Assembly: GCA_049968235.1 (NCBI GenBank)
Contig: JBMFRC010000001.1
Coordinates: forward strand, 1-64,000
Reading direction: 5' to 3'
DNA from: Candidatus Hydrogenedens sp.
Lineage (GTDB): Bacteria > Hydrogenedentota > Hydrogenedentia > Hydrogenedentales > Hydrogenedentaceae
Length of the DNA stretch: 64,000 nucleotides
Part shown: piece after piece, positions 1-64,000 of the stretch
Layout: the number at the start of each line of letters is the position of its first letter
Position numbering within the stretch: position 1 is the stretch's first letter
The notes under the pieces: model-generated
Database searches by the model: none
What the model saw: the letters and a program-made list of their open reading frames with translations, nothing else
What the model was told of the DNA's origin: nothing
Made by a program: the position numbers and the translations under genes

Positions 1-229
1 ATTTTTGAACATTCGCACCTTGAATGTATAGTAACGCAAGTGTTTCTACATACGATAAATTGGGGCTTGTTATGTAGTATATTTATTCCTGCCCGGGGAT
101 GAGATATATGCCAGAAGATGAACCCATGCATTCCTGCCTGCTTGTAATAAATACATTTTCCCAGGGGCTATCATAAATTTTACCATTCCCCTCAACAGGT
201 AAATACGAATATCATATTTCCCATTTCAG

Positions 230-345
230 AGCAAATGATTATTTGCCTATACAAAGAGAGACATTACCATACAGGCGGGGTTTGGTGCGTTTTAGGAACT
301 GCTTGTCTGGCAGGACTTTCTATCTATTTTTCAGCAGTGGCAGGC
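230..345. repeat. Copy A of a duplicated ~100-150 nt non-coding element; copy B is at 45446-45592
   Basis: agcaaatgattatttgcc...caggcgggg...tgtctggcaggactttc aligns at about 75% identity, with indels, to 45446-45543. Similarity continues more weakly through cagcagtggcaggcaagggagga / caccacggaggacacggagggac. Confidence 0.6.
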
Positions 346-459
346 AAGGGAGGAATTTCGGACATATCGGATTGTTTTGATATGATGGCTGGGGAAGAAT
401 GATGTTTTTATCTTCTTGATTTAAATTTGTCTTATAATAAAGGTAATGATATTAAGGTG

Positions 460-492
460 GATTATAATAGGATTATAATAGGATTATAATAG
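460..492 (+). repeat. 3 x 11-nt perfect tandem repeat gattataatag ending immediately before the ATG at 493
   Basis: Direct reading: gattataatag x3. Each unit contains a TATAAT hexamer. No SD lies between the repeats and the ATG. Confidence 0.9.
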
Positions 493-1083
493 ATGAGTAT
501 TCAGTTTGAAAAAGTAAAGGTTTCTCAATTGCCTCAGAATAGTGAATTGTTATTTATTGAGACTCAGAAATTTGTGCAGTTATGGATATGGGCTCTTTTA
601 ATCATAGTTTTTGGGATACAATTTGTATGGATAGGCATTGCTTTTTATTACCAATTATTCCTCAACCAACCGTTGGGAAATAAACCCATGTCCAATTCAG
701 GTCTTATCTTTACTACTCTCTGGGTTTGTTTTGTGATGTTTTGTATTATTGCTTTATTTCTTTTAACTCGAATTGAAACGCGGGTATATCGAGATGGGAT
801 TTACTTTATTTATTTTCCTTTCCATAGAAAATATCGTAAAGTATCGTGGGAGAAATTGGATGAAATATTGGGGCGAAAATATAAACCGCTTATAGAATTT
901 GGAGGTTGGGGAATTCGCTGGAGTTATAAAAAGTGGGCATATACAGTTAGCGGAAATGAATGTATTGAACTTAGAAAAGGTGATTATAGAATACTTATTG
1001 GTACAAAGAAACTTAATGAATTTTTATCTGCATTGGATAAAGCACAAAATTTATATGTAGTTGAAAGGTATATAAACTCATAA
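493..1083 (+). CDS. Hypothetical small integral membrane protein (about 3 TM segments)
   Basis: ORF with hydrophobic segments (LWIWALLIIVFGIQFVWIGIAFYY; LIFTTLWVCFVMFCIIALFLL). No recognisable family. Confidence 0.45.
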   Translation: MSIQFEKVKVSQLPQNSELLFIETQKFVQLWIWALLIIVFGIQFVWIGIAFYYQLFLNQPLGNKPMSNSGLIFTTLWVCFVMFCIIALFLLTRIETRVYRDGIYFIYFPFHRKYRKVSWEKLDEILGRKYKPLIEFGGWGIRWSYKKWAYTVSGNECIELRKGDYRILIGTKKLNEFLSALDKAQNLYVVERYINS

Positions 1084-1103
1084 TTATTTTTCGGGTAAAG
1101 AGC

Positions 1104-2456
1104 ATGTATCTTCGTTTCGTTAGTTTATTGGGATTAGTATTATTCTTTTTCATTGCTTTTTTATTGAGTGAGAATCGAAAAAATATAAAATGGAATGTTG
1201 TTTTCTGGGGGATTGGACTTCAGTTTTTCTTTGCTTTGTTTTTACTTCGTGCGGATTGGATTGTATGGATACCGAATATGATTATCCATACAATAAACAG
1301 TTTGCTGGGGCATTCTTTGCTTCCCCTTATTTCGCCGAAGATAGGTATTCATTTCTTTGAATGGATAAAAAAGGGATTTGATTTAATTTCCGAATCGAGC
1401 ACTGCGGGAGCAAAATTTTTATTTGGTAATTTGACAGATTTTTTTATTTTAGACCATGCTCTGGTGCAAAACTCAGAGGGACAACTAACACCTATGGAGC
1501 CATTCGTGGTAAGTGCAGTAGTAGCATTTAAGGTGCTTCCCATCATAATTTTTGTGTCTGCCTGTTCAGCCATTTTGCAACACTTAAAAATTATTCAAAA
1601 AGTAGTTAAAGGATTGGCATGGATTATGCAAAAATCTATGAAAACATCAGGGGCGGAGACTTTTACGACAGGCTTGCTTGTCTTTCTGGGGATCGAATCT
1701 ATGAGTGCAGTTCGAGGTTATATTGAAGATATGACGCGTTCTGAATTGTTTACAATTATGACTGCGTTTTTGGCAACTATTGCAGTGAGTGTTATGGTGG
1801 CATATGCAAATTTCGGTGCAGAGCCGGGTCATTTAATCACAGCATCTTTGATGAGTGCTCCTTCCGCTATTGCTTTTGCTAAAATACTCGTTCCTGAAAC
1901 GGGGATACCCCGAACAACGGATATAAAGTCTGTGGATATACCGATTGGAACTCAAAATATTTTCGATGCAGTTTCGCAAGGAGCCAGTTTGGGATTAACG
2001 ATGGCTTTAAATGTTGGTGCATTATTACTTGTATTTGTAGGGCTTATTCACCTTTTTGATACCCTTACAATCACGGTTACAGGAAAAACATTGAGCAGTC
2101 TTTTAAGTTATATATTTCTTCCATTTGCATATTTAATGGGGGTGCAACCTAAGGATGTATATGTATTCTCTGAATTATTAGCCATCAAATCGATTTTCAA
2201 TGAATTTTTGGCATACCAAAAATTCCAGACATTAATTGCAGAACATCAAATAGATAGTCGGTCCCTTACGATTGCAACCTATGCACTTTGCGGTTTTGCA
2301 AATCCGGGAAGTATTGGGATTATGATTGGGGGTATATCTTCTCTGGCTCCAAGCAGGCGAGCAGAAATTGCTATGATGAGTGTTCAAGCCTTCATCGCAG
2401 GCACTTTTGCTTGTTTTTCAACTGCATGTATTGCGGGGATTCTTGTGGTAAATTAA
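1104..2456 (+). CDS. nupC: Concentrative nucleoside transporter, NupC/CNT family
   Basis: C-terminus ALCGFANPGSIGIMIGGISSLAPSRRAEIAMMSVQAFIAGTFACFSTACIAGILV matches the conserved NupC C-terminal signature. Polytopic protein. Confidence 0.8.
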   Translation: MYLRFVSLLGLVLFFFIAFLLSENRKNIKWNVVFWGIGLQFFFALFLLRADWIVWIPNMIIHTINSLLGHSLLPLISPKIGIHFFEWIKKGFDLISESSTAGAKFLFGNLTDFFILDHALVQNSEGQLTPMEPFVVSAVVAFKVLPIIIFVSACSAILQHLKIIQKVVKGLAWIMQKSMKTSGAETFTTGLLVFLGIESMSAVRGYIEDMTRSELFTIMTAFLATIAVSVMVAYANFGAEPGHLITASLMSAPSAIAFAKILVPETGIPRTTDIKSVDIPIGTQNIFDAVSQGASLGLTMALNVGALLLVFVGLIHLFDTLTITVTGKTLSSLLSYIFLPFAYLMGVQPKDVYVFSELLAIKSIFNEFLAYQKFQTLIAEHQIDSRSLTIATYALCGFANPGSIGIMIGGISSLAPSRRAEIAMMSVQAFIAGTFACFSTACIAGILVVN

Positions 2457-2502
2457 AAGGAAGCGTATCTTATTTTTTTTACTTTAAGGAAAGGATTTTG
2501 GA

Positions 2503-3324
2503 ATGGTTGCGATGAGAAAATTACCCAGAGTATTGACCATTGCTGGAAGTGATTCCGGAGGAGGAGCAGGAATTCAAGCGGATATAAAAACGATGTGCGC
2601 TTTAAATTGCTATGGAATGAGTGCAATCACTGCTATTACCGCACAGAATACTCTGGGAGTTTATGCGGTTCATCCTATCCCCCCTGATATTGTCAAAAAA
2701 CAAATTGAGGTTGTATTATCCGATATAGGTGTGGATGCTATTAAAACAGGTATGCTCTGGGGGACAGAAATAATTACCGTGGTGCACGAAGTATTGGAAA
2801 TTTATCCCCAACCTTATCTTGTTATCGACCCGGTTCTTGTTGCTAAAAGTGGAGACCTTTTACTCCACCAAGAAGCCATCTCTTCCCTATTGGAATTACT
2901 TATTCCCCATGCATGGTTAATCACCCCCAATTTGCCTGAATTAAAAGAACTTACCGGTATTGAGCCTGAAGATAAAGATGCTATCACTCAAGCAGGGTAT
3001 ATTCTTCTTGAAAAAGGTGTTAAGTATGTTCTGGTAAAGGGAGGACATGGACAGGGAGAAAAGATAAAAGACTACCTTTTTTCATATAAAAATGAGGAAA
3101 TGTGCTTTGTATCTCCACGGGTTTATTCTCCCCATACTCATGGAACAGGTTGCACGCTCTCTTCTGCTATTGCTTGCTATCTTGCTCGTGGATTGGAAAC
3201 CGAAATAGCCGTAGAAAAAGCCATTCAATTTGTCCATAAGTCCATCGAAACAGCCCCCAATCTAGGGAAAGGGCATGGACCCTTAAATCACTTATGGATG
3301 AATCCAGAAATAAATTGTAAATAA
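2503..3324 (+). CDS. thiD: Hydroxymethylpyrimidine / phosphomethylpyrimidine kinase ThiD
   Basis: N-terminus VLTIAGSDSGGGAGIQADIKT is the classic ThiD/PdxK ribokinase-fold motif. Length 273 aa fits. Confidence 0.85.
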   Translation: MVAMRKLPRVLTIAGSDSGGGAGIQADIKTMCALNCYGMSAITAITAQNTLGVYAVHPIPPDIVKKQIEVVLSDIGVDAIKTGMLWGTEIITVVHEVLEIYPQPYLVIDPVLVAKSGDLLLHQEAISSLLELLIPHAWLITPNLPELKELTGIEPEDKDAITQAGYILLEKGVKYVLVKGGHGQGEKIKDYLFSYKNEEMCFVSPRVYSPHTHGTGCTLSSAIACYLARGLETEIAVEKAIQFVHKSIETAPNLGKGHGPLNHLWMNPEINCK

Positions 3325-3404
3325 AAATATACTTTTTCAAAGTTTTTATTCTCCATAAGCCGGTAGATTATGTTTAACAAAGTTAAATAATTTTAGTAGG
3401 ACCC

Positions 3405-3563
3405 TGTGGATATAGAATTATTAAAAGAAATAGGGGATATAAATGAAAATAATATGGAAATAATCGAGTTTGTTAAAAGATGCATTTATCTTTATGAAGA
3501 AACCATAAAAGCAATGGGACTATATTTATCAGATGATAGTTGGTGTGCTATCGATAATGATTA
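3405..3563 (+). CDS. Possible small ORF (52 aa, GTG start) upstream of lexA
   Basis: Open frame VDIELLKEIGDINENNMEIIEFVKRCIYLYEETIKAMGLYLSDDSWCAIDND. Below the track cut-off and no family signal. Confidence 0.2.
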
Positions 3564-3669
3564 ATTGGAAAAGGTATTCAAATAATGAATTTGTAGTTTG
3601 ATGGAATATCTTTTATAATTATATTAGTGAAAATATATTCAGTATTAAATAAAAGATAGGGCAGAAACT

Positions 3670-4290
3670 ATGTCTAAAAATGAACTTACACATCGGCAGA
3701 AAGAGGTCCTGGAATGTATTCGTGATTTTCAGGAACAATTACATTACTCTCCATCTATTTTAGAGATATGTGAACGACTACGAATTCGTTCTACAAATGG
3801 AGTTGTGGGACATATTCGTGCATTAATTCGCAAAGGATATGTAGAACGGTCATCTAAAGCACGTAGTTTAAAATTAACATCGCGAGCACAATGGATGTTT
3901 CAGTCGTTGGATAATCAAATGGTCCCTTTATTAGGGAGCATTTCTGCGGGCTCTCCTTTTTATGTAGAAGAGAATATTGAACAAATGATACCATTTAATC
4001 CAAATCGTAGAACAGATGGGGTGTTCGCTTTGAGGGTAACCGGTGAGAGTATGATAGAAGCGGGTATTTTCGATGGGGACATTATTTTTGTGGATTCCCA
4101 AAAACGTGCTCATTCGGGAGATATCGTTGTAGCACTAATTAATGATGAAGTTACTGTTAAACATTTTTATCCCAAAGAAAAGTTTGTTGAATTGAAACCT
4201 GCCAATCGTAAAATGAAACCTATTCGGGTTCCGTTAAATCAGGTTACTATCCAAGGTGTGGTTATTGGTCTTCAACGGAATTATGAATAA
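3670..4290 (+). CDS. lexA: LexA repressor (S24 peptidase family)
   Basis: N-terminal wHTH region. C-terminal VTGESMIEAGIFDGDIIFVD...VTVKHF carries the S24 autopeptidase Ser and Lys context. 206 aa. Confidence 0.85.
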   Translation: MSKNELTHRQKEVLECIRDFQEQLHYSPSILEICERLRIRSTNGVVGHIRALIRKGYVERSSKARSLKLTSRAQWMFQSLDNQMVPLLGSISAGSPFYVEENIEQMIPFNPNRRTDGVFALRVTGESMIEAGIFDGDIIFVDSQKRAHSGDIVVALINDEVTVKHFYPKEKFVELKPANRKMKPIRVPLNQVTIQGVVIGLQRNYE

Positions 4291-4521
4291 TCTCATTTTG
4301 ATAATTTAGATATGTTTTGATTAACCTGAATTACATGTATAAACTCTAATAGGTAGAGATTGGGTTAGCATCTAAGGAACTGCAGGGAAGTCCACTTTTT
4401 CTAACAAATAAAATATTTATTATCGTTTCATTCCCTTAAAATAATGAAACTTAAAAGAAGAGTTTTCTGTCCTAATAGAAGATTTCTCTGAATTTTCAAA
4501 CAATGAATTAAAGGGAAGAAA

Positions 4522-6882
4522 ATGGCACAAATTTTTTCCAAAGGTAATATTAAACCTTTTACAATTGTCGGAATATTTATTCTTTTACTCTGGGGTTTTT
4601 ATTCTATTTATGATTGTTGGTCTCCTCCTGTGGTTCCTGTCGATGCCCCATCGGATAAGTTTTCAGCAGAGCGTGCTATAAAAGTTCTGGAATATCCGAC
4701 GACGATGATACATCCCTTTGGTTCTCAGGAAAATGCAAAAGTTCGTGAATATCTTGTTCAGAAACTTCGGTTATTAGGTGTGGAACCGGAGGTATATACG
4801 GGATATGTGAAACGTCCATCAAAACACGGATATAATAGTATGGAACGGGTAGATAGCATTATGGTTGTTTTGCCGGGTTATGCCCCTACCCGCTCTATCC
4901 TACTCATGGGACATTATGACTCTACACCTTATGGGGTAGGTTGTGCTGATGATGGTTCTGCTGTTGCAACAATGTATGAAACCCTACGTGCCTTGCTACA
5001 CAGTGCACCATTAAAAAACGATGTGATTTTCCTTTTTACCGATGGAGAGGAGGCTGGACTTTTAGGACCGCGTGCTTTTTTAAAACATCCTCTTTTTGAA
5101 ACAGTGGGTCTATGTTTAAATTTCGAAGCACGGGGACATTATGGTCCATCTATGATGTTTCAGATGAGTAATAACAATTCCTGGCTTATAAAAGAATTTG
5201 CCAAAGTAGTTCCTTACCCGCGCGCCAGTTCGATGATGTTTGAAGTTGCGGGGAAAATGCCGACAAGTACTGATTATTATGTACTCAAACCTAAAGGAGT
5301 ACCGGGATTCGATTTTGCTTTTGTCGGAGGTATCCGTTATTATCACACCCCTAACGATAACATTGCACACATTTCTCTTCGTTCTTTACAGCATCATGGG
5401 GAATATGCTTTACCTTTGGTAAAACATTTTGGCAATCTTGATTTATCTCATTTAACTATTGGCTATCCTTTTGAAGAACCTATTAATAACAGTACCTATT
5501 TTCCGTTACCCGGTAACCGATTGATAACCTACTCAGAAAAATGGGTATTACCCCTATTATTTTTAGCGATCTTCCTTTATATTGTTATGCTCTTTTCAAT
5601 TCGTTTGTTCTGGGGAATCCACATTCGAGATGTTATTATAAATTTTGTACGAAATGTAGTTCACACGTTGTTAATATTTACTGTGCTTGGTGGTTTGGTA
5701 GGATTAACTTTTCTTATATATAAGCATTACATAGTTTATTATGAACTTACTTACTTCGTTATGGGTCTATTAACTACATCGGGGTTATTTCTTATCTTTC
5801 TACCAATCATTTTTGCTCGGTTTGACCCCCATGTATTTTTTGCATCCGCATTGTTACCGTGGCTCGGTTTGGCTATATATTCCACTATAGAGGCACCTAC
5901 GGCAAGTTATATCCCTGTGTGGATATTGCTTATAGGAAGTACTTGTGGGATTATCTCTTGTATCCCCTACATTCCTCAGAAATGGCAACGAAGTTTTATC
6001 TGGCTCTCTTTCTGGACATTAATACCTACACTTGTAACTATATATTTTGTTACTCCTTTTCTGATTCTGGGGGTCCAAACTCTTACTCCTATATTCATTC
6101 CCATATTGATGATATTTCTTATTCTTATTTTCTATCTACCTGTGGGAATTGTACAAAACTTTGTTCAGAATAAGAAAACCTGCTATCGTTGGGGAATGAT
6201 TTTATTCGTTGCGGGACTTCTTATCTATGCATATCCCATGTTATTTTTCAAATTTACAAAAGAAACGCCTAAAGTGAATCATTTATGTTATGGATTGGAT
6301 TGGGACACAGGTAAGGCATGGTGGATGACAAGAGACTCTGAATTAGATGAATGGACAGAACAGTTTTTCAAGAAGGATGTACAATTAAAAAAACCGGAAC
6401 CGTTTACAGGGGATAATATTATAGTCCGCTTTGCTGAGGCACCTGTTGCAAGTTATCCACAACCTCTTTTATCAATATCGGAAGATAAAACAGAGGGGGA
6501 CATCCGACACATCAAGATTTCTGTAGTTTCATTGAGAAAATCCGCTGAGATGCATCTTACATTAATGGGAAAAATGGAAGTCTTGTCAGCAAAAGTAAAC
6601 GGAAACGACTTTGAGAATTCAGAGGGGAAAATTATTCAGGATTGGCATTTCAATTATCGCGGTTTTCCCGGAGAAAATGGACTTACTGTAGAATGGAGGT
6701 TAAAACCTCAACAACCCTTGTCTCTTCAGGTTATTGAAAAAAGTTATGTAATACCCCCTATCGCAGGAATAGAGATACCCCCACGACCCGATTATATGAT
6801 TGCCGAACCCAATACTGTTGAGTGGTGGAAACCCTTCCGAAGTAATGCCATTTATACTCGAAAAACCTTTAATTTAAACTAA
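4522..6882 (+). CDS. M28-family Zn aminopeptidase domain fused to a large polytopic membrane domain
   Basis: MGHYDSTPYGVGCADDGSAVA...DVIFLFTDGEEAGLLGPRAF gives M28 metal-ligand motifs. At least 8 hydrophobic helices follow (aa about 340-560), then a soluble C-terminal domain. Confidence 0.7.
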   Translation: MAQIFSKGNIKPFTIVGIFILLLWGFYSIYDCWSPPVVPVDAPSDKFSAERAIKVLEYPTTMIHPFGSQENAKVREYLVQKLRLLGVEPEVYTGYVKRPSKHGYNSMERVDSIMVVLPGYAPTRSILLMGHYDSTPYGVGCADDGSAVATMYETLRALLHSAPLKNDVIFLFTDGEEAGLLGPRAFLKHPLFETVGLCLNFEARGHYGPSMMFQMSNNNSWLIKEFAKVVPYPRASSMMFEVAGKMPTSTDYYVLKPKGVPGFDFAFVGGIRYYHTPNDNIAHISLRSLQHHGEYALPLVKHFGNLDLSHLTIGYPFEEPINNSTYFPLPGNRLITYSEKWVLPLLFLAIFLYIVMLFSIRLFWGIHIRDVIINFVRNVVHTLLIFTVLGGLVGLTFLIYKHYIVYYELTYFVMGLLTTSGLFLIFLPIIFARFDPHVFFASALLPWLGLAIYSTIEAPTASYIPVWILLIGSTCGIISCIPYIPQKWQRSFIWLSFWTLIPTLVTIYFVTPFLILGVQTLTPIFIPILMIFLILIFYLPVGIVQNFVQNKKTCYRWGMILFVAGLLIYAYPMLFFKFTKETPKVNHLCYGLDWDTGKAWWMTRDSELDEWTEQFFKKDVQLKKPEPFTGDNIIVRFAEAPVASYPQPLLSISEDKTEGDIRHIKISVVSLRKSAEMHLTLMGKMEVLSAKVNGNDFENSEGKIIQDWHFNYRGFPGENGLTVEWRLKPQQPLSLQVIEKSYVIPPIAGIEIPPRPDYMIAEPNTVEWWKPFRSNAIYTRKTFNLN

Positions 6883-7103
6883 CATAACTTGGCAATTACA
6901 ACATAAGCCACAAATAAAAAGGAAGGGGGAGGTATTATGAAAAGGACACCGATTACCTATGTGAAAAAATATATTAAATTATAAATTATTATTTTCAATA
7001 CTCATTAACTCAATAGAACATTTTCTTAATTTTTCGCACAGGATGTTAACTAAATTTATGTAATGGGAAAGCAAACGGGATTGGATTTGAAGATAAAAAG
7101 AGA

Positions 7104-7160
7104 AGTAGCACAGGGATTTTGCCTATGATATAGGTTTTGGTCCTGTGCTACTTTGTTTTA
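7104..7160. terminator. Bidirectional rho-independent terminator between the M28 gene and the convergent MFS gene
   Basis: Inverted repeat agtagcacagg...cctgtgctact flanked by T-runs on both strands (ttgtttta on top, tctcttttt on bottom). Confidence 0.55.
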
Positions 7161-7172
7161 TAACTTAACTTA

Positions 7173-8390
7173 TTAATTTCCTGCTCCTACGACTGCGGGA
7201 GGATGGAAGAAAAGTAAGAAAGCAATTGCACAAGCAACTGTTAATACACATGGTATCAGGAAAATCGGTCGCCATTTGAAATTTCCATCATCATCTTTGA
7301 AGAAATCCAAAATAATTCCTGTAAACTGTGTGCCTATGAAATTACCCAAACCTAATGTTGCAACTGCAATAAGAGCCTGAGCAGAGGCACGAATATCCGG
7401 TGGGGCTACCTTATCCACGAACATTTGACCTGCAAAGAAGAAGAAGGTATATCCAATTCCATGAAATGATAGAGAAGCAATAACCAGCCATACAGGCTTC
7501 ATCATCGCAAAAATGACATAACGCAGGGGCCAGGCAATTACCCCAATAACCAGAACCCACTGAATCCCTAATTTTGCCATTGCCAGTGGTAGTAATACCG
7601 CCATGCCGAGAATTTCTGCAATCTGGGCTATTGTCATAATGGCAGGCACATTGGAACTACGAACACCGATGTCCTGTAAGAATGGTGCAGTAGGAACATA
7701 ATAGAATTGTAATTCTGTGGTAACGATGAAGGAGATAATTAAGAAAACAAGGAAATAAGGTTCCTTCATCAATTGAAAGGCTTCCAAGAACGCTAAAGGA
7801 TTTCCCGGTTTGTCCGGCGGTGGGGTATGAGGTAAGGTAAAGCAATATAAACCTAAAATAACAGACATAATTCCTGCAATCAACAGGCAGTCAGAATATT
7901 TTTTATTATTCTCCGGATTTCCTACATTTCGCATGACAGTCAATAGCCAGCCCGCAGCAATCCAGCCAATAGTTCCCCAAACACGAATTCGGGGAGCCAC
8001 TGCATCCGGATTGGTAATGTTACTGAACATGAGGGAATTTACCAGTGCTAAAGTAGGTGCATAAAGTAATGAATAGATAAACATTAAAATAAACAAGGGA
8101 ATAAACTTCCGTTGATAGGCGGCATATAACAGGCAGATACCGCCGATAAGATGAACTCCACCCAGGAAATACTCTGTGGCAAGGTAGCGGTCTGCAATCT
8201 GCCCACCTAAAAATGGGGAGATAATACATGCAAGCCACAGAGTTGCATATATCCAGCCCGTTTGTTTGCCAGACAGTTTCAAGTCATTAATCAGGTAGGA
8301 TGCTAACACGGGTGCCCATGCTCCCCAAACGGCAAATTCAAGAAACATCATGGCACTCAATCGCACATATAACAAAGTATCAATTCCCAC
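7173..8390 (-). CDS. Nucleoside:H+ symporter (NupG/XapB family, MFS)
   Basis: FLEFAVWGAW, APRIRVWGTIGWI and DIRASAQAL match E. coli NupG motifs (FLQFCLWGSW, PPIRIWGTIGFI, AIRASAQG). 12-TM-like. Confidence 0.8.
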   Translation of the reverse strand: MGIDTLLYVRLSAMMFLEFAVWGAWAPVLASYLINDLKLSGKQTGWIYATLWLACIISPFLGGQIADRYLATEYFLGGVHLIGGICLLYAAYQRKFIPLFILMFIYSLLYAPTLALVNSLMFSNITNPDAVAPRIRVWGTIGWIAAGWLLTVMRNVGNPENNKKYSDCLLIAGIMSVILGLYCFTLPHTPPPDKPGNPLAFLEAFQLMKEPYFLVFLIISFIVTTELQFYYVPTAPFLQDIGVRSSNVPAIMTIAQIAEILGMAVLLPLAMAKLGIQWVLVIGVIAWPLRYVIFAMMKPVWLVIASLSFHGIGYTFFFFAGQMFVDKVAPPDIRASAQALIAVATLGLGNFIGTQFTGIILDFFKDDDGNFKWRPIFLIPCVLTVACAIAFLLFFHPPAVVGAGN

Positions 8391-8532
8391 GGTTCCATCT
8401 CCTTAATTTAATAGGTTGGATTTATTATTTTATAATTTACTTGAACTTTTACATGTATAATATACACATTTTATTTGGATTATTTAAAATGATTTACATA
8501 AGAATAGAATTTTTCAGAGAAAGAAAAAAGAT

Positions 8533-9258
8533 ATGTTACATCCTTTATTATCCAATTTAATGAAAAAATATTCAATTCCTCGTTTGGTTGCCTGTTCATC
8601 TTCAGGATTTTCAGAGAAAGATAAACAATTAGCGGAAAAACAAAATGTAATGGCTTATGAATTAAGGTTGGACTTGTTCTATGAGAAATACATGGGAAAA
8701 ATGGAAATTACAGTAAATAAAAATATATCTGTCCTTAAAGACAAGAATCTTATTTTCACAGTTCGTTCTGCAAAAGAAGGTGGGAAATTTAGCGGGAAAA
8801 TGAAAGAGAAAGAGAATTTATATCTAAAGTATTTACCTTATACCTTTGCTGTGGATATAGAAATTCGTGAATTATTAAATATGAAAAGTCTTATTCAAGA
8901 AGCAAAATCGCTGAACAAAATTATTATTGCATCCTATCATAACTTTTCAACGGTTCCATCATTGAAATTTTTAGAAGATTTGGTGCAGAAAGGCAAAAAA
9001 TTGGGTGCAGATGTTGTAAAGATAGCCGTTTACACAGACGACCCTCTTCAAATAGTTCCTCTGATGGAACTTCAAAGACGAGAGCAATCTGTTACTTTAT
9101 CATTAATGACGATGGGTAATACCGCATTACTTTCAAGAACGCTATTTGCAGTATGTGGCTCAATATGGACATACGCATCTCTTGGGAAACCTACTGCTCC
9201 CAATCAGCCAACATGTGAACAAATTCTCGAATGTGTCAGGACATATTTTAATTCTTAA
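8533..9258 (+). CDS. aroD: Type I 3-dehydroquinate dehydratase
   Basis: FTVRSAKEGG, SYHNFSTVP, VVKIAV (Schiff-base Lys context) and SLMTMGNTALLSR parallel E. coli AroD (FTFRSAKEGG, SNHDFHKTP, IPKIA, ITMSMAKTGVISR). Confidence 0.8.
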   Translation: MLHPLLSNLMKKYSIPRLVACSSSGFSEKDKQLAEKQNVMAYELRLDLFYEKYMGKMEITVNKNISVLKDKNLIFTVRSAKEGGKFSGKMKEKENLYLKYLPYTFAVDIEIRELLNMKSLIQEAKSLNKIIIASYHNFSTVPSLKFLEDLVQKGKKLGADVVKIAVYTDDPLQIVPLMELQRREQSVTLSLMTMGNTALLSRTLFAVCGSIWTYASLGKPTAPNQPTCEQILECVRTYFNS

Positions 9259-9367
9259 TTTATACACATAGTCTCATTTGCCAGAATTAAATCCATTTTG
9301 ATATTTTATGTATGCTTAAAAGATACATAATAACCAATAAACATAAATTGATTGAGGGCAAAATAAT

Positions 9368-9538
9368 ATGCAAAAAGCAGTGATTATCCAATCAAATGGG
9401 ACAGGAAAAAATGACCTTGAATATCTACTTCGTCAGGGCTGGAAAGTGGTTTCTATTACACCGAATAATGGTCCCAGTTATAACGATTTTTTGATTATTG
9501 TTCAGAAAGATAACGATACAAATTCTTCAGAGACATAG
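9368..9538 (+). CDS. Possible small protein (56 aa)
   Basis: ATG preceded by gaggg. MQKAVIIQSNGTGKNDLEYLLRQGWKVVSITPNNGPSYNDFLIIVQKDNDTNSSET. Sits in an otherwise empty 385-nt intergenic region. Confidence 0.3.
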   Translation: MQKAVIIQSNGTGKNDLEYLLRQGWKVVSITPNNGPSYNDFLIIVQKDNDTNSSET

Positions 9539-9644
9539 TTTAAAATATGTAAACCGTATATATACAACGGGTTAATGAATAGAGTACGGGTGATTTTTTA
9601 AAACACGAAAAATAATGCTTATTCTGATGAATATATCCTGATAA

Positions 9645-11099
9645 ATGCCCCAAATAAAATATATGTTCTTTGGGCGAGGTCTTTTTTGCTATAATTTTTT
9701 AATATTTATAATGAGAAGAAGTTTGAATATGAACCGTAGGGATTTTTTAAAATCGAATGGATTAATGGTTTTATCATTAGCGACATGGGGAATTATGAGA
9801 AAGTGCTATGCAAATACGGAAATTCGAATAGCACCCTTTAAGGCTGATGCAACCCCTCCATTAGGAACGCCATGGTATCCAAGTTATAAACCCTTAGACA
9901 AAATTGAGCATCCCTTACTCGCAAAGGGCATTATTATTGAAGACCATCAAAACCGATATGTTCTTTGTGCAATTGATTGGTGCGAGATAATTAATGATTC
10001 TTATTACAGACTTCGAGAAATGATTGCAAATGCAGTAAAAACAGACCCAAATGCTGTATTTGTGCAGACGGTTCATCAACACACCGCACCGATGAGTAAT
10101 AATAACATATATGAAATTCTTGCAAAGATAGAAAATCCACCTCCTTTCCCCGCGAAAGAAGCCTTTGAACCATCATTTGAAAATATCGTTCAAGCAGTGG
10201 AGAAAGCAATATCTTTATTAGAACCATGCGATACGATGGAGATTGGCTCAGCCAAAGTGGAAAAGGTTGCGTCCAGTCGGCGGATACTTCAGCCGGATGG
10301 TACCTGTCTTACCCGTTTTAGTTCCTGTAAAGACCCAAAGTTAATTGAAGCACCCGAAGGACTAATTGACCCGTATCTACGGACTTTGAGTTTTAAATCA
10401 ACTAAGGGGAAACCCATCGCGAGATTGCACTTTTATGCTACACATCCGCAGAGTTTTTATGGGGATACACGAGCCAGTTATGATTTTCCGGGTATGGCAC
10501 GGGAGAAAATGGAATCAGATGAAGGTGTTCCGCATATTTATTTTACAGGCTGTGCCGGAGATATCGCCGCGGGGAAATATAACGATGGGACACCTCAAGC
10601 ACGGGAGCAATTATATCAACGAATGCTTTCCGCAATGCAAAGTTCTGTCCAGTCATTACAAAAAGACCCTGTACCTAAAATTACATTAAAAACAATACCC
10701 TTAATATTTGGGCATAGAACTGAGGGAGAATATTCGAAGGAGAATCTGGAAAAGAATTTGAATGATACGACAAAAGAGCCGAATTATCGAATTGGTTCTG
10801 CCATGGAAATTGCATGGCAAAGCCGTGCTGATACAATACCTATTCCCATTAGTGCTTTACATATCGGGAATGTGTCTATACTGCATCTGCCGGGGGAACC
10901 TATGATTGAATTTCAACTCTTTGCTCAGAAATGCACACCCAACCGCACTGTACTTGTAGGGGCGTATGGAGATTGTGGACCTTCATATATATGCACGGAA
11001 GAATCTTTCAAACAGGGAGGATATGAACCTTCTGCATCAGGTTCTCCACCATCTACCGAATGGAAACTTAAAGAAACTATTCAACAGGTACTTTCTTAG
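9645..11099 (+). CDS. Tat-exported hydrolase-like protein, paralog 1 (possibly neutral/alkaline ceramidase-like)
   Basis: Twin-arginine signal MNRRDFLKSNGLMVLSLATWG; probable true start near 9729. Motifs ADATPPLGTPWYPSY, GIIIED..RYVLCAIDWCEI, VHQHTAPM. About 60% identical to the downstream paralog. Confidence 0.5.
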   Translation: MPQIKYMFFGRGLFCYNFLIFIMRRSLNMNRRDFLKSNGLMVLSLATWGIMRKCYANTEIRIAPFKADATPPLGTPWYPSYKPLDKIEHPLLAKGIIIEDHQNRYVLCAIDWCEIINDSYYRLREMIANAVKTDPNAVFVQTVHQHTAPMSNNNIYEILAKIENPPPFPAKEAFEPSFENIVQAVEKAISLLEPCDTMEIGSAKVEKVASSRRILQPDGTCLTRFSSCKDPKLIEAPEGLIDPYLRTLSFKSTKGKPIARLHFYATHPQSFYGDTRASYDFPGMAREKMESDEGVPHIYFTGCAGDIAAGKYNDGTPQAREQLYQRMLSAMQSSVQSLQKDPVPKITLKTIPLIFGHRTEGEYSKENLEKNLNDTTKEPNYRIGSAMEIAWQSRADTIPIPISALHIGNVSILHLPGEPMIEFQLFAQKCTPNRTVLVGAYGDCGPSYICTEESFKQGGYEPSASGSPPSTEWKLKETIQQVLS

Positions 11100-11179
11100 G
11101 AACATTTGCGGGGAAAAACATATAGATGAAATTTTAGACATTTTATAAACACACAAAGAACATTTAGAGGAATTATGTC

Positions 11180-12547
11180 ATGAAGCGTCGCAGGTTTCTA
11201 CAAGTACAAACTGCAGGGATGTTATCTTTTCTCTCCGGGACATTGATGAAAAAAGCATCCGCAAATGTTTCTTTACATATTGCCCCGTTCAAATGTGATG
11301 CTACTCTACCATTGGGGACACCGTGGTATCCCAGTTATAAGCCTCTGGATACAATTGAACATCCTTTGCTTGCAAAAGGAATAATTATTGAATCGGAAAA
11401 ACAAAGATATGTATTGTGTGCAATTGATTGGTGTGAAATTACAAATCGTTCATATTATCGTTTATGCGAATTAATTGCAAATACGGTCAAAACAGAACCG
11501 CATGCTGTTTTTATTCACACGGTTCATCAACATACTGCTCCGATGTGTGATGAATCTGCCTTTGATATTATTAGTACAATTCCAAATCCACCACCTTGCC
11601 CTAAAAATGAAGTTTTCGAGGACATTTTTAAAAGAATTCTTCAATCTGTTGAAAACGCCTTGTCACAATTAACTCCATGTAATTCGTTGGAAATGGGTAA
11701 AGCAAAAATAGAAAAAGTCGCATCCAATCGCCGTGTTATCATGCCCGATGGTAAAATAGCCACTCGTTCCAGTTCATGTAAAGACCCAAAACTCATTGAA
11801 GCGGAAGAAGGATTAATAGACCCCTTTTTACGGACTTTAAGTTTTACATCAAAGGGGGGCAAACCTATTGCTCGATTACATTATTACGCTACACATCCAC
11901 AGAGTTTTTATTGGGACCCACGAGCCAGTTATGATTTTCCGGGCATGGCTCGTGAAGAAATGGAACAGACAGAAGGAATCCCTCATATTTACTTTACAGG
12001 CTGTGGTGGTGATGTTGCCTGTGGTAAATATAACGATGGTTCTACGGAAGCACGCCACCATTTATACCAGCGAATGTTAGAAGGTATGCAGAAATCGATA
12101 CAGTCATTACAAAAGGATATTATTACAGAACCAAATCTCCAAGTTACTTCTGTTTTCCTAAAACCTTCTGATGAAAAACATCATAGTAGAGAATATTTGG
12201 AACAATTAATGAATGATGGAGCGCAAAAACCCCATGTTCGGATAGATTCTGCAATGGAGTTAGCATGGAAAAATCGTTCATCACAACCGATACCTATTGC
12301 CTGTCTGCATTTTGGTAATGTGTCAATTTTAAGTTTACCCGGTGAACCCATGGTGGATTTTCAATTATACGCCCAACAATGTGCTGAAAAACATCATGTT
12401 CTTGTGGCAGGTTATGGAGATTGTGGACCGTCCTATATTTGCACAGAGAAATCGTTCAAAGAAGGGGGTTATGAACCCTATGCTTCACATGTCATTCCCC
12501 TATCCGAAAAAACACTAAAATCTGCAATAGAAAGAGTAATTTCTTAA
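11180..12547 (+). CDS. Tat-exported hydrolase-like protein, paralog 2
   Basis: MKRRRFLQVQTAGMLSFLSG is a Tat signal. Colinear with 9645-11099 (IAPFKCDATLPLGTPWYPSYKPLDTIEHPLLAKGIIIE...). Confidence 0.5.
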   Translation: MKRRRFLQVQTAGMLSFLSGTLMKKASANVSLHIAPFKCDATLPLGTPWYPSYKPLDTIEHPLLAKGIIIESEKQRYVLCAIDWCEITNRSYYRLCELIANTVKTEPHAVFIHTVHQHTAPMCDESAFDIISTIPNPPPCPKNEVFEDIFKRILQSVENALSQLTPCNSLEMGKAKIEKVASNRRVIMPDGKIATRSSSCKDPKLIEAEEGLIDPFLRTLSFTSKGGKPIARLHYYATHPQSFYWDPRASYDFPGMAREEMEQTEGIPHIYFTGCGGDVACGKYNDGSTEARHHLYQRMLEGMQKSIQSLQKDIITEPNLQVTSVFLKPSDEKHHSREYLEQLMNDGAQKPHVRIDSAMELAWKNRSSQPIPIACLHFGNVSILSLPGEPMVDFQLYAQQCAEKHHVLVAGYGDCGPSYICTEKSFKEGGYEPYASHVIPLSEKTLKSAIERVIS

Positions 12548-12622
12548 AAAGTATTCGATCAATTTGTATTCAAATTTTTTCTTTTTATATTTCTGTATAA
12601 TCTGTATAATTACAAACAAATT

Positions 12623-13987
12623 TTGAATGAAATAAGTAAGTATATGAATAACCCATTGGTGCGTGTTCTGGTATTAAATTGGAATGGAATGGAACATCTG
12701 GAAGAATGTTTTTCGTCCCTGATAAAGGGGTGTCAACGCGAGGATGTAGAATTTGTCCTTTTAGATAATGCCAGTACGGATGAATCCGTATCTTTTGTGC
12801 AGGAACAGTTCGGTAATGACCCGCGTGTAGTTACGGAATGTCTGGATAAAAACTATGGCTGGGCAGGAGGAAATAATCGGGGAATTATAAAATCTATTGA
12901 GAAGAGGGCAAAATATATTTTTCTACTGAATAATGACACAAAAGTAGAGCAGAATTGTATAGAAAATCTAATTGAAATGTCTGAGGCGAACCCGCATATT
13001 GGTGGGCTGGCTCCCAAAATGCTTCTTTATAGCCAGCCCTGGCTTTTAAACTCGATAGGATTGGAATGTTCTATCATAGGCTCTGCATGGGACCGTGGCT
13101 TGGGTCGCGTAAATAATGAACGATGGGATAATATAGAAGAAGTCATCGGTATTTGTGGTGGTGCAATGTGGTTAAGGTCAGATGTGTTAATACAAACGGG
13201 ATATTTACCTGAGGAATTCTCGATTTACCTTGATGACCTGGATTTGTGTCTACGTATCTGGGATGCGGGCTATCGAATATTGACCTGCCCAAACGCTATT
13301 GTCCGGCATAAGTTCAGTGCTACATGGGAAAGTTCACCCGACAAGGGAAAACATAAGTATTTTTTGAATACTCGAAATCGCTTTTACCTTATGGAACGAA
13401 ATTTTCCTATTAGTAAAATTTTTAGTATATTGTTATGGACAAAATGGGGAGAAATAAAATCTATAGGAAATGCTATTCGAAAAACAGAATTCTGGCGAAT
13501 ACAAAAACATATTCAGTCATGGATTGAAGCAGTTCGATATATCCCTGAAGCAAGGAGATATAGAAAGGCAAAAACAATCAAAACTCAGGAATATAGCAAT
13601 TTGCCTCCTTATTGGCATTTGATACAGAAAAAAATCTTGTTTTGTCCAGAGATTGAACTTCCTGTAAAAGGCTGGTATAAACCCGTTTCTATCTCTGGGG
13701 AAAAATTTTTTCCCATGAGCAAGTATGCAGAACTAAAACATAGAGGAGGGGCTTTTTCTTTTATATGTGGGAATATTACTCCAGAAAAAACTGAGATTCA
13801 AATTGATATAAAGTATAATGGGGAACTCGTAGGCAATATTAGAACAACAGAATTAAAAAAATATTCTTTTGAGTTGCCTGCAGGGATAATAATATTTGAA
13901 GCAAAACATATATTGGAAATGGAACAAACGGGGGAGCCTTATGATATAGGAGGTTGGTTCCAGTTTGAAAATTTACTTCCTTTATAG
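12623..13987 (+). CDS. Family 2 glycosyltransferase
   Basis: VLVLNWNGMEHLEECFSSL...LLDNASTDESV and DDLDLCLR are GT2 (GT-A) motifs with a DxD-like element. Confidence 0.7.
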   Translation: MNEISKYMNNPLVRVLVLNWNGMEHLEECFSSLIKGCQREDVEFVLLDNASTDESVSFVQEQFGNDPRVVTECLDKNYGWAGGNNRGIIKSIEKRAKYIFLLNNDTKVEQNCIENLIEMSEANPHIGGLAPKMLLYSQPWLLNSIGLECSIIGSAWDRGLGRVNNERWDNIEEVIGICGGAMWLRSDVLIQTGYLPEEFSIYLDDLDLCLRIWDAGYRILTCPNAIVRHKFSATWESSPDKGKHKYFLNTRNRFYLMERNFPISKIFSILLWTKWGEIKSIGNAIRKTEFWRIQKHIQSWIEAVRYIPEARRYRKAKTIKTQEYSNLPPYWHLIQKKILFCPEIELPVKGWYKPVSISGEKFFPMSKYAELKHRGGAFSFICGNITPEKTEIQIDIKYNGELVGNIRTTELKKYSFELPAGIIIFEAKHILEMEQTGEPYDIGGWFQFENLLPL

Positions 13988-14036
13988 ATTTTTATAATAT
14001 TACAAGATATATGAAAATGAATAAGGATATAAGGTA

Positions 14037-16400
14037 ATGCTGAAAGAAAATAAAAAATCACAGACTTTGAAAAATCTCTTCTGGCGGAATTTTTTCCTTT
14101 TTTTTATTCTTATCATCGTAATCGGTGTTTCATGGTGGTTTGGTTCAATCGCGGGGAAATATTCGCTCCATGATTTGATAACGAAACCATTACCACCAGT
14201 TCCACCCAAAGAAGCAATGAAAGAAAAAGAGCAAAATAAAGAGGAGACTCCTCCTTTTTTTATATATGTGGGCGGAGAGCCTTGTAGCGAAGTCGCTCAA
14301 AAAGAGTTTATGCATGCAAAGGAAGCAGGAATTGTTAATTATATTATCGATGTTCCATTTCCATGGAGGGGTTCGGATGATTTACCGGAATTGTTTCGTA
14401 TTCTTCAATGTATTAATGATGTTGACCCTCATGGGAAGTATTGGATTTATCTGGACCTGAATCCTCCTAATTTCTGGTTTTCAGGTAAGAAATCCGCCAA
14501 TATGATAGTTAATGGAGAGATTCAACCTTATGCTTGTTTTAATGCTCCATCGTGGAAAAAAGCAATTGAAGAATCTTTTGTTTTGTTAATAAGTAGTCTT
14601 CGCTCTTCCAAAATTGGTGGACAGGTAGGTGGATATATTTTAGGATTTCTAAAGAATCGCTGGTGGATTTCGCCGGGATTGGACGAGTCGGAGTTTTCTC
14701 TAACAAATTTTAATAAGTGGATACAAAATCATTATCCCTCAGCAGAAGAGCGTATTCAATTATTCGGAGCGGATACACTTGAACCTTCACTTATTCTTGA
14801 TGGATTGCACAAAGAAACCGGGACATCCTCCAACTACTTAAATCCTGTGGAACATCGTATTTTAATAAACTACCGTCGTTTTTTCAATGAGAGTCTGGCA
14901 AATAGTATTGGTTTCTGTGCCATGACATTAAGGCAGTTACTTCAGGATACAAAAGCAAAGATTTATATTCCGTATGGGCTGAATATGGAGACAGCAGATA
15001 CAGCAACAGGGCAATTTTCATTAGATTCAATAGTAGAAAGTGATGTAGATGGCTTTATTCTTCCCATATCTTACATAAATCGGGGATTGGGTGAATCGGG
15101 AGGACCCTCAGGGACAATAGAAACTTTATCTCTTCATGGGAAAGATGTCTTACTTTTTGATGATACCCGAACCGGTATTTCCTTTGATGCTTCAACTCGA
15201 CAAATAGTACGGGTAAAAGGAGTGCGGGCAGAAAATATTTTTGCGGTTCAAAAACGAAATATGGGGTTGGCTCTTGTTCATAATGCTGGTTTGATATGGA
15301 CAGACCCGGAAGGGAAGGGGTGGCTTTTGGATGTAGAACAATGGGATTTGTTTGAAAAAATGATACAAATTTCAACTCGAATTCTAACTCAGGAGGGTAA
15401 ATTGCAAAAACTGCGACTTCAACCCCGAAAGATACATGGAGTCCCTAATGAAAATGCAATAACGGAAGACCATATACTACCCCGTTTGCAGGTAGGAAAG
15501 TTCAACACCGAGGAAGTGCAAACAGAATATCCTCCTGTAGTTCCGTCAGAAAATATTCTCTGGGAACCTCTGGCTATGATTATTGATGAGCGGGCAATGC
15601 ACCTGCTTAGCCCAAAAGGGATTGAATTCTACTCGTCAAGTATCGCTAATGTTCGTGACCAACTTTTGAAAGTGGGTTTGCCCATAGAATTTTATCTCAT
15701 GCAAGATTTACTTGATGAACGTATTCCAAAAAAACTGATTTATTTTATTTTCAATCTTTATCCACCAACGGAAAAAGAAATTCAAACTTTACATCGTATT
15801 TTTGAAACAGATAAATCCATAGTAATATGGTATTACCTGCCTACATGGGGAATAGATACCGATAATGCAGAACTTGTTCGCCAGTTAACACAAATTGACG
15901 CAAAACTATTTGACACAGATATATCTGCAGGTTCTGTTTTAGAACTGGAAGGGAGATGGATAAATAAAGGAGACGCTTTTGGTGAACCTATATCTGTTTC
16001 GCCATTATTTTATATCGAAGATGAAAATGCAGATGTAATTGCTCGATACCAATCAAACGGTAAACCCAGTATTGCAGTTAAAACCATAAATGATAAGTGG
16101 GTATCTGTTTTTTATGCAGAACCTACCGTAAATCACCTTGCTATGCGTGAAATTCTTTCTATTTTAGAGGTGCCTACTGCTATTGCAGAAGGAAGTGTTG
16201 CGACACAGGATACACTTCTGGTTGGAACAAATATGCTGGTTCTACATACCAAAGGAATTGGAGACCGTATCTTACAATTCAACCAATTTTTGAACATTGA
16301 AAATTTATTTCAACCTGAACAAAAATGGTTTGAACGGGAAACACTTCTTCTATCTTTGGGTAGTGGAGAAACCGTATTTTTATTTTTCCAACCCCAATAA
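14037..16400 (+). CDS. Hypothetical 787-aa membrane-anchored protein (N-terminal TM, large extracytoplasmic domain)
   Basis: Single N-terminal hydrophobic helix FFLFFILIIVIGVSWWF. No recognisable motif. Sits between the GT2 and the oxidoreductase. Confidence 0.4.
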   Translation: MLKENKKSQTLKNLFWRNFFLFFILIIVIGVSWWFGSIAGKYSLHDLITKPLPPVPPKEAMKEKEQNKEETPPFFIYVGGEPCSEVAQKEFMHAKEAGIVNYIIDVPFPWRGSDDLPELFRILQCINDVDPHGKYWIYLDLNPPNFWFSGKKSANMIVNGEIQPYACFNAPSWKKAIEESFVLLISSLRSSKIGGQVGGYILGFLKNRWWISPGLDESEFSLTNFNKWIQNHYPSAEERIQLFGADTLEPSLILDGLHKETGTSSNYLNPVEHRILINYRRFFNESLANSIGFCAMTLRQLLQDTKAKIYIPYGLNMETADTATGQFSLDSIVESDVDGFILPISYINRGLGESGGPSGTIETLSLHGKDVLLFDDTRTGISFDASTRQIVRVKGVRAENIFAVQKRNMGLALVHNAGLIWTDPEGKGWLLDVEQWDLFEKMIQISTRILTQEGKLQKLRLQPRKIHGVPNENAITEDHILPRLQVGKFNTEEVQTEYPPVVPSENILWEPLAMIIDERAMHLLSPKGIEFYSSSIANVRDQLLKVGLPIEFYLMQDLLDERIPKKLIYFIFNLYPPTEKEIQTLHRIFETDKSIVIWYYLPTWGIDTDNAELVRQLTQIDAKLFDTDISAGSVLELEGRWINKGDAFGEPISVSPLFYIEDENADVIARYQSNGKPSIAVKTINDKWVSVFYAEPTVNHLAMREILSILEVPTAIAEGSVATQDTLLVGTNMLVLHTKGIGDRILQFNQFLNIENLFQPEQKWFERETLLLSLGSGETVFLFFQPQ

Positions 16401-16494
16401 AAACGAAACCAGAACGAATGAAAATGGTCTTTTTTATTTAGTATAATAGATAAACATATTTTTTTTGAACCTAAAATAATAAGGAGATTTTACA

Positions 16495-17802
16495 ATGACA
16501 CATTTATCAAGAAGAAGTTTCTTGAAAAGCACCGCGGTATTAGTTGCAGGAACTATGGCTGCAGGAAAAGTTTTCGGAGCCAATGACCGTATTGGAATTT
16601 GTACTATCGGATTTAATGGACAAGGTGGAAATCATATTAAAGACATTTTAGAAAAATCAAATGAAGCAGAAATAGTAGCTTTATGTGATGTTGATAAACG
16701 AGTACTGGAACGGATGGTTAAGATGGTGGGCTCTAAACAGGGCAAAACTCCGAAGGCTTATGAAGATTTTCGGGAAGCGGTCCAAGACCCGAATGTACAC
16801 GCTATCACCATTGCAACACCCAATCATACACATACATTGATTACAGTTACAGGATGCAAAGCGGGTAAAGATGTATATGTAGAAAAACCGTTATCGCACA
16901 ATATCTGGGAAGGCACACAATTGGTAGAAGCATCTAAAAAATATAATCGCATTGTTCAACATGGGACACAAAGCCGTTCCGATAACACATTAATTCGCGA
17001 CATTGGATTAATCCATAAAGGTTTTATTGGTAAAATCATGCATTCCCGTGGATATGTGTATAAGAATGGAAATCGTTTTGCGATAGGTCATGGTGAGCCA
17101 GGAACACCACCGGACTATCTAAATTGGACATTATGGCAGGGGACATCTCCTGACCATCCCTTTATGAAAAACAAAGACCGAAAAGATAAGCCCGGTTTAT
17201 ATGTGCATTATGATTGGCACTGGTTCTGGGAATATGGAAATGGTGAAATTGGAAATCAGGGTGTGCATGAAATGGATATAGCCTGCTGGGGACATAATCG
17301 AGGATTGCCCGTTAAAGTATATAGCACAGGTGGAAGATACGGCTGGGACGATGATGGACAAACACCTAATACTCAGGCAACATCATTTACTTATGAAGAC
17401 GGTTCTATGATTACATTTGAAGTCCGTAATTTAGGTTCATTCCAGGAAGCCGATGGCGGTGATTGTGGAAATAGTTTCTTCGGGACAGACGGGTACTATG
17501 TTCGTAGAAAAGGTTTCTTTGATTATAAGAATAAGCCCATTCCTGTGAATGACCCGTTACCCGAAGATTTAGATAAATGGGACCGTTTCTTCCGTGCTAT
17601 TCGTTCTCGTAAGGAAGAAGATTTGCCAGTCACTCCGTATGATGCTCATATTTCATGTGTGCATTGTCATCTGGGTAATGTTGCATATCGTGTGGGACGT
17701 TCTTTAGAATTTGACCCGAAAACGCTGACATTTAAAGATGAAGAAGCTAACAAACTGGTTAAACGCGAACATTATAGAGAAGGTTTTGAACCTGTTGCAT
17801 AA
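16495..17802 (+). CDS. Gfo/Idh/MocA-family oxidoreductase with Tat signal
   Basis: MTHLSRRSFLKSTAVLVAGTMAAG is a Tat signal. IGICTIGFNGQGGNHI Rossmann start and EKPLSHN match Gfo/Idh/MocA motifs. Confidence 0.75.
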   Translation: MTHLSRRSFLKSTAVLVAGTMAAGKVFGANDRIGICTIGFNGQGGNHIKDILEKSNEAEIVALCDVDKRVLERMVKMVGSKQGKTPKAYEDFREAVQDPNVHAITIATPNHTHTLITVTGCKAGKDVYVEKPLSHNIWEGTQLVEASKKYNRIVQHGTQSRSDNTLIRDIGLIHKGFIGKIMHSRGYVYKNGNRFAIGHGEPGTPPDYLNWTLWQGTSPDHPFMKNKDRKDKPGLYVHYDWHWFWEYGNGEIGNQGVHEMDIACWGHNRGLPVKVYSTGGRYGWDDDGQTPNTQATSFTYEDGSMITFEVRNLGSFQEADGGDCGNSFFGTDGYYVRRKGFFDYKNKPIPVNDPLPEDLDKWDRFFRAIRSRKEEDLPVTPYDAHISCVHCHLGNVAYRVGRSLEFDPKTLTFKDEEANKLVKREHYREGFEPVA

Positions 17803-17814
17803 TCATTAAATTCC

Positions 17815-17858
17815 TTTTGGGGATATGGTAAAAAAAATAATCATATCCCCCAAAAATG
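17815..17858. terminator. Hairpin terminator after the oxidoreductase gene
   Basis: ttttggggatatgg-taaaaaaaataat-catatccccaaaa gives a 12-13 bp stem flanked by A/T runs. Confidence 0.6.
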
Positions 17859-17860
17859 AC

Positions 17861-17889
17861 TTGACATTAGGTTTTAAATGTGGTAATAT
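17861..17889 (+). promoter_or_regulatory. Near-consensus sigma70-type promoter (TTGACA-N17-TAATAT)
   Basis: ttgaca at 17861-17866, a 17-nt spacer, and taatat at 17884-17889. Strong SD aaggaga 7 nt before the GTG at 17957. Confidence 0.6.
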
Positions 17890-17956
17890 ATTAATAGTTA
17901 AATACGCAGGTATAATTGAATAACAACAAATATCTCTAACAACAAGGAGACAAACA

Positions 17957-18166
17957 GTGAAAAAATTAGTAGCATTAACACTCGTAGTTCTGTTAGCCCT
18001 CTGCAGTATGGTTGCATTTGCCGACGGAACGTCCTCCACACAGCAGACACAGGTGAGGCAGGTAAGAGGTCTTGCTGGTGGTGCTGGTGGCACTGGTGGT
18101 ATTGCAGGACTTAGTGGTGGTGGTTCTGCTGCAGGTGGAGCAGATATTACCGTTGCTCGTTATTAA
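17957..18166 (+). CDS. Small secreted Gly-rich peptide (signal peptide plus about 47-aa mature region)
   Basis: GTG start with strong SD. MKKLVALTLVVLLALCSMVAFA | DGTSSTQQTQVRQVRGLAGGAGGTGGIAGLSGGGSAAGGADITVARY. Confidence 0.55.
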   Translation: MKKLVALTLVVLLALCSMVAFADGTSSTQQTQVRQVRGLAGGAGGTGGIAGLSGGGSAAGGADITVARY

Positions 18167-18246
18167 TCATCGTATTACAGAATACTAAAATAATAAATTT
18201 AATCTGATAAGGGGATAGGGGGGTTTTTTATTTATCAAATAATTAT

Positions 18247-18325
18247 CGGGGTGTAGCTCAGTCCGGTTTAGAGCGCTTGGTTCGGGACCAAGAGGCCGGT
18301 GGTTCAAATCCACTCACCCCGACCA
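18247..18325 (+). tRNA. tRNA-Pro (anticodon CGG), CCA encoded
   Basis: Cloverleaf with acceptor CGGGGTG/CACCCCG, anticodon loop TTCGGGA, T-loop GGTTCAAATCC, then CCA. Confidence 0.85.
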
Positions 18326-18571
18326 TAGGTATTTAGAAAAGATAAAACATTTAAGAAAGGTTATTATATCTCCTTATATATTGTAAAAGAAAAGAATGTT
18401 TAATAGATTTAATTTTGTAATTAATTTCCTTCTCTTTTTATCTCATTTTATCTTATAAATAAAATTGTATCTGTTTCACTTTATTTTTTCTTTCTATAAT
18501 TCATGAATAAAAGATAATCAGGTATTTGTAGAGAAGTAATATACAAAATATAAAAACATAATATTTATATT

Positions 18572-18742
18572 TTAATCAGAACTATTTTTTACCTTATCCA
18601 GGATTTTTACAATCAAGTCAAATAGAGAGCCTAACATTTTAATCCCATTATTCCACACTTCTATTTGTTGTTGTTTTTCAAGTGTTGAATCTGCCTGCTG
18701 AGGGGCAATTTTTAAATGGGTTGTTGTTTGAATATGTTTCAT
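18572..18742 (-). CDS. Possible small protein (56 aa) with amphipathic C-terminal helix, downstream of the porin gene
   Basis: GGAG SD 6 nt before the ATG. MKHIQTTTHLKIAPQQADSTLEKQQQIEVWNNGIKMLGSLFDLIVKILDKVKNSSD. Confidence 0.3.
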   Translation of the reverse strand: MKHIQTTTHLKIAPQQADSTLEKQQQIEVWNNGIKMLGSLFDLIVKILDKVKNSSD

Positions 18743-18770
18743 ATCTTACTCCTTTTTGGTTCTATATAAA

Positions 18771-20237
18771 TTAAAAATCTATCTGGAATCGTGTTTGTAA
18801 AATTCCTAAATTACCATTATAAAGGTCATGCTCAATATTTGCCAGAGTATAATTCAAAAATACCCTCGTATTGGGATTTAAATACCAGTTTAGCCCCAAT
18901 GTCCAATCCTGTTCTTTTCCACCACGAATCATTCCACTATCCAAATCTATCCAAGAATAGCGTAACCCCAATTCCCATGCTCCCCATGAACCTGTTTTTG
19001 GTGAAAAATTATTTTTAGGTTTAATTCTGCTTAGAGTTCCCATTTTATTGTTATATGTTCGATTTTCTCCCGTAAAAAAATAACTTGTGTAAATGTATCC
19101 TCCTTGAAATTCTCTTGTACCTCCGAAGTTTGTATCTACACAGGATAGTGCCTGTTCTGCTTGAATGGAGAAAGGTCCATATATCCATAATAATTCTGAG
19201 CCTATCAAATCAACATCATCTGCCACTGCGTCTGCAATTCGGAAGCCTGCATATCGGTCTGTATCTAAATATGAAAAAGCAAGGGCACATTCAGGATTTG
19301 CTTTATAGCGGAATGGAGCACCATCAGGATTACGGTGGCTATAGGCTAAACCCAGATGTAGAAGTTTTCTCCCTTTATCTTCATACCATGGAATACCGAC
19401 TATACGACCGGTAACTGCATATCCCTGGTCATCATCACTATCATTATCCGAAGGGAAATCATCTGTCTCTTTGAATATGCCTGCCTGCCATATAAGTCTA
19501 TTTTGCAAGTGGGAATTAAATAGCATTATTCCGACATTCCGCTTTGGATTAAAAACATCATTAAAACCTCGTTCCATAAAGGTATTATAATTTGAGCTTG
19601 TCAATCGTTCCATTCCAAAAGGCTCACGGAAATGCCCTACTTGAATATTACCTATATATGGAATATCCGAAAGACCTATATATGTGTTTGTAAACTTGGC
19701 TCGACCTTCCATGTCTTTATCCCCGGCAAAATCAAATTCCATTCGATACAAAACGGAATCGTATATCTTTCCCGAAATATCTATTTTTGCTCTTCGGAAT
19801 TGTGTGCCATCATCTTCTTCTCCAAAAACAGAAACTAAATCCCCATCATTATCAAAAAAAACCCAATCCAATTGAACTCTCCCTCCTACCTGTAATTCAA
19901 AGGAACCATCCTGACTCTTGAAGGATAATCGGTCCTTCCACTGCGGGACTAATTCGGTAGAGGATTTATCTTCTTTTTTAACTTCAGGTTTACTCACAGA
20001 GACATTTTCTTTTGTAGACACATTTTCAGAGGTAGTTGCAGTGGATGTTGTTTGTTCTTTCCCTTTTAATAATACTTCTAATTCTTGAACCTTTTTTTCA
20101 AGAGACTCTATTCTTTGTATTAATTCTGTCTCTCTCTGTGTCCAATTTTCCTTTCCATCATCGGAGAAAACAAAATTTGCAGAGAAAGATAAAATTATAG
20201 GTATCATTACAATTGACAGCGTTTTGTTAAATCCCAT
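18771..20237 (-). CDS. Phosphate-selective porin O/P-family outer-membrane beta-barrel
   Basis: Signal peptide, a coiled-coil segment (ELIQRIESLEKKVQELEVLLKG), then WKDRLSFKSQDGSFELQVGGRVQLDWVFFDND, which is typical of OprO/OprP. C-terminal aromatic residue (..FQIDF). Confidence 0.7.
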   Translation of the reverse strand: MGFNKTLSIVMIPIILSFSANFVFSDDGKENWTQRETELIQRIESLEKKVQELEVLLKGKEQTTSTATTSENVSTKENVSVSKPEVKKEDKSSTELVPQWKDRLSFKSQDGSFELQVGGRVQLDWVFFDNDGDLVSVFGEEDDGTQFRRAKIDISGKIYDSVLYRMEFDFAGDKDMEGRAKFTNTYIGLSDIPYIGNIQVGHFREPFGMERLTSSNYNTFMERGFNDVFNPKRNVGIMLFNSHLQNRLIWQAGIFKETDDFPSDNDSDDDQGYAVTGRIVGIPWYEDKGRKLLHLGLAYSHRNPDGAPFRYKANPECALAFSYLDTDRYAGFRIADAVADDVDLIGSELLWIYGPFSIQAEQALSCVDTNFGGTREFQGGYIYTSYFFTGENRTYNNKMGTLSRIKPKNNFSPKTGSWGAWELGLRYSWIDLDSGMIRGGKEQDWTLGLNWYLNPNTRVFLNYTLANIEHDLYNGNLGILQTRFQIDF

Positions 20238-20567
20238 GTAAATTCTTCTTTCTATATTTAGTTAATCACAAATTGTGCCAAAAGAGAAACCTTATTCAAT
20301 AAGGAATAACTTAAGTTATTATTCTAATGTAATTTATATAGTAAAATAAATATTTTCAATAGACATATTCTCTATTCCCGAAATAATTAGTAATTATATT
20401 TGGTGAAAAAAGGATGTAAAATTATTAAATAACACAATATTTATTTTATCTTTTTTATTATGTGAAAATACTGAAAACTTTTAGTTTCAAATTATATTTT
20501 TTGCATTTCATTTCTTTTCTTTGGGGTTAAAAATTAACACGATGAATCTAAAAAAAATAATAAATGT

Positions 20568-21353
20568 TTAATGCCTTATTGCGAAATGCAATTCTTTTAT
20601 AGAGGGGAAGATGAAGTCGGGTTTTCTTTCTATCTGGTTTAACTGTTCATGTGTTGTTTCACCGGACAAAACAAGAATAGATGTTACTCCTGCACGATAT
20701 GCCATTTCCATATCTGTATATAAACGGTCACCAACCATGGCAGTATATTGGGGCTCCATATTTAAAATTTTCAAAGCCATTTCTATCATCTCAGGGTTGG
20801 GTTTACCAATATAACGGGGTTCTCTCCCTGTGCTTGCATAAAGTAATCTTGCAATGGAACCGCAATCAGGAATAGGGCCGTTTTCTGTTGGACAAACAAG
20901 GTCTGGATTTGTTGCAATATAAGGTAAACCCTGTAAAAGGTAATATGTCGCCTTCCTCAATTTTTCATAGGTCAATGTAATATCAAAAGAAATCAGGACT
21001 GCATCTGGATTATCTTGAACCAGATTAAACCCGGCGAGAGTAAGTTCATTTTCGAATGAAGGGGGGGCTACTGTAAAAAGATTTTTGTAAGAGGTATTCC
21101 TTTTTAAGAATTCAATAGTAGCCATTCCTGAGGTCAAAATATGTTCTGTTGAAACTTGTATTCCCAGTAATTCTAATTTTTTTTGATACTGTTCAGCATC
21201 CTTTGTGGGATTATTTGTAAAGAATAGAAACTTTCTATTGGATGATTTTAAATAGTCAATAAACTCTTTGGCTCCGGGAATTATTCGACTACCAAGATAT
21301 ATGGTTCCATCCATGTCCAAAAGAAAACATCGGATTTCTTCTACTTTTTTCAT
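20568..21353 (-). CDS. HAD-IIA family phosphatase (NagD-like)
   Basis: CFLLDMDGTIYLG is HAD motif I. GDRLYTDM is motif IV. 261 aa. Confidence 0.75.
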   Translation of the reverse strand: MKKVEEIRCFLLDMDGTIYLGSRIIPGAKEFIDYLKSSNRKFLFFTNNPTKDAEQYQKKLELLGIQVSTEHILTSGMATIEFLKRNTSYKNLFTVAPPSFENELTLAGFNLVQDNPDAVLISFDITLTYEKLRKATYYLLQGLPYIATNPDLVCPTENGPIPDCGSIARLLYASTGREPRYIGKPNPEMIEMALKILNMEPQYTAMVGDRLYTDMEMAYRAGVTSILVLSGETTHEQLNQIERKPDFIFPSIKELHFAIRH

Positions 21354-21530
21354 TCTTATATCTCCAATCCCTTTCTAAATTCATTGCGGAATTTTAAATA
21401 TCTTCAAAAATTAACTGTGGAAATTTCCACACTTTTTAGACAAATCATATGTAAATTATATTGAACAAATCTTTGTAAGTGACTTGCTATCAGAATATTA
21501 AAACAAAATAATTCTGCAATGGCATAATAA

Positions 21531-22007
21531 TTGCTAAAAATCATTGTAATTTGGAGTTACAAAATGTATCGACAAAAGATGATATTAAAAAAGAGTAAGA
21601 AAAAACAACAAGGCATGACACTAATAGAACTAATGTTTGCTGCAGGGGTATTAGCGTTTGTGCTAAGTATGATATTTACATCTGTTATAACTGTGGGTAT
21701 GAATCGTGAAATACATACACAACGATTGCAGGCAGAAAGTGTAGTTAATGAGATATTAGACCAAATTAGTCGTTCAGATAGTTCTCAGATATTGAATTTT
21801 CTTCCTGATATACCTAATTTACCGGGGACAAATGCGGTATTACGCGTGGAAGCGATAACAGGTGATGGAACACCCATTACATTACCCAGTCCTAATGCGA
21901 ATATCCATTTACCCAATCCTCTAGAAGTGCGTGTAACATTGACGTGGCAAACAACAGACCGTGGATATACAATAACCAAGAGAGGGTCCACTTATGTATC
22001 CAATTAA
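21531..22007 (+). CDS. Prepilin-type (type IV pilin / T2SS pseudopilin-like) protein
   Basis: Class III signal KKQQG|MTLIELMFAAGVLAFVLSMIF with G-1 and E+5. Probable start at 21564 (SD ggag). Confidence 0.7.
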   Translation: MLKIIVIWSYKMYRQKMILKKSKKKQQGMTLIELMFAAGVLAFVLSMIFTSVITVGMNREIHTQRLQAESVVNEILDQISRSDSSQILNFLPDIPNLPGTNAVLRVEAITGDGTPITLPSPNANIHLPNPLEVRVTLTWQTTDRGYTITKRGSTYVSN

Positions 22008-22620
22008 ACGCAATATACTTGGTATGACATTAATTGAATTAACCATGACAGTAGGTTTGATGGCAATTGTTATGGGAGCGTTATTTACACTTTCGTTGAG
22101 CCTGACCGATACAGTTCAAAATTATAACGCAACTATGACAGCGACAGACGAGGCACGTCGAGCATTACAAATTTTAATCCCTCGTTTATCTCATGCATCC
22201 CGGCAGACTGTAAATTGGAATGAATTACCGGGAACTGTCCTTCGATTTCGTATGCCAACGGATTTGGATGGGAATGGTACATGTGTAGATGTAAGTGGAA
22301 ACCTTGAATTAGGAAATGTTGTAACTGTACAACGGGATACACAGGACGCCAATAATGATGGGATGACAGATAATCAATTGGTCATGATTCAGGGAAATAA
22401 TGTTACTGTTCTGGCAAATCACTTATTTAATCCTCCTGAAGTGGGAAACCCGGATGGCACTTTTAATGATACCAATGGAAATGGGAGGTTAGACCGTGGC
22501 TTCTTTATTACTATAGATAATAACACTATTCAGGTTCATATTGATACGGTAGGTCAATCTCGTCGTGGACATCAGTTTGTAATAAATGTAGAAGAGCGTG
22601 TGGTTCCAAGAAATCCATAA
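21994..22620 (+). CDS. Prepilin-type pseudopilin-like protein 2
   Basis: NILG|MTLIELTMTVGLMAIVMGALF has G-1 and E+5. Overlaps the upstream gene by 14 nt. Confidence 0.7.
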   Translation: MYPIKRNILGMTLIELTMTVGLMAIVMGALFTLSLSLTDTVQNYNATMTATDEARRALQILIPRLSHASRQTVNWNELPGTVLRFRMPTDLDGNGTCVDVSGNLELGNVVTVQRDTQDANNDGMTDNQLVMIQGNNVTVLANHLFNPPEVGNPDGTFNDTNGNGRLDRGFFITIDNNTIQVHIDTVGQSRRGHQFVINVEERVVPRNP

Positions 22621-22635
22621 GAGAGGTGTTTTATT

Positions 22636-24372
22636 ATGATGATCAGACAGAATATATATTTCACTCGTCCTTGCGGAAAAGAAGAGGGTATGGCTATGAT
22701 TATTGCTCTGATTTTTGTAACGGTAGCCATTGCATTGCTCAGCATCCTCTCTGTACAAGTAATTAACCAAAATCTGCAACAAAATAGATATTCCGATTTT
22801 CGGGATGCATTCTGGGGAGTTGTTTCTGCTGTTCAGGAAAGTAAAAGTTCGATAGAAATAGGGGGGAATGGTTTGGTCGGTGTTGAAAACTGGACTCCTT
22901 CGTATAATGCAAATAATGAACCTATTCTTCCTTCCTTTGATAGTCCTTCGGTTACACCTCGCACATTACCCTCTGACCCAACGGTTCAATATTTTGCAAT
23001 AGCAGTCCCCTGGGAGAATGATAATTTTGATAATAATGGAGATGGTCTCGTTGATGATATATCCGAAGTGGATATGGTTACTATATATGCATTGGCGAAA
23101 AAAAATGGGACAATACGCCGATTAGAGGTAATAACGGATAGCACTGATGTAAATGTATGGAGAAATGCTATATTTGCGGGTGACGGACAAACCGGAAATG
23201 TAGTAAATGGAAATGTCAGTATTCATGGTTCAGTTCATGTGTTAGGGAACAATCTTTTACCTGGAAATCCCGCCATAACCGCATTGGACCTGAGTGGAAC
23301 TGCTTTGATACATAACAATTATCAGGGAGTTCCCGGTATTTTGCGACAACGGGTTCCTCCTTTGCCTACGACAGTGTTTGATGGAGAAACTGTAGATACT
23401 TTAAATGCTAAACTTCGTGTAAAACGCGGGATGGTCGGTTTATCCGGTAATTCTGAAATTGGAGAGCCTAATGTTCCAGGTAATAGTTGGAAAGAAACGA
23501 TGGATGGGACTTTTGTTAATGATGGATGGACTGGAAATCAGACTGTACCGGATGGAGGACGGGGAATTCCTAAAAATGTATTTAGTGATAATGGCTGGAA
23601 TGAACTTTATGATTTGGGGAATCGTGTTAGTTTTCCGAGACTTACAGATGATTGGCGAGAACCTGATGGTTCAAAAGTAATGAACCCGAATACGGGTAAT
23701 TGGTATAGTATGGAAGACTATTTTTCACAGGTGCTACTGGCTGACGCTGTTATTCCAAATGATGGTGTATTTAATGGAAATTTAGTATTAAATGCAAAAG
23801 GAAACAAAATCTTCTGGGATGCGACAACCGGAACTTACCTGAATGGGTCATTACCTGCATCACTACCCCCGAATGACCATGATTATATCTGGTTTGACCC
23901 AGCAACCAATGTTTTAAGAATTAATGGACAAATCCGTATAAATGGCAATCTTACATTTACCGGCGGTGGAAATGACCGTACTATTAACTATAGTGGTAGA
24001 GCTGCATTACTTGTTTATGGAGATATTACTATAGATTCAGATCTTGTTACATGTAATAACGGGGTTCCCAATAATTTTCAGAATAGTTTTCCGGTTAATA
24101 ACATTATAGGACTTATGAGTTCTAAAAACATGTACATTGGAAACACTGCACAGTGCGACATTATGGGTGCTTTTTATGCTCAAAATATGATAAAAATTTC
24201 AAAGCAAACGGATGTAATGGGAACCATTGTTTCAAGTTATTTTGACATGGGTTCACAGGTCCCGAATATTTATCAAGTCCCGGCTCTGGCAGATAATCTT
24301 CCTTATGGAATGATTGCTAATTATCCAATCACTACTTTACAGCAAGTTGGTTGGCGTGAATTGGGACTGTAA
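22636..24372 (+). CDS. Large (578 aa) PilX/GspK-like minor pseudopilin
   Basis: KEEG|MAMIIALIFVTVAIALLSIL is a prepilin-like hydrophobic N-terminus without E+5, as in GspK/PilX. A large Asn/Gly-rich globular domain follows. Confidence 0.5.
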   Translation: MMIRQNIYFTRPCGKEEGMAMIIALIFVTVAIALLSILSVQVINQNLQQNRYSDFRDAFWGVVSAVQESKSSIEIGGNGLVGVENWTPSYNANNEPILPSFDSPSVTPRTLPSDPTVQYFAIAVPWENDNFDNNGDGLVDDISEVDMVTIYALAKKNGTIRRLEVITDSTDVNVWRNAIFAGDGQTGNVVNGNVSIHGSVHVLGNNLLPGNPAITALDLSGTALIHNNYQGVPGILRQRVPPLPTTVFDGETVDTLNAKLRVKRGMVGLSGNSEIGEPNVPGNSWKETMDGTFVNDGWTGNQTVPDGGRGIPKNVFSDNGWNELYDLGNRVSFPRLTDDWREPDGSKVMNPNTGNWYSMEDYFSQVLLADAVIPNDGVFNGNLVLNAKGNKIFWDATTGTYLNGSLPASLPPNDHDYIWFDPATNVLRINGQIRINGNLTFTGGGNDRTINYSGRAALLVYGDITIDSDLVTCNNGVPNNFQNSFPVNNIIGLMSSKNMYIGNTAQCDIMGAFYAQNMIKISKQTDVMGTIVSSYFDMGSQVPNIYQVPALADNLPYGMIANYPITTLQQVGWRELGL

Positions 24373-24391
24373 TTTAGAAAGGAACTGTAGA

Positions 24392-24934
24392 ATGAGTAAA
24401 TATACAAAAAACATATCTTTTTTATCGTATTTATTATTCTTTGCTGCTGTTGTATTAGTTGCTTTAGGAATTGTTGGTGTTATTTGGGGTAAGACAGGTA
24501 GTGTGGAGGCAGAAGTTCAGGAAAGTGCAATAAAAACCTTAAATACCACACCGACATTAACAGCGGATATAGAAGAGCAATCTGTCAAAGAACCCCCAAA
24601 AGACTTAAATAATCCTGACCAATTAATTGAATATTATCACTCTCAATTAGAACAAAATCCTCAGGACCCGAATACACCAGCATATTTGTGTGCAATGGGG
24701 AATCTTTATAAAATGAAGAAAATGGATTGTGCCAGTGCTATTCCTTATTATGAAAAAGTTATTATTGATTATCCCGATTGGGAAGGGATTAAATCTATTT
24801 ATCCTGAGTTAGCATCCTGTTATGAAGAAGTAAATGACTATAAGGGGAAAATCTGGATACACGAAGAAATGATGAAAAGGTTTCCGGAGGATTCGCAAGA
24901 ATATCTTTTCGCAAAGAAAGCACTCGGTTTATAA
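24392..24934 (+). CDS. Membrane-anchored TPR-like protein
   Basis: N-terminal TM (FLSYLLFFAAVVLVALGIVGVIWG), then a TPR-like segment (AYLCAMGNLYKMKKMDCASAIPYYEKVIIDYP). Confidence 0.5.
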   Translation: MSKYTKNISFLSYLLFFAAVVLVALGIVGVIWGKTGSVEAEVQESAIKTLNTTPTLTADIEEQSVKEPPKDLNNPDQLIEYYHSQLEQNPQDPNTPAYLCAMGNLYKMKKMDCASAIPYYEKVIIDYPDWEGIKSIYPELASCYEEVNDYKGKIWIHEEMMKRFPEDSQEYLFAKKALGL

Positions 24935-25168
24935 AATTCCTACCTAATATAAAAATCCTTGATCTTATATGTCTCCTTCCAGTGTGAGTTTTGAATCCGA
25001 TTATATTTTTTGCAGGGTAAATGGATTCAAAAGAAGTAAACAAAGAGAAGATTAACAATACGACGGAACAAAAGTAAACATATTATTATAATTGCAATTA
25101 CAAAAAGAACCCATATTTCTTTTTTTGATAATCCCGGTTTCATAAAGAAAAAATCCATGAATACGGAA

Positions 25169-25390
25169 TCAAGATTTTATTACTGCGTGTTTACATTTAC
25201 TCCGTATTTCTTCGGGGCATTGGTCAATATATTTACAACAATGTTCTGATGTATCTCCGGCAATTTCACAGGCTTTTTCGCTTCGTGCCCCCAAGCGAGA
25301 ACGTGCTAATAAATGGATAGAAACCCAGAGAAACCCTAATATTAAAGCAAATGTAATTGCTAATAACATAGTAAAGAATATAGTTTTCAT
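25169..25390 (-). CDS. Small (73 aa) membrane protein with Cys-rich C-terminal tail
   Basis: MKTIFFTMLLAITFALILGFLWVSIHLL, then ..ACEIAGDTSEHCCKYIDQCPEEIRSKCKH. Last gene of the giant-lipoprotein operon. Confidence 0.45.
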   Translation of the reverse strand: MKTIFFTMLLAITFALILGFLWVSIHLLARSRLGARSEKACEIAGDTSEHCCKYIDQCPEEIRSKCKHAVIKS

Positions 25391-25467
25391 TTTTAATCAT
25401 ACCTTTGTATAGGAAAACAAAGAACTACATCATTTTATTTCATAACGTGAAAAACTTATAACGGATT

Positions 25468-28400
25468 TTACTTGCTTACATTAAGAACCAAATTTACGGT
25501 GCCATTCACTGCATTACTTATAATCGGTATGATAGGATTAAAGACATCGATTTGCGTTTTGTTAACTGTAATAGTAACTACATCTTCTGTTCCACCTCCG
25601 GCATAAGGAGCAACAGAACCGGCTAATTTCGAGAAGGTATAACCTGATGCTGGTAACGACGCACGGTCGAAAGACCACGAAAGAGTAGATTGCCCTGTAT
25701 TTCGTATAATAAATGATTGCCCTTCTACTGTATTAGGGGAATTGAAGTTTAGCACAGTCGGAATAACTGTAATTTCAGGGGGTAATATTGTGCAATAGAC
25801 ATAAACGAATCGTTCTATAGGATTATTGAATATGGAATCGAAAGAGAAATGTAGTATGCCTTGGTATGTTCCAGGAAGTAATTCTCCGCGTTCAATGGGT
25901 ATATGTAATTCGTAAGGAATTCCATTCTCGTAGATAATACGGTCTTCCTCATCAGGTTTTACAATATTTCCGAAAAATTCGCCTGTTAAGGCTTCTACAT
26001 CCCAATATAAGCCAACGGATGTTGGACGATGACTACCACCATCGTTGTAGATGTTCACTACTAAATCGTATGTATCATCTGGAAGCGTTATAACATAATT
26101 AGCATCCATAGTAGGTTGCGTTTCTAATCGAGGATATGGATTGGATGGAGCCAGATTGGGTTGTTCTTTCACATCAAATAAATTCGGGTGTGTAAAATAT
26201 TTTGATTCAGCATTTGCCGTTATTTGCGGGAAAACCACATCAAATTGTAATTGGAAGGGCTGGGTTACATTTTCAAAGTGTAAGACACACAGAGAACCAA
26301 ATGCTCCATAATCCAGTGGTTGATTATTCGGGGAAGTAAACTGGAGTATACTGCCCAGCTGATTAAAATTCCAATCAGGAATTAAACCGCCTTCTGCAAA
26401 TGTAGGTTGACGCACAGACATAGTCATGGAGGGGTTTCCACCTACAGAACCCACAGAGAATTGGAGGGAGTTGATGTTGCGTTGAATATAATCTGCATAA
26501 ACAACAATATCAACGGTCTGTGAGTTAGTGTCAATACCATCGGTTCGTAATTTGATTTGTCCCAAACGCACATCATTGGCATATTTTAGTAAGTCAATTT
26601 GTGTATGTCCAAAAGCAGTAGATATAGCTCCCTGGTCGAGTAGACATGGAGATCCATCATCCGACGGAGAATTGAAGGCTAAGTCTATTTTCACAGTAGC
26701 ACCTGACATCTGGTTCAGGGCAACAAACTCAAAAAGCAGTTGGCTTTGAATATCTTTAGCAATTGAGCGGTCACATGGGTCATTGGAATCTGTTTCAAGC
26801 CAATCTGCTAATGTAGAAAATAATGGCTTTGAAATGGGCTTTCCTACATTATCTACAGATTCGGTGATTTTATTCCGTGTAGAATACAAATGGCCTCCTG
26901 TTTCCTCTATCAATTGGACTAATATATTTTTATTTACATTTTCACCCCAGCAGAGGAAGAAAGGTCTTACACGTGAACCTTTTAGAAAATCTACCACAGG
27001 TGATATTTGTCCCGGTGGAGTGGTTAACTTTCCATCGGTTATTACTAACATAATACGGTCATCGGATACATCAAAAGGAATATGGTCCCCATCAGCATCC
27101 AGCATTTCTAAAGCACCGCTGGTTATTGCAGGCAGTAATGCAGTGGCACCATGGTCAATAATGTCCATACTTAACAATCTATTTTTTACAATATCTTTAT
27201 TAAAGGTAAAGATAGGTTCACCATCATTATTTACTAACATACGAACTGAACTGCCAAACCATTCACGTTCATTGAATATCCCGATTCCTATTTGATAATT
27301 ATCGGGAATATCATCAATAAATGCGGGCAATGTTCGGATATATAACTCTCGAATAGGGTCATTGGCTCCTGCGATTTCCTGTTCTTCTAAAGAACTGGCG
27401 GATTGGAACATACTTCCCGAAGCATCCAACAAGATAAGGATAGTGCCTTTGTGTTGAACCAATCGTTCTGATTTTACCATTGGAATGAGGAATCGACTGG
27501 ATTCCTGAATATCTAAAGGCAGGTCATCTTCTGTAATTATGAATTTGTCTGCAAGTGTAGGAAGAAACGCCTCGGGCAGAGATATGGCGCGTTGCTGAAC
27601 ATCACGAAGTGTCATAACATATCTCATTAGCGAGGGTATGCGTAGATTTGGTGGAGCGGTTTCAACTGTGAGTGTAGGAGCAGAAGCAGTTATGGTAATA
27701 AAAATGGGTGTAACTGTTTCATCGATTACTTTTACACCATTTACAGTCTTTCTACCTATTATTTTTATCTGTCCTGAGGAATTTGCTCCATCCAGACCTT
27801 CACGGTCAATAGAAACGGATATTTCCTTCCACTCTTTAATGGGTCCCTCTATACCATAGCTGAGACCTGATTCTGGAAATACCGATATCCATTCTTTATT
27901 GGGTATCAATAGGAAATCCAGTGCAGTCCCCGGATCACCCAAATTTGCGACATCAAAGGTTTTTAATATTTCACCGGGACCGAAATTCAGGGCACCGGGT
28001 TGTGCTCCAATAATTACTTTTTTAGGCACTTGGATTTCAATGATAATTTTTACGACAGGATTTTCAGGGTCGCTTGTTTGTATAAATAATTCATAGACAT
28101 CACCTAAATAAGTTAAAGTATCTCTACTTACAGCCACTTTTATTTTCTGTTCTTTTCCTTTTCCCAAAGCACCTTGAGTAGGATTAATGCTGGTTATCCA
28201 ACCGGGGATATCTGTGGTTACAATTTTCCATTCTAAAGTACCCTTACCGGTATTTTGTATAACGAACTCTTGTTCGTTTTCTTCAATTGCGAAGTTAAGA
28301 ACGGGTATTCCATTATTATCTGTTCCCTCACCCACTATAGTAACTTCAGGTATTTGTGGAACAGACATACTGGTCTGGACAGTAACGGGGGTTAGATTTG

Positions 28401-29982
28401 TTGATGATTGTACAACAGTTCCTTTTACATTGAATGAATATTGATAGGAGGGTCCTTCGGATTCATTTGCCAATGCCCTGTTAACTTTTACTTTCAAGGT
28501 AGCGGTTTGAGAACCACTTACCTGACCGGAGGCAATTCCTTGATTGTTTACGGGTATAATACTTAACCATGATGGGAATTGTGTTGTGTCAATTTCCCAT
28601 GCAATCGTTTCTTCTCCATCGTTCCAGAGAGCCAGTGTCTCTTCCGCACGAGTTTCACCAAAATTAATCTGTGTGGGAAGGACAACCAATTTCGGGGCTC
28701 GAGATGCTTCCATTTGCACATTAATAACAGAAGAACCCCAACTGGAATTTATTGTAATATTCCCCTGGTATTCGCCAGGTTGCAATATTGTTGGATTTGC
28801 TTCAACAGTAATGGTTTGAGTTCCGCCCGCATCAATATTCCCAGTGGTAGGAGTAATTTTCAGCCAATTTGAGGTATCCGGAATATCTGATGTCCACCGC
28901 CATGCAACAGGGGCAGAATTGTTGATTGTAAAGGTCTGCGTTTGTATCTCACGAATCTTTCCAAAATTAATTAAAGCAGGATTTACCGTTAATGCCCGTG
29001 TTCGCATCCGAACGTTTACAGTAATAGCATAATTGGTGGTGGTATCCCGTATTTGAAGGGTACCTGAATAATCATTTGCAGGGAGGTTTGCAGGGTTTAC
29101 GATAACTGGGACATCTATAGATTGGGCAGGAGGAATATTAAATTGTGGATTTTGAACAGATAGCCATAATTGCGCATCCTGGGATACTCCTATTTGTATA
29201 GATACCTGTTGTGTCCCCAAATTGGAAACTTTTATTATCTGTTGTGCTTGCTGTTCGATTAAACCAAACTGCATCTCATTTGGCGTTACTTGTAATGCGG
29301 AAACTTCCATTGATATGGGAAGGGAAATTTCTTGAGAACCCGCAGTTATTCTTACTGTAGTTTGATAAATACCAACGGCTAAACCACTTCGATTTACGCG
29401 AAAATTCAAAGTTACATTTTGACCGGCAGGGACTTCTCCACTTACAGGTGTTACAGACAGCCATCCTGCGTCTGATGGAATTGTTACTCTCCAATTCGTT
29501 TTAATTGTACTTTGGTTTACTATGTTTGCTTCTAACTCTGTAGCAACCGTTCCGAAATTCAGAGAAAGAGGGCTAACGGATATATTGACAGTTCCTGGTT
29601 TGGTAATACTTACAGTTATCTTCTTCGTATCTCCGACACTTTTAATTATCACCTCTCCTAAACTGGTTCCATCAGAAATACTCGAGCGGTCTGCTATTAA
29701 ATCTAATTGTTGGACTTTTCCTCCGGATAAGGTACCTTTTATTTTGCTGGCTGTGGTTACACCTCCATCATTAGATAATTTCAACCAGATGTCTGATGCC
29801 TCTGCTTCCCATGACCAGTTCCCACTCTGGCTAAATACAATGCGAACAGTTTCTCGCACAGAGGTTTCACCAAAGGTTACCGTTTCTGGTTCTACATAAA
29901 AATGAACCCATGGACAACCTGTTAGTGTTAAAACAATTAAAATGGGAGCAATAATTTTTATTATTACCATCTGTTGCCTCAT
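25468..29982 (-). CDS. Giant (1504 aa) surface lipoprotein with multiple Ig-like (DUF1573/ASH-like) repeats and a central vWA (MIDAS) domain
   Basis: Lipobox LTLTGC. Repeated ..L.FG.V..G....F.I.N.G...L.W.. units. vWA with ILLDASGSM (DxSxS). Paralogous to 30027-33863. Confidence 0.7.
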   Translation of the reverse strand: MRQQMVIIKIIAPILIVLTLTGCPWVHFYVEPETVTFGETSVRETVRIVFSQSGNWSWEAEASDIWLKLSNDGGVTTASKIKGTLSGGKVQQLDLIADRSSISDGTSLGEVIIKSVGDTKKITVSITKPGTVNISVSPLSLNFGTVATELEANIVNQSTIKTNWRVTIPSDAGWLSVTPVSGEVPAGQNVTLNFRVNRSGLAVGIYQTTVRITAGSQEISLPISMEVSALQVTPNEMQFGLIEQQAQQIIKVSNLGTQQVSIQIGVSQDAQLWLSVQNPQFNIPPAQSIDVPVIVNPANLPANDYSGTLQIRDTTTNYAITVNVRMRTRALTVNPALINFGKIREIQTQTFTINNSAPVAWRWTSDIPDTSNWLKITPTTGNIDAGGTQTITVEANPTILQPGEYQGNITINSSWGSSVINVQMEASRAPKLVVLPTQINFGETRAEETLALWNDGEETIAWEIDTTQFPSWLSIIPVNNQGIASGQVSGSQTATLKVKVNRALANESEGPSYQYSFNVKGTVVQSSTNLTPVTVQTSMSVPQIPEVTIVGEGTDNNGIPVLNFAIEENEQEFVIQNTGKGTLEWKIVTTDIPGWITSINPTQGALGKGKEQKIKVAVSRDTLTYLGDVYELFIQTSDPENPVVKIIIEIQVPKKVIIGAQPGALNFGPGEILKTFDVANLGDPGTALDFLLIPNKEWISVFPESGLSYGIEGPIKEWKEISVSIDREGLDGANSSGQIKIIGRKTVNGVKVIDETVTPIFITITASAPTLTVETAPPNLRIPSLMRYVMTLRDVQQRAISLPEAFLPTLADKFIITEDDLPLDIQESSRFLIPMVKSERLVQHKGTILILLDASGSMFQSASSLEEQEIAGANDPIRELYIRTLPAFIDDIPDNYQIGIGIFNEREWFGSSVRMLVNNDGEPIFTFNKDIVKNRLLSMDIIDHGATALLPAITSGALEMLDADGDHIPFDVSDDRIMLVITDGKLTTPPGQISPVVDFLKGSRVRPFFLCWGENVNKNILVQLIEETGGHLYSTRNKITESVDNVGKPISKPLFSTLADWLETDSNDPCDRSIAKDIQSQLLFEFVALNQMSGATVKIDLAFNSPSDDGSPCLLDQGAISTAFGHTQIDLLKYANDVRLGQIKLRTDGIDTNSQTVDIVVYADYIQRNINSLQFSVGSVGGNPSMTMSVRQPTFAEGGLIPDWNFNQLGSILQFTSPNNQPLDYGAFGSLCVLHFENVTQPFQLQFDVVFPQITANAESKYFTHPNLFDVKEQPNLAPSNPYPRLETQPTMDANYVITLPDDTYDLVVNIYNDGGSHRPTSVGLYWDVEALTGEFFGNIVKPDEEDRIIYENGIPYELHIPIERGELLPGTYQGILHFSFDSIFNNPIERFVYVYCTILPPEITVIPTVLNFNSPNTVEGQSFIIRNTGQSTLSWSFDRASLPASGYTFSKLAGSVAPYAGGGTEDVVTITVNKTQIDVFNPIIPIISNAVNGTVNLVLNVSK

Positions 29983-30026
29983 GCGAAGGCTCCTGTCTTC
30001 TAATTCTTAATGTTATTGTTTATTTA

Positions 30027-33000
30027 TTAATTTGCCACTGTAATGTCTATCTTTTCGGAAGCAAATATATCTGTATTAATAATTACATTTCCTGAAGTCA
30101 TAGTTCCGGGTATAAGACCTGTTCGGTCTATAAATAAAGTAACTGTTTCCGTTTCTCCCGGAGACAATTCGGAATCGGGAGTATTGGAATTACCGGATAA
30201 TCCGTATTTAATATCTGTAACCCATGAGGGATACGATGTTATTTGCCAATTGAATGTATCCAATCGGTTATTATGAACGATAAATGTAATGGAATTGTTC
30301 CCTACGGGAATGTCCAATCGTGTTGGAACTATAAATTTTCCGGGAATGTTCTTATCGTTTGGAGCAGGGTCCTGGAAATCAGTAATACCATCTTTATCGT
30401 TATCCCAGGCACCTGTACTTTCTGGGTCAAAGGTTAATCCTGCAAGTCCTGCGATTGTTGTAGATGGTCCAGCGACTTTTGCCGATATAGTAATGGGGAG
30501 GAAGCCATCAATATAAGTAGGGCCACCGGGATAAAGGAAATACTTGGTGCGTGAAGATTGCCCTATACTTCCGATGTATACCAGAGATTCGTTATCAACA
30601 CGCATGGCAAGATTTAAGACAGGGTCTGTATCTCCAAAAGATTGCACATACGCATCCAAACCTGTGATTGTAATTTTAAATAGATTCCCGAAGGCACCAT
30701 ATTTGAATGCTTTATCTTCAGAATTTAATAGAAGGTATACACCATCACCTTCATTAATAAATCGCCAACCATCGTTGGTAGTGATAAGCCCATCTCCGGC
30801 TAATTCAACCTTCATATTTATATTGGCAAGGAGTAAGTTCCATTGTTCCGCTGTTACATTGTTCGGTTTTTGTAAGAAATAGCGTGTTCTGAGGAAATAG
30901 ACATCTCTTGGAATGTAATCTGCACGGACAAATACTTCTGCCTGCCAGGTTCTTTGAGTTGAATTGTTGGGGTCATTCCCGTAGAACAAACCCGAAGTAA
31001 CTAAAGATAATTGACCTGCACGGACATCGCCAATATAAGCAAATGCATCTTCTTCAAAAATACCTGTCAGGGAAGGTAAATTATTGCCGGGCTGATATTC
31101 AAATCGGATGGTATACTTAAAATCTTGTTGTTTAGGTGTGATATAGGTTAAAACAAGTTGATTTTTTAATTCCTCCCAGACACGACCTGCTGAGTCTTCT
31201 AATGCTAATGTTATATTTTCCCATGCTCCTGCGGTGGTTACGCCTTGTAATTTTATAATTCCATTTCCATCATTAGAAGTAATTGAAATTTGTTGATTTA
31301 GAACCACACCTGTAGTTGCAAGAGCAGGATTAGTTCTTATTGTAACTTTTGTAGAGCCACTGGCAGATATCGTGCCCTGAACAGGTTCTATATTGGTTAT
31401 CCATGCCGGCAAATTACGGGTATCTGCCTGCCAGCCTAAATTGTCTTTCCCTTCATTATAAATAAAGAAGGTCAAATCATTGGGTTGATTATTCATATCG
31501 GGACGAAGTACACAGGATTTTTGCCCACCTAACAGTTGAAGCAAACCATTTACATCATTGGCAATATATAAATGTCCACCAGTCTCTTTAGCAAGGGGTA
31601 TTAAATCTGCAGTATTCACAGAACCCCCAGAAGCAAATCCCAGAGGATACAAACGAATTAGATTATCGTGTGCTTTTTCTTTGATTTCACTTGCATCAAT
31701 AGTAGATGCATTATCCCATCCGTCTGAAATAAATATAATGGATTTTACATCTGCATCATCAAAAGGTAGTGGGTTCTTCAAATCTTCGGCAATTAGCCTA
31801 TCCACAGCCTCTGAAAGTGCATCATAAATATCCGAAGCACCCATTAAGTTGGGGGGAACATAGAAAGTTTCTAATGATTCTTTTAGTAATTCCTTATCCG
31901 TTGTAAAAGAACGGATTAATCGCCTTGTTTGCTGGCGGTCATTATGGAACATCAACGCAATTTGATAGGAAGCGGGTAGGTCGTAAATAAAATCAACAAC
32001 TGCCTTTTTCACTTTTTCTATTGCTTCTCCGGGCAACATGGGATTATCTTTATTATCCACACCTGCATAATACATACTGCCCGTATAATCTAATAGAATA
32101 ATCATATTCCCTTTGATATTTTCCGGTCCAGTAAGGAAATAATTTGTTTCCCTTAAATCTAAGGGAACGCTGTCTTCGGATATGGTAAGACTAATTTTGG
32201 AACGGTCTACAGGTGTAATTGTTGGGATGGCTCGTGAAGATGAATCACGTAATAAGAATACATATCGCATTACATAAGGCGGTCTACTACGATTCAAGGC
32301 TCCTTCGATTCGCAAGGGTTGTTTTTCGACACGCACTTTTATGGTTTTGGATTCAACACCATTTAATGGAGTTGCTTCATTAGGGAATATAATAGGATTA
32401 CGGTCCATTGCTTCTATTGTTATTGTGCGATATTCTATATCTTCTTGAAGATTATCCCGATTAATGGTAACTAAAATTTGCACACCGTCAATTAATAGAT
32501 TTAATTCGCTGGGATGATAGAAATCTTCAGGATTACCATCTTCACCATTGGCTCCTCCGACAACAGGTCGAACATCGGCAATTACAGGATTGGCTTTTCC
32601 TTCATCTTCATGCGTAATACGGAAATACAATTTTGAATCTCGTGGTCCAACATTAGCAATCCAAAATTCCTTTTGAACATCTTCCTGTCCAAAATCCAAT
32701 ACATCCAAAGGGATTATTTCCGGACGTGCAGTTGTTTCCTGAGGTGGCTCCGAAATGGCTATTTCGGGGAGGCTTATCTGTTCAATTTTAATTGGGATAA
32801 TTAACAAACAACTTCGTGTATCTATAATAATGGAATATTGTCCTGCTCCCAAAGTAATCTCTTTGGGCTTGGTAACAGTTACAGAAATCTCGACTTTGTC
32901 ATTTGGATTTACTATTCCTGCAGAAGGAGTAGCGGAAATACTATTGATAGCGATACCTGTAGGTCCGACTACCTGAAGATTCCATTGGGCTTGTGTGCTA

Positions 33001-33863
33001 CTGCTGTTTGTTAATGTCAGTTTGGACACGGGTAAATTCGTTGTGGTACTGTCGGATGTCAATGATTCTTTTGTTACAGACAGAACCAATTGGGCAGGTT
33101 CTGCAGTAAAACTAGTTTCAGGACATATCTTTGCAAAACGAAATTCAACCAATTGAATACCTAAGGAGGATTCAAAAAACAAACCAAAATCTGTCGACAC
33201 AGTTTCATCCCAACGGACTGTAACAGGGGTACTCCCTCCTGCGGGTAAAGTCCCTAAATTAGGAGATACAGAAATATCTGCGGGAATATTGGTTCGCACG
33301 GAAGAATTATTTAAATCAGGGACATATTTAACTGACCAGTTAAAACTCTCAGTACCTACATTTTGAACGGTTACAGTAGTTTCAGTTACATCTGGACGGA
33401 TAGTAAATACCTGAGGGGTTACAGATAAAGCACTGCTAACTTCCATCGAAACAGTTACAACCTGAGTTTTTCCCGAGACACGAAACTGAAGCCCTACATC
33501 TTTATATTCACCGGAAGATAAACCGTTTCTTGAGACTTTTGCATGAATTAACTGAGATGTAGATGTTTGCCCGGATGTTGGTTCCGCAGTTAACCACGGG
33601 ATATCTTGTTCTACCCATTGTTTTTGACTTGCATTCCAGACGACTTCAGTTAAAGACCATTTTATACCCAAACTACTTAATGACCTTATATACAAGGATT
33701 TTTCGATTGCTTTATCTCCAAAGGACAAAGCCTGTGGAGACACTTCAAATCCTGTTGTAAATGGACAACCACTTGCAAGAACAAGGATGAATATTAGCAA
33801 TCCGAGATGAAGTAAAAAAGTAATAGATGGATATTTCCGTTTATTCATAGGGGCTCCTTCCAA
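30027..33863 (-). CDS. Giant (1278 aa) surface lipoprotein, Ig-like repeats plus central vWA; paralog of 25468-29982
   Basis: Lipobox LVLASGC. vWA MIILLDYTGSMYY (DxTxS). Block ..RDSSSRAIPTITPVDRSKISLTISEDSVPLDLRE.. is colinear with ..RDVQQRAISLPEAF..FIITEDDLPLDIQE.. of the paralog. Confidence 0.7.
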   Translation of the reverse strand: MEGAPMNKRKYPSITFLLHLGLLIFILVLASGCPFTTGFEVSPQALSFGDKAIEKSLYIRSLSSLGIKWSLTEVVWNASQKQWVEQDIPWLTAEPTSGQTSTSQLIHAKVSRNGLSSGEYKDVGLQFRVSGKTQVVTVSMEVSSALSVTPQVFTIRPDVTETTVTVQNVGTESFNWSVKYVPDLNNSSVRTNIPADISVSPNLGTLPAGGSTPVTVRWDETVSTDFGLFFESSLGIQLVEFRFAKICPETSFTAEPAQLVLSVTKESLTSDSTTTNLPVSKLTLTNSSSTQAQWNLQVVGPTGIAINSISATPSAGIVNPNDKVEISVTVTKPKEITLGAGQYSIIIDTRSCLLIIPIKIEQISLPEIAISEPPQETTARPEIIPLDVLDFGQEDVQKEFWIANVGPRDSKLYFRITHEDEGKANPVIADVRPVVGGANGEDGNPEDFYHPSELNLLIDGVQILVTINRDNLQEDIEYRTITIEAMDRNPIIFPNEATPLNGVESKTIKVRVEKQPLRIEGALNRSRPPYVMRYVFLLRDSSSRAIPTITPVDRSKISLTISEDSVPLDLRETNYFLTGPENIKGNMIILLDYTGSMYYAGVDNKDNPMLPGEAIEKVKKAVVDFIYDLPASYQIALMFHNDRQQTRRLIRSFTTDKELLKESLETFYVPPNLMGASDIYDALSEAVDRLIAEDLKNPLPFDDADVKSIIFISDGWDNASTIDASEIKEKAHDNLIRLYPLGFASGGSVNTADLIPLAKETGGHLYIANDVNGLLQLLGGQKSCVLRPDMNNQPNDLTFFIYNEGKDNLGWQADTRNLPAWITNIEPVQGTISASGSTKVTIRTNPALATTGVVLNQQISITSNDGNGIIKLQGVTTAGAWENITLALEDSAGRVWEELKNQLVLTYITPKQQDFKYTIRFEYQPGNNLPSLTGIFEEDAFAYIGDVRAGQLSLVTSGLFYGNDPNNSTQRTWQAEVFVRADYIPRDVYFLRTRYFLQKPNNVTAEQWNLLLANINMKVELAGDGLITTNDGWRFINEGDGVYLLLNSEDKAFKYGAFGNLFKITITGLDAYVQSFGDTDPVLNLAMRVDNESLVYIGSIGQSSRTKYFLYPGGPTYIDGFLPITISAKVAGPSTTIAGLAGLTFDPESTGAWDNDKDGITDFQDPAPNDKNIPGKFIVPTRLDIPVGNNSITFIVHNNRLDTFNWQITSYPSWVTDIKYGLSGNSNTPDSELSPGETETVTLFIDRTGLIPGTMTSGNVIINTDIFASEKIDITVAN

Positions 33864-33912
33864 ATTATTGCCCTTCTATATTCAATTTGATACATATATA
33901 AAACAAATGATT

Positions 33913-34512
33913 TTATTGTTTTGTTTTTTCAGCAAAGACCACATTAACCCCTGCATTTACAAGCGTTTGATAAACTGGTTCAAAATCCTTATAAAAACTA
34001 CCATCATCTTTTACTGTCCATTCAGGACTTAATGTTACGGTATCACCGGGACCCAAACCGCCGGCATTCACATTGGCTATTAATGGTGTCCAATCTCGAA
34101 TATCATTGTCCGGACCGGATATATCCAGATATTCCAGATATTGCATTCCTGCAATAGGTGTTATGTCTGTAATATAATTATTCCCTAAATCCAACCAGAC
34201 CAAATTTTTTAAATCGCGTAAAGGGGAGATGCTTATAATATTATTATCTCTTAAGTCTAATTTAACCAGAGAGGTGCAATACTCAAGCCCTCGTAAATCT
34301 GTAATACCCATACCCCGGGCTGTTAATTCCGTTATAGAATCCAATTCACCCGTACAGAGAATAAAGAAGGGTTTACCGATTGCACTACGAATGGCAGTTT
34401 CCAATGCCCTATCCGGGAACATAATTGATGAGCCCTGTAAGAAACAACACCCCGAAATTGAACTTATCAGGACACAAATACCTATTAAGTTGAATATTAT
34501 TTTCATTCTCAT
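33913..34512 (-). CDS. Lipoprotein with leucine-rich repeats (LRR)
   Basis: Lipobox ISGCC. LRR units LVKLDLRDNNIISISPLRDLKNLVWLDLGNNYITDITPIAGMQYLEYLDISG. Confidence 0.7.
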   Translation of the reverse strand: MRMKIIFNLIGICVLISSISGCCFLQGSSIMFPDRALETAIRSAIGKPFFILCTGELDSITELTARGMGITDLRGLEYCTSLVKLDLRDNNIISISPLRDLKNLVWLDLGNNYITDITPIAGMQYLEYLDISGPDNDIRDWTPLIANVNAGGLGPGDTVTLSPEWTVKDDGSFYKDFEPVYQTLVNAGVNVVFAEKTKQ

Positions 34513-35091
34513 AGTTTAAACCTCTCACATATAAAGGGTTTTTGTAATGTAAAAATGTTTATATTTACATTTAAGTGTTACTACCTGTGTTTGTGGTATT
34601 AATATGGCATTTATCTTCGATAAACAGGAAAAATGGGCTTTCTCCACCCATGAATGTTAAAAGTTTATTAATTAAGAAAGCAATAAAACATAAATCATCT
34701 GACCAACTCGCATACACTGGATGCTTGCTTGAAATCATTCGCACATGTTTCACCGTAGTTTCTCCTTTATTAAATTGTTTCATTATATTAAAATCTTAAT
34801 ATTTAATATACAATCATACATTACAGTTTATCACAAATCACACCATTTGTCAATAATTTCTTGGAAAATTTTACAAAACACAAACTTTTTATAATTCTAC
34901 ATCACTTCATCCCAATAATGTCAAGAATTTTTTGAAAAAAAATAATTATTTTCTAATAATATTACACGGGGATTTCAAAAATTACCACAATATTTATTTC
35001 GAACACTTTTAATCAAAAAATTAAAGAAATAAAAATTGTTATTTTATTTTGATATTGAAATAGATATGATGTTCAAAGAAGGAATCTTTTG

Positions 35092-35679
35092 TTATTTTTC
35101 TTTTCTTTTTATCATTGAGGTTTTTCTACAGCGGTTCATCCGATTTTGCCAATCACCTGTCCAACCTTCCTCGATGGCTTGCTGACATAAAGAGATACAT
35201 TCTTCATATTGTCCCTGTCGTTCTCGGATATCCGACAAGGTATCATATCCCAAATGTGCCGGTAGAGGTATGCCGGGCATTGTTTGTTGGATATGTTCTT
35301 TTACTTCTTTTGACAAATCTATTTGTTTTTTTGAGGTAATTATTAGCAGTGCTGTCTTCGTATCGTTATCTTTTATATCTTCTTCAATATATCTGGATAT
35401 TAATTCTTCCAAAGCATAAAAACAGTCCAGGACATCTTCTACTTCCATTTCTTCGAGGTCTTTTTCCATCTTTTTTAACAATGAGTCTGATTGTTCTAAA
35501 TCAGGACGATATGCCAGTTTACTTTTGTTAACAACGATATCTTCATTTTTCTCTACAGGCTCAATAATTGTTACCATAAAAAGACGCTGGCAGTTAGGGC
35601 ATAAAACTTTTTGCCCTATGATTGATGTCGGTAATAAAACCTCTTTAGAACAATAGGGACAGGTAACGATAAATTTCAT
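35092..35679 (-). CDS. Zinc-ribbon domain protein encoded immediately after addA (4-nt overlap)
   Basis: CPYCSKEVLLP...CPNCQRLF is a CxxC..CxxC ribbon. The remainder is acidic and helical. Unknown family. Confidence 0.5.
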   Translation of the reverse strand: MKFIVTCPYCSKEVLLPTSIIGQKVLCPNCQRLFMVTIIEPVEKNEDIVVNKSKLAYRPDLEQSDSLLKKMEKDLEEMEVEDVLDCFYALEELISRYIEEDIKDNDTKTALLIITSKKQIDLSKEVKEHIQQTMPGIPLPAHLGYDTLSDIRERQGQYEECISLCQQAIEEGWTGDWQNRMNRCRKTSMIKRKEK

Positions 35680-38600
35680 TTCTCATAGCCCTGATTTATC
35701 TTTGTTATATATTTTTCAATGGCATGATGTATTTCTGTCTCTAAAACATCACGGACAGAAACCTCTATATCTTTTATATCATATTTTAATTGGTCAATGT
35801 ATACTATAATTAATTTATTATTGACTTTTATTCCCAGATCTTTCATTGCATAATAATAAATCTCTAATTGTTTCCAGTATCGTTGAGCATGATTATCAGC
35901 ATGGGTTCCTGTCTTATAATCAATAATAGTTCCATCGGCAAGTATTGCATCTACAGTTCCTTGAACAAAATAACCTCCTGTTTTCCAGATAAAAGGGGTT
36001 TCCCGCCAGATAGGCGGATTTGCTTTTAAGATAGGATATATAGGATTGTTTATTATTTTACTAAAACACACATCTTTTTCGTTTTTGATTATATCTTCTA
36101 AAATATCCGGGCTAATTATATTCAGAATATATTTTGATAATTGCTCTATGTTTTCTTCGTAAAAATCCCATAGTTGCAATAACTGATGGTAAAATATACC
36201 GCGTTCGGCATGCTCCATACCTAACGATTGTTCATATATTTCATCATTATCTTCATCATAAATATCATCAAAAAGGAAATTCAGTATTTGTGTTACTGAA
36301 ATAGGTTCTGTTTTAAAATGTTGGGGTGTAATCGATATAGGTGGAACTAAATTATATTGCAAAGACTTTATTTCTCTTTTTAAATCTTTTTTCTTAGGCG
36401 AATAATTACTTTCTTCCCTTTCTATAATATAATACAAACCTGTATCCTTTTTTTTATTAAGGGGAAAGCAACTTGCCAGTAATGATAGGCGGGAATTTAT
36501 TTTTTGTTTTTTATAAAATTCTTCGAGATATTTTTTATTTGAAGATAGGATTAAGTAATCGCGGGCACGAGTTAAAGCCACATAAAATAAACGGATATAT
36601 TCCTGATACTCATCATAGGTATTTTGTAACTTTATAATAGTCTCCACAATATTATTTTTTTCATCTTCTTTTTTCTTTGTTTTAATAATTACGCCCATTT
36701 CTTTATGATAATGAACGGCGGTTGATTTTCTGTGTTGCCTTTCTTCGTAGAGCAAAGGCAAAACAACGATGGGATATTCCAGACCTTTTGCCTGATGTAT
36801 TGTGGTTAGAATAACAGCATCTCCTGCTTCTGTTGCAAGGTCTGCCTCTCCTTCCATTATTTTATCGCGGGAGCGTTCTACAAACCTATGGAACTGGTAT
36901 AAACTTACGGGATTGCTTTCTTGATAAGCACGGGCTAATGCTAAAAATTTTTGGAGGTTAGCAATTCGCTGTTCTCCAAACCAATGCCCTAACAAAATGG
37001 ATTCGTAACCTGTTTGAAGAACAATTTCTTGAATAAGTTCGTGGATGGGAAGATGCGTTTTTTTCCGGAAATATTGATATAAGTAACGAACTCTTACATA
37101 AGCACTGTCTTGTGTCAGAGCATCCGGAATATTATTCGTATTTAATAACATATTTCGAAGAGGTAAGTTCATCTGCCAGCGAGTAATCTGTTCATCGGAA
37201 AGTCCGCAGAAAGGTCCCCGTAAGAAAGAAAGCAGGGCTATATCATGATATGGATTTATTAATACCTGAAGGAAATTTAATATGTCTTTTATTTCTGTAA
37301 TTTCAAAAAATCCCCGACTGCTAACGACAAAACAGGGTATGCCTCTGTCTTTTAACGCCTTTTCATATTTATAAATGTAATTTTTCGTGCAAAATAATAA
37401 AGCGAAATCACCATAACATACAGGGCGTAATTTATGCGTCTTTTCATCTACAATCATTAAAGGGTTTTCGTTATGAACTAAGGATTGAATACGCTCTGCA
37501 ATAATTTTAGCCTCAATATCAACATCATCTTCTTTTAATGTTCTTTTATCATCTTCCGAATGGACAGAAAGTAAAAATTCCACACGAGGTTTAGCATAAG
37601 AACTTCGATGTGCTTGCATGGGGATATATGTTTTTTCAACCGCAGACAGGGAATTTGTTTTCTGGAAAAAGGTATTGACAAAATCTAATACTTCCGGAGC
37701 AGACCTAAAATTGTAGTTCAGTGAAAATAGATTATTATCGACAACTGATTGTCGCTGTTCTTGAAAAACTTTTACTTCTGCATTTCGAAATGCATAAATG
37801 GATTGCTTTGCATCACCTACGAAGAAAAAGGAGAGATTGGGATTTGCCGATAACAACAATTGAATTAATTGCACCTGTGTATGGTCTGTATCCTGAAATT
37901 CGTCAATGAAAATATACTTTATTCCCTCAGCAATTTCTTTACATACTTGTGTATGTCTATTCAATAAATCATAGGTTAAATGTATCAAATCATCAAAGTC
38001 CACCACACCTTGCTGGCGTTTATATTGAACCCATTGACGATAGAACTGGTCAAATAAACGAAGTATTCTATATGTAAAAGTCAACGCTTTTTGTGTGGTT
38101 TCATCTTCCGCTTTTAAGTCAACAATCTCTATTCCTATTGTTTTTTTTATATCCTCACGAATTTTCTTTAATTGTTCCTGCAATTCACCACATATATTTC
38201 TATTCTTTATTATCAATCTTGTTTTATTTCCCAATATTGCTTCTTTAATTTGAATAATATGTTCCCGTTGTTTCGCAGTTTGCAATTTTCTCAATTCTGA
38301 GATATAAAAACTACTGAGAGTCTTCATGTTTTTTTCGTCTTCCGGAATTTCTTTATACAATTCCTCTAATTGTGTTATCCATCCATTTACCGTTGTTGAT
38401 TTCACAAAATTTAACAAATATTGCTCATATTTTTCATTTATTCGTTCAATATTTCTATTGATAGATTCTTCAATAGAACATTGATTTACTTCATCCAGCC
38501 ATGGAAGGATATGTAGGGAATTTTGAAAAAGTATTTCTATAATTTTTTGAAAATTTTGTGGTGAAAGTTCTATAACTAGTTCCGGAACTTCCGTATAATT

Positions 38601-39095
38601 TTCTACCCACAAATTCATCTGACTTTGAATAAACCTATCGAGGAATAGTGGGCTTTGAAGTTCGTCCAGAATACGAAATTCCGGGTCGAAATCTAATTTC
38701 AGGGCATATTGCCGAAGTATACCGGCGCAGAAAGCGTGTATGGTGCATATTCGTGCAGATTCTAATTGTTGTTCGCACCACCTCCATTGGTCTAACTCTT
38801 CCGGTGTTGCATTACGGACATATTCATGGAAAGCATCACGCAGGCGTTGTCTCATTTCTGCAGAAGATTTTTCAGTAAATGTAATTGCTACAATTTCATT
38901 TAAATTGGCTTTTCTCTCTTCTAACAATCGTAATATTCTGGCTATTAAAACACGGGTTTTTCCGGAACCAGCAGAAGCATCAACACCTATTTTTAGTGCA
39001 TCAGAATAGATAGCCTTTTTTTGTTCCGCTGTTAATTCTGTAAAGTAACTATGCTGTTTTAGCTTCGCCACTTTCCTCATCTTCCGATATTCCAC
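35676..39095 (-). CDS. addA: ATP-dependent helicase/nuclease subunit A (AddA; UvrD-like SF1 helicase plus RecB-like nuclease)
   Basis: Walker A GVDASAGSGKTRVLIARI. UvrD-family motifs. C-terminal nuclease motif GTVDAILADGTIIDYKTG. Confidence 0.8.
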   Translation of the reverse strand: MEYRKMRKVAKLKQHSYFTELTAEQKKAIYSDALKIGVDASAGSGKTRVLIARILRLLEERKANLNEIVAITFTEKSSAEMRQRLRDAFHEYVRNATPEELDQWRWCEQQLESARICTIHAFCAGILRQYALKLDFDPEFRILDELQSPLFLDRFIQSQMNLWVENYTEVPELVIELSPQNFQKIIEILFQNSLHILPWLDEVNQCSIEESINRNIERINEKYEQYLLNFVKSTTVNGWITQLEELYKEIPEDEKNMKTLSSFYISELRKLQTAKQREHIIQIKEAILGNKTRLIIKNRNICGELQEQLKKIREDIKKTIGIEIVDLKAEDETTQKALTFTYRILRLFDQFYRQWVQYKRQQGVVDFDDLIHLTYDLLNRHTQVCKEIAEGIKYIFIDEFQDTDHTQVQLIQLLLSANPNLSFFFVGDAKQSIYAFRNAEVKVFQEQRQSVVDNNLFSLNYNFRSAPEVLDFVNTFFQKTNSLSAVEKTYIPMQAHRSSYAKPRVEFLLSVHSEDDKRTLKEDDVDIEAKIIAERIQSLVHNENPLMIVDEKTHKLRPVCYGDFALLFCTKNYIYKYEKALKDRGIPCFVVSSRGFFEITEIKDILNFLQVLINPYHDIALLSFLRGPFCGLSDEQITRWQMNLPLRNMLLNTNNIPDALTQDSAYVRVRYLYQYFRKKTHLPIHELIQEIVLQTGYESILLGHWFGEQRIANLQKFLALARAYQESNPVSLYQFHRFVERSRDKIMEGEADLATEAGDAVILTTIHQAKGLEYPIVVLPLLYEERQHRKSTAVHYHKEMGVIIKTKKKEDEKNNIVETIIKLQNTYDEYQEYIRLFYVALTRARDYLILSSNKKYLEEFYKKQKINSRLSLLASCFPLNKKKDTGLYYIIEREESNYSPKKKDLKREIKSLQYNLVPPISITPQHFKTEPISVTQILNFLFDDIYDEDNDEIYEQSLGMEHAERGIFYHQLLQLWDFYEENIEQLSKYILNIISPDILEDIIKNEKDVCFSKIINNPIYPILKANPPIWRETPFIWKTGGYFVQGTVDAILADGTIIDYKTGTHADNHAQRYWKQLEIYYYAMKDLGIKVNNKLIIVYIDQLKYDIKDIEVSVRDVLETEIHHAIEKYITKINQGYEK

Positions 39096-42000
39096 TTTGT
39101 TCTACTTTCATGTATCGGCATGCAGTCTTGCAGAAGCAATAATCACATGATTGCTTTTTGTAAGGGGCAGGGGTAAATTTTCCTTGATGTATATTCCCAA
39201 TAGTATCTAATATAATTTTTACTGCTATATTCTCTATTTCATTTCGCAAATTTTTATCCACTCCCCAGGGTGTACCTGTTTTTTTCTGTTCTGTTATTGA
39301 TAGAAAATAGGACTCCTCAACGGATAGACCTTCTTTTTGAAATAAATGTCTTTCGACAGCAAGTTCGTAAATAATCAGTTGAAAAGAGCAAAATCTTTCC
39401 TGCACATTATTAAATTTTATGCCCATATCCGTTTTTGTAGGGGTATTCCCCCATTTGTAGTCGATGACTCGTAATAATGGGTTACTTACATGTTTATCAA
39501 TACGGTCAATCCGACCGGAAAACAAAACAGATTTCTTTTGTGTCTCCATACAATAAGGTTTATGTTGACTTCTTTCATCTTCCGATGGATACATGGTTCT
39601 GCCAAAAGCAAGTTCAAAATATGCAGGTTTCCAATCATTATCAATCAAAGAGGCAGATGAGTTGAGAAATTCGGCAAGCACATGGGTAAGCCATTCTATT
39701 GTTAAATCAATCCATTTTTTCGGTAAAACAAACGACTTTCGGTCTTTAGAAACAATCTCTTGTATTATCTGTTGTAGTTTTTCCTTTATTACCTGGCTTT
39801 TATCCCTTAACAGTTCTTCGTAATGGTCTTTTAATAATCGAAAAAGAGTATCATGTGCCCAGGAACCAATCATCAAAGGAGAAGGGTAGATAAGTTCTTC
39901 CTCCCAATCCTGTAAGGCTAATACCCTATGTGTCCAGAAACGGAAAGGGCACTCTATATACTCTTCAATCTGGTCAACACTGTAAACATGGTCATGCCCA
40001 AACTTATTTGTAAGCCATTGTCGTATATCCTCTGCATGTAAATTCCCCGTATATATATTTTCATTCTCCTCTTCTCGTTTTTGTAATGAATACCAGCAGT
40101 TATAAATATCTGCATAGTGGTGTTTTAATACTTGTTCATCTTCCTGAATGTAGAAAAGCAGATTCCGTAATTCAGATGGGGAACAGGGAATAAACGGTTT
40201 TTTTTCTATTTCCTCCTGTTTTTGTGGGCTATTATGCACAATGTATTGACATACCTCCTGACACTCGCGTAATAACAAACTGGAAGAACATTCCCTATGT
40301 GTTTCGGAATATAAAGCGTGGGAAAGGAAGACCCCTTTTCGGGTAGTTTCAAAGATTTGTTGGAAGAACAACCATTCCCTCTGTATTTGTTTTGTAATAT
40401 CATCGATGGGTAGCCCTGATTGTCGCAGTTTCGTAATATCTTTATCGGAATATAAAACATTCTGTGTGGGTGTTAAAGGAATCGTTCCTTCTTCAACTCC
40501 ACCTACAAAAAGATAATCATATTCCATATTTCGTATCATAGGCAGGTCTAAACACATCACACCACAATTATGTCCCATATCAAAAAAAGATGCATCCGAC
40601 GATAAAGAGCGAATAAGCCTTTGAAATTCTTCCAGTGAAAGTTCCTGATTTTTAAGATAATCAGGAAGTTTTTTTATGACTGAAAGGAATTGTAAATAAC
40701 CTTTTTTCTCTTTTTGCAATTTCCTTTTATTGTCCTCATTTAATAAACAATCCTTCAACGCATTTTCCAATGAATGGAAAAGGTCAAGAAGAATAAAAAT
40801 GTAGTTTGATATTTTGTCCTGCCTTTTAAATTTATTCCGCCAGAAAAGCCATCGCTTTAGTTCATCATAGAATTGTTGAATATCTACCTTAGAAATATTT
40901 TTGTTCTCTATCTCACTAGAATATTCAATGAAATGTTCTTTCTCCTCTATTTTTTTATTAACATAGTCAAGAGACATACTCATCGAAAGCCCTACTTGCG
41001 ACAATAGCAAAAAGAATTTTTCACGAATGGATGGAGATATATTCCAGAGCGGGTCATGCAATAGTAAAGTTATCGCAGAGAGAGAATTTTCGTTAAGTTG
41101 TGCAAACCATCGTTCTAAAAATTGACCGACCCATGTTTCTCTTAAACCCTGTGACGATAGTATCCGATAAGGAATACCATAATCCATAAATGTCTTCTCG
41201 ATAAGTGGGCGGACTTTACCTAACTGGCGGTAAACAACGGCTATTTTGTGTAGTGGGACATGTTCCTGAACTAATAATTGTTTTATTTTACGTCCGATAT
41301 TTTTTATCTCCTCTTCCCTATTAATAAATCGTTCTACCTTAATTATTGAATCAGTAGAAGGGGTAAATGTTTTAGGCTCATCGCGACCAAAAAGAGTATC
41401 CGCAATAAATTCAATAGAGGTTTGAGGTATGGGTGTTTCAAAATAAATTGTCTTTGCATCTAATATAGATTGAACCCTTTTTAAGGCATCTTTCGCCAGA
41501 CGATAAATATCCTGTCTGCCGGGTATCGGGTCGAGATTAATGCCGATAATGATGTGTTTGAAGTGGGGAGATAACGCATGGATAAGTCGCAGTTCCGATT
41601 GGGTAAAATCGTCAAAGCCATCAAATATTAAATATTCCTTTCCCGCAATATAATCCGGTTTCCCTTTATGGCATTCCAGTTCTGCCTGCCAAAATAATCC
41701 TGGAACATCATACCCATTACTTTGCATTAGTTTTTCCTGATAGGTTGTATATACCCACGATACCACTTCATCCCAGGGTTCTACGGATAATTTTTTTATT
41801 TGTTCTTGAAATGCCTCTGGCGTAATTCCTGCCTGTTTTAAGTTCCGTATGATACGATGGAAAGAATCGGATAAGTTGTCAGGGGCAAGCAATCCCTGAT
41901 ACTGCTCGAACTTTTTTCGTCCCTCTTCCGATAAAATAATAGACCTTATTAATAGTGTCTGTTCCCATTCTTCAAGCAAATGGATGGGAATATACTGGGC

Positions 42001-42219
42001 TTTGAGTAAATTATAGGCAAATTGAGTAAAGTCGGTAACAATATTTTTTTCTATGGTAGGTTTTGCAATATCATTTAAAAGTTCTATACGCCTTTTCTGA
42101 GCATATTGTCGCGTAGGGACAATGAGTAAAGCAGATATATAATTTTCTCGTAGAATTTTCTGAGTTTGATTCTTACGGTCAGAGCGTTGACTTCCACATA
42201 ATATTAAGTTTCGTGTCAT
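39049..42219 (-). CDS. addB: Helicase/nuclease subunit B (AddB) with C-terminal PD-(D/E)XK nuclease and Fe-S cysteine cluster
   Basis: RIDRIDKH...VIDYKWGN is a nuclease motif. C-terminal CDYCFCKTACRY Cys cluster is typical of the AddB Fe-S staple. Overlaps addA by 47 nt. Confidence 0.75.
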   Translation of the reverse strand: MTRNLILCGSQRSDRKNQTQKILRENYISALLIVPTRQYAQKRRIELLNDIAKPTIEKNIVTDFTQFAYNLLKAQYIPIHLLEEWEQTLLIRSIILSEEGRKKFEQYQGLLAPDNLSDSFHRIIRNLKQAGITPEAFQEQIKKLSVEPWDEVVSWVYTTYQEKLMQSNGYDVPGLFWQAELECHKGKPDYIAGKEYLIFDGFDDFTQSELRLIHALSPHFKHIIIGINLDPIPGRQDIYRLAKDALKRVQSILDAKTIYFETPIPQTSIEFIADTLFGRDEPKTFTPSTDSIIKVERFINREEEIKNIGRKIKQLLVQEHVPLHKIAVVYRQLGKVRPLIEKTFMDYGIPYRILSSQGLRETWVGQFLERWFAQLNENSLSAITLLLHDPLWNISPSIREKFFLLLSQVGLSMSMSLDYVNKKIEEKEHFIEYSSEIENKNISKVDIQQFYDELKRWLFWRNKFKRQDKISNYIFILLDLFHSLENALKDCLLNEDNKRKLQKEKKGYLQFLSVIKKLPDYLKNQELSLEEFQRLIRSLSSDASFFDMGHNCGVMCLDLPMIRNMEYDYLFVGGVEEGTIPLTPTQNVLYSDKDITKLRQSGLPIDDITKQIQREWLFFQQIFETTRKGVFLSHALYSETHRECSSSLLLRECQEVCQYIVHNSPQKQEEIEKKPFIPCSPSELRNLLFYIQEDEQVLKHHYADIYNCWYSLQKREEENENIYTGNLHAEDIRQWLTNKFGHDHVYSVDQIEEYIECPFRFWTHRVLALQDWEEELIYPSPLMIGSWAHDTLFRLLKDHYEELLRDKSQVIKEKLQQIIQEIVSKDRKSFVLPKKWIDLTIEWLTHVLAEFLNSSASLIDNDWKPAYFELAFGRTMYPSEDERSQHKPYCMETQKKSVLFSGRIDRIDKHVSNPLLRVIDYKWGNTPTKTDMGIKFNNVQERFCSFQLIIYELAVERHLFQKEGLSVEESYFLSITEQKKTGTPWGVDKNLRNEIENIAVKIILDTIGNIHQGKFTPAPYKKQSCDYCFCKTACRYMKVEQSGISEDEESGEAKTA

Positions 42220-42245
42220 AATACCCCGTCTCTAATTAATTGGAG

Positions 42246-43190
42246 TTATAGAATCCCTTTAAAGTATTCAATCGTATATTTCAACCCTTCCTTAAGCGGA
42301 ATTTTTGGTTCCCAGTTCAGTTTTTCTTTCGCAAGAGAAATATCTGGTTTTCTTCGACAGGGGTCGTTTTCGGGTAGGGGTTTAAAAATAATTTCCGAAG
42401 ACGAACCTGTCATCTCACAAACTAATTTTGCCAATTCCAGAATAGTAAATTCTCCGGGATTCCCTAAATTTACAGGACCGGTAAACCCTTCACAATCCAT
42501 CATCCGAAGGATACCTTCAATTACATCGCTAATGTAACAAAAAGAGCGTGTTTGAGAACCATCTCCGAAGACAGTTATGGGTTCGTTTCGCAATGCCTGC
42601 ACAATAAAATTACTGACCACCCTTCCATCATTAATCAACATGCGAGGACCGTATGTATTAAAGATTCGTATTACACGAATGTCCACTCCATTTTGACGAT
42701 GATAATCAAAAAACAAAGCCTCCGCCACACGTTTGCCCTCATCATAACAACTACGTTTGCCAATAGGGTTCACATTGCCCCAATAGGTCTCAGGCTGAGG
42801 ATGCACAGTAGGGTCTCCGTAAACTTCTGATGTACTGGCTTGTAAAACGCGCGCCTTCACCCGTTTTGCCATACCCAATACATTTAACGCTCCCATAACA
42901 TTGGTTTTAATCGTTTTTACTGCATTGAATTGATAATGAACTGGTGAAGCCGGACACGCTAAATTAAATATTCGGTCTACTTCAAGAAGGATGGGTTCGG
43001 TTATATCATGGCGAATAATTTCAAATTGTGGATGCCCTATTATGTGCTGAATATTTTGTTTCCTACCTGTAAAAAAATTATCCAGGCAAATAACTTCCTC
43101 CCCGCGTCGCAATAAAGCCTCACACAAATGTGAACCGATAAAACCTGCCCCACCTGTAACTAAATTTACTCGTCTCATATCTTGCTCCAA
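42246..43190 (-). CDS. NAD-dependent UDP-glucuronate decarboxylase / UDP-xylose synthase-like SDR
   Basis: [36 protein letters not shown] closely matches the UXS/ArnA-type extended-SDR N-terminus. 314 aa. Confidence 0.75.
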
Positions 43191-43229
43191 ACAAGTCTGT
43201 TCTTTACTATTATATGATTTTTTCCCCGA

Positions 43230-43739
43230 TTATCCCAATTCCGAATGTATGAATGCTTCCCAATTTATTTTCACCACACCTTTTTTTACCGTTATTGGTT
43301 TGTTATGAAAACAAATTCCTGCACCATGCACCTCCCCGGGAAACAAAACCATAAATTGACCCGGCACATTTTGAATTACATTTATCTTGGATACATCTAC
43401 ATTATAAAACCTAACATCTTTTTTAATATCATACTCGGTTTTCACTTGAGCCATAGATTCAGGAAGCCATCCTATACCTTCTTCCCCTGAAAGTGAGAAT
43501 TGGACATCAATAAATTTCTTATGTGATTCAAAAATCGCTTCCGAAATTTCTTTTGTGGTATAGGACATAACCCGGGCTTTTATATCTTCTTTATAGATAA
43601 ACTCCATATCTGTATCCGGGCTATTTTCTTTTAGTCCCTGAATATAATTCAATACGAAATTTCCTATCTTCCCACGGAAATACCGTTCCCAATTTTCAAA
43701 TCGGTCAACTATCATGATTTTAACACCTCCTCGCAACAA
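43230..43739 (-). CDS. YhcH/YjgK/YiaL (DUF386) family protein
   Basis: FIDVQFSLSGEEGIGW...FMVLFPGEVHGAGICFHNKPITVKKGVVKI parallels E. coli YhcH YLDIQIVLKGQEGMTF...FVVFYPGEVHKP...VRKAVVKM. Probable start MIVDRFENW at 43715. Confidence 0.7.
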   Translation of the reverse strand: MLRGGVKIMIVDRFENWERYFRGKIGNFVLNYIQGLKENSPDTDMEFIYKEDIKARVMSYTTKEISEAIFESHKKFIDVQFSLSGEEGIGWLPESMAQVKTEYDIKKDVRFYNVDVSKINVIQNVPGQFMVLFPGEVHGAGICFHNKPITVKKGVVKINWEAFIHSELG

Positions 43740-44476
43740 GCAGTGCGTATTTTCTTTGCAAAGGACACACCCGGAATATCATAAATTTTTACAGTCCCCC
43801 CTGCAAATTTTATTAAAGCAGAACCACCTGCAATATCCCATAGCATAATTTCATCTTGAATAAAAGCGTCAATCCGACCACAGGCTACATAAGCCAGAGA
43901 TAATGCAGATGTACCTAAAAAACGAACCCTTTTATACTTCTTTAATTCATGGATATATTGCTGAAATTCATTTTCCGTATATGGACGAAACACCGGAAGT
44001 CCTGTGGCAACAATTCCATGCTTCGCCTGATTTATAGGGGAAACCTTGATGGGACTATCATTTAGGAATGCACCATTTTCCTTTGTTCCCGAAAATAATT
44101 CTTGTTTCAGAAAATCATAAACGATACCCAGTAAAAATTCATCATCTTTCATAAGAGCAATTGAGATAGCACACAACGGTATTTTCCTGCTGAAATTCAA
44201 TGTTCCATCCAATGGGTCAATTATCCAGAAAGGCTCATTCATAACATATTCACGAACCCAACCTCGTTCTTCAGATAAAATAGCAAATGGTGTCGATTCC
44301 AGCACATCTATAATTGCAGATTCAGATTCGCGGTCTGCCAGTAACTTTATGTCTCGGTCGTCTTCATAAATAACTTCGCAGGGCTCTCGAAAAAGGTCTG
44401 ATAAAATAATACCTGCTCGATGTACTGCGGTAATACCTAATTCTAAATATTCCTGAACATTCATTATAAACACCAC
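43712..44476 (-). CDS. Inositol monophosphatase family protein (IMPase/CysQ-like)
   Basis: WIIDPLDGTLNF is the IMPase metal-binding motif. 254 aa. Confidence 0.75.
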   Translation of the reverse strand: MVFIMNVQEYLELGITAVHRAGIILSDLFREPCEVIYEDDRDIKLLADRESESAIIDVLESTPFAILSEERGWVREYVMNEPFWIIDPLDGTLNFSRKIPLCAISIALMKDDEFLLGIVYDFLKQELFSGTKENGAFLNDSPIKVSPINQAKHGIVATGLPVFRPYTENEFQQYIHELKKYKRVRFLGTSALSLAYVACGRIDAFIQDEIMLWDIAGGSALIKFAGGTVKIYDIPGVSFAKKIRTACCEEVLKS

Positions 44477-44477
44477 C

Positions 44478-45146
44478 TTAATGGTATAAATTTTTACCCC
44501 GTTTCTGTGCTATAAAAGTACTGATAATATGTGTAATGATACAGAATACATCTTCAACGGGTCCGTATTCATCTTTCGTACTTGCAACAAGAAGTCCATA
44601 ATCACATAACGAAATCATTCTACCTCCGTCACAACCTGCTATACCTATCGTTTTAATTTCATGCTCCTTTGCCCATTCCACTACCTTTATAACATTGGGA
44701 CTATTCCCACTAACAGACATTGCTATTAATAAATCACCTTCCTTAGCAAAAGCACGCAATTGCCCAATAAATATGTTTTCATAACCTTCATCATTTCCTA
44801 ATGCAGTAATTACCGCCTGGTTATCTGATAAATTTATAGCACGAATAGGCGGACAATTTGTAACATAATTTCCTACGACCAAATCATTAACCCAATGAGA
44901 GAGGACTGAAGAACTACCACCGTTACCCGCAAGAAATAGGGTCTTCCCTTCACTGATTTTATTCCACATTACATCGGCTATTTTTGTTAACACATCTTTA
45001 TTTAAATGCGTAAGAATTTGGCACAAACGTTCACAATACCCATTATAGTAATCAGTAAAACTGGGAGATGATTGAAACAAATTTTTCATGAAATACATAT
45101 AAAATACTCCGTAGATTATTGTTAAAAAGATATTTAATTTTAACAT
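44478..45146 (-). CDS. gmhA: SIS-domain phosphoheptose isomerase-like protein (GmhA-like)
   Basis: TLFLAGNGGSSSVLSHWVNDL and LLIAMSVSGNSPNVIKVVEWAKEHEIKTIGIAG parallel E. coli GmhA [20 protein letters not shown] and [32 protein letters not shown]. True start probably the internal MKNLFQ. Confidence 0.7.
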   Translation of the reverse strand: MLKLNIFLTIIYGVFYMYFMKNLFQSSPSFTDYYNGYCERLCQILTHLNKDVLTKIADVMWNKISEGKTLFLAGNGGSSSVLSHWVNDLVVGNYVTNCPPIRAINLSDNQAVITALGNDEGYENIFIGQLRAFAKEGDLLIAMSVSGNSPNVIKVVEWAKEHEIKTIGIAGCDGGRMISLCDYGLLVASTKDEYGPVEDVFCIITHIISTFIAQKRGKNLYH

Positions 45147-45445
45147 GTTAAATCTAAAATACCTACGAATATTGTTATCACATTCCTTAATGCATAAACA
45201 AAAATAAATACAGGAAACAGTATAAGATATGCTAAATACAGGAGCAAATTATCTTTGCCCCGAATATAGCACAAGCATTTATTCCTTCTTTTGCAATTAT
45301 AAGTGGTGCGATTATTTTAATTTATCAGAGTAATACAATTATCCTGCTTTTGATAAATTCAATTTATTAATTAGCACCGGCATTTCTCTCTTTGCTTTTT
45401 ACCACGAATGGTGCGAGATGTAAATAAGCATAAAGTATTTATTAT

Positions 45446-45592
45446 AGCAAATGATTATTCGCCATTACATAGAGATGCACTTGCCATGCAGGCGGGTTTT
45501 TGGAATGTGTTGGTAAAAATCGTTTCTGTCTGGCAGGACTTTCAGCAAGACAATGAGATAATTTTCACCACGGAGGACACGGAGGGACACAT
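45446..45592. repeat. Copy B of the duplicated non-coding element
   Basis: See the feature at 230-345. Reading frames are not conserved between the copies (indels), so it is not protein-coding; ORF 45408-45680 is rejected. Confidence 0.6.
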
Positions 45593-45765
45593 AGATATTT
45601 TTTTCTTATCACAGAAAGCACGGAGAACACAGAGAAGGGAACAGAGAATAGGTATGAGTATGGATATATTTATTCTATGATTTATATTCTCCTTTCCTTT
45701 TTTCTCTGTGTTTCTCTGTATTCTCTGGGGTGGAGTATTTTTTTTCTCACCACAGAGAGCACTAT
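45560..45765. repeat. Degenerate CACGGAG(R)(R)AC / CAGAGAA direct repeats plus an imperfect inverted repeat
   Basis: caccacggaggacacggagggacac at 45567-45591, gcacggagaacacagagaagggaacagagaa at 45625-45650, reverse-complement-like ttttctctgtgtttctctgtattctctg at 45700-45727, and caccacagagagcac at 45749-45763. Confidence 0.5.
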
Positions 45766-45966
45766 CTTTTCTTGTTAATGACTGCATATAATTTGAAGTG
45801 GATATATGAGGAATTAAGGGGGCAAAAGGAGAAGTATGCATAGGTAACCAAAAGATAAAAATACTCACAGAAAATAACAAATAAAATGGGTAAAAGTAGG
45901 GATACAGACTTTTGTATTTTAATTTTTCATCGGGATTTTATCTCATAAAAACATGTATAATTTATA

Positions 45967-46001
45967 CTCTTACCTCTTACCTCTTACCTCTTACCTCTTA
46001 C
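45967..46001. repeat. (CTCTTAC)x5 perfect heptanucleotide tandem repeat next to the cas2 3' end
   Basis: Direct reading: ctcttacctcttacctcttacctcttacctcttac. Confidence 0.9.
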
Positions 46002-46031
46002 AAAAATTGTTCAGAGGTCTCGTGTATTTTT

Positions 46032-46358
46032 TTATACTATAATAAGGTTGGGGTTTGAGATGGGTGTATAGTAGTTTAGTCCGTTTCTGTTGATAATTTT
46101 GATTTTATTTGCATCAGCATGGCAAAGGGGTATGATATGTATAATAAGTTGTCGGTTTTGGTCATTGGGTTGTTCGTTGGAGAGGTAATCACGAATGGTT
46201 TCCTGTAGTTTTTCGATAAGGAGTTCTTTTTCATATTCATCGAGGTCGCCCATGAAAACGGAGAATTGTATGTGCGAAGTTCCTACTTCTTCGAGGAGGT
46301 AGGTTATTTTGTTTCGTAGTTTATCGTTTCCTATGTCGAATAATAGTAGTGTTTGCAT
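46032..46358 (-). CDS. cas2: CRISPR-associated endoribonuclease Cas2 (108 aa, apparently intact ORF)
   Basis: MQTLLLFDIGNDKLRNKITYLLEEVGTSHIQFSVFMGDLDEYEKELLIEKLQETI has the Cas2 N-terminal strand (llv.YDi), helix, vF.c pattern and acidic helix. Sits 13 nt downstream of the cas1 remnant. Confidence 0.6.
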   Translation of the reverse strand: MQTLLLFDIGNDKLRNKITYLLEEVGTSHIQFSVFMGDLDEYEKELLIEKLQETIRDYLSNEQPNDQNRQLIIHIIPLCHADANKIKIINRNGLNYYTPISNPNLIIV

Positions 46359-46371
46359 AGGTTGATTTGTG

Positions 46372-47340
46372 TTATAGGTTGTATTTATTTTGTTGATTTA
46401 GGGTTTGTGTTAGTTTTATGGCTGCGAGCAGGATGTGTTTTTGGTAGTTGGTATTGGGGTCTTTGGGGGTAGGTTCATAGAGGCGTTCTATGTAAAGGGA
46501 GGAGAGTTTTTTTGTGTTTCTTTTTCGAGTAATCCGTTTTTCTGGAGTTGTACATTTATTCCTTGTCGTATGTAAGCGAGTAAGGGTGTATCGATGAGGG
46601 GTTGACGGAAAGGTTCGATAAAGAAGACGAGGGACTGTTTGTTGTTCTGTAGGGTGTGCAGAAACCCTGCATATGGGTCGAGTCCGGCGAGGGTTAAGGC
46701 ACGGAAGCATTCGGAGTAGAGGATGCCGTAACCGTAGTTGAGTGCAGAATTGACGGGGTCTTTCGAATGTCGGTGTGTTCTGTGGGTAAAGTTATAATTG
46801 GCTGGGATAAGTTGTTTGAAATATGACCAGTAGATGGATGAGGCGTGTGCTTCGGTGGACATGATTTGTTGTTTTGCGTGGGATATATTTTCAGTGTTGA
46901 TGGATTTTAATTTTTCGATGAGTGGGTAAATAGTATTGTGAAGTGTATCTTCGATTTGGGCTAAGTATGTTTTGTATCGACACAGGAATTAGAATTGGTT
47001 TTCGATTTTTGTTTGTATGTATTTTTTTGGCAATTTGTATGCCTAAGCCGTTCTGGATGGCTGTGTATTGGTTCCATCGGTTCTGGATATGGGGGTGATT
47101 GTATATAGGCTGGATAAAAGTGATGGAGTTCCCGTAGGGCTTACATACGGTTAAGGCGATGTCTTGCTGGCTTGCGAGTGAAAGTGCTTCAGCGGAGATG
47201 GAAAATCCTTGGGTGAAGATGATGATGTGTGAGAGTTTGCTGGATGGGATTGTTTTAAGGGTTTTGTTTTCGCCGATAATTTTGAACATGTTTTTGTGTC
47301 TACCGACACGGATATTCTTTTCAATAAGGATGAGATGCAT
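46372..47340 (-). pseudogene. cas1: cas1 pseudogene with at least two frameshifts
   Basis: Fragment 47340-46891 (frame 0) is the Cas1 N-terminal domain. Fragment 46862-46488 (frame 2) carries DPVNSALNYGYGILYSECFRALTLAGLDPYAGFLHT...LVFFIEPFRQPLID, the Cas1 catalytic helical core, with the conserved Asp of lv.Dl.EpFR replaced by Phe. The C-terminus returns to frame 0 at 46710-46372. Total is about 323 codons. Confidence 0.7.
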
Positions 47341-47416
47341 GTTAAAGTCCTCCTCTTCATTATTTTTATTACATCTAACCTTAAAAAGTTGTATTATTTG
47401 CTATGTATTTAGTCCC

Positions 47417-48643
47417 AATCAATTTCGAGTTTGAACCAACCCATAGGAAGGGATGCCTTTGTTATTTTTTTTGTGATGTAGTTAATTTATGAGACTTTGG
47501 ATAAGGTATTTGGTCAGAACATCTGTCTCTCTTTGCTTTTCCCCATTTTTTGTCATTTGTATCTCCTTGTGAAAATAGTAATGTTATAGTTTTTGATAAA
47601 GAACCTGTGCCATAACCTAATTGTAAAAATATTTTTTTGCCTCTTTCTATCCTAATATCTTCAGGGATGTCATATTCATTTTTATTTACAGAATTAAAGA
47701 ATTCCAGTTGTTTATCAATTAAAATTTCTGAGTATTTGCGTAAACAATCTTGAAAACTCTGTGTATCGTTAAGAACATTTTTAAGATATTTTATCTATTC
47801 TCCGTTATTATATTTATATTCATCCAACATAAATTTTAATGCTTGTTGGTCTAAATAGAAATCTATAATTATTTCTTTACCTTTAGGAATCAGGCATTCA
47901 GCAAATATATCAAATGGTTTAGTTGAAAATTTGTCTCCATTTTTACTTTTTACTTTTATTTGACATATTCCAAAATTGTCGATAGGAATCTCTTTAGAGT
48001 CTCTGATTACTAAAAATTTAAATAAATCATATTTTGCATCATAATTCGAATTATCTACTTCTAATGTAGTATATTTTTCTATATTTTTATTAAGGAGAAT
48101 ATTATTAATATTATTTGACTCTTTAATTAAACAATTAGTGACTGCATTTCTTATACATCCCTTTATACTTGAACCTGGAATAAAAAATTTCCCAAATGGG
48201 TATTTTATAAAGGAAAGGATTGGAGGAAGAGAAGTAGATTCTTGACATATAGATTTTGACTGAGAATTTTGGGATTGTTTTTTCTCAACTTGTTTCTGTA
48301 TTTTTCTTAGTTCTGGAGGAAGTGCTGTATGTTTAGGCGATATGGACCTTGATTGTTTATTTGTTTTTTCTCCTCTTGTTCCAAAATCAGCATATATAGG
48401 AAGAGAATAGCGAATATATTCAGGGTCGGGACGAAAGGAGGGTTCTTCAATAATCTTTAAATCAGTTTCATAATCTTCGCAATTATCCTGAAAATATTTC
48501 ATGACATCTTTTAGACAGAATAATAGCTGTTTCTCGTCAATGTCAATGTAATATTCAAAATTCTGATATTCTTCGCCATCTGATATATGGATGGGAGTGA
48601 TAGGTGTTAGTTTGAATTTGCCATGTTTCTTTTTATCGTTCAT
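47417..48643 (-). pseudogene. csm5: csm5 (type III-A Cas7-family RAMP) interrupted by an in-frame TAG at 47795-47797
   Basis: N-terminus KFKLTPITPIHISDGEEY and G-rich loop FFIPGSSIKGCIRN are colinear with S. thermophilus Csm5 (TFKLSLLTLAPIHIGNGEKY ... PYIPGSSLKGAIRT), as are LFKFLVIRDSKEIPIDN and LFNAIRVSDSKPFDN. After the TAG the frame continues ...IFLQLGYGTGSLSKTI... (matching Csm5 YLGAGSGAWTKTL) to a stop at 47417, about 409 codons in total. Confidence 0.7.
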
Positions 48644-48656
48644 TGTTTTTCTCCTT

Positions 48657-49595
48657 TTAAGGATGTTTGAAATAGATATTGAATGCGAGACCGGAACGCC
48701 AGATAGGATGAGGTGATGAGTCGTAACTGATGGCGATTACATCCCCCTTAGGCATTTCTTTGATAACAGGGAATTTACTTCCTTCTATACACATACGAAC
48801 AGATTGTTTGGGTTCATCATACCCGGCAATGCCATGTATCCACCCACCTCGCATAGTGCATTCATAAGATGCGATATTGGTGAGAATACCATTTTCAAAT
48901 TCTTCCAAAGTAGGATGATAAAGACTGAGTATTGCGGGACTGAGTATTGCGGTAGCTTTTGGTGGACTTTCCTGCCCACTTATTTTGAGCGTATCATTTT
49001 CTTCAATAATATATTTTGATTCGAAAGGTTCAATTTTTTTATAGTAAAATGTCCGAAACCTAAACTGCGTTCACCACCAATACCCAGTTTACCCAAAGCG
49101 GATAGAAAATTGACAAATGATTCTTTTTTCTCTTCTTCTAATTTAACAAAAAACCACAATCCGACATCTTCTTCGCTATTTATCTCATAAAAATTTTGAG
49201 GGTAGGCTGTAGTTTGATTAGTAACCCGGTCAATGACGGTGGAAATTTTATAATTTTCTTTAACGGTTTTTTTGGAGGGGAAACCTTCTTTATTATTTAT
49301 CAGGTCATTCATTTCTTCATTCAGGAGAAAAGTTGTTCCTGGATTCTCTTCATCACCGTCTAAATAGGGATAATCTTCTTTTTTTTGGGAAAAGTTCTTT
49401 TAATATTTGCTGGGTTTCTTCTGCTTTTTGGAATATTGATGAAGTGGTTAGAAGAATGACATTATCAAAATCACCAATGTTAACAGAAGAAATAATCGGC
49501 CCCTATTGTGTTCCACCGGTGGGTGCTTCATCTACTCTCCCGTAAGGGTCATTTGTTCCTACAAAACTTAACAGTAGAGAAGATTTCCTCCCCAT
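48657..49595 (-). pseudogene. csm4: csm4-like (Cas5-family RAMP) pseudogene with an in-frame TAG (49503-49505) and two homopolymer-associated frameshifts
   Basis: Three frame segments: 49595-49380 (MGRKSSLLLSFVGTNDPYGRVDEAPTGGTQ*GPIISSVNIGDFDNVILLTT...), a shift at the A8/T8 run 49379-49386, then 49378-49060 (...FVNFLSALGKLGIGGERSLGFGHFTI, resembling the Csm4 G-rich loop LQYSGLGGKRSSGFGRFEL), a shift at the T-run 49034-49041, then 49070-48657 (..LEEFENGILTNIASYECTMRGGW...). About 313 codons. Sits directly upstream of csm5, as csm4 does in III-A operons. Confidence 0.5.
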
Positions 49596-49688
49596 ACTAT
49601 TCGGTCCTTTTTTATATTTAACTTTTAACTAATTTTGAATATACAATATAAAGAGTGTTTAAATCAAATTAAAGCAAGTAGGTTATTT

Positions 49689-50069
49689 TTATTTTTCGGG
49701 GAAAGAGGAGGGGTGGGAACCGATGGCGATAATACTGCAAGCGTAGATGGGATTTAAGTTGAGTTGGATTGCCTTTTGCATAAGTTCTTCGTCTTCCGCA
49801 CCGGGGTTGATGTAAAGTTCCTCATGCTTCTTTTTAGCGATTGAGGGTAAAAGTGTTTTGCCGATTTGGGGAGGGACATAGACACTGATACGGTCGATAG
49901 GCTCGGGGACCTCCTCAATAGATTTATAGCAGGGAATTCCTTCAATTTCTGTAAGGTTTGGATTGACGGGATAAACTGTCCATCCTCTGGCAATATATGC
50001 ACGAATAGCTTTGTTGCTATATTTGTTTTTGTCTGCAGATGCACCGATGATTGCAACCGTTTTAGACAT
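49689..50069 (-). CDS. CoA-binding domain protein (YccU/YneT-like)
   Basis: MSKTVAIIGASADKNKYSNKAIRAYIARGWTVYPVNPN..IEGIPCYKSIEEVP is a CoA-binding Rossmann motif. The longer ORF-track start overlaps clpP and is rejected. Confidence 0.7.
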   Translation of the reverse strand: MSKTVAIIGASADKNKYSNKAIRAYIARGWTVYPVNPNLTEIEGIPCYKSIEEVPEPIDRISVYVPPQIGKTLLPSIAKKKHEELYINPGAEDEELMQKAIQLNLNPIYACSIIAIGSHPSSFPEK

Positions 50070-50073
50070 TGTA

Positions 50074-50736
50074 TTATTTCTCTTTTTTGGGTTTTGAGCG
50101 TTGGAGAACTTCGTCGATGAGTCCGTAATTTTTCGCTTCTTCTGCACTGAGGAATAGGTCGCGGTCGGTATCTTTACGGATAACTTCGATGGGTTGACCG
50201 GTATGTCTGGCGAGAATCTGGTCAATGGTTTCGCCGATACGAACAATTTCCTGAGCTTGAATAGCAATATCTGTTGCCTGTCCACGGACACCTCCCATGA
50301 GTTGATGTAGTAAGAAGCGTGAATAAGGGAGGGCGTAACGTTTGCCTGGAGTTCCTGCGGACATAAGCACAGCAGCCATACTTGCTGCCTGTCCAAGACA
50401 GATAGTCGTAATTTCAGGGCGTATAAATTGCATCGTGTCGTAAATAGCAAGACCTGCCGTTACACTTCCTCCCGGACTATTGATGTAAAGGTTGATATCT
50501 TTATCCGGATCTTCTGCCTCTAAATATAATAGTTGAGCAATGATATAGTTTGCGACATAATCGTCAATGGGCATACCCAGAAAGATAATTCGGTCCTCAA
50601 GCAGGCGTGAATAAATATCGTAAGCCCTCTCACCCCGACTCGTTTGCTGGTATATTGTTACCGCCTGTGGATTAATGGGGCTTTCGGAATAAGGATGAAT
50701 TCCGTGTTTAAGTAATTTTTCTATTGCTTCATGCAT
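50074..50736 (-). CDS. clpP: ATP-dependent Clp protease proteolytic subunit
   Basis: [19 protein letters not shown]..., catalytic Ser context [14 protein letters not shown], and HQLMGG. 220 aa. Confidence 0.9.
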
Positions 50737-50750
50737 GGTTTTAAGTTCTC

Positions 50751-52256
50751 TTAATTAGATTCTTTTTCCCATTCTTCGCGGGAAACAGTTTTTGTTTCAA
50801 TTTTTGCATTATCCAGAATAAGTTTCACTACTTTCTTCCGAAGGATAGTATCGGTTACATCATCTCTTCCCTGTTCTTGGATATAATTTCGAATGGTTTC
50901 TATATCAATACCTGTTCTTCCCTGTATGCTTTGTGCTTCATTTTCATAGTCACTATCCGTAATTTTTATTCCTTCTGCTTCGGCTATTTCACTTGCCACA
51001 GTATACCATTTAATTGTTTTCTCTGCTTTTTCTTTTGCATCTTTTTCCAGTTCTTCTCGCTGTTTTTCAATTTCTGACATAGGCATTCGCATCTGTATCA
51101 TTCGCTGGATTTGTTCCTCTACCTGATTTCTCGCTACTTCTTCAATGAGAGATTTGGGAATTTCAAAAGTACTACTTGCAATAACCTGTTCAATAGCGGA
51201 TGTTTCTAATTGATAATCCGTTTCCTCTGATATAGCATTTTCTATTTCTTTCTTGATTTGTTGTTTTAAGTCTTCAAGATTTTCGGCTCCTGCTTGTTTT
51301 GCAAACTCGTCATTTAATTCCGGCAATTCTTTCCTTTTAATGTCTTTTACTTTAATTTCAAAAGTAGCCTTTTTTCCTGCCAGACTTTTATTTGTATAGT
51401 CTTCTGGAAATTCTACCTCACAAGTTTTTGTATCACCGACTTTGGCACCGATAAGAGCCTCTTCAAATTTACCGAAAAATCTCTTTGAGCCAATAATATA
51501 AGGGTAATTGTTAGCACTTCCACCTGGGAAACTTTCCCCATCTATAGTTCCATTAAAATCAATAATCGCCTGGTCACCATTAGATATTTCTGCATCAGGA
51601 ACGGACTGGTAAATTGAGAAACGGTTTCTCAAAAGTTCCAGTCGTTCTTTAATCATACTTTCATCTGGTTCTAGAACTTTGCGTTCTAATTCAAGTCCAC
51701 GATATTTACCCAGTTCACATCTTGGTGCCACTTCAAAAGTAACCTGAAAAGATATATCACTATCTTCCGGTAATTTGTCAAGTTGTTCTAATCCTTCAAA
51801 TTGTGGTGTCGAAAAAGCCCTTAATTTATTGTCTTCCATTAATTTTTTTACAGATTCGGTTATAACCTTATCAAAGGCTTCTTTTCGTGCTATTTTTCCG
51901 AACTTATTTTCGACCAGCCACATGGGGGCTTTCCCTTTACGGAAACCGGGCAATTCTGCATGTTCCTTTACTTCTTCCAGATTTTTATTTATCTGTGATT
52001 TAGTATTTACTGCAGGAATAGTAATTTTTACGGAATATAAACAGTCCCCTTTGTAATCAATTTCATATTCGGGGTCTTTTTCAAATTTAAATTCTTCCTC
52101 CTCTGTATCATGGGCATGGTGATGGTGTTTATGCTCATGTGTTTTCTCTGTTGGAGATTGTTCCGAAGAATTTTCTGTTACGATTTGAGATTCTTCTGTC
52201 GGTTCCAATTCAGAGGTTTTTGTGTTTTCTTCGTTGTTGTTTTTTTGTTCTGTCAT
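50751..52256 (-). CDS. tig: Trigger factor with about 75-aa acidic/His-rich N-terminal extension
   Basis: Ribosome-docking motif [13 protein letters not shown]-type PPIase region ([24 protein letters not shown]). The extension contains [11 protein letters not shown]. Confidence 0.8.
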
Positions 52257-52320
52257 AACTATTAACCTATATTTAAGTTGTTTTATTGTTCATTAAGTAT
52301 CTATTTAAAATCTTACAATG

Positions 52321-52404
52321 TGGGCGAGGCGGGAGTTGAACCCGCACACCTTGCGGTACTGGATCCTAAGTCCAGCGCGTCTGCCAATTCCGCCACTCGC
52401 CCCT
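52321..52404 (-). tRNA. tRNA-Leu (anticodon TAG), long variable arm
   Basis: Reverse complement GGGGCGAGTGGCGGAATTGGCAGACGCGCTGGACTTAGGATCCAG...GCGGGTTCAACTCCCGCCTCGCCCA. Anticodon loop CTTAGGA. Class II variable arm. Confidence 0.8.
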
Positions 52405-52482
52405 CATGCTAATAAACATTGGGGTTTAAAAGATTACCATAAATCCATATTTTTTTACAACTTTTGAAATAAATAGGAATTT

Positions 52483-54411
52483 TCAGGAAATGTTATATGT
52501 CCGGGGTAGATTTGGCACAGGGATATGTTGATTTTGTTCAAAAATTTCTAGGATTTTGTTAGATAATTCGTCAATAGTTAATCCGAACATTTTTAATTGT
52601 TCTTCGCGGGAAGCATGTTCACAAAATAAATCCGGTATGCCAAACCGATATATTTTTTTGTCTTCTATTAACGAATTGTCATTGAAAAATTCAAGGATAG
52701 CACTTCCGAATCCCCCTACCAGTGTGTTTTCCTCAACGGTAAAAATAAGCGGTGTAGAGATGTTCTTTAATATTTGTGTATCAAGGGGTTTAATCCATCG
52801 CATATCAATAACACCGATTGATAAACCTATCTTTTGCAATCTTTCTGATACCTTCAGACAGGTATGGGCTTTGGTTCCGATTGTAACAAAATAGCCATCG
52901 TTTCCGGTTAAAAGGACATCTGCCCCCATGTAATTTCGTTGAGAGGCTGAATGGGTAAGGATGGATTGTGCTTTGGGGTAGCGAATTGCAACAGGTCCTT
53001 CTTGAAGGACCGCTATTTCTAAAAGTTTTTCCAAATCAAAGCCATCGCGAGGTGCACAAATCTTTAATTGTGGTATAAGTCGTAAAAAGGAAAGGTCAAA
53101 AGTCCCCATGTGAGTAGGACCATCTTCACCGACAAGTCCCGCCCGGTCTATCGCGAAAATAACGGGTAGGTTTTGCAGACAAATATCATGAATAATCTGG
53201 TCATAAGCCCGTTGTAAGAAAGTTGAATAGATAGCGACAATAGGGCGAAATCCTTCACAGGCAAGTCCACCTGCAAGAGTTACTGCATGCTGTTCACAAA
53301 TTCCCACATCAAAAAATCGATGAGGAAATCTGTCTGCAAAAGTGGTCAAACCGGTACCTTCGGGCATTGCAGCTGTTATGGCAACAATTCGATTATCTTT
53401 TTCTGCCAGTTTACATATAGCGTCGCTAAAATGTTCGGTAAAACTTTTTCCTATTTCTTCGACAGATTGAGTTACCAGGATTCCATCGCCTTCTTCATCG
53501 GATTTTTGGATTTTCTTAGGTTTAATTCCATGATACTTTTGAGGGTCTTCTTCTGCTTCTTTGAATCCTTTCCCTTTTTCAGTTCGGCAGTGGAATAAAA
53601 CAGGACCTGTGAAGTGCTTTAAATTCTGGAAACATTCAATTAATAGAGGCAAATCATGCCCATCAGCAGGACCTATATAATTAAATCCCAATTCTTGAAA
53701 AAGAGAACCCTTTGTGATAAAACCTTTTACTGATTTTTCCAAATCCTGAATGGTTCGCGTCACACGTTCCCCTACAATTCGTTTCACAAAACTTCCAACA
53801 TCTTCTTTTGCCCTTTTATAAGGGTAAGCCATAATGAGTCGGTTAAAATATCGTGCTAAAGCCCCTGTATTGGGGGCAATAGACATTTCATTATCATTTA
53901 ATATTACAAGCAAATTTGTTCCGAGATGACCCGCATGACTTAATGCTTCTATTGCCATACCCCCTGTCATGGCACCATCTCCTATAACAGCAATAACATG
54001 CTTATCTCCCTTTTCTATATCGCGGGCAATAGCCATCCCTAAGGCGGAAGAAATAGATGTTGAACTATGCCCCGTACCAAAAAAATCGAACGGACTTTCC
54101 TCACGACGAGGATAGCCACTTATTCCACCTTTTCTTCGTAGCGTATAAAAATTATGATTCCTTCCTGTAAGTATCTTATGTGCATAAGACTGATGCCCCA
54201 CATCCCAGATAAGGATATCCTTGCCAATATCAAAAACATAATGCAAAGCAATGGTCAGTTCTACTACTCCAAGTGGAGATGCCAGATGTCCTCCATTAAT
54301 CAAGACTGTAGAAACAATCTTTTCGCGAATTTCTCTCGCTAATTGTTCTAACCGGTCTATAGATAGGTTTTTAATATCCTTAGATGAATTTATATTTTCA
54401 AGAATAGCCAT
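52483..54411 (-). CDS. dxs: 1-deoxy-D-xylulose-5-phosphate synthase
   Basis: GGHLASPLGVVELTIALHYVFD, a TPP-binding GDGAMTGGMAIEAL, and transketolase-like C-terminal domains. 642 aa. Confidence 0.9.
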   Translation of the reverse strand: MAILENINSSKDIKNLSIDRLEQLAREIREKIVSTVLINGGHLASPLGVVELTIALHYVFDIGKDILIWDVGHQSYAHKILTGRNHNFYTLRRKGGISGYPRREESPFDFFGTGHSSTSISSALGMAIARDIEKGDKHVIAVIGDGAMTGGMAIEALSHAGHLGTNLLVILNDNEMSIAPNTGALARYFNRLIMAYPYKRAKEDVGSFVKRIVGERVTRTIQDLEKSVKGFITKGSLFQELGFNYIGPADGHDLPLLIECFQNLKHFTGPVLFHCRTEKGKGFKEAEEDPQKYHGIKPKKIQKSDEEGDGILVTQSVEEIGKSFTEHFSDAICKLAEKDNRIVAITAAMPEGTGLTTFADRFPHRFFDVGICEQHAVTLAGGLACEGFRPIVAIYSTFLQRAYDQIIHDICLQNLPVIFAIDRAGLVGEDGPTHMGTFDLSFLRLIPQLKICAPRDGFDLEKLLEIAVLQEGPVAIRYPKAQSILTHSASQRNYMGADVLLTGNDGYFVTIGTKAHTCLKVSERLQKIGLSIGVIDMRWIKPLDTQILKNISTPLIFTVEENTLVGGFGSAILEFFNDNSLIEDKKIYRFGIPDLFCEHASREEQLKMFGLTIDELSNKILEIFEQNQHIPVPNLPRTYNIS

Positions 54412-54554
54412 ATTGTAAATTTCCAGTAAAAAACTGCTTCATTTCTGGTAATATAATAACACATATATCTCTTAAATGTCCTGCTATAAGAAATTTATAA
54501 GGTTGTGTTATAATAAAACACTGTTTACATCCATTTTAATTCATTATTTAACCG

Positions 54555-55388
54555 ATGAGAAAAAGTAGTATGAAGTCTATAAAATATTGCCCCATTTTTA
54601 TTTTGTTGTTTAGTTTAATATCGATTTCTGTATTCAATATTTTTGCTGATGAGATAGCGGAATTCGGGAGGAAAATTTTCCAACAATATTCCTCTTCGGT
54701 TATTACGGTAAGAGCGAATTTATTAATAACTACATCGGATGGAGAAGAGGAATCAGTTGGTCAATGCACAGCGGTTTTAGTAAAGCCTTCTGGTATGGCA
54801 ATCCTGGCTCTTTCTGCACTTGACCCTTCGATATTAATAGACCAGGAATTACGAAACACAATTAATATTCGTATCGCTTCAATAAAGATGATACTGAAAG
54901 ATGAAAAAGAGATTCCTGCTGAAGTGTTATTACAGGATAAAGAACGCGATGTTATGGTTATTCAAGCAAAAGAGTCTATTCCGGAGGATTTAGTAAAGAT
55001 ATCCTTAGAAAAAGAGGACATTGCAGTTCCACAATTATTAGATCCCTTGTTATTAATTATGCAACATGGGAAAGTGGCTCGTCGCTCTCATAGTGCAACT
55101 CTATTGAGAGTAGAGAGTATTATCGATAAACCTTTTCTTTTTTATACATTGAGCCAGAGCCGTTCTTTTGATATTTTGAGTTCTCCTTTGTTTTCAATGG
55201 ATGGGAAATTTGTAGGTATGGGCACTTTACGTGTAGTGCAGGAATGGAAAGATGAAGTTGAAAATAATTCATTGATTATCATTTTGCCTGCGGGACAAAT
55301 TGCCCCGCTTGTAAAAGAAGCGATAGATTTAAAACAGGGAAATGCAATTAATAAACCTGAACCTGCCGAAACAAAACTCTCTAATTAA
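54555..55388 (+). CDS. Secreted trypsin-fold (DegP/S1C-like) protein, probably catalytically inactive
   Basis: Signal peptide. GQCTAVLVKPSGMAILA and ILSSPLFSMDGKFVGMGT resemble S1C strands, but the His of the triad is not evident and GxSGG is degenerate (LSSPL). Confidence 0.35.
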   Translation: MRKSSMKSIKYCPIFILLFSLISISVFNIFADEIAEFGRKIFQQYSSSVITVRANLLITTSDGEEESVGQCTAVLVKPSGMAILALSALDPSILIDQELRNTINIRIASIKMILKDEKEIPAEVLLQDKERDVMVIQAKESIPEDLVKISLEKEDIAVPQLLDPLLLIMQHGKVARRSHSATLLRVESIIDKPFLFYTLSQSRSFDILSSPLFSMDGKFVGMGTLRVVQEWKDEVENNSLIIILPAGQIAPLVKEAIDLKQGNAINKPEPAETKLSN

Positions 55389-55389
55389 C

Positions 55390-55734
55390 TTATTCTTTTG
55401 TCGAAATATTTTTATTCTGTTCAAATTCATTAATAACACTATTCTTTGATAATGCTACTCCACTTTTGAATGCAGAACGGCTAATACAATGTGCAGCGAC
55501 AGGTGCTGTAATAAGTGTGAATATAATGGGCAACATGGCACGCACTGTAACTTCTGTGTTCCAGAAATAGAGTGATAATGCAATTAGTGCCCCGGAAACA
55601 CCTAAAGTCCCACTTTTTGTCCCTGCATGCATCCGGGTATATACATCCGGAAAACGCAGTATTCCAAAACCTGCCAATAACATAAAAAATCCGCCTATGA
55701 ATAAAAATAGAGAGACCAATATTTCTTTTATCAT
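55390..55734 (-). CDS. mrpG: Mrp antiporter subunit G
   Basis: 114 aa, 3 TM, last gene of a seven-gene mrpA-G operon with overlapping stops and starts. Confidence 0.7.
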   Translation of the reverse strand: MIKEILVSLFLFIGGFFMLLAGFGILRFPDVYTRMHAGTKSGTLGVSGALIALSLYFWNTEVTVRAMLPIIFTLITAPVAAHCISRSAFKSGVALSKNSVINEFEQNKNISTKE

Positions 55735-55997
55735 GGTTTCCCTCCAAGTCCTAAATAATATGCAAAGGTAACTGTACCTAAAAAGGAAAGAATAGTAATT
55801 GTGATTGCGTCAATTAAGTATGTGGGGGTTGATATAGCAATAGAATAAACAGCGATTATTCCGACAATTTGCGTTGTTATTAAGTCCAGCGCTACTACAC
55901 GGTCTGCCAGAGTAGGACCGATAGCAAGTCGTATCAAGGCAAATATTATACCTAAAACAACCATTATTGTAAATATAACTATACTCGAAAAAATCAT
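55731..55997 (-). CDS. mrpF: Mrp antiporter subunit F
   Basis: 88 aa, hydrophobic; position in the operon. Confidence 0.7.
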   Translation of the reverse strand: MIFSSIVIFTIMVVLGIIFALIRLAIGPTLADRVVALDLITTQIVGIIAVYSIAISTPTYLIDAITITILSFLGTVTFAYYLGLGGKP

Positions 55998-56000
55998 GTC

Positions 56001-56474
56001 TTAATTAAAAATCGTGTTTAATGGTTTTTCTATCTGCTTTTCTATATCCTTTTTCAATTTTTCAGGATTGTTGGCAAATAAAGCATGAATATACAGTATC
56101 TTATTGTCCTCGGAAATATCCACGCTAAGTGTTCCAGGTGTTAATGATATAAAATTTGCAAATAAAGTTATTTCTAATGGATTGATAGAATGAAGTGGAT
56201 AAGCAATAATTCCGGGTGCAGATTTTGGATGTATACGAAGTACTTCAATGGCTACTTCAATATTTGATAAAAATAATAATCCGATAAAACGGAATGTGAA
56301 CAAAAAAATACGAATTACTTTTAGAAAATAACCCGTTTCTTTACCATATATGATAAATAAAATAAAATAGCCAATAACAAAACCCAATAATATACTTGAA
56401 AAAGAAAGAGTTCCTGAAATAAAAGCCCAGATTAAACTTAAAAGAATATTTGCTAAAAACAAATTTGCATTCAT
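56001..56474 (-). CDS. mrpE: Mrp antiporter subunit E
   Basis: 157 aa; position and size. Confidence 0.7.
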   Translation of the reverse strand: MNANLFLANILLSLIWAFISGTLSFSSILLGFVIGYFILFIIYGKETGYFLKVIRIFLFTFRFIGLLFLSNIEVAIEVLRIHPKSAPGIIAYPLHSINPLEITLFANFISLTPGTLSVDISEDNKILYIHALFANNPEKLKKDIEKQIEKPLNTIFN

Positions 56475-56475
56475 T

Positions 56476-57966
56476 CTAATACTCCATAACTTTTTCTATA
56501 TAAGTCAACGGTTGAAGTAAACTCTGAGCGGATTTTTCAGATATAACAATAAAAGTTTCTCCGAATACTCCTAAAAAAACTGTCAGCAAAGCAAGTATTA
56601 TTACAGCACTGTAAGCAAAAAATAAATTTTTATCTGTTACGATGGATACTTCTTTTTGGTGATTGGGTAGTCCCCAGAAAGTATATATCCATATTTTTGT
56701 CATTGAGAATAATGTAAGGAAACTCACCACTATAGATATGAAAACAGTAATATAAGTCCGTGCGTTAATTCCCGCTATTACTAAAGCCAATTTGCCAACA
56801 AATCCTGACAGAGGAGGCAAACCTGCCAGAGATAATGCAGAACAGAGAAAACAGGCGGAGAGTATGGGTAGTTCCTTATACAAATTTCCCTGTGATTTAA
56901 GATAATAACTACCCGTTTTTTCGTTAATAATACCACTTATAAAAAATAAATTCGATTTGGCAATAATATTGTGGACAATAAAGTAGATGGCACCGGCGAT
57001 TCCCGCAGTAGTCCATAAAGCAAGCCCCATTAGCATATAGCCAATTTGGGATATGATATGAAAGGAAAGAATACGTCGAATCTCATTCTGAGATACGGCT
57101 CCAAGAACTCCTATTAACATAGTAAGACTGGCAATTATTAAAAGGGTGTTCTGCATATCTGTATCTATTTCTCGATAAAACAAAGTAAAAGTGCGAATAA
57201 TGGAATACATACCTACTTTTGTGAGTAGACCTGAAAACAATGCAGAAATCCCTGGCGGGGGTGTATGATAAGATGCAGGAAGCCAGAAATATAAAGGAAA
57301 TAAACCGGCTTTTATTCCGAAAGCAACAAGTAATAACGAACTAACTATAAGTTTTGGATATTGTTGTTCCATCATGGAAAGTTTTATCGAAAGGTCTGCT
57401 AGGTTCATGGTTCCTACCATACCATATAAAATTCCGGTAGAGGCAAGAAATACCGCCGACGACATAAGATTGAGGATGACATATTTTATGGAACCTTCTA
57501 ATTGCCTTTGTTCTCCTCCAAATGCCATTAACACAAAGGAGGACATAAGCATAACTTCAAACCAGACATATAAATTAAATAAATCGCCAGTAGTAAAGGC
57601 ACCGGATACTCCCATCATAAGGAAAAAGATTAAGGAAAGATAGCCTAATCGGAATTGCTCTCGGGGTATCATTGACAGGGTATATAAGAGGGAACAAAAT
57701 ACAAGTAAGGATGTAATTACAAGCATGATGGAACTGAAAAGGTCGATAACAATCGTTATTCCAAAGGGAGCCTGCCAGTTTCCGACTTGCAAAGAATAAT
57801 AATTTCCATGATAAGTAGTCCAGAGAAATATCAAGGCGATGAGGAAATAAGCCGTGTTCCCAAACCATACAAAAAACCACTGCAAACGGGGCATTTTGTT
57901 ACTAACAAGGCAAATACTTGCAGTAAGTAATGGTATAATTATGGGGAAAATAACCAGTGTTTTCAT
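56476..57966 (-). CDS. mrpD: Mrp antiporter subunit D (NuoN/M-like)
   Basis: 496 aa, NuoM/N-type polytopic protein. Confidence 0.8.
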   Translation of the reverse strand: MKTLVIFPIIIPLLTASICLVSNKMPRLQWFFVWFGNTAYFLIALIFLWTTYHGNYYSLQVGNWQAPFGITIVIDLFSSIMLVITSLLVFCSLLYTLSMIPREQFRLGYLSLIFFLMMGVSGAFTTGDLFNLYVWFEVMLMSSFVLMAFGGEQRQLEGSIKYVILNLMSSAVFLASTGILYGMVGTMNLADLSIKLSMMEQQYPKLIVSSLLLVAFGIKAGLFPLYFWLPASYHTPPPGISALFSGLLTKVGMYSIIRTFTLFYREIDTDMQNTLLIIASLTMLIGVLGAVSQNEIRRILSFHIISQIGYMLMGLALWTTAGIAGAIYFIVHNIIAKSNLFFISGIINEKTGSYYLKSQGNLYKELPILSACFLCSALSLAGLPPLSGFVGKLALVIAGINARTYITVFISIVVSFLTLFSMTKIWIYTFWGLPNHQKEVSIVTDKNLFFAYSAVIILALLTVFLGVFGETFIVISEKSAQSLLQPLTYIEKVMEY

Positions 57967-58310
57967 TGTAAATCAGTCTTTATTAAATCATCCGTATCAT
58001 CTGTGTTTAATGTTTTATGTGTTCGGTGAATTAGGACTAATAGAAAGGCTGTAACACCGAAACTAATTACAATTGCAGTTAATACAAATGCCTGGGGAAG
58101 AGGGTCGGTCATCTGTGATGGAATAGAGGTTGTTCCACTAAATATAGGTGGGATATTTCTTGTAAGGCCACCTGCAGTAAATATTAATAAATTAGCACCA
58201 TGACTAATTAGACACATACCTAATACTAATTTGAACATATTTCTTTGTAACATGAGATACAATCCCGCGGAGTATAAACTACCAACCAAAATAGCAAATA
58301 GCCATTCCAT
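57963..58310 (-). CDS. mrpC: Mrp antiporter subunit C (NuoK-like)
   Basis: 115 aa, 3 TM. Confidence 0.75.
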   Translation of the reverse strand: MEWLFAILVGSLYSAGLYLMLQRNMFKLVLGMCLISHGANLLIFTAGGLTRNIPPIFSGTTSIPSQMTDPLPQAFVLTAIVISFGVTAFLLVLIHRTHKTLNTDDTDDLIKTDLQ

Positions 58311-58319
58311 AATATAACC

Positions 58320-58721
58320 TTAAACCTCTTTGATAAGTTCTAAAATAATTAATAAAGTAGTACCTAAAACTACGCAAAATACACCTGTATCAAACAACAT
58401 GGGTGTTCCTAAGGATAAAGATTTGAAAGATATCCATACCCCCGTCATAAAAGGTTGTCCAAATAATATAGAGATAAACCCACTTCCACATGCTAACAAC
58501 AAACCTACTGCTATGATATATACAGGGGATATTCTTATCCAGTTCTGTGCTCTTTCTACACCGTATGCAAAGGCAAGTAATATAAATGACGCAGAAGCCA
58601 CTAATCCCCCTGAGAACCCCCCACCTGGCTGGTTATGACCTGTTAATAGTAGATAAATCGCAAATAGGAATAATAAGGGAGCAATATATTTGCTGGCGGT
58701 TTTTAATATTAAACTATCCAT
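58320..58721 (-). CDS. mrpB: Mrp antiporter subunit B
   Basis: 133 aa, 4 TM; overlaps mrpA. Confidence 0.75.
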   Translation of the reverse strand: MDSLILKTASKYIAPLLFLFAIYLLLTGHNQPGGGFSGGLVASASFILLAFAYGVERAQNWIRISPVYIIAVGLLLACGSGFISILFGQPFMTGVWISFKSLSLGTPMLFDTGVFCVVLGTTLLIILELIKEV

Positions 58722-61041
58722 GTTTCCTTAACCTCTGATAACGGAGTAATGCATAAGTGCCAATGCCTGCTATAGCCAGGACAGTTATCTCACCCAGGGT
58801 ATCAAAACCCCGAAAATCCACAAGAATAACATTTACAATATTGCCTCCATGGGCTTCATGAAGGCTTTTTGCTGTAAAATATGATGAAATAGAAGGATGT
58901 GTTTGAATACTCGAAGCAGAAAGAGTTAGAAAACCCATAACGATGCCAAAGAGTGTGCAGATAAAGCCATTTTGATATTTTGTAAGATTTCTACGGTGTA
59001 AGTGTTGTTCGGGCAAATGATAGAAAACAAAAACAAATAGAGATACAGTAAGCGTTTCGATTATGAATTGGGTCATGGCTAAATCGGGGGCACTATAAAT
59101 CAGGAATATAACCGCCATCCCATAGCCAATTATTCCGAGACAAATTACTGCCGTTAGTTTCTTTTGAGCAAAAATAACTCCAAAAATTCCTGCGATAATA
59201 ATCAGTATTAAAACAAAATCGTATATCGTAGTTTTGTGTTCAGGATGAAAGATATGTTTTAAAATATTACTTTGAATGACATTCCATTCTGCAATCATGG
59301 CAACCAAAGAAGCAATAAGGACTGCAAATGCGAATGTCTGAAGGTAGGAACGGAGTTTACCATTTTGAAAGAACCGAGTAATGCGGTCTGATTGCAATAA
59401 TAATTGATTAATTATTTGTTGGTATACTTTTGTAGCAAATGCAGTTATTCCATGTCCTCTTGTTTTATTTTTCTGCCACAATGTTATATCAAGTCCGAGG
59501 GCAATACCACCCAACCATGCCATAATACTGGGTAGAAGCATTAGATATGAATTATTTTTATTAACACTTTGAGAATGTGCATGTGTCGCTACATTTGATA
59601 GAAAATTTTCTGAGAGTTTGTGAAAAATATCCATTAAATATGGTGACAGAGGAATAGTTATACTGGCAATAGATAATAATAAAGGAATACTTGCAAGCAA
59701 ATAGGATAAAGTTTTGGGATGGAATTCCTCTTCCCTTTCTTCTTCATCTTTTTTGAATAAGGGTATTAATAAGAATCGTATTGCAAAACCTGTTATTAGA
59801 CTATTCCCAATAATTATCCATAATAAAACTATCGTTGAATATAAGGTACGTAATTGGAAAATGGAATGGATAAGTATTTCCTTTGTATAAAAACTAAAGG
59901 TGTAAGGTAACCCTGCAAGCGAACATAGGAAAGGCAAAGCAATAATCAAAAATAAAGGTTGGTTTCGCCATAGTCCTTTTATTTTTGAAAGGTATTTGTT
60001 ATGAGTTGTAAATTCAATAGTCCCTGCAAACAAGAATAAACCTGCTTTGTATATAGCGTGAGCGAAAAGTATAAGCATGGCACTATAAATAGTTTCAGGG
60101 GTACCTATACCTATCAGACAGGTAAGTAATCCTAAAGTACTTACGGTAGTATATGCTAATGCTTTTTTGATGGAGTCTTCCTTCAAACTACAGAATGCCC
60201 CCCAAAAAAATGTAAAACCTCCGGAAATAACTAATACAATATTCCAGAGAGGGATATTGGAAAAGAGAGGAGATAATCGAAATGCTAAAAAAACACCTGC
60301 TTTGACCATAGTAGCTGAATGCAAATAAGCACTTGCAGGTGCTGGAGCAGTCATCGCGTCAGGTAACCAGAAATGAAATGGATACTGGGCAGATTTTGTC
60401 ATTATCCCTAAAATTATTAAAAAAATAGATATATTTAAAAAGATAGGGTTGGAAGAAAAATTCAATTTACCATGAAGTTCCGGAAGATTTGCTGTTCCTG
60501 AGATTATAAACAATATAATAAATCCAGCAAGCAGACAAAGTCCTCCCCCACCTGTAACAAGCAATGCTTCCCATGCACTTTTTCTTGCCTCTTCCTGTTC
60601 ATGATAATGTCCTATCAGGAAGAAAGAAGCTAAACTGGTTAACTCCCAGAAAAGGAAAAGGAGGAATAAATTTGCAGAAAAAACAATACCTAACATGGAA
60701 CCCATAAAAACAAAGAACCAGAAAAACCAACTGTTCAATGATGTGTCTTTATGTAAATAAATTACTGCAAAAAAATGGATTAATATACCTATGATTAAAA
60801 TAAAAATTCCAAAAAGGAGTTGGAAATAAGAACTTTCCAGGAATAATTGCACCCCTAACGAGGGTAACCAATCCAGTCGAAAGGATAAAACTTCCTCTTT
60901 ATTTAACCAGGTAATTGCAATATAAAGTGCTATTAAAGGTGGGATGATAAGGATTTTGTTCCATAAAGTTTTTTTAAATGGAAAAGGTAGAAAAAGAAGT
61001 AAGGTAGGACTGAAGGCTAATAAAATAATAGCAAGTATCAT
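58714..61041 (-). CDS. mrpA: Mrp antiporter subunit A (NuoL-like domain plus MrpB-like C-terminal extension)
   Basis: 775 aa; NuoL-type core (WLPDAMTAPAPASAYLHSATMVKAGVF). Confidence 0.85.
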   Translation of the reverse strand: MILAIILLAFSPTLLLFLPFPFKKTLWNKILIIPPLIALYIAITWLNKEEVLSFRLDWLPSLGVQLFLESSYFQLLFGIFILIIGILIHFFAVIYLHKDTSLNSWFFWFFVFMGSMLGIVFSANLFLLFLFWELTSLASFFLIGHYHEQEEARKSAWEALLVTGGGGLCLLAGFIILFIISGTANLPELHGKLNFSSNPIFLNISIFLIILGIMTKSAQYPFHFWLPDAMTAPAPASAYLHSATMVKAGVFLAFRLSPLFSNIPLWNIVLVISGGFTFFWGAFCSLKEDSIKKALAYTTVSTLGLLTCLIGIGTPETIYSAMLILFAHAIYKAGLFLFAGTIEFTTHNKYLSKIKGLWRNQPLFLIIALPFLCSLAGLPYTFSFYTKEILIHSIFQLRTLYSTIVLLWIIIGNSLITGFAIRFLLIPLFKKDEEEREEEFHPKTLSYLLASIPLLLSIASITIPLSPYLMDIFHKLSENFLSNVATHAHSQSVNKNNSYLMLLPSIMAWLGGIALGLDITLWQKNKTRGHGITAFATKVYQQIINQLLLQSDRITRFFQNGKLRSYLQTFAFAVLIASLVAMIAEWNVIQSNILKHIFHPEHKTTIYDFVLILIIIAGIFGVIFAQKKLTAVICLGIIGYGMAVIFLIYSAPDLAMTQFIIETLTVSLFVFVFYHLPEQHLHRRNLTKYQNGFICTLFGIVMGFLTLSASSIQTHPSISSYFTAKSLHEAHGGNIVNVILVDFRGFDTLGEITVLAIAGIGTYALLRYQRLRKHG

Positions 61042-61185
61042 TTTTTATTATATTTTCATTCTAAAATTGTATTATACTCTTGTTATAATGTTGTAGTTTG
61101 TAATATTATTTTACGAAGTTTGTATAATAAATGATAGACGAAGAATTATTCAATTATTTTTTGAACACTATAAGGAGGTTTTACA

Positions 61186-61328
61186 TGAAACATACGAAAT
61201 TAATGACACAAAAAGTTTCTACTCTTGAAACAGCATCAGCCTCTACAATTATTTCCATTATTGCTACTGTCCTTACTGCCATTGCAGGTTTATTGTCAGC
61301 ACTTGGTCCAATTATTGCAAAGAGCTAA
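61186..61328 (+). CDS. Possible small hydrophobic protein (47 aa)
   Basis: SD aggagg 6 nt before the ATG at 61186. MKHTKLMTQKVSTLETASASTIISIIATVLTAIAGLLSALGPIIAKS. The track ORF begins earlier, at 61131. Confidence 0.35.
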
Positions 61329-61349
61329 TTTAAAAAGTTGGACAAATTA

Positions 61350-61384
61350 GACAAGTCGGAAATATCGGACTTGTCGGACAAGTC
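61350..61384. terminator. Palindromic hairpin cluster between convergent genes
   Basis: gacaagtc-ggaaatatcg-gacttgtc-g-gacaagtc forms two overlapping 8-bp hairpins. Confidence 0.4.
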
Positions 61385-61404
61385 GTTCATATCTGAGGGA
61401 GGTA

Positions 61405-62589
61405 TTATACCAATTCAAATAATCCACTAATTCCCATTCCGCCACCAATACACATAGTGGCGATGCCTTTTTTTGACTTTCTCCGTTGCATTTCATAGAT
61501 TAGGGTTGTTGTAATTCGCGCACCGGAGCAACCAATAGGATGTCCTAAAGCAATAGCACCTCCATTAACATTTACAATATCCGATTGAATTCCTAACTGT
61601 TGTATGCAAGGTATGGATTGAGCGGAAAAGGCTTCGTTAATTTCCCAGAGGTCAATATCATTTATTGTCAATTTATTTTTATCCAATAATTTTCGTGTAG
61701 CGAATATAGGTCCTAACCCCATACAAGCAGGCTCACAACCCATTGATTGAATATCAATAATGTGTACAGGATTAAAAGCAGGTTTTATTTTAGATATGAT
61801 ATTTTCAGATACAAGAATAAGGGCAGATGCTCCATCGTTAATACCTGATGCATTTCCTGCAGTAACAGTCCCATTAGGCTTAAAAGCCGGTTTCAGTTTA
61901 CTTAACTTTTCTAATGTTGTATCTGGACGAGGATGTTCATCTTTATCCAGGATAATCGTTCCTTTTTTTGTTTCTATAGTAATAGGAACTATTTCTTGCT
62001 GGAATAAGCCTTTTTCAAAGGCATGAGCATATTTCATCTGACTTTCATAAGCGAATTGGTCCTGTGCTTCTCTGGACACTCCAAACTTTTCGGCTACATT
62101 TTCGGCGGTTATTCCCATATGGTATTGATTGAAGACATCCCAAAGTCCATCATAAATCATGCTATCAATCGCAGGGGTATCTCCCATTCGTGAACCGCGT
62201 CGTAAAGTTTTTAATAGATATGGTGCCTGAGACATATTCTCCATACCGCCTGCGATAATAATATCTGCCCGTCCGGTGCGAATTGTTTGCCATGCTAATT
62301 CAATGGCTTTCATCCCAGAGCCACAAACCATATTTACTGTATATGCAGGTGTAGATTGAGGTATTCCGCTATGTATGGAAACCTGACGGGCTGGATTCTG
62401 CCCTAATCCTGCGGTTAATACCTCACCAAAAATAATTTCATCAACCTGTTCAGGAGTAATTTCGGGATGTCGTTGCAATAATTCTTTCACGACATGAGTT
62501 CCCAGTTGTACTGCGGATAGTTCTGCAAAGATACCGTTTAAACTTCCAATAGGCGTTCTCAAAGCATCAATGATGAATACATTTTCCAT
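61405..62589 (-). CDS. Acetyl-CoA C-acetyltransferase (thiolase II)
   Basis: FIIDALRTPIG..., catalytic Cys context NMVCGSGMKA, and C-terminal CIGGGMG. 394 aa. Confidence 0.9.
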   Translation of the reverse strand: MENVFIIDALRTPIGSLNGIFAELSAVQLGTHVVKELLQRHPEITPEQVDEIIFGEVLTAGLGQNPARQVSIHSGIPQSTPAYTVNMVCGSGMKAIELAWQTIRTGRADIIIAGGMENMSQAPYLLKTLRRGSRMGDTPAIDSMIYDGLWDVFNQYHMGITAENVAEKFGVSREAQDQFAYESQMKYAHAFEKGLFQQEIVPITIETKKGTIILDKDEHPRPDTTLEKLSKLKPAFKPNGTVTAGNASGINDGASALILVSENIISKIKPAFNPVHIIDIQSMGCEPACMGLGPIFATRKLLDKNKLTINDIDLWEINEAFSAQSIPCIQQLGIQSDIVNVNGGAIALGHPIGCSGARITTTLIYEMQRRKSKKGIATMCIGGGMGISGLFELV

Positions 62590-62738
62590 TTGCTATTCCT
62601 TTCAATAAATTTCAAATTATTATATTATGGAAATAATGTTAAATTATATCTGTTTTGACTTGACAAATGGAATATTTATTTTTTAATATAAGAATATACT
62701 TAATGGTAAGTATAAACTAAAAATTTAACTTTATAAAA

Positions 62739-63026
62739 ATGAAAGGGTTTATCATGTCAGAAGAATTGAAAGCAAAATTTGAACAGGCTTCTAAAGATGT
62801 AACTCAATTGTCAGAAGCACCCGATGCTCAAACCAAACTAAGATTGTATGCTCTTTATAAACAGGCTTCAGAAGGGGACTGCAAAGGTTCTCGTCCCGGT
62901 ATGATGGATTTTATTGGCAGGGCGAAATATGATGCATGGAAAGCGTTAGAAGGAACATCACAAGAACAAGCCATGCAAATGTATATTGACCTCGTTGAAG
63001 AATTAAAAGCAAAGGATAAAAAATAG
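62739..63026 (+). CDS. Acyl-CoA-binding protein (ACBP)
   Basis: LYALYKQASEGDC...RPGMMDFIGRAKYDAWKALEGTSQEQAMQMYIDLVEELK parallels bovine ACBP almost residue for residue. Likely start at 62754. Confidence 0.9.
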   Translation: MKGFIMSEELKAKFEQASKDVTQLSEAPDAQTKLRLYALYKQASEGDCKGSRPGMMDFIGRAKYDAWKALEGTSQEQAMQMYIDLVEELKAKDKK

Positions 63027-63116
63027 TTTTGTAGTCCGTTTTATTTGTAGTAAAAAGGAAACCGCTTCTAAACAATTAGAAGCGGTTTCTTTATTTATGG
63101 CTCTAAATGAATAATC

Positions 63117-64000
63117 TTATTTTTTGCGAGAGGTTTTCTTCCCCTTGCTTTTTTTACTGGACTTTGCTGATTTTGCTGTTTTGTTACGAGGGCTTTCGAT
63201 TTCTGCCTGTGCTGAGGCAAACCGTGCAATAGGAACACGGTAAGGACTGCAACTTACATAATTTAAGCCGACACGATGACAGAATTTAACAGAAGAAGGT
63301 TCACCACCATGCTCACCGCATATACCACATTTCAGATCGGGTCGTGTGGCTCTTCCTTTTTCTACAGCCATTTGAATAAGTTGTCCAATTCCTTCCTGGT
63401 CTAAAATTTCAAATGGGTCTGCAGGAAGGATTTTATTTTCTAAGTAAACAGGCAAGAAACTACCGATATCATCACGGGAGAAGCCAAAGCCCATTTGCGT
63501 GAGGTCGTTGGTTCCGAAACTGAAGAATTCCGCAGTTTCTGCAATTTTATTTGCAGTTAAAGCGGCGCGTGGAACTTCAATCATGGTGCCGACCATATAA
63601 TTAATTTTTACGCCCATTTCTTTCATGACATCGCTGGCTATTTTATGAATGATAGCAACCTGATTATCTAATTCTTGTTTTGTGCCGACAAGCGGAACCA
63701 TAATTTCAGGAAGGACCTTTATCTTCTGCTTAATCAATGTTCCTGCGGCTTCCAGGATAGCACGGGCTTGCATTTCGGTGATTTCGGGATAGGTAATACC
63801 TAAACGGCAACCCCGATGTCCTAACATGGGATTCATTTCATGCAATTTCTCTACACGTGTTTTTATTTCTTCAATAGTTACATTGCAAACCTTCGCCAGA
63901 TTTTGAAGTTCTTCGGGGTCTTCTAAAAGGCTACCTACGAATTCATGTAATGGTGGGTCAAGTAAACGAACGGTTACCGGTCTACCATTCATGGCTTTGA
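63117..64000 (-). CDS. ppdK: Pyruvate, phosphate dikinase, C-terminal PEP-utilising domain (5' end of the gene lies beyond the window) with Lys/Ser-rich C-terminal tail
   Basis: [16 protein letters not shown]...[44 protein letters not shown] matches the PPDK C-terminus. Extra tail ..[25 protein letters not shown]. Confidence 0.85.

What the first reader, a model, noticed from the sequence alone, without database searches (positions are those of the whole stretch)
9645..17802. Tandem Tat-exported paralogous hydrolase-like proteins followed by GT2, a 787-aa unknown protein and a Tat-exported Gfo/Idh/MocA oxidoreductase
Two adjacent genes (484 and 455 aa, about 60% identical) with twin-arginine signals and motifs (ADATPPLGTPWYPSY; GIIIED..RYVLCAIDWCEI; VHQHTAPM) that I tentatively relate to the neutral/alkaline ceramidase N-terminal domain; this recognition is weak. 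They head a same-strand block with a GT2, a large N-terminally anchored protein of no recognisable family, and a periplasmic oxidoreductase, which suggests a periplasmic lipid or glycan remodelling module. A tandem duplication of a Tat-dependent hydrolase is noteworthy.
Basis: inference. Interest (0 to 1): 0.5.

Follow-up and report, generated by a model that had tools for sequence, protein, structure and literature searches.

The report
Tandem ceramidase-fold amidases plus glycan genes
Two neighbouring genes in a Candidatus Hydrogenedens genome encode exported zinc enzymes with the fold and catalytic residues of neutral ceramidase, members of a very large unstudied bacterial family, and they sit beside a more deeply conserved glycosyltransferase and membrane-anchored GH42-like pair and a periplasmic sugar dehydrogenase; this is a solid annotation gain, not a new kind of system.

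Summary

The "unrecognisable" 787-aa protein is a membrane-anchored, outward-facing distant GH42 relative (profile E 1.8e-9) without the GH42 acid/base glutamate.

The block is composite. GT2 plus the 787-aa gene is the deep core, joined by a trans-polyprenyl-diphosphate synthase in distant relatives. Gfo/Idh/MocA joins within Hydrogenedentota. The ceramidase-like genes are linked only within the genus; a sister-genus MAG carries its copy on another contig.

Most likely the block is a cell-envelope glycan or glycolipid module with periplasmic de-N-acylation, trimming and oxidation. The component identities are shown; the substrates and the coupling between the genes are inferred. I rate it a new variant of a known kind, of moderate interest.

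The parts
9729..11099 (+). CDL1: exported zinc amidohydrolase with the neutral-ceramidase fold (456 aa; the mechanical ORF begins at 9645). It has a twin-arginine signal (MNRRDFLK...CYA) and no ceramidase C-terminal domain.
   Evidence: ORF. PF04734 at 33.8 bits against a 32.1 cutoff. 63% identical to CDL2, with all catalytic motifs retained. The 456-aa gene call comes from the public record.
11180..12547 (+). CDL2: paralog of CDL1 (455 aa) with a twin-arginine signal (MKRRRFLQ...ASA). Proposed catalytic set: H116, H118, R184, H239, E389, Y419, Y431.
12644..13987 (+). Soluble family-2 glycosyltransferase with a C-terminal extra domain (447 aa; the ORF starts at a TTG at 12623). It is an orthologue of the GT2 that precedes 787-like genes in distant lineages.
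   Evidence: PF00535 at 50 bits. Best NCBIfam hit is rhamnosyltransferase-like, far below cutoff. No TM segment. 43% identical over the full length to the L096 GT2.
14037..16400 (+). 787-aa type-II membrane protein: one N-terminal TM helix (about residues 18-38, N-in), then a periplasmic GH42-like (beta/alpha)8 barrel, an alpha/beta domain and a beta-rich C-terminus. The GH42 acid/base Glu is not conserved. The conserved acidic residues are D216, D338, D375, D376 and D423.
16495..17802 (+). Tat-exported Gfo/Idh/MocA NAD(P) oxidoreductase of the glycoside-3-dehydrogenase-like group (435 aa).
   Evidence: PF01408, PF19051 and PF22725, with TAT_signal just under cutoff. Best NCBIfam hit is BT_2158_fam glycoside 3-dehydrogenase, 124.6 bits against a 750 cutoff. 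Best PDB hits are 8tdf and 8tdh, then DgpA and GH109. 94-95% identical across loci in which the 787-aa gene is 63-79% identical.

Best explanation
The region is a composite, probably co-transcribed cluster specific to the genus Candidatus Hydrogenedens.

Shown:
1. CDL1 and CDL2 are exported metallo-amidohydrolases with the complete catalytic domain of neutral ceramidase (HxH, Arg, His, Glu and two Tyr) but no C-terminal Ig-like domain. They belong to a very large uncharacterised family in Hydrogenedentota, Planctomycetota, Verrucomicrobiota, Acidobacteriota and other phyla.
2. GT2 plus the membrane-anchored, outward-facing GH42-like protein is the anciently linked pair. In distant relatives a trans-polyprenyl-diphosphate synthase sits between or beside them, and a PMT_2-type GT-C enzyme is often nearby.
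3. The last gene is a Tat-exported sugar dehydrogenase of the glycoside-3-dehydrogenase-like type.

Inferred mechanism:
- The cytoplasmic GT2 builds a sugar chain on an isoprenoid-lipid carrier or lipid.
- After export, the anchored GH42-like protein trims or transfers that glycan at the outer face of the inner membrane. It may use Asp residues in place of the canonical Glu acid/base.
- The two ceramidase-fold enzymes hydrolyse an N-acyl or N-acetyl amide on the glycan or glycolipid.
- The Gfo enzyme oxidises a sugar hydroxyl.

This division of labour resembles Pga and Pel exopolysaccharide systems, in which a glycosyltransferase is partnered by a periplasmic TIM-barrel hydrolase and a metal-dependent de-N-acetylase. 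The substrate of the ceramidase-fold enzymes is more likely an N-acylated sugar or lipid of bacterial or environmental origin than ceramide.
For: Component identities:
- CDL.
- 787-aa protein.
- Gfo.
- GT2.

Clustering:
- The gene order CDL(x1-2)-GT2-787-Gfo is kept in all genus-level loci (L001, L004, L005, L085-L092) despite 63-90% protein identity.
- Intergenic gaps are short, with no intergenic terminator.

Deep GT2/787 linkage with polyprenyl synthase:
- L002, L095, L096 and L097.
- PMT_2 lies nearby in L002 and L096.

Glycan-type context of the CDL family elsewhere:
- Tat-exported Gfo/Idh/MocA in 12-14 of 80 loci.
- DegT-type aminotransferases in 8 loci (one of those scanned has a near-threshold TAT_signal hit), sulfatases in 7 and DUF7133-HEAT-cytochrome c in 7.
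- GH28 next to the sister-genus copy.
- Fusion to an alpha/beta-hydrolase (esterase-like) domain in 5 loci.

Topology: GT2 has no TM segment. The 787-aa protein has one N-terminal TM with a net +4 charge on the N side.
Against: - No experiment or expression data exist. Co-transcription is only inferred from spacing.
- The CDL genes are unlinked from GT2-787-Gfo outside the genus, so their functional coupling may be recent or absent.
- GT2 is soluble, and no flippase, polymerase or exporter lies in the block.
- The 787-aa model is only moderately confident (pLDDT 60.8). The GH42 acid/base Glu is missing, so the protein may not be a hydrolase at all.
- The frequency of Gfo, sulfatase or DegT genes near CDL genes was not compared with a genome background. 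These gene families are very abundant in PVC bacteria.
- The H239 equivalence to the third Zn ligand rests on position and invariance, not on a printed alignment.
Confidence: 0.4

Rival explanations
1. Catabolic reading. The exported enzymes form a periplasmic breakdown route for imported N-acylated glycans or glycolipids, for example glycosphingolipid-like or N-acyl amino-sugar compounds in digester sludge. The GH42-like protein removes sugars, the ceramidase-fold enzymes remove the acyl or acetyl group, and Gfo oxidises the released or bound sugar at C3 as in the oxidative glycoside-cleavage pathway. GT2 would be a bystander.
For: - Elsewhere CDL genes sit beside degradative genes: sulfatases, GH28, DUF1501, Tat-Gfo and an esterase-like fusion.
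- The closest solved relatives of Gfo are 8TDF and 8TDH, which appear to belong with the 8TDI glucuronide-3-dehydrogenase structure, plus DgpA, an enzyme I recall as catabolic (the catabolic role is from my own knowledge).
- A phosphate-type porin and a nucleoside permease lie nearby.
Against: - The most deeply conserved partner of the 787-aa gene is a GT2 with a polyprenyl synthase, which is a biosynthetic signature.
- No transporter, SusC/D-like system or regulator lies in the block.
- The lyase and hydratase partners of the 3-keto-glycoside pathway (recalled from the literature, not checked here) are not in the block.
- The GH42-like protein lacks the canonical acid/base residue.
Confidence: 0.25
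2. The CDL proteins are genuine ceramidases that turn over sphingolipids, either the organism's own or those of prey or host, in the periplasm.
For: - The fold and every aligned catalytic residue of neutral ceramidase are retained.
- Pfam PF04734 is above its gathering score.
Against: - Identity to the solved ceramidases is only 14-18%.
- The C-terminal domain is absent.
- The position I equate by motif similarity with the GDVSPN serine (human Ser354) is Ala, Thr or Asn in this family. This equivalence is my inference from motif similarity.
- The family is expanded in tandem arrays, up to five copies, in polysaccharide-degrading phyla, next to sulfatases, sugar dehydrogenases and aminotransferases and not next to lipid genes.
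- No sphingolipid gene lies in the window.
Confidence: 0.1
3. There is no functional unit. The CDL pair simply lies upstream of an unrelated GT2-787-Gfo operon, and its conservation within the genus reflects short divergence time, not selection.
For: - Linkage is seen only among genus-level relatives.
- In the sister-genus MAG the CDL gene is on another contig, next to GH28, and GT2-787-Gfo there has a divergent radical-SAM gene upstream.
- Only 1 of 80 CDL loci has GT2 and the 787-aa gene.
Against: - The order persists while the proteins diverge to 63-70% identity, and through differential loss of one or the other CDL copy, with the survivor always directly upstream of GT2.
- The gaps are 76-81 bp with no terminator.
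Confidence: 0.3

Closest known systems
Neutral ceramidase (P. aeruginosa PaCD, PDB 2ZWS/2ZXC; human ASAH2, PDB 4WGK; Pfam PF04734 plus a C-terminal domain)
   Same: - The aligned residues are H116/H118 = H97/H99 (human H194/H196), R184 = R160 (R257), E389 = E411 (E540), Y419 = Y448 (Y579) and Y431 = Y460 (Y591).
- A review names His196, Arg257, Tyr579 and Tyr591 as catalytic (PMC6952831).
- Both are secreted or exported enzymes.
   Different: - Identity is 14-18%.
- CDL is about 425 mature residues against 630-670, and it has no C-terminal Ig-like domain.
- It carries a twin-arginine signal.
- It has family-specific motifs (AIDWCE, GCGGD(V/I)A(A/C)GKYN).
- The serine of the GDVSPN motif is apparently replaced.
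- The genomic context is glycan-related, not sphingolipid-related.
- The substrate is unknown.
GH42 beta-galactosidases (e.g. PDB 4UNI, 4UCF, 1KWG; Pfam PF02449), and the GH164 and GH14 barrels
   Same: - The N-terminal (beta/alpha)8 barrel is homologous: family profile E 1.8e-9, and several relatives score above the Pfam cutoff.
   Different: - The window protein itself gets no Pfam hit.
- It has an N-terminal membrane anchor and a periplasmic orientation. GH42 enzymes are soluble, and usually cytoplasmic to my knowledge.
- The GH42 'NE' acid/base aligns to the non-conserved R208-W209.
- The conserved acidic residues are Asp (D216, D338, D375, D376, D423).
- It is genomically coupled to a GT2 and a polyprenyl synthase.
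Glycoside 3-dehydrogenases of the Gfo/Idh/MocA family (BT_2158 family; PDB 8TDF, 8TDH, 8TDI; DgpA), and GH109
   Same: - The Rossmann N-domain and the PF19051 C-domain are present, along with a Tat signal.
- These proteins are the best PDB and NCBIfam relatives.
   Different: - It scores 124.6 bits against the 750-bit equivalog cutoff, so it is not an orthologue.
- The lyase and hydratase partners of that pathway (recalled from the literature, not checked here) are not in the block.
- The substrate is unknown.
Periplasmic modification enzymes of exopolysaccharide systems (PgaB, PelA). This is a functional analogy only.
   Different: - The amidohydrolase here has a ceramidase fold, not a CE4 fold.
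- GT2 is soluble, not a membrane-embedded synthase.
- There is no porin, TPR or c-di-GMP component.
- The analogy comes from my own knowledge of those systems and was not tested.

Membership tests
Neutral/alkaline ceramidase (PF04734 plus C-terminal domain) | Pfam PF04734 N-terminal (catalytic) domain at or above the gathering score | tested here: met
   33.8 bits (CDL1) and 35.3 bits (CDL2) against a 32.1 cutoff. Only profile positions about 36-230 of 509 are aligned. A 2015 paper reports that such partial hits are common for this model (PMC4443539).
Neutral/alkaline ceramidase (PF04734 plus C-terminal domain) | Three-dimensional fold of the catalytic domain | tested here: met
   [not shown]
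Neutral/alkaline ceramidase (PF04734 plus C-terminal domain) | Catalytic and Zn-site residues: HxH, Arg, Glu and two Tyr | tested here: met
   The profile alignment to 2ZWS and 4WGK places H116/H118, R184, E389, Y419 and Y431 on H97/H99, R160, E411, Y448 and Y460. These are 99-100% conserved in 100 sequences.
Neutral/alkaline ceramidase (PF04734 plus C-terminal domain) | Third Zn-ligand histidine (PaCD His204, human His303) | tested here: inconclusive
   H239 (YATHPQSF) is invariant in 100 of 100 sequences and lies in the Pfam-aligned stretch. No residue-level alignment of this segment was printed, so the equivalence is inferred.
Neutral/alkaline ceramidase (PF04734 plus C-terminal domain) | C-terminal Ig-like domain | tested here: not met
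   The proteins end at 455 and 456 aa. The structural matches cover only the catalytic part of the 630-672-residue targets (TMt 0.46-0.51). No second Pfam domain is found.
Neutral/alkaline ceramidase (PF04734 plus C-terminal domain) | Hydrolysis of ceramide | not testable with these tools
   This needs an enzyme assay.
Tat (twin-arginine) substrates | An N-terminal S/T-R-R-x-F-L-K-like motif, a weakly hydrophobic h-region and an AxA-type cleavage site | tested here: met
   The sequences read MNRRDFLK...CYA, MKRRRFLQ...ASA and SRRSFLK...VFGA. The maximum KD19 is below 1.3. RRxFL is the consensus among close relatives. However, only 38 of 100 diverse family members have a strict motif, and the Pfam TAT_signal hit for Gfo is 21.7 bits against 22.7. 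Export itself was not tested.
Glycoside hydrolase family 42 | Sequence homology of the catalytic barrel | tested here: met
   The family profile A3 matches GH42 structures at E 1.8e-9. Relatives pass PF02449 (P0272 at 52.7 bits). The window protein alone gets no hit.
Glycoside hydrolase family 42 | Acid/base glutamate in the N-E motif after strand 4 | tested here: not met
   The GH42 'NEY' motif aligns to R208-W209-W210, and the column is not conserved in the family.
Glycoside hydrolase family 42 | Nucleophile glutamate after strand 7 | tested here: inconclusive
   The HMM alignment stops before this region. The family has a conserved DD (D375, D376) at the end of a predicted strand.
Glycosyltransferase family 2 | GT-A domain matching PF00535, with a DxD-type motif | tested here: met
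   PF00535 at 50.1 bits against a 23.3 cutoff. The sequence contains YLDDLD. No NCBIfam equivalog is reached.
Gfo/Idh/MocA oxidoreductases; BT_2158 glycoside 3-dehydrogenase equivalog | Family domains, and the equivalog score | tested here: not met
   The family domains are met (PF01408 at 69 bits, PF19051 at 52 bits). The BT_2158 equivalog is not met: 124.6 bits against a 750 cutoff. The protein is therefore a member of the superfamily, not of the characterised orthologue group.

The most novel reading that the evidence does not exclude
The short ceramidase-fold family may be a previously unrecognised class of periplasmic de-N-acylases or de-N-acetylases acting on amino-sugar glycans. That would make it, in effect, a new carbohydrate-deacylase family built on the ceramidase scaffold. 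In PVC, Hydrogenedentota and Acidobacteriota bacteria it would work with Tat-exported DegT-type aminotransferases and Gfo/Idh/MocA or cytochrome-linked sugar dehydrogenases, in a periplasmic route that deacylates, deaminates and oxidises amino sugars. In Hydrogenedens it would have been recruited to a GT2/GH42-like envelope-glycolipid module whose GH42-like member, lacking an acid/base residue, acts on polyprenyl-phosphate-linked sugars.
Probability: 0.15. Interest if true: 0.65.

Novelty: new variant of a known kind. Interest (0 to 1): 0.35.

Why it matters
Thousands of proteins annotated only as "hypothetical" in environmentally important glycan-degrading phyla can now be described as intact, probably active, exported metallo-amidases of the neutral-ceramidase superfamily. 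Their weak, partial Pfam hits reflect limited model sensitivity, not truncated domains. Finding their substrate would fill a gap in how Planctomycetota, Verrucomicrobiota and Hydrogenedentota process N-acylated compounds outside the cytoplasm. Separately, the GT2 / polyprenyl synthase / anchored GH42-like trio defines a candidate envelope-glycolipid module, and a branch of the GH42 lineage that has lost the canonical acid/base residue. Neither point overturns current understanding; both are useful, testable annotation leads.

Tried and rejected
1. Cys-ligated cofactor. I considered that five conserved cysteines near the active-site motifs might bind an extra metal or Fe-S centre and so explain Tat export. 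In 100 diverse members they are only 39-90% conserved, so this is not a family feature.
2. Single-sequence searches of the paralog and the 787-aa protein against PDB sequences gave nothing significant. Only profiles and structure worked.
3. The word-indexed search made the 787-aa family look lineage-restricted, with 11 hits. The exhaustive profile search overturned this with 2,908 representatives. Repeating the word-indexed search with the broad profile added nothing.
4. Locus retrieval with the broad alignment failed because no stretch was conserved enough. The tighter alignment returned only 10, mostly close, metagenome loci. A viral-contig scan found nothing.
5. The promoter and terminator scan was uninformative: 39 promoter-like sites against 35 expected, and no intergenic terminators.
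6. Rfam found no riboswitch or leader, only two tRNAs.
7. Long CDL-family members (P0014, P0021, P0022) gave no Pfam domain for their extra regions.
8. The afdb50 fold library was unavailable.
9. Literature searches found no characterisation of the short bacterial ceramidase-fold family.
10. I did not test whether Gfo, sulfatase or DegT genes near CDL genes exceed a genome background, so I make no enrichment claim.

Full report
**Origin and observation.** The window comes from a Candidatus Hydrogenedens sp. MAG: exact matches carry ACP5UA_ locus tags on a 421-kb contig. Paralog 1 most likely starts at 9729 (MNRRDFLK, 456 aa), not 9645, because its alignment with paralog 2 begins there and the public gene call is 456 aa. 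GT2 is called from 12644 (447 aa). The paralogs are 63% identical. Intergenic gaps are 50-95 bp, and no terminator-like hairpin falls between the genes. The block is bounded upstream by aroD and a 56-aa ORF and downstream by a tRNA gene at 18247-18322.

**The paralogs (CDL1, CDL2).** Pfam places both just above the gathering score of PF04734, the neutral/alkaline ceramidase N-terminal domain (33.8 and 35.3 bits against 32.1). Only about 200 residues are aligned. NCBIfam has nothing, and single-sequence PDB searches are insignificant.

- An AlphaFold2 model of CDL2 built from 46 homologues is confident (pLDDT 92.3, pTM 0.89).
- Foldseek agrees (E 1.5e-24, TMq 0.68, TMt about 0.5). The low TMt reflects the absence of the ceramidase C-terminal domain from these 455-aa proteins.
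- A profile of the family aligns to both crystal-structure sequences as follows: VHQHTAP falls on THTHSGP (PaCD H97/H99, human H194/H196). NRR falls on R160 (R257), LPGE on E411 (E540), GPSY on Y448 (Y579) and GGYE on Y460 (Y591).
- A review attributes catalysis in the human enzyme to His196, Arg257, Tyr579 and Tyr591, with Ser354 supporting Arg257 (PMC6952831).
- The Zn-ligand assignments (H97/H204/E411/Y448 in PaCD; H194/H303/E540/Y579 in the human enzyme) come from my own knowledge of the structure papers.
- In 100 diverse family members, D83, H116, H118, H239 and E389 are invariant. R184, Y419 and Y431 are 99% conserved.
- The equivalence of H239 to the remaining Zn-ligand histidine is inferred from position and invariance only.
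- The residue I equate by motif with Ser354 is Ala, Thr or Asn in this family.

I conclude that these are intact, probably active metallo-amidohydrolases of the neutral-ceramidase superfamily, and a short-architecture variant of it. A 2015 study singled out PF04734 as the Pfam family with the most "unbounded partial" matches (PMC4443539). For this family, the partial hit is a sensitivity limit of the HMM and not a partial domain.

**Family size, distribution and context.** The word-indexed search returned more than 6,300 homologues, and every source name shown is "hypothetical protein". They come from Hydrogenedentota, Planctomycetota, Verrucomicrobiota, Acidobacteriota, Latescibacterota and Omnitrophota.

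In the best 80 loci the family is multi-copy in 15, including five tandem copies in a Pirellulales locus, so tandem duplication is typical of the family. Neighbours vary:

| Neighbour | Loci (of 80) |
|---|---|
| Gfo/Idh/MocA (Tat-type) | 12-14 |
| DegT-type aminotransferase (one scanned copy has a near-threshold TAT_signal hit) | 8 |
| Sulfatase | 7 |
| DUF1501 | 7 |
| DUF7133-HEAT-cytochrome c | 7 |
| CDL fused to an alpha/beta-hydrolase (DLH/glucuronoyl-esterase-like) domain | 5 |

A GH28 gene sits next to the sister-genus copy. I did not compare these frequencies with a genome background, so they describe the context but do not establish enrichment. GT2 and the 787-aa gene occur next to a CDL gene in only one of the 80 loci, and that locus is from the same genus. 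A strict twin-arginine motif is present in all close relatives but in only 38 of the 100 diverse sequences.

**The 787-aa protein.** On its own it has no Pfam, NCBIfam or PDB sequence match and only 11 word-indexed homologues. An exhaustive profile search nonetheless finds 2,908 representative clusters (534 at E <= 1e-30), including multidomain forms of 1,000-1,600 aa.

- Several relatives pass Pfam's GH42 model.
- A 42-sequence family profile hits GH42 beta-galactosidase structures at E 1.8e-9.
- The AlphaFold model is moderate (pLDDT 60.8) but shows an N-terminal helix, a beta/alpha-alternating barrel, an alpha/beta domain and a beta-rich C-terminus.
- Hydropathy shows a single TM at about residues 18-38, with a net +4 charge on the N side, so the large domain should face the periplasm.
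- In the HMM alignment the GH42 acid/base "NE" falls on the non-conserved R208-W209. The conserved acidic residues are all Asp: D216, D338, D375, D376 and D423.

The protein is therefore a GH42-derived scaffold whose chemistry may differ from that of a classical retaining hydrolase.

**Co-conservation.** In all genus-level loci the order CDL(x1-2)-GT2-787-Gfo is kept, while the 787-aa protein diverges to 63% identity.

- Two loci carry a single CDL copy directly upstream of GT2, flanked by LemA or RecG genes.
- A rough NJ tree suggests the duplication predates the sampled lineages and that one or the other copy was lost afterwards.
- In a sister-genus MAG (JAOAHN01), GT2-787-Gfo is intact, with a divergent radical-SAM gene upstream. 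That MAG's CDL homologue lies on another contig, next to GH28.
- At about 27-30% identity, the 787-like gene is preceded by an orthologous two-domain GT2 (43% identical to the window's) and a trans-type polyprenyl-diphosphate synthase in L002, L095 and L096. L097 shows the synthase alone, because the contig ends there. PMT_2 (GT-C) genes lie nearby in L002 and L096.
- Still more distant members (L094, L098, L099) show no GT2.

The layers of linkage are therefore GT2 + 787 (+ polyprenyl synthase), then Gfo, then CDL.

**Gfo.** The Pfam domains and a near-threshold TAT_signal hit are. The best NCBIfam model is the BT_2158 glycoside 3-dehydrogenase family, at 124.6 bits against a 750-bit cutoff. 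The best solved relatives are 8TDF and 8TDH, followed by DgpA and GH109; the 8TDI glucuronide-3-dehydrogenase is also on the list. The protein is unusually conserved, at 94-95% identity where its neighbours are 63-79%.

**Mechanism.**

- *Shown:* the component folds and families, the conservation of the catalytic residues, the predicted topology, and the gene-order layers.
- *Inferred:*
  - A soluble GT2 glycosylates an isoprenoid-linked acceptor in the cytoplasm.
  - The anchored GH42-like protein processes the product outside.
  - The CDL enzymes cleave an N-acyl or N-acetyl amide.
  - Gfo oxidises a sugar hydroxyl.
- This resembles the split between a glycosyltransferase, a periplasmic TIM-barrel hydrolase and a metal-dependent de-N-acetylase in Pga and Pel systems. 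That comparison is an analogy from my own knowledge and was not tested.

Three rivals remain open: a catabolic route for exogenous N-acylated glycoconjugates, genuine ceramidase activity, and mere adjacency without functional coupling.

**Verdict.** The ceramidase-fold assignment is now firm. Membership of the ceramidase family in the strict sense fails on the C-terminal domain, and the substrate was not tested. The region is a new variant of known kinds, not a new system, and is of moderate interest (0.35).

Noticed in passing
window 16495-17802; loci L004, L005, L085-L091: The Gfo/Idh/MocA protein is 94-95% identical across loci in which the adjacent 787-aa, GT2 and CDL proteins are only 63-80% identical. 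This is unusually strong constraint on one gene of the block.
   Followed up: no
L018 8821-16203: Five tandem same-strand copies of the ceramidase-fold gene in a Pirellulales MAG, followed directly by a DUF7133-HEAT-cytochrome c protein.
   Followed up: partly
L022 7743-10466; also L035, L045, L047, L048: The ceramidase-fold domain is fused to a C-terminal alpha/beta-hydrolase domain of about 350 aa, with weak dienelactone-hydrolase and glucuronoyl-esterase matches. The loci come from Verrucomicrobiota and Planctomycetaceae MAGs. This suggests a substrate carrying both ester and amide groups.
   Followed up: partly
L058 11313-12641; L009 12995-14329; L013, L016: DegT/DnrJ/EryC1-type PLP aminotransferases lie close to ceramidase-fold genes: 26-220 bp away in L058, L013 and L016, and about 1.7 kb away in L009. 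The L009 copy has a near-threshold Pfam TAT_signal hit, and the L058 copy shows an RRAFIK motif. A periplasmic sugar aminotransferase would be unusual.
   Followed up: partly
L087 5027-6390: The CDL2 orthologue matches in two pieces in different frames (5027-5476 and 5473-6390). This is either a frameshift, making it a possible pseudogene, or an assembly error.
   Followed up: no
window 9369-9539 (+): A 56-aa ORF (MQKAVIIQSNGTGKNDLEYLLRQGWKVVSITPNNG...) lies in the 471-bp gap between aroD and CDL1. It is also called as a gene in the public record (L001 1783-1953; sequence). No family was assigned.
   Followed up: no
window 18247-18322 (+): A tRNA gene (Rfam, 67.5 bits) lies in the gap of about 970 bp between Gfo and the divergent phosphate-selective porin O/P gene at 18771-20237 (-). 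It marks the downstream end of the block.
   Followed up: partly
window 4522-6882 (+): A 786-aa protein combines an N-terminal M28 peptidase domain (147 bits) with a long, very hydrophobic, polytopic-looking middle region and a soluble C-terminal part.
   Followed up: no
L002 3222-5713: A restriction-modification pair (an Eco57I-type gene and a BsuBI/PstI-type endonuclease) is inserted between the PMT_2 gene and the GT2-polyprenyl synthase-787-like module in a distant relative.
   Followed up: no
window 21531-22620 (+): Two adjacent small proteins have prepilin-type N-termini (GMTLIELMFA, GMTLIELTMT), which suggests a pseudopilin or type IV pilin-like operon downstream of the region (the N_methyl hit in L001 is).
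   Followed up: no

What the first reader, a model, noticed from the sequence alone, without database searches (positions are those of the whole stretch)
17861..18166. Consensus-promoter, strong-SD, signal-peptide-bearing Gly-rich 69-aa peptide beside tRNA-Pro
TTGACA-N17-TAATAT promoter, aaggaga SD and GTG start drive MKKLVALTLVVLLALCSMVAFA|DGTSSTQQTQVRQVRGLAGGAGGTGGIAGLSGGGSAAGGADITVARY. After Sec cleavage the 47-aa product is about 40% Gly with a Gln/Thr/Arg-rich N-terminal stretch. It resembles glycine-rich secreted bacteriocin-like or surface-fibre peptides. It lies next to a tRNA gene and a 440-nt AT-rich gap that also holds a possible 56-aa amphipathic peptide (18572-18742).
Basis: seen in the sequence. 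Interest (0 to 1): 0.5.

Follow-up and report, generated by a model that had tools for sequence, protein, structure and literature searches.

The report
Conserved small exported glycine-rich protein gene
The 69-codon reading frame is a real gene for a small exported glycine-rich protein; its unnamed family turned up only in the uncultured bacterial phylum Hydrogenedentes, it does not look like a bacteriocin, and its function is still unknown.

Summary
The ORF (17957-18166, +), its promoter, ribosome-binding site, signal peptide and the adjacent tRNA-Pro(CGG) are all present as described. Glycine is 30% of the mature peptide, not about 40%.

The ORF is a real gene. Against a 70%-identical orthologue, the Gly-rich and C-terminal part has 20 synonymous and 2 non-synonymous codon differences (dN/dS about 0.02). 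The promoter, SD, start codon and tRNA are conserved with it.

Profile searches found about 37 clusters of 62-111 aa proteins. Every cluster that carries an organism name comes from Candidatus Hydrogenedentes or Hydrogenedens genomes. All share:
- a Sec signal peptide ending A-x-A;
- a variable, mostly acidic linker;
- a strongly conserved Gly/Ala core ending in GGAD(V/I)x(V/I)AxY.

No Pfam, NCBIfam, PDB or viral relative exists. AlphaFold2 monomer models of the mature part are disordered.

The gene stands alone in seven or eight different neighbourhoods. None holds an exporter, immunity or modification gene. The mature peptides are anionic and lack cysteine, so the bacteriocin reading is not supported.

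Best guess, at low to moderate confidence: a strongly expressed periplasmic or envelope protein whose core self-packs or docks onto a conserved partner. In this genus it is probably co-transcribed with tRNA-Pro. The result is a modestly interesting orphan small-protein family.

The parts
17815..17854 (+). Stem-loop (TTTTGGGGATATG ... CATATCCCCCAAA) between the stop of the upstream GFO/IDH/MocA oxidoreductase gene and the peptide promoter. It is terminator-like and probably insulates the two units.
   Evidence: Inverted repeat I12, 13-nt arms, 92% complementary. The same hairpin is scored as a terminator in L004. The sub-threshold Rfam 'mir-365' hit here is spurious.
17861..17889 (+). Sigma-70-type promoter: -35 TTGACA (17861-17866), 17-nt spacer, TG-extended -10 TAATAT (17884-17889). 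The transcription start is inferred near 17896.
   Evidence: 10 of 12, TG. Orthologous sites are in L003 (11 of 12) and L004 (10 of 12). The block TGACTTGACATT ... TGTGGTAAnAT is conserved in alignment A1. The transcription start is inferred, not shown.
17944..17950 (+). Shine-Dalgarno sequence AAGGAGA, 6 nt upstream of the GTG start (7 nt counted from AAGGAG).
   Evidence: Sequence. AAGGAG is conserved in L003 and L004. All family loci have AGGAG or GGAGG.
17957..18022 (+). Sec-type signal peptide, residues 1-22 (MKKLVALTLVVLLALCSMVAFA), with the predicted signal peptidase I site AFA|D.
   Evidence: It has the usual three-part signal-peptide layout. The -1 Ala is invariant and the -3 Ala is at least 90% conserved in 35 members. 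A-x-A is present in 34 of 35. This part evolves freely (14 non-synonymous codons of 23 against L003). Its cysteine is not conserved and there is no lipobox.
18023..18067 (+). N-terminal linker of the mature protein (DGTSSTQQTQVRQVR). It is variable across the family.
   Evidence: Alignments A2 and A4. Against L003: 5 identical, 5 synonymous and 4 non-synonymous codons.
18068..18163 (+). Conserved core: the Gly/Ala-rich segment G38-G61 (18068-18139) plus the C-terminal motif ADITVARY (18140-18163). The stop codon is 18164-18166.
   Evidence: 20 synonymous versus 2 non-synonymous codon differences against L003, dN/dS 0.021. Invariant family columns are G44 G45 G47 G48 A50 G55 G56 G60 G61 D63 Y69. 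In the main clade, 9-20 of 27 core codons differ synonymously with 0-2 amino-acid changes.
18167..18246 (+). 80-nt spacer between the peptide stop codon and the tRNA. It has no stable terminator hairpin and no promoter-like site, so read-through into the tRNA is inferred.
   Evidence: The fold z-score is +0.81 in the window and +0.24 in L004, against -4.9 and -6.0 for the terminators of the two main-family loci folded. No promoter-like site lies in the spacer. L003 does have a hairpin here (z -2.4).
18247..18325 (+). tRNA-Pro (anticodon CGG), probably the 3' member of the same transcription unit in this genus.
   Evidence: ARAGORN and Rfam at 67.5 bits. It has the same position and orientation in L001, L003 and L004. 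It is absent next to the gene in L005-L014.

Best explanation
SHOWN.
- 17957-18166 is a real protein-coding gene under strong purifying selection.
- It belongs to a small, unnamed family. Every member that carries an organism name is from Candidatus Hydrogenedentes or Hydrogenedens (anaerobic-digester and wastewater metagenomes).
- Every member has the same layout: a Sec signal peptide ending A-x-A, a variable and mostly acidic Ser/Thr/Asp/Ala linker, and a roughly 30-residue Gly/Ala core ending in GG-A-D-(V/I)-x-(V/I)-A-x-Y at or next to the C-terminus.
- It is a solitary gene with its own near-consensus, mostly TG-extended promoter and a strong SD. Outside the window's own lineage (window and L004) it also has a terminator-like hairpin: strong in the main family, weaker in L003.

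INFERRED.
1. The precursor is exported by Sec and cut by signal peptidase I after Ala22. This releases a 47-aa, roughly 4.3-kDa product into the periplasm of a bacterium with two membranes.
2. The gene is strongly and constitutively expressed. In the window's lineage (window and L004) the transcript runs on into tRNA-Pro(CGG), with RNase P making the mRNA 3' end; in L003 a hairpin in the spacer may stop part of it.
3. The product acts through its conserved core as a structural or partner-binding envelope component. Either it packs with copies of itself in a glycine-dependent way, or it docks its flanking beta-strand-like segments and C-terminal Tyr onto a conserved envelope protein.
4. It is not a toxin, a lipoprotein or a precursor of a modified peptide.

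Step 3 is the weakest. The molecular function is not established.
For: Coding and selection: dN/dS 0.02-0.06; 14 of 15 differences synonymous against L004; up to 20 of 27 core codons differ synonymously with no amino-acid change.

Family and taxonomy:
- Exhaustive HMMER search: only 4 hits among 1.84 billion representatives, one of them spurious.
- Profile search: 37 clusters.
- Genome hit in Candidatus Hydrogenedens terephthalaticus.
- Cluster members named Candidatus Hydrogenedentes bacterium ADurb.Bin101 and Bin179.

Export: conserved A-x-A and signal-peptide layout. Genes for outer-membrane proteins point to two membranes: porin O/P next door and OEP plus an RND pump in L013.

Solitary gene: seven to eight unrelated neighbourhoods.

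Expression signals:
- Conserved promoter, SD and terminators.
- GGT is used for 10 of 14 Gly codons, against 33% in the window's long ORFs.

Co-transcription: no terminator or promoter in the 80-nt spacer in the window and L004.

Constraint on the core: the last 30 residues are identical (30 of 30) among L005, L009 and L020, where the rest of the peptide is 48-85% identical and housekeeping enzymes on the same contigs are 75-95% identical. That is not expected of a mere flexible linker.
Against: - There is no direct expression or localisation data.
- AlphaFold2 monomer models give pLDDT below 50 for the whole mature part, so no fold supports a structural role.
- Glycine period-3 power over the core is not significant (fraction of shuffles at least as high: 0.07 for the window, about 0.3 for the main clade). 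A polyglycine-II type of packing therefore has no statistical support.
- At deep divergence the core is only about 63% identical between the window clade and the main clade (my count from alignment A4). That is similar to an ordinary HAD hydrolase at 58%, so the constraint is strong but not unique.
- No partner has been identified.
- L003 has a hairpin between the gene and the tRNA, so co-transcription may be partial.
- One orthologue ends ...ARYN, so a free C-terminal Tyr is not strictly required.
Confidence: 0.4

Rival explanations
1. It is an intrinsically disordered periplasmic protectant or stress protein. This would be a small hydrophilic Gly-rich protein that buffers osmotic, acid or desiccation stress, in the manner of OsmB, Asr or hydrophilins, without adopting a fixed structure.
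For: - Both AlphaFold2 models predict a disordered mature part.
- It is small, hydrophilic, Gly-rich and has a signal peptide.
- It is a solitary gene.
Against: - Disordered protectants tolerate substitutions. Here the core is unchanged at the amino-acid level while synonymous sites are heavily diverged, with up to 20 of 27 codons differing.
- There is no lipobox, unlike OsmB.
- There is no hit to Gly-zipper, Asr or KGG families above threshold.
- The promoters look constitutive (near-consensus sigma-70) rather than stress-specific. This last point is only an inference.
Confidence: 0.2
2. It is a secreted signalling peptide or pheromone. Sec export and further trimming of the variable linker would release the conserved C-terminal peptide of about 30 residues, which an unlinked receptor then senses.
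For: - The layout of signal peptide, variable pro-region and conserved C-terminal peptide is typical of exported peptide signals.
- It is a solitary gene.
- There are weak sub-threshold NCBIfam hits to Phr-type pheromone precursors, but they fall on the signal peptide only.
Against: - No receptor, kinase or processing protease gene is adjacent in any context.
- Peptide signals usually diversify between species. This core is identical across species whose enzymes are only 75-95% identical.
- Crossing the outer membrane would need a route that is not evident.
- A Gly/Ala peptide offers few side chains for specific recognition (inference).
Confidence: 0.1
3. It is a Sec-dependent bacteriocin- or microcin-like antimicrobial peptide.
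For: - The product is small, exported and Gly-rich.
- Class IIb microcins are also anionic and Gly/Ser-rich (PMC10233263).
Against: The features that define class II microcins are absent:
- no double-glycine leader (it is Sec A-x-A instead);
- no adjacent immunity gene, peptidase-containing ABC exporter (PCAT) or membrane-fusion protein (MFP) in seven to eight contexts (against the definition).

Other points against:
- Net charge has a median of -4, with no Cys and 1-7 large hydrophobic residues.
- The core is strongly conserved rather than diversifying.
- Inheritance looks vertical and single-copy, with synteny kept within clades.
- There are no viral relatives.
Confidence: 0.07
4. It is the precursor of a post-translationally modified peptide or cofactor. 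The conserved Gly-rich core or the C-terminal Tyr would be altered by enzymes encoded elsewhere in the genome.
For: - An invariant core next to a variable leader-like region resembles precursors of ribosomally made, post-translationally modified peptides (RiPPs).
- The C-terminal ...Y is reminiscent of mycofactocin MftA (...GVY). This comparison rests on my own knowledge.
- McbA of microcin B17 is also a 69-aa Gly-rich precursor (my own knowledge).
Against: - No radical-SAM, YcaO, cyclodehydratase or other tailoring gene is consistently nearby. The single radical-SAM gene about 5 kb upstream in L003 is not at the corresponding place in the window.
- A cleavable Sec signal peptide would move the peptide away from cytoplasmic tailoring enzymes.
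- The core lacks Cys and has at most one Ser or Thr in the main clade.
Confidence: 0.06
5. The ORF is incidental. On this view the promoter is simply the tRNA-Pro promoter and the 69 codons are an untranslated tRNA leader.
For: - There is no terminator or second promoter between the ORF and the tRNA in the window and L004.
- The promoter match alone is at chance level.
Against: - The codon-level substitution pattern shows selection on the protein.
- The SD and start codon are conserved.
- The same gene, with the same kind of promoter, occurs without any tRNA in L005-L023.
Confidence: 0.02

Closest known systems
Braun's lipoprotein Lpp of Enterobacteria (comparison of gene anatomy only; from my own knowledge)
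   Same: - It is a very small exported envelope protein, with a precursor of about 70-80 aa.
- It is a solitary single-gene unit with a strong promoter, a strong SD and its own terminator.
- It is restricted to one bacterial lineage.
- Its sequence is highly conserved.
   Different: - There is no lipobox Cys.
- There are no coiled-coil heptads.
- There is no C-terminal Lys for attachment to peptidoglycan.
- There is no sequence similarity.
- Abundance here is inferred from expression signals, not measured.
Glycine-triplet (GGX) structural domains: mycobacterial PGRS domains and other polyglycine-II sandwiches (PMC9436101), plant class-I glycine-rich cell-wall proteins (Pfam PF07172), snow-flea antifreeze protein
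   Same: - Runs of GGX triplets are present: GLA-GGA-GGT-GGI in the window and (GGA)3 in the main clade.
- Glycines are the invariant positions.
- Like plant glycine-rich proteins, it has a signal peptide followed by a Gly-rich region.
- Sub-threshold composition-driven Pfam hits go to GRP and New_glue.
   Different: - There are only about 8 triplets per chain, whereas small PGII sandwiches need 5-6 helices of 3-4 triplets each (PMC9436101). A fold would therefore need several chains.
- Period-3 is not significant over the whole core.
- AlphaFold2 does not predict PGII.
- There is no PE domain or type VII secretion system.
- All Pfam hits are below the gathering thresholds.
Class II microcins and Sec-dependent small bacteriocins
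   Same: The products are small, exported and Gly-rich. Class IIb microcins are also anionic and lack Cys.
   Different: - The leader is Sec A-x-A instead of double-glycine.
- No immunity, PCAT or MFP genes lie nearby.
- The core is conserved rather than divergent.
- The gene is chromosomal and syntenic within clades.
OsmB and glycine-zipper small envelope proteins (Pfam Gly-zipper families; from my own knowledge)
   Same: - The precursor is about 70 aa with an N-terminal signal peptide and a Gly/Ala-rich mature part.
- The window clade's core contains some Ile and Leu between the glycines.
   Different: - There is no lipobox.
- The main-clade core has no large hydrophobic residues and so could not insert into a membrane.
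- There are no Pfam or NCBIfam Gly-zipper hits.
Mixed mRNA-tRNA operons such as E. coli tyrT-tpr and thrU-tyrU-glyT-thrT-tufB (from my own knowledge)
   Same: A protein-coding gene and a tRNA share one strong promoter, and RNase P or RNase E processing would separate them.
   Different: Here the order is mRNA first and tRNA second. Co-transcription is inferred only from the absence of a terminator or promoter in the spacer. It applies only to the Hydrogenedens clade.

Membership tests
Sec/signal-peptidase-I secretory proteins | N-terminal basic region, hydrophobic core, and small residues at -3 and -1 (A-x-A) before the cleavage site | tested here: met
   MKK, then a 16-residue hydrophobic stretch, then AFA|D. 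The -1 Ala is invariant and the -3 Ala is at least 90% conserved over 35 members. AlphaFold2 models only this part as a helix. No dedicated signal-peptide predictor was available.
Bacterial lipoproteins (OsmB, Lpp and similar) | Lipobox [LVI][ASTVI][GAS]C with an invariant Cys at +1 | tested here: not met
   The window has LALC and L003 has AAVC, both with a non-canonical -1 residue. Many members have no Cys at all, for example P0003, P0010 and P0016.
Class II microcins | 15-18 aa leader ending in a double-glycine (GG or GA) cleavage motif | tested here: not met
   The leader is a 20-35 aa hydrophobic Sec signal ending A-x-A. Definition taken from PMC10233263.
Class II microcins | Adjacent immunity gene, C39-peptidase ABC exporter (PCAT) and membrane-fusion protein | tested here: not met
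   None is present within 5-10 kb in seven to eight distinct contexts. The RND-TetR cluster in L013 is transcribed divergently and is not shared by other loci.
Class II microcins | Antibacterial activity of the mature peptide | not testable with these tools
   This needs a bioassay with synthetic peptide.
Polyglycine-II sandwich proteins (PGRS-like, snow-flea antifreeze-like) | Glycine-rich triplets (GGX) in phase, forming 5-6 or more antiparallel PGII helices of 3-4 triplets each | tested here: inconclusive
   Four in-phase triplets in the window, then the phase breaks. There are only about 8 triplets in total. Period-3 power is not significant (shuffle fractions 0.07 to 0.3 and above). Definition from PMC9436101. 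An oligomer could not be modelled.
Polyglycine-II sandwich proteins (PGRS-like, snow-flea antifreeze-like) | Confidently predicted or solved PGII fold | tested here: not met
   AlphaFold2 monomer models have mean pLDDT 52.6 and 56.8, with the core below 50 and no secondary structure.
RTX / beta-roll calcium-binding repeats | Tandem nonapeptides GGxGxDxUx | tested here: not met
   There is only one Asp-containing unit. The main clade's GGGGADVRV places Arg at the hydrophobic position. The window's AAGGADITV lacks G1 and G2 (read). There is also an N-terminal signal peptide, unlike type I secretion substrates.
RiPP precursors (mycofactocin MftA, microcin B17 McbA and similar) | Co-located tailoring enzymes (radical SAM, cyclodehydratase or YcaO) and a cytoplasmic leader | tested here: not met
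   No such gene is conserved next to the peptide. The N-terminus is a Sec signal.
Any curated protein family (Pfam-A, NCBIfam) or solved structure | Score at or above the family's curated cut-off, or a significant PDB sequence match | tested here: not met
   Pfam gives only sub-threshold compositional hits (New_glue, GRP, DUF7283). NCBIfam gives signal-peptide hits far below their cut-offs. The PDB search returns only scFv (G4S)3 linkers.

The most novel reading that the evidence does not exclude
The conserved GGX-rich core of about 30 residues could be a minimal glycine-packing module, of the polyglycine-II or silk type, that folds only when several chains come together. The small Sec-exported protein would then polymerise into a sheet or fibre that forms a major envelope or matrix component throughout the phylum Hydrogenedentota. 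That would be the first stand-alone, Sec-exported bacterial 'mini-silk', and a lineage-defining envelope protein comparable in role to Lpp in Enterobacteria.
Probability: 0.12. Interest if true: 0.7.

Novelty: new variant of a known kind. Interest (0 to 1): 0.4.

Why it matters
Hydrogenedentes (Hydrogenedentota) is an uncultured candidate phylum that is common in anaerobic digesters, and nothing is known about its cell envelope.

A small exported protein with strong expression signals, found here only in this phylum and under strong purifying selection, is a good candidate for a major envelope or matrix component. It is also a convenient lineage marker and a metaproteomic target.

The family also shows that a glycine/alanine sequence of low complexity can be held fixed at the amino-acid level. 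That points to a specific structure or partner that monomer structure prediction cannot see.

If the function turns out to be ordinary, the value is limited to annotating an orphan small-protein family and to one more example of an mRNA-tRNA transcription unit.

Tried and rejected
- Lipoprotein: rejected. The Cys is not conserved and there is no lipobox.
- RTX nonapeptide: rejected on reading the motif.
- Glycine-zipper membrane helix: rejected for the family, because the main-clade core has no large hydrophobic residues.
- Polyglycine-II periodicity: tested and not significant (the first attempt, timed out).
- Structure prediction: two AlphaFold2 runs with a 35-sequence alignment left the mature part disordered. 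No fold search was run, because a low-confidence model gives meaningless matches.
- PDB profile search: returned only engineered scFv linkers.
- Pfam and NCBIfam: nothing above the cut-offs.
- Rfam: nothing except the tRNA, both around the gene and in ten related loci.
- Viral contigs: no relative.
- Literature searches for Hydrogenedentes plus glycine-rich, and for the assembly accessions: no papers. A broader search was uninformative.
- Integrated element at the tRNA: no repeat of the tRNA 3' end occurs in the window.
- The resemblance between GGGGATAGGG after the gene and the arm of the upstream hairpin (D9 and I5) is not conserved in L004 and is treated as chance.
- The 78-aa gene at the end of L013 is a C-terminal fragment of an unrelated protein, not a paralogue.
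- P0002 (509 aa) from the exhaustive search is a spurious repeat-protein hit.
Full report

Yes. The window carries, on the + strand:
- TTGACA (17861-17866), 17 nt, then TAATAT (17884-17889), with TG at 17881-17882, which makes an extended -10;
- AAGGAGA at 17944-17950, 6 nt before the start codon;
- tRNA-Pro(CGG) at 18247-18325, 80 nt after the stop codon.

Two corrections apply.
- Glycine is 14 of the 47 mature residues (30%), not about 40%. It is 13 of 24 residues in the core only.
- The promoter match by itself is at chance level in this 37%-GC DNA. There are 9 promoter-like sites in 2.5 kb against 10.3 in shuffles.

**2. Is it a gene?**

Identical copies lie on two NCBI metagenome-assembled contigs (L001, L002). 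A 97%-identical copy lies in Candidatus Hydrogenedens terephthalaticus (L004). A 70%-identical, 71-aa orthologue (P0001) lies on a 935-kb contig (L003).

The upstream genes are syntenic in L003: a GT2 glycosyltransferase, a protein of about 787 aa with no known domain, and a TAT-signal GFO/IDH/MocA oxidoreductase. tRNA-Pro(CGG) follows the gene in L001, L003 and L004.

The DNA alignment shows that the TGACTTGACATT and TGTGGTAAnAT blocks, AAGGAG and the start codon are conserved, while the surrounding intergenic DNA is not. The scan finds the orthologous promoters at 11 of 12 and 10 of 12 matches, both with TG.

Substitutions follow the reading frame:
- Window versus L004: 15 differences, 14 of them synonymous.
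- Window versus L003: the signal peptide is free to vary (14 non-synonymous of 23 codons).
- Window versus L003: the Gly-rich/C-terminal part has 20 synonymous and 2 non-synonymous codon differences, giving dN/dS 0.021.

The idea that the ORF is an untranslated tRNA leader is therefore rejected.

**3. The family**

An exhaustive HMMER search of 1.84 billion representative proteins with the two-sequence profile found only P0001, two small proteins of the same layout (P0003 and P0004) and one spurious repeat protein.

A profile of the four sequences then retrieved 37 clusters, nearly all 74-88 aa. Named members are hypothetical proteins of Candidatus Hydrogenedentes bacterium ADurb.Bin101 and Bin179. 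Samples are anaerobic digesters and wastewater.

All members share three parts:
- a signal peptide whose -1 Ala is invariant and whose -3 Ala is at least 90% conserved (A-x-A in 34 of 35);
- a variable linker rich in Asp, Ser, Thr, Ala and Pro;
- a core that reads GGAGGAGGAAGGAGGGATGGGGADV(R/K/N)VAQY in the main clade and GGAGGTGGIAGLSGGGSAAGGADITVARY in the window.

The mature proteins are 47-77 aa (median 53). Their net charge runs from -7 to +1 (median -4). They have no Cys and 1-7 large hydrophobic residues.

In the main clade, 9-20 of the last 27 codons differ synonymously between loci, with 0-2 amino-acid changes. Among L005, L009 and L020 the last 30 residues are identical, while the rest of the peptide is 48-85% identical and DHDPS, EPSP synthase, FBP aldolase and GlmS on the same contigs are 75-95% identical.

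Between the window clade and the main clade the core is about 63% identical (my count). A HAD hydrolase shared by the window and L018 is 58% identical. The constraint is therefore strong but not unlimited.

**4. Gene anatomy and context**

The gene is solitary. Its neighbours differ from one lineage to the next:
- DHDPS and EPSP synthase (divergent) with FBP aldolase and GlmS, or with a GH20-like gene;
- TetR plus an RND efflux pump;
- HslV and RhaM with a peptidase MA;
- an aminotransferase;
- a Flg_new_2 protein.

No exporter, immunity, receptor or tailoring gene recurs.

Every locus examined has the following:
- an A-tract, a TTGAC/TTTAC/CTGGAC -35 and a TATAAT-like -10 (TG-extended in most);
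- a 5' UTR of 60-100 nt;
- a strong SD.

In the main family a strong intrinsic terminator follows the gene: folds two of them (z -4.9 and -6.0), and one search shows a GC-rich hairpin followed by a T-run in the same place in the others.

In the window and L004 the 80-nt spacer before the tRNA has neither a stable hairpin (z +0.8 and +0.2) nor a promoter-like site. I infer that the tRNA is transcribed from the peptide's promoter. L003 keeps a G-U-rich hairpin there, so termination may be partial in that lineage.

The tRNA adjacency is confined to the Hydrogenedens clade, because no tRNA is present in seven other loci. A hairpin at 17815-17854 separates the unit from the upstream oxidoreductase gene. 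GGT is used for 10 of 14 Gly codons, against 33% in the window's long ORFs. That is compatible with translational optimisation but is weak evidence.

**5. What it is not**

- Not a lipoprotein: there is no lipobox and the Cys is not conserved.
- Not a class II microcin. The defining double-glycine leader and the adjacent immunity, PCAT and MFP genes (PMC10233263) are absent. The product is anionic and conserved rather than diversified.
- Not an RTX repeat, on reading the motif.
- Not a RiPP precursor by context.
- Not a member of any Pfam or NCBIfam family. The only hits are sub-threshold compositional matches to plant GRP and Drosophila New_glue, plus signal-peptide matches.
- No PDB relative: the only matches are scFv (G4S)3 linkers.
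- No viral relative.

**6. How it most likely works**

Shown: the gene encodes a Sec-type precursor with a conserved signal peptidase I site.

The organism has genes for outer-membrane proteins: a porin O/P next door and OEP in L013. With no dedicated secretion partner encoded beside the gene, the default destination of the 47-aa product is the periplasm or envelope. That is an inference.

A Gly/Ala sequence that cannot change while synonymous sites diverge heavily is unlikely to be a mere flexible spacer. It should pack tightly, either with itself or against a conserved partner, so that only glycine or alanine fits. That too is an inference. Short beta-strand-like segments flank the core (Q-V-R-Q-V-R or V-N-L-V before it, D-V-R-V-A-Q-Y after it), and they could add onto a sheet.

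A polyglycine-II type of packing, as proposed for PGRS domains (PMC9436101), is attractive because of the local GGX triplets. It is not supported, however:
- one chain has only about 8 triplets;
- period-3 is not significant;
- two AlphaFold2 monomer models leave the mature part disordered.

I therefore commit only to the following: a strongly expressed, exported structural or partner-binding envelope protein, at confidence about 0.4.

The rivals are:
- a disordered periplasmic protectant (0.2);
- a peptide signal (0.1);
- a bacteriocin (0.07);
- a RiPP precursor (0.06);
- an incidental ORF (0.02).

**7. Comparison with known systems, and novelty**

In gene anatomy it works like Lpp: tiny, solitary, with strong expression signals and restricted to one lineage. 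In composition it resembles GGX-type structural proteins such as plant glycine-rich proteins, PGRS domains and silk. It is a member of none of these, since defining features were tested and not met.

It is an unnamed orphan small-protein family found here only in Hydrogenedentes, so it is best called a new variant of the general kind 'small exported glycine-rich protein'. Interest is moderate (0.4). The gene is real and unusually constrained, but its function is unknown and it does not bear on a long-standing question.

**8. Side claims in the finding**

The 56-aa ORF (18572-18742, -) is a real, genus-restricted small gene:
- it begins 29 nt after the porin O/P stop codon and has an AAGGAG SD;
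- it is kept at 56-59 aa and 70-100% identity in seven clusters, the two named ones being from Candidatus Hydrogenedens sp.;
- it shows 14 synonymous and 7 non-synonymous differences against L004.

It belongs with the porin gene, not with the peptide.

The AT-rich gap (18326-18571, 17-23% GC in its core) is poorly conserved. Synteny with L003 breaks there. There is no att-like repeat of the tRNA 3' end in the window.

Noticed in passing
window 18572-18742 (-): The 56-aa ORF starts 29 nt downstream of the porin O/P stop codon and has its own AAGGAG SD. It is conserved at 70-100% identity and 56-59 aa in seven clusters; the two that carry a name are 'hypothetical protein [Candidatus Hydrogenedens sp.]'. 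Against L004 it shows 14 synonymous and 7 non-synonymous differences. It has no Pfam or NCBIfam family. It is probably a real small gene, seen so far only in Hydrogenedens, that is co-transcribed with the porin.
   Followed up: partly
window 18326-18571; L003 10397-10706: Synteny between the window/L004 and L003 ends exactly at the 3' end of tRNA-Pro(CGG). The window continues with porin O/P and a HAD hydrolase, while L003 continues with ApbE and the Nqr operon. The spacer is 17-23% GC through its core and only about 58% alignable to L004. No repeat of the tRNA 3' end occurs in the window, so there is no sign of an integrated element.
   Followed up: partly
window 14037-16400 (+): A 787-aa protein with an N-terminal membrane anchor has no Pfam or NCBIfam hit. 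It is nevertheless syntenic and 47% identical in L003, between a GT2 glycosyltransferase and the TAT-signal GFO/IDH/MocA oxidoreductase. This looks like a conserved three-gene block of unknown function.
   Followed up: no
window 17815-17854: A 13-bp-arm hairpin (TTTTGGGGATATG / CATATCCCCCAAA) follows the oxidoreductase stop codon. It is conserved in L004, where it scores as a terminator. Rfam's sub-threshold 'mir-365' hit on the minus strand here is spurious.
   Followed up: yes
window 18074-18081 and 18083-18090: Two copies of the E. coli Chi octamer GCTGGTGG lie inside the Gly-rich coding region. They are a by-product of Ala-Gly-Gly codons (GCT GGT GG), and homologues use other synonymous codons.
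   Followed up: yes
L005 7880-8003, L009, L013, L018, L020, L023 (5' UTRs of family genes): The main-clade genes share a motif GACGTTGAGGCCTTAA just before the SD and CAGGT(A/T) just after the -10 hexamer. Several also have a lineage-specific hairpin in between. No Rfam family matches. This may be an mRNA-stability or regulatory element.
   Followed up: partly
L024 1350-1690: A GC-rich, structured-looking intergenic stretch of about 340 nt lies upstream of the P0004 family gene in an otherwise AT-rich contig. It has no Rfam match at gathering thresholds.
   Followed up: partly
window 21531-22620 (+); L013 11608-11844 (-): Genes for prepilin-type proteins with an N-terminal methylation domain lie in the window. 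L013 carries a fragment of an H-x9-DG (DUF1559-like) protein. This fits the pseudopilin-rich genomes of Hydrogenedentes and of the Planctomycetes-Verrucomicrobia group, and hints at a type II secretion or type IV pilus route that could in principle carry periplasmic proteins outward.
   Followed up: no

What the first reader, a model, noticed from the sequence alone, without database searches (positions are those of the whole stretch)
21564..24934. Orphan minor-pseudopilin cluster (two prepilins plus a 578-aa GspK/PilX-like protein plus TPR protein) without assembly machinery
Two proteins with textbook class III signals (G|MTLIEL, E+5), then a large prepilin-like protein lacking E+5 (a GspK/PilX hallmark), with 14-nt and 15-nt overlaps and gaps indicating one transcript, then a TM-TPR protein. 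No pilB/pilC/pilM-Q, gspD-F or prepilin peptidase lies within at least 20 kb on either side. The giant vWA lipoproteins lie convergent. This may be the priming or tip subcomplex of a T4P/T2SS-like fibre whose core genes are elsewhere.
Basis: partly seen in the sequence, partly recalled or inferred. Interest (0 to 1): 0.5.

Follow-up and report, generated by a model that had tools for sequence, protein, structure and literature searches.

The report
ComZ-like pilus-tip gene cassette
This four-gene cluster in a Candidatus Hydrogenedens genome most likely encodes the starter and tip complex of a type IV pilus, capped by a large relative of the Thermus DNA-uptake pilin ComZ, so it is a known kind of system found in poorly studied phyla, with one unreported extra partner gene.

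Summary
Window 21564-24934 (+) carries four tightly packed genes: two prepilins with G|MTLIEL signals, a 578-aa protein with a conserved Gly-1 but no Glu+5, and a membrane-anchored TPR protein. No pilus or secretion machinery lies anywhere in the 64-kb window.

The cassette is syntenic across Hydrogenedentota and, without the TPR gene, in Omnitrophota, always with unrelated neighbours. PilT-type pilus ATPases occur elsewhere in these genomes, also standing alone. The "orphan" state therefore reflects scattered pilus genes. PilB, PilC, PilD and PilQ were not located.

The same solenoid-capped architecture is already described for ComZ (2019) and for cyanobacterial PilX (2026 preprint). New here are the two phyla, the complete lack of database annotation, the conserved TPR partner, and duplicated or paralogous cassettes. 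Whether the tip binds DNA or acts as an adhesin or plug is unresolved. The family is strongly acidic and ComZ Lys233 is not conserved. Verdict: new member of a known kind, modest interest.

The parts
21564..22007 (+). pil1: small prepilin (147 aa; 131 aa from Gly-1). Class III signal KKQQG|MTLIELMFAAG with E+5. Putative GspI/PilV/TTHA1218-type minor pilin.
   Evidence: ORF. PF07963 at 28.7 bits, above the gathering cutoff. G-1, L+3 and E+5 invariant in 24 orthologues. The I-type assignment is inferred only from size and gene order. No Pfam or PDB sequence match to the globular part.
21994..22620 (+). pil2: prepilin (208 aa; 199 aa from Gly-1). Signal ILG|MTLIELTM with E+5. GspJ/PilW-type minor pilin with three conserved DxDxNG loops that look Ca-binding (residues 90, 118, 159).
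22636..24372 (+). comZ-like tip (cap) pilin, 578 aa. Leader plus G18|MAMIIAL (no E+5), alpha1 helix 16-74, small pilin sheet (strands 118-171), beta-solenoid about 179-546, and a closing strand 566-576. A conserved DNNGDGLVDD loop sits at residue 132.
24392..24934 (+). TM-TPR partner (180 aa): one N-terminal hydrophobic anchor (residues about 14-32, no lipobox), a variable linker, and about 100 aa of TPR repeats with a conserved C-terminal motif (…A.GNLY…DY..A…YE….YP…CYE…M..FP.DSQEY).
   Evidence: ORF. Weak TPR and YbgF-like hits in the window copy. 25 of 27 orthologues match TPR_14. The profile matches consensus TPR at E=5e-21, and BamD/YfiO and CpoB are the nearest natural structures. 58 of 60 orthologues have the N-terminal hydrophobic segment and only 2 have a lipobox-like motif. 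It follows the comZ-like gene in 63 of 71 loci with room downstream.
21354..21563 (+). AT-rich (25% GC) 210-bp intergenic region upstream of pil1. Presumed promoter region of the four-gene operon.
   Evidence: Sequence. The promoter scan is not above chance, so this is inference from gene arrangement only.

Best explanation
The cluster is a self-contained 'core minor pilin' operon of a type IV(a) pilus. pil1 (GspI/PilV-like by inference), pil2 (GspJ/PilW-like) and the 578-aa ComZ/PilX/GspK-like subunit are made as inner-membrane prepilins and cleaved after the conserved Gly by a prepilin peptidase encoded elsewhere. They then assemble through their N-terminal helices into a trimer that primes polymerisation of the major pilin on a PilB/PilC/PilMNO platform encoded elsewhere. 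Because the large subunit lacks Glu+5 and carries a bulky beta-solenoid, it can only sit at the top, so it ends up as the cap of the fibre. The solenoid is the working surface or plug at the tip. I judge an adhesin or plug role somewhat more likely than a ComZ-style DNA receptor. The TM-TPR protein exposes its TPR domain to the periplasm and probably acts as a dedicated holder or assembly factor for the giant tip subunit. Shown here: gene structure, conserved signals, homology and fold of two of the subunits, phylum-wide synteny, absence of adjacent machinery, and the presence of PilT in the phylum. Inferred: processing, trimer formation, tip location, the ligand, and the role of the TPR protein.
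Against: PilB, PilC, PilD, PilQ and a major pilin were not located in this genome or any relative, because the tools reach only +/-10 kb around a query. pil1's fold was not tested. There is no GspH/FimU-type adaptor in the cassette. No interaction or localisation data exist. The role of the TPR protein has no direct precedent that I could find. L002 and L057 keep the comZ-like and TPR genes without upstream prepilins, so the module is not strictly indivisible.
Confidence: 0.8

Rival explanations
1. This is specifically a competence (DNA-uptake) pilus tip. The ComZ-like protein is the extracellular DNA receptor, as proposed for Thermus ComZ/PilA2, and the cassette serves natural transformation.
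For: The only significant solved homologue is ComZ, which binds dsDNA and is required for transformation. The neighbouring-gene pattern matches the Thermus competence pilin cluster. In Omnitrophota locus L082 an endonuclease/exonuclease/phosphatase-family gene follows the cassette, and the gene after the cassette in L080 is probably its counterpart, though it was not scanned.
Against: Identity to ComZ is only 22%. ComZ Lys233 aligns to a non-conserved position, Pro in the window protein, and Lys98 lies outside the alignable region. The family is strongly acidic (mean pI 4.4; mean net charge -32, range -10 to -55). The same architecture in cyanobacteria splits into competence and motility/EPS-adhesion types. 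No comEA, comEC or dprA lies nearby.
Confidence: 0.2
2. The three pilins are the GspI-GspJ-GspK tip of a type II secretion pseudopilus, not of a surface pilus.
For: pil2 and the pilin domain of the large protein resemble T2SS pseudopilins most closely among classical structures. The gene order is I-J-K. One JGI record labels an orthologue 'type II secretory pathway pseudopilin PulG'.
Against: GspK carries an alpha-helical insert, whereas this protein has the ComZ-type beta-solenoid. The characterised solenoid-bearing relatives I found (ComZ and cyanobacterial PilX) belong to T4aP systems. No gspD, gspE, gspF, gspG or gspH lies adjacent in 82 loci. The phylum encodes PilT retraction ATPases typical of T4aP. 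Thermus minor pilins also look 'T2SS-like' yet serve T4P.
Confidence: 0.1
3. The proteins are not processed pilins at all. They are ordinary bitopic membrane or secreted proteins whose N-termini resemble class III signals by chance, or a decaying remnant.
For: No prepilin peptidase was found in the window or in 1.3 Mb of related loci, though the motif screen was crude. pil2 falls below the Pfam cutoff in the window copy.
Against: G-1 and E+5 are invariant across two phyla. The large protein is 51-91% identical at full length in more than 100 clusters, which indicates strong purifying selection. The folds are pilin folds. The cassettes are intact and even duplicated.
Confidence: 0.02

Closest known systems
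ComZ with PilA2/PilA3 of Thermus thermophilus (HB27 TT_C0855-comZ; HB8 TTHA1218-1219-1220), PDB 6QVI, 6QVF, 5G23, 5G25
   Different: Only 22% identity. ComZ Lys233, a DNA-contact residue, is not conserved. The family here is very acidic. There is no PilA1-type fourth pilin and no adjacent major pilin (pilA4). A TM-TPR gene follows instead. The hosts are mesophilic, uncultured phyla.
Cyanobacterial PilX subfamilies (PilX1-3, PilA12, HpsA) in PilV/PilW/PilX core priming complexes (bioRxiv 10.64898/2026.02.12.705559)
   Same: The same concept: a terminal, Glu5-less PilX with a bulky ice-binding-like beta-solenoid between the penultimate and last strands, proposed to act as a tip plug or adhesin in place of PilY1. 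There are several alternative minor-pilin sets per genome, encoded away from the motor.
   Different: No direct sequence comparison was made here. No TPR partner is reported there. The cyanobacterial sets include a FimU-like adaptor.
T2SS GspI-GspJ-GspK tip complex (PDB 3CI0; XcpVWX 5VTM)
   Same: Gene order, a J-type fold for pil2, a K-type pilin domain lacking Glu5, and the priming or cap logic.
   Different: GspK has an alpha-helical insert at a different position in the sheet. gsp pseudopilin genes sit inside the gsp operon next to gspG/H and the machinery. Neither is the case here.
P. aeruginosa FimU-PilV-PilW-PilX-PilY1 and Myxococcus minor-pilin/PilY1 clusters
   Same: A separate operon of core minor pilins that primes T4aP and presents a large tip protein. 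Multiple alternative clusters per genome (from my own knowledge of the field, and the introduction quoted).
   Different: There the bulky tip element is a separate non-pilin protein (PilY1). Here it is fused into the cap pilin.
Tapirins of Caldicellulosiruptor (PDB 4WA0, 6N2B, 6N2C)
   Different: The solved tapirin domains match only the solenoid part of the model, and no pilin domain is described for them. The similarity is fold-level only.

Membership tests
Type IV pilin / pseudopilin superfamily (class III signal, PF07963/TIGR02532) | Short basic leader, Gly at -1, Glu at +5, then about 20 hydrophobic residues | tested here: met
   pil1 QQG|MTLIELMFAAGVLAFVL (PF07963 28.7 bits, above GA). 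pil2 ILG|MTLIELTMTVGLMAIV (17.1 bits in the window copy; 25/27 orthologues match). G-1, L+3 and E+5 are invariant in alignments A2 and A3.
Type IV pilin / pseudopilin superfamily | Pilin fold: long alpha1 helix packed on an antiparallel beta-sheet | tested here: met
Type IV pilin / pseudopilin superfamily | Cleavage and N-methylation by a prepilin peptidase (PilD/GspO) present in the genome | not testable with these tools
   No peptidase A24-like ORF in the window or in 1.3 Mb of related loci by a crude motif screen. The rest of the genome could not be read.
GspK / PilX terminal (cap) minor pilin | Prepilin-like N-terminus with Gly-1 but no Glu+5 | tested here: met
   G18 in 40/40 non-gapped sequences, A+2 in 42/42, and +5 is T/M/V/L/I, never E.
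GspK / PilX terminal (cap) minor pilin | Pilin-domain structure similar to GspK | tested here: met
GspK (T2SS) sensu stricto | Alpha-helical domain inserted between beta3 and beta4, and a gene inside a gsp operon | tested here: not met
   The insert is a beta-solenoid placed before the last strand. No gsp genes in the window or in 82 related loci.
ComZ / beta-solenoid PilX family | Detectable sequence homology to ComZ | tested here: met
   Profile A1 against PDB sequences: ComZ 6QVI is the only significant hit, E=1.3e-11, and both share the AIFAGaGQa…nG…i.G.V..G block.
ComZ / beta-solenoid PilX family | Whole-protein fold: pilin domain plus a triangular beta-solenoid inserted between the penultimate and last strands | tested here: met
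ComZ / beta-solenoid PilX family | Encoded next to GspI-like and GspJ-like minor pilins | tested here: met
   pil2 is J-like. pil1 is I-like only by size and position. The order is as in TTHA1218-1219-1220. Conserved in 63/77 loci.
ComZ as DNA receptor | DNA-contact lysines K98 and K233 and dsDNA binding | tested here: inconclusive
   K233 aligns to a variable position (Pro in the window protein). K98 lies just outside the alignment. The family is acidic, pI about 4.4. Binding itself cannot be tested here.
TPR pilotins and accessory lipoproteins of T4P/Tad (PilF, PilW, Tgl, TadD) | Lipoprotein signal (lipobox Cys) plus TPR repeats | tested here: not met
   TPR repeats are present, but only 2 of 60 orthologues have a lipobox-like motif, and 58 of 60 have a long N-terminal hydrophobic anchor instead.
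Verru_Chthon cassette (TIGR02596-TIGR02600) | Match to the cassette protein models above their cutoffs | tested here: not met
   pil2 scores 16 bits against TIGR02599 (cutoff 256.5), and only over the N-terminal 60 residues.

The most novel reading that the evidence does not exclude
Hydrogenedentota, and in simpler form Omnitrophota, may use interchangeable 'tip cartridges'. Each cartridge would hold two small prepilins, one giant Glu5-less cap pilin carrying a different effector domain, and a dedicated helical-repeat (TPR or HEAT) membrane-associated chaperone. The cartridges are duplicated in tandem or present as paralogous sets, so that one scattered pilus machine could be re-tipped for different targets such as particles, polysaccharide, prey or host cells, or DNA. 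The repeat-protein partner would then be a new class of periplasmic chaperone or loader for oversized tip pilins.
Probability: 0.25. Interest if true: 0.5.

Novelty: new member of a known kind. Interest (0 to 1): 0.3.

Why it matters
It gives a name and a testable role to a protein family that every source I saw labels only "hypothetical" and that matches no Pfam or NCBIfam model. The family comprises 627 clusters at 50% identity and is present across Hydrogenedentota and Omnitrophota. It also shows that the ComZ/solenoid-PilX style of pilus cap, so far described in Thermus and cyanobacteria, is much more widespread. This supports the idea that a solenoid fused into the cap pilin is a common alternative to PilY1. 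For these uncultured phyla it predicts functional, retractile type IV pili with a specialised tip, which is relevant to attachment, possible predatory or host-dependent lifestyles, or DNA uptake. The conserved TM-TPR partner, and the HEAT partner in the paralogous cassette, is the one feature without a described counterpart and is a tractable target for structure prediction and biochemistry.

Tried and rejected
1. Pfam and NCBIfam on the 578-aa protein found nothing. The identity came only from a family profile against PDB sequences and from fold search.

2. I guessed that the syntenic genes upstream of the Omnitrophota copy (L080, L082) were pilM/N/O-type machinery. Pfam showed they are the Rnf complex, so I rejected that.

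3. PDB profile searches for pil1 and pil2 gave only N-terminal-helix matches, or nothing. Pfam on all family members gave only N_methyl. pil2 needed a structure prediction.

I repeated it with proteins from a homology search.

5. A motif screen for prepilin peptidase in 1.3 Mb of loci found nothing, but the screen was crude.

6. Looking around five PilT genes for pilB/pilC/pilQ found none. PilT is solitary.

7. Literature searches for pili in Hydrogenedentes/Hydrogenedentota returned nothing relevant.

8. The promoter and terminator scan was at chance level.

9. Linkage with the VWA giants was rejected: 5 of 82 loci.

10. Verru_Chthon cassette membership was rejected.

11. The 767-aa protein of the paralogous cassette is not detectable with the ComZ-like profile or against PDB sequences.
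Full report
**Observation**

pil1 and pil2 overlap by 14 nt. The next two junctions are gaps of 15 and 19 nt, and each start has a purine-rich SD-like motif upstream. NCBI gene calls on two MAG contigs that encode an identical pil2 protein and the same neighbouring genes give the same 147/208/578/180-aa models.

pil1 passes the Pfam N_methyl threshold (28.7 bits against 21.2). pil2 is sub-threshold in this copy (17.1 bits), but 25 of 27 orthologues match, and NCBI names a 100%-identical protein 'PilW family protein'. A six-frame motif scan finds exactly these two prepilin ORFs in the 64 kb and no PilB/PilT-type Walker A motif. Pfam annotation of 38 of the 44 ORFs of 120 aa or more shows nucleoside transporters, LexA, peptidase M28, ceramidase-like proteins, porin O/P, a HAD hydrolase, AddAB, sugar-nucleotide enzymes, Cas1 fragments, trigger factor, Dxs, an Mrp antiporter, a thiolase and two giant Ig/BACON/VWA proteins. 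There is no pilus or secretion machinery.

**Organism and family**

The best matches to the 578-aa protein come from Candidatus Hydrogenedens and Hydrogenedentota. All 120 listed hits are 51-91% identical, nearly all at full length, and all are labelled 'hypothetical'. The GTDB species-representative scan found 201 loci encoding a relative. The closest named genome is Ca. Hydrogenedens terephthalaticus (90%), and Omnitrophota copies are 33-43% identical. An exhaustive profile search gives 627 clusters at 50% identity with E<=1e-3 and 202 with E<=1e-30. The distant members that carry a name are Omnitrophota 'hypothetical proteins'. Neither Pfam nor NCBIfam recognises the protein.

**Identity of the large protein**

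A profile of 42 family members searched against all PDB sequences hits one protein significantly: ComZ of Thermus thermophilus (6QVI), E=1.3e-11. The two share a block around AIFAGaGQa…nG…i.G.V..G.

The AlphaFold model is confident (pLDDT 85.5, pTM 0.77). It shows a 59-residue N-terminal helix, a small sheet (strands 118-171), a long beta-rich region (about 179-546) and a final strand 566-576. Foldseek returns ComZ alone (E=3.8e-15).

This is the pattern published for ComZ itself: a GspK-like pilin domain with an ice-binding-protein-like triangular solenoid inserted between the penultimate and last strands (PMC6561018).

At the N-terminus the family keeps Gly-1 (40/40) and Ala+2 (42/42) and never has Glu at +5. 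That is the hallmark of the terminal GspK/PilX subunit (background quoted).

**The small prepilins**

In T. thermophilus HB8, TTHA1218 is GspI-like, TTHA1219 is GspJ-like, and TTHA1220, the large pilin-like protein in the position of ComZ, follows them (PMC5131608). The Hydrogenedens order pil1-pil2-comZ-like therefore reproduces both the gsp I-J-K order and the Thermus order. pil1's I-type identity is inferred from its size (131 aa from Gly-1) and position only. Sequence methods found nothing for its globular part, and no prediction quota remained.

**Context in relatives**

Across 82 fetched loci containing 83 comZ-like genes, 63 of the 77 with room upstream have both pil1 and pil2 detectable by phmmer. 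Most of the rest have two divergent N_methyl prepilins found by motif or Pfam. The TPR gene follows in 63 of the 71 with room downstream, and it is absent mainly from the Omnitrophota-type loci.

The flanking genes differ completely between lineages: sigma-54 two-component genes, peptidase M28, the Rnf operon and others. Only one locus (L064) has a T2SSE ATPase within 10 kb, a 360-aa PilT-sized protein.

Using that protein as a query, PilT/PilU type-4a pilus ATPases turn out to be annotated across Hydrogenedentota, including Ca. Hydrogenedens sp.. One of them lies at 1.61 Mb on a 5,111,008-bp contig. That length equals OY782877.1, whose cassette is at 2.15 Mb (L017). I take the two to be the same chromosome on the basis of identical length, which would put the genes about 0.55 Mb apart. 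In five PilT contexts the gene stands alone.

The 'orphan' state of the cassette therefore reflects a general scattering of pilus genes in these genomes. Separate minor-pilin loci are also the case in Thermus and cyanobacteria. I could not locate PilB, PilC, PilD, PilQ or a major pilin.

**The TPR partner**

It is a real TPR protein. 25 of 27 members match TPR_14. The family profile matches consensus TPR at E=5e-21, and BamD/YfiO and CpoB/YbgF are the nearest natural structures. 58 of 60 orthologues have a long N-terminal hydrophobic segment and only 2 have a lipobox-like motif. It is therefore not a PilF/PilW/Tgl/TadD-type lipoprotein pilotin.

It stays with the comZ-like gene even where the two prepilins are missing upstream (L002, L057). 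A paralogous cassette found just downstream in L037, L040, L046, L048 and L063 has the same logic, with a different large protein and a HEAT-repeat protein in place of the TPR protein. This recurrent pairing of a giant cap pilin with a helical-repeat protein is why I propose a dedicated periplasmic holder or assembly factor. That is inference only. No such partner is mentioned in the ComZ discussion I read, and a term search of the cyanobacterial PilX preprint found none.

**Function of the tip**

ComZ binds dsDNA, and Lys98 and Lys233 contribute to binding. In the profile alignment Lys233 falls on a variable column (Pro in the window protein), and Lys98 is outside the aligned region. The family is strongly acidic: mean pI 4.4 and mean net charge -32 after removing the helix. 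The ComZ authors themselves found no basic patch, so this does not exclude DNA binding.

The solenoid also resembles cellulose-binding tapirins, which are encoded next to T4P loci (bioRxiv 10.1101/359786). The cyanobacterial study assigns solenoid-PilX proteins to both a competence set and a motility/EPS-adhesion set, and proposes a PilY1-like 'plug' role. I therefore favour a plug or adhesin role slightly over a DNA receptor and leave the ligand open.

Conserved DxDxDG/DxDxNG loops occur in the large protein (132-DNNGDGLVDD; D132, G137, D140 and E144 invariant) and three times in pil2. They suggest Ca2+ sites, and weak EF-hand (S100) matches point the same way. This was not tested.

**The VWA giants**

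The convergent 1504- and 1278-aa Ig/BACON/VWA proteins neighbour the cassette only in the three closest relatives. A different arrangement occurs in L023 and L026. That makes 5 of 82 loci. They are not part of the conserved module.

**Comparison and novelty**

In how it works and in membership, the large protein belongs with ComZ and the solenoid-bearing PilX proteins. The trio corresponds to the GspI/J/K = PilV/W/X priming complex. It fails the tests for a T2SS GspK in the strict sense (an alpha-helical insert and a gsp operon context), for lipoprotein TPR pilotins, and for the Verru_Chthon cassette.

The architecture and the concept are published (2016, 2019, 2026). This finding is therefore a new member of a known kind, extended to two candidate phyla where it is unannotated. 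The TM-TPR partner and the duplicated or paralogous cassettes are the only new features.

**Verdict**

Interest is modest (0.3).

Noticed in passing
L014 8870-16005; L015 15-6306; L016 8921-15887; L061 4968-12306: Complete pil1-pil2-comZ-like-TPR cassettes are duplicated in tandem in several Hydrogenedentota genomes (in L015 the second copy runs off the contig end), with the two comZ-like copies clearly diverged. This suggests alternative tips.
   Followed up: partly
L040 12761-17003 (also L037, L046, L048, L063 just downstream of the TPR gene): A paralogous cassette: two prepilins (G|VTLLELT, G|FTLVELV) plus, in L040, a 767-aa protein with a GspK/PilX-type N-terminus (QEGMALVLVVLAMIVV, no E+5) that has no Pfam or PDB sequence hit and is not found by the ComZ-like profile, and a 305-aa HEAT-repeat protein. 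It has the same layout as the main cassette, with a different cap and a different repeat partner.
   Followed up: partly
L082 3434-11943 and L080 (Omnitrophota): The Omnitrophota version of the cassette (two N_methyl prepilins plus the ComZ-like gene, no TPR gene) sits directly downstream of an Rnf (RnfCDGEA-like) operon. In L082 it is followed by an endonuclease/exonuclease/phosphatase-family gene.
   Followed up: partly
L064 7550-8629: The only locus with a pilus ATPase nearby: a 360-aa T2SSE (PilT-size) gene about 1 kb downstream of the cassette's TPR gene, flanked by 213-aa and 537-aa ORFs with no Pfam match.
   Followed up: partly
window 25468-29982 (-), 30027-33863 (-), 33913-34512 (-): Two giant proteins (1504 and 1278 aa) with multiple BACON_2/HYDIN-type Ig domains and a VWA domain, followed by a small internalin-like LRR protein, convergent with the cassette. 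Homologues sit next to the cassette only in very close relatives and, in another arrangement, in L023 and L026.
   Followed up: partly
window 46488-46862 and 46891-47340 (-), 47795-48643 (-): Cas1 is split into two ORFs (C-terminal and N-terminal fragments), next to a RAMP-family ORF. No CRISPR array was detected in 45100-49700. This looks like a decaying CRISPR-Cas remnant. The 46-48 kb interval also shows the highest GC skew in the window (0.33).
   Followed up: partly
window 9645-11099 and 11180-12547 (+), 12623-13987 (+), 14037-16400 (+): Two tandem paralogous proteins with weak neutral/alkaline-ceramidase N-terminal domain matches, followed by a GT2 glycosyltransferase and a 787-aa ORF with no Pfam match.
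   Followed up: no
L028 (DATKVG010000160.1); L007, L008, L018, L022, L034 and others: Contigs that carry a typical Hydrogenedentota cassette are deposited under other names ('Candidatus Bathyarchaeia archaeon', 'uncultured Nitrospirales/Nitrospiraceae bacterium', 'FCB group bacterium'). This probably reflects mis-binning or placeholder taxonomy in the public records.
   Followed up: no
L086 7712-8686 (-); also L006 13585 (-), L028 2034 (+), L030 3197 (-), L036 8629 (-) and 13381 (+): Hydrogenedentota loci also encode about 280-370-aa prepilin-like proteins with G/A|FTLIELLVVI signals. The L086 example carries N_methyl plus SBP_bac_10 (DUF1559). From my own knowledge this type is abundant in Planctomycetota/PVC. 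These proteins are further presumptive substrates for a prepilin peptidase.
   Followed up: no
window 22636-24372 residues 129-144; window 21994-22620 residues 90-99, 118-126, 159-167: Conserved DxDxDG/DxDxNG loops (EF-hand or thrombospondin-like) in both the cap pilin and the GspJ-like pilin, with weak S100 EF-hand matches in the PDB search. This suggests Ca2+ sites in the tip complex.
   Followed up: partly
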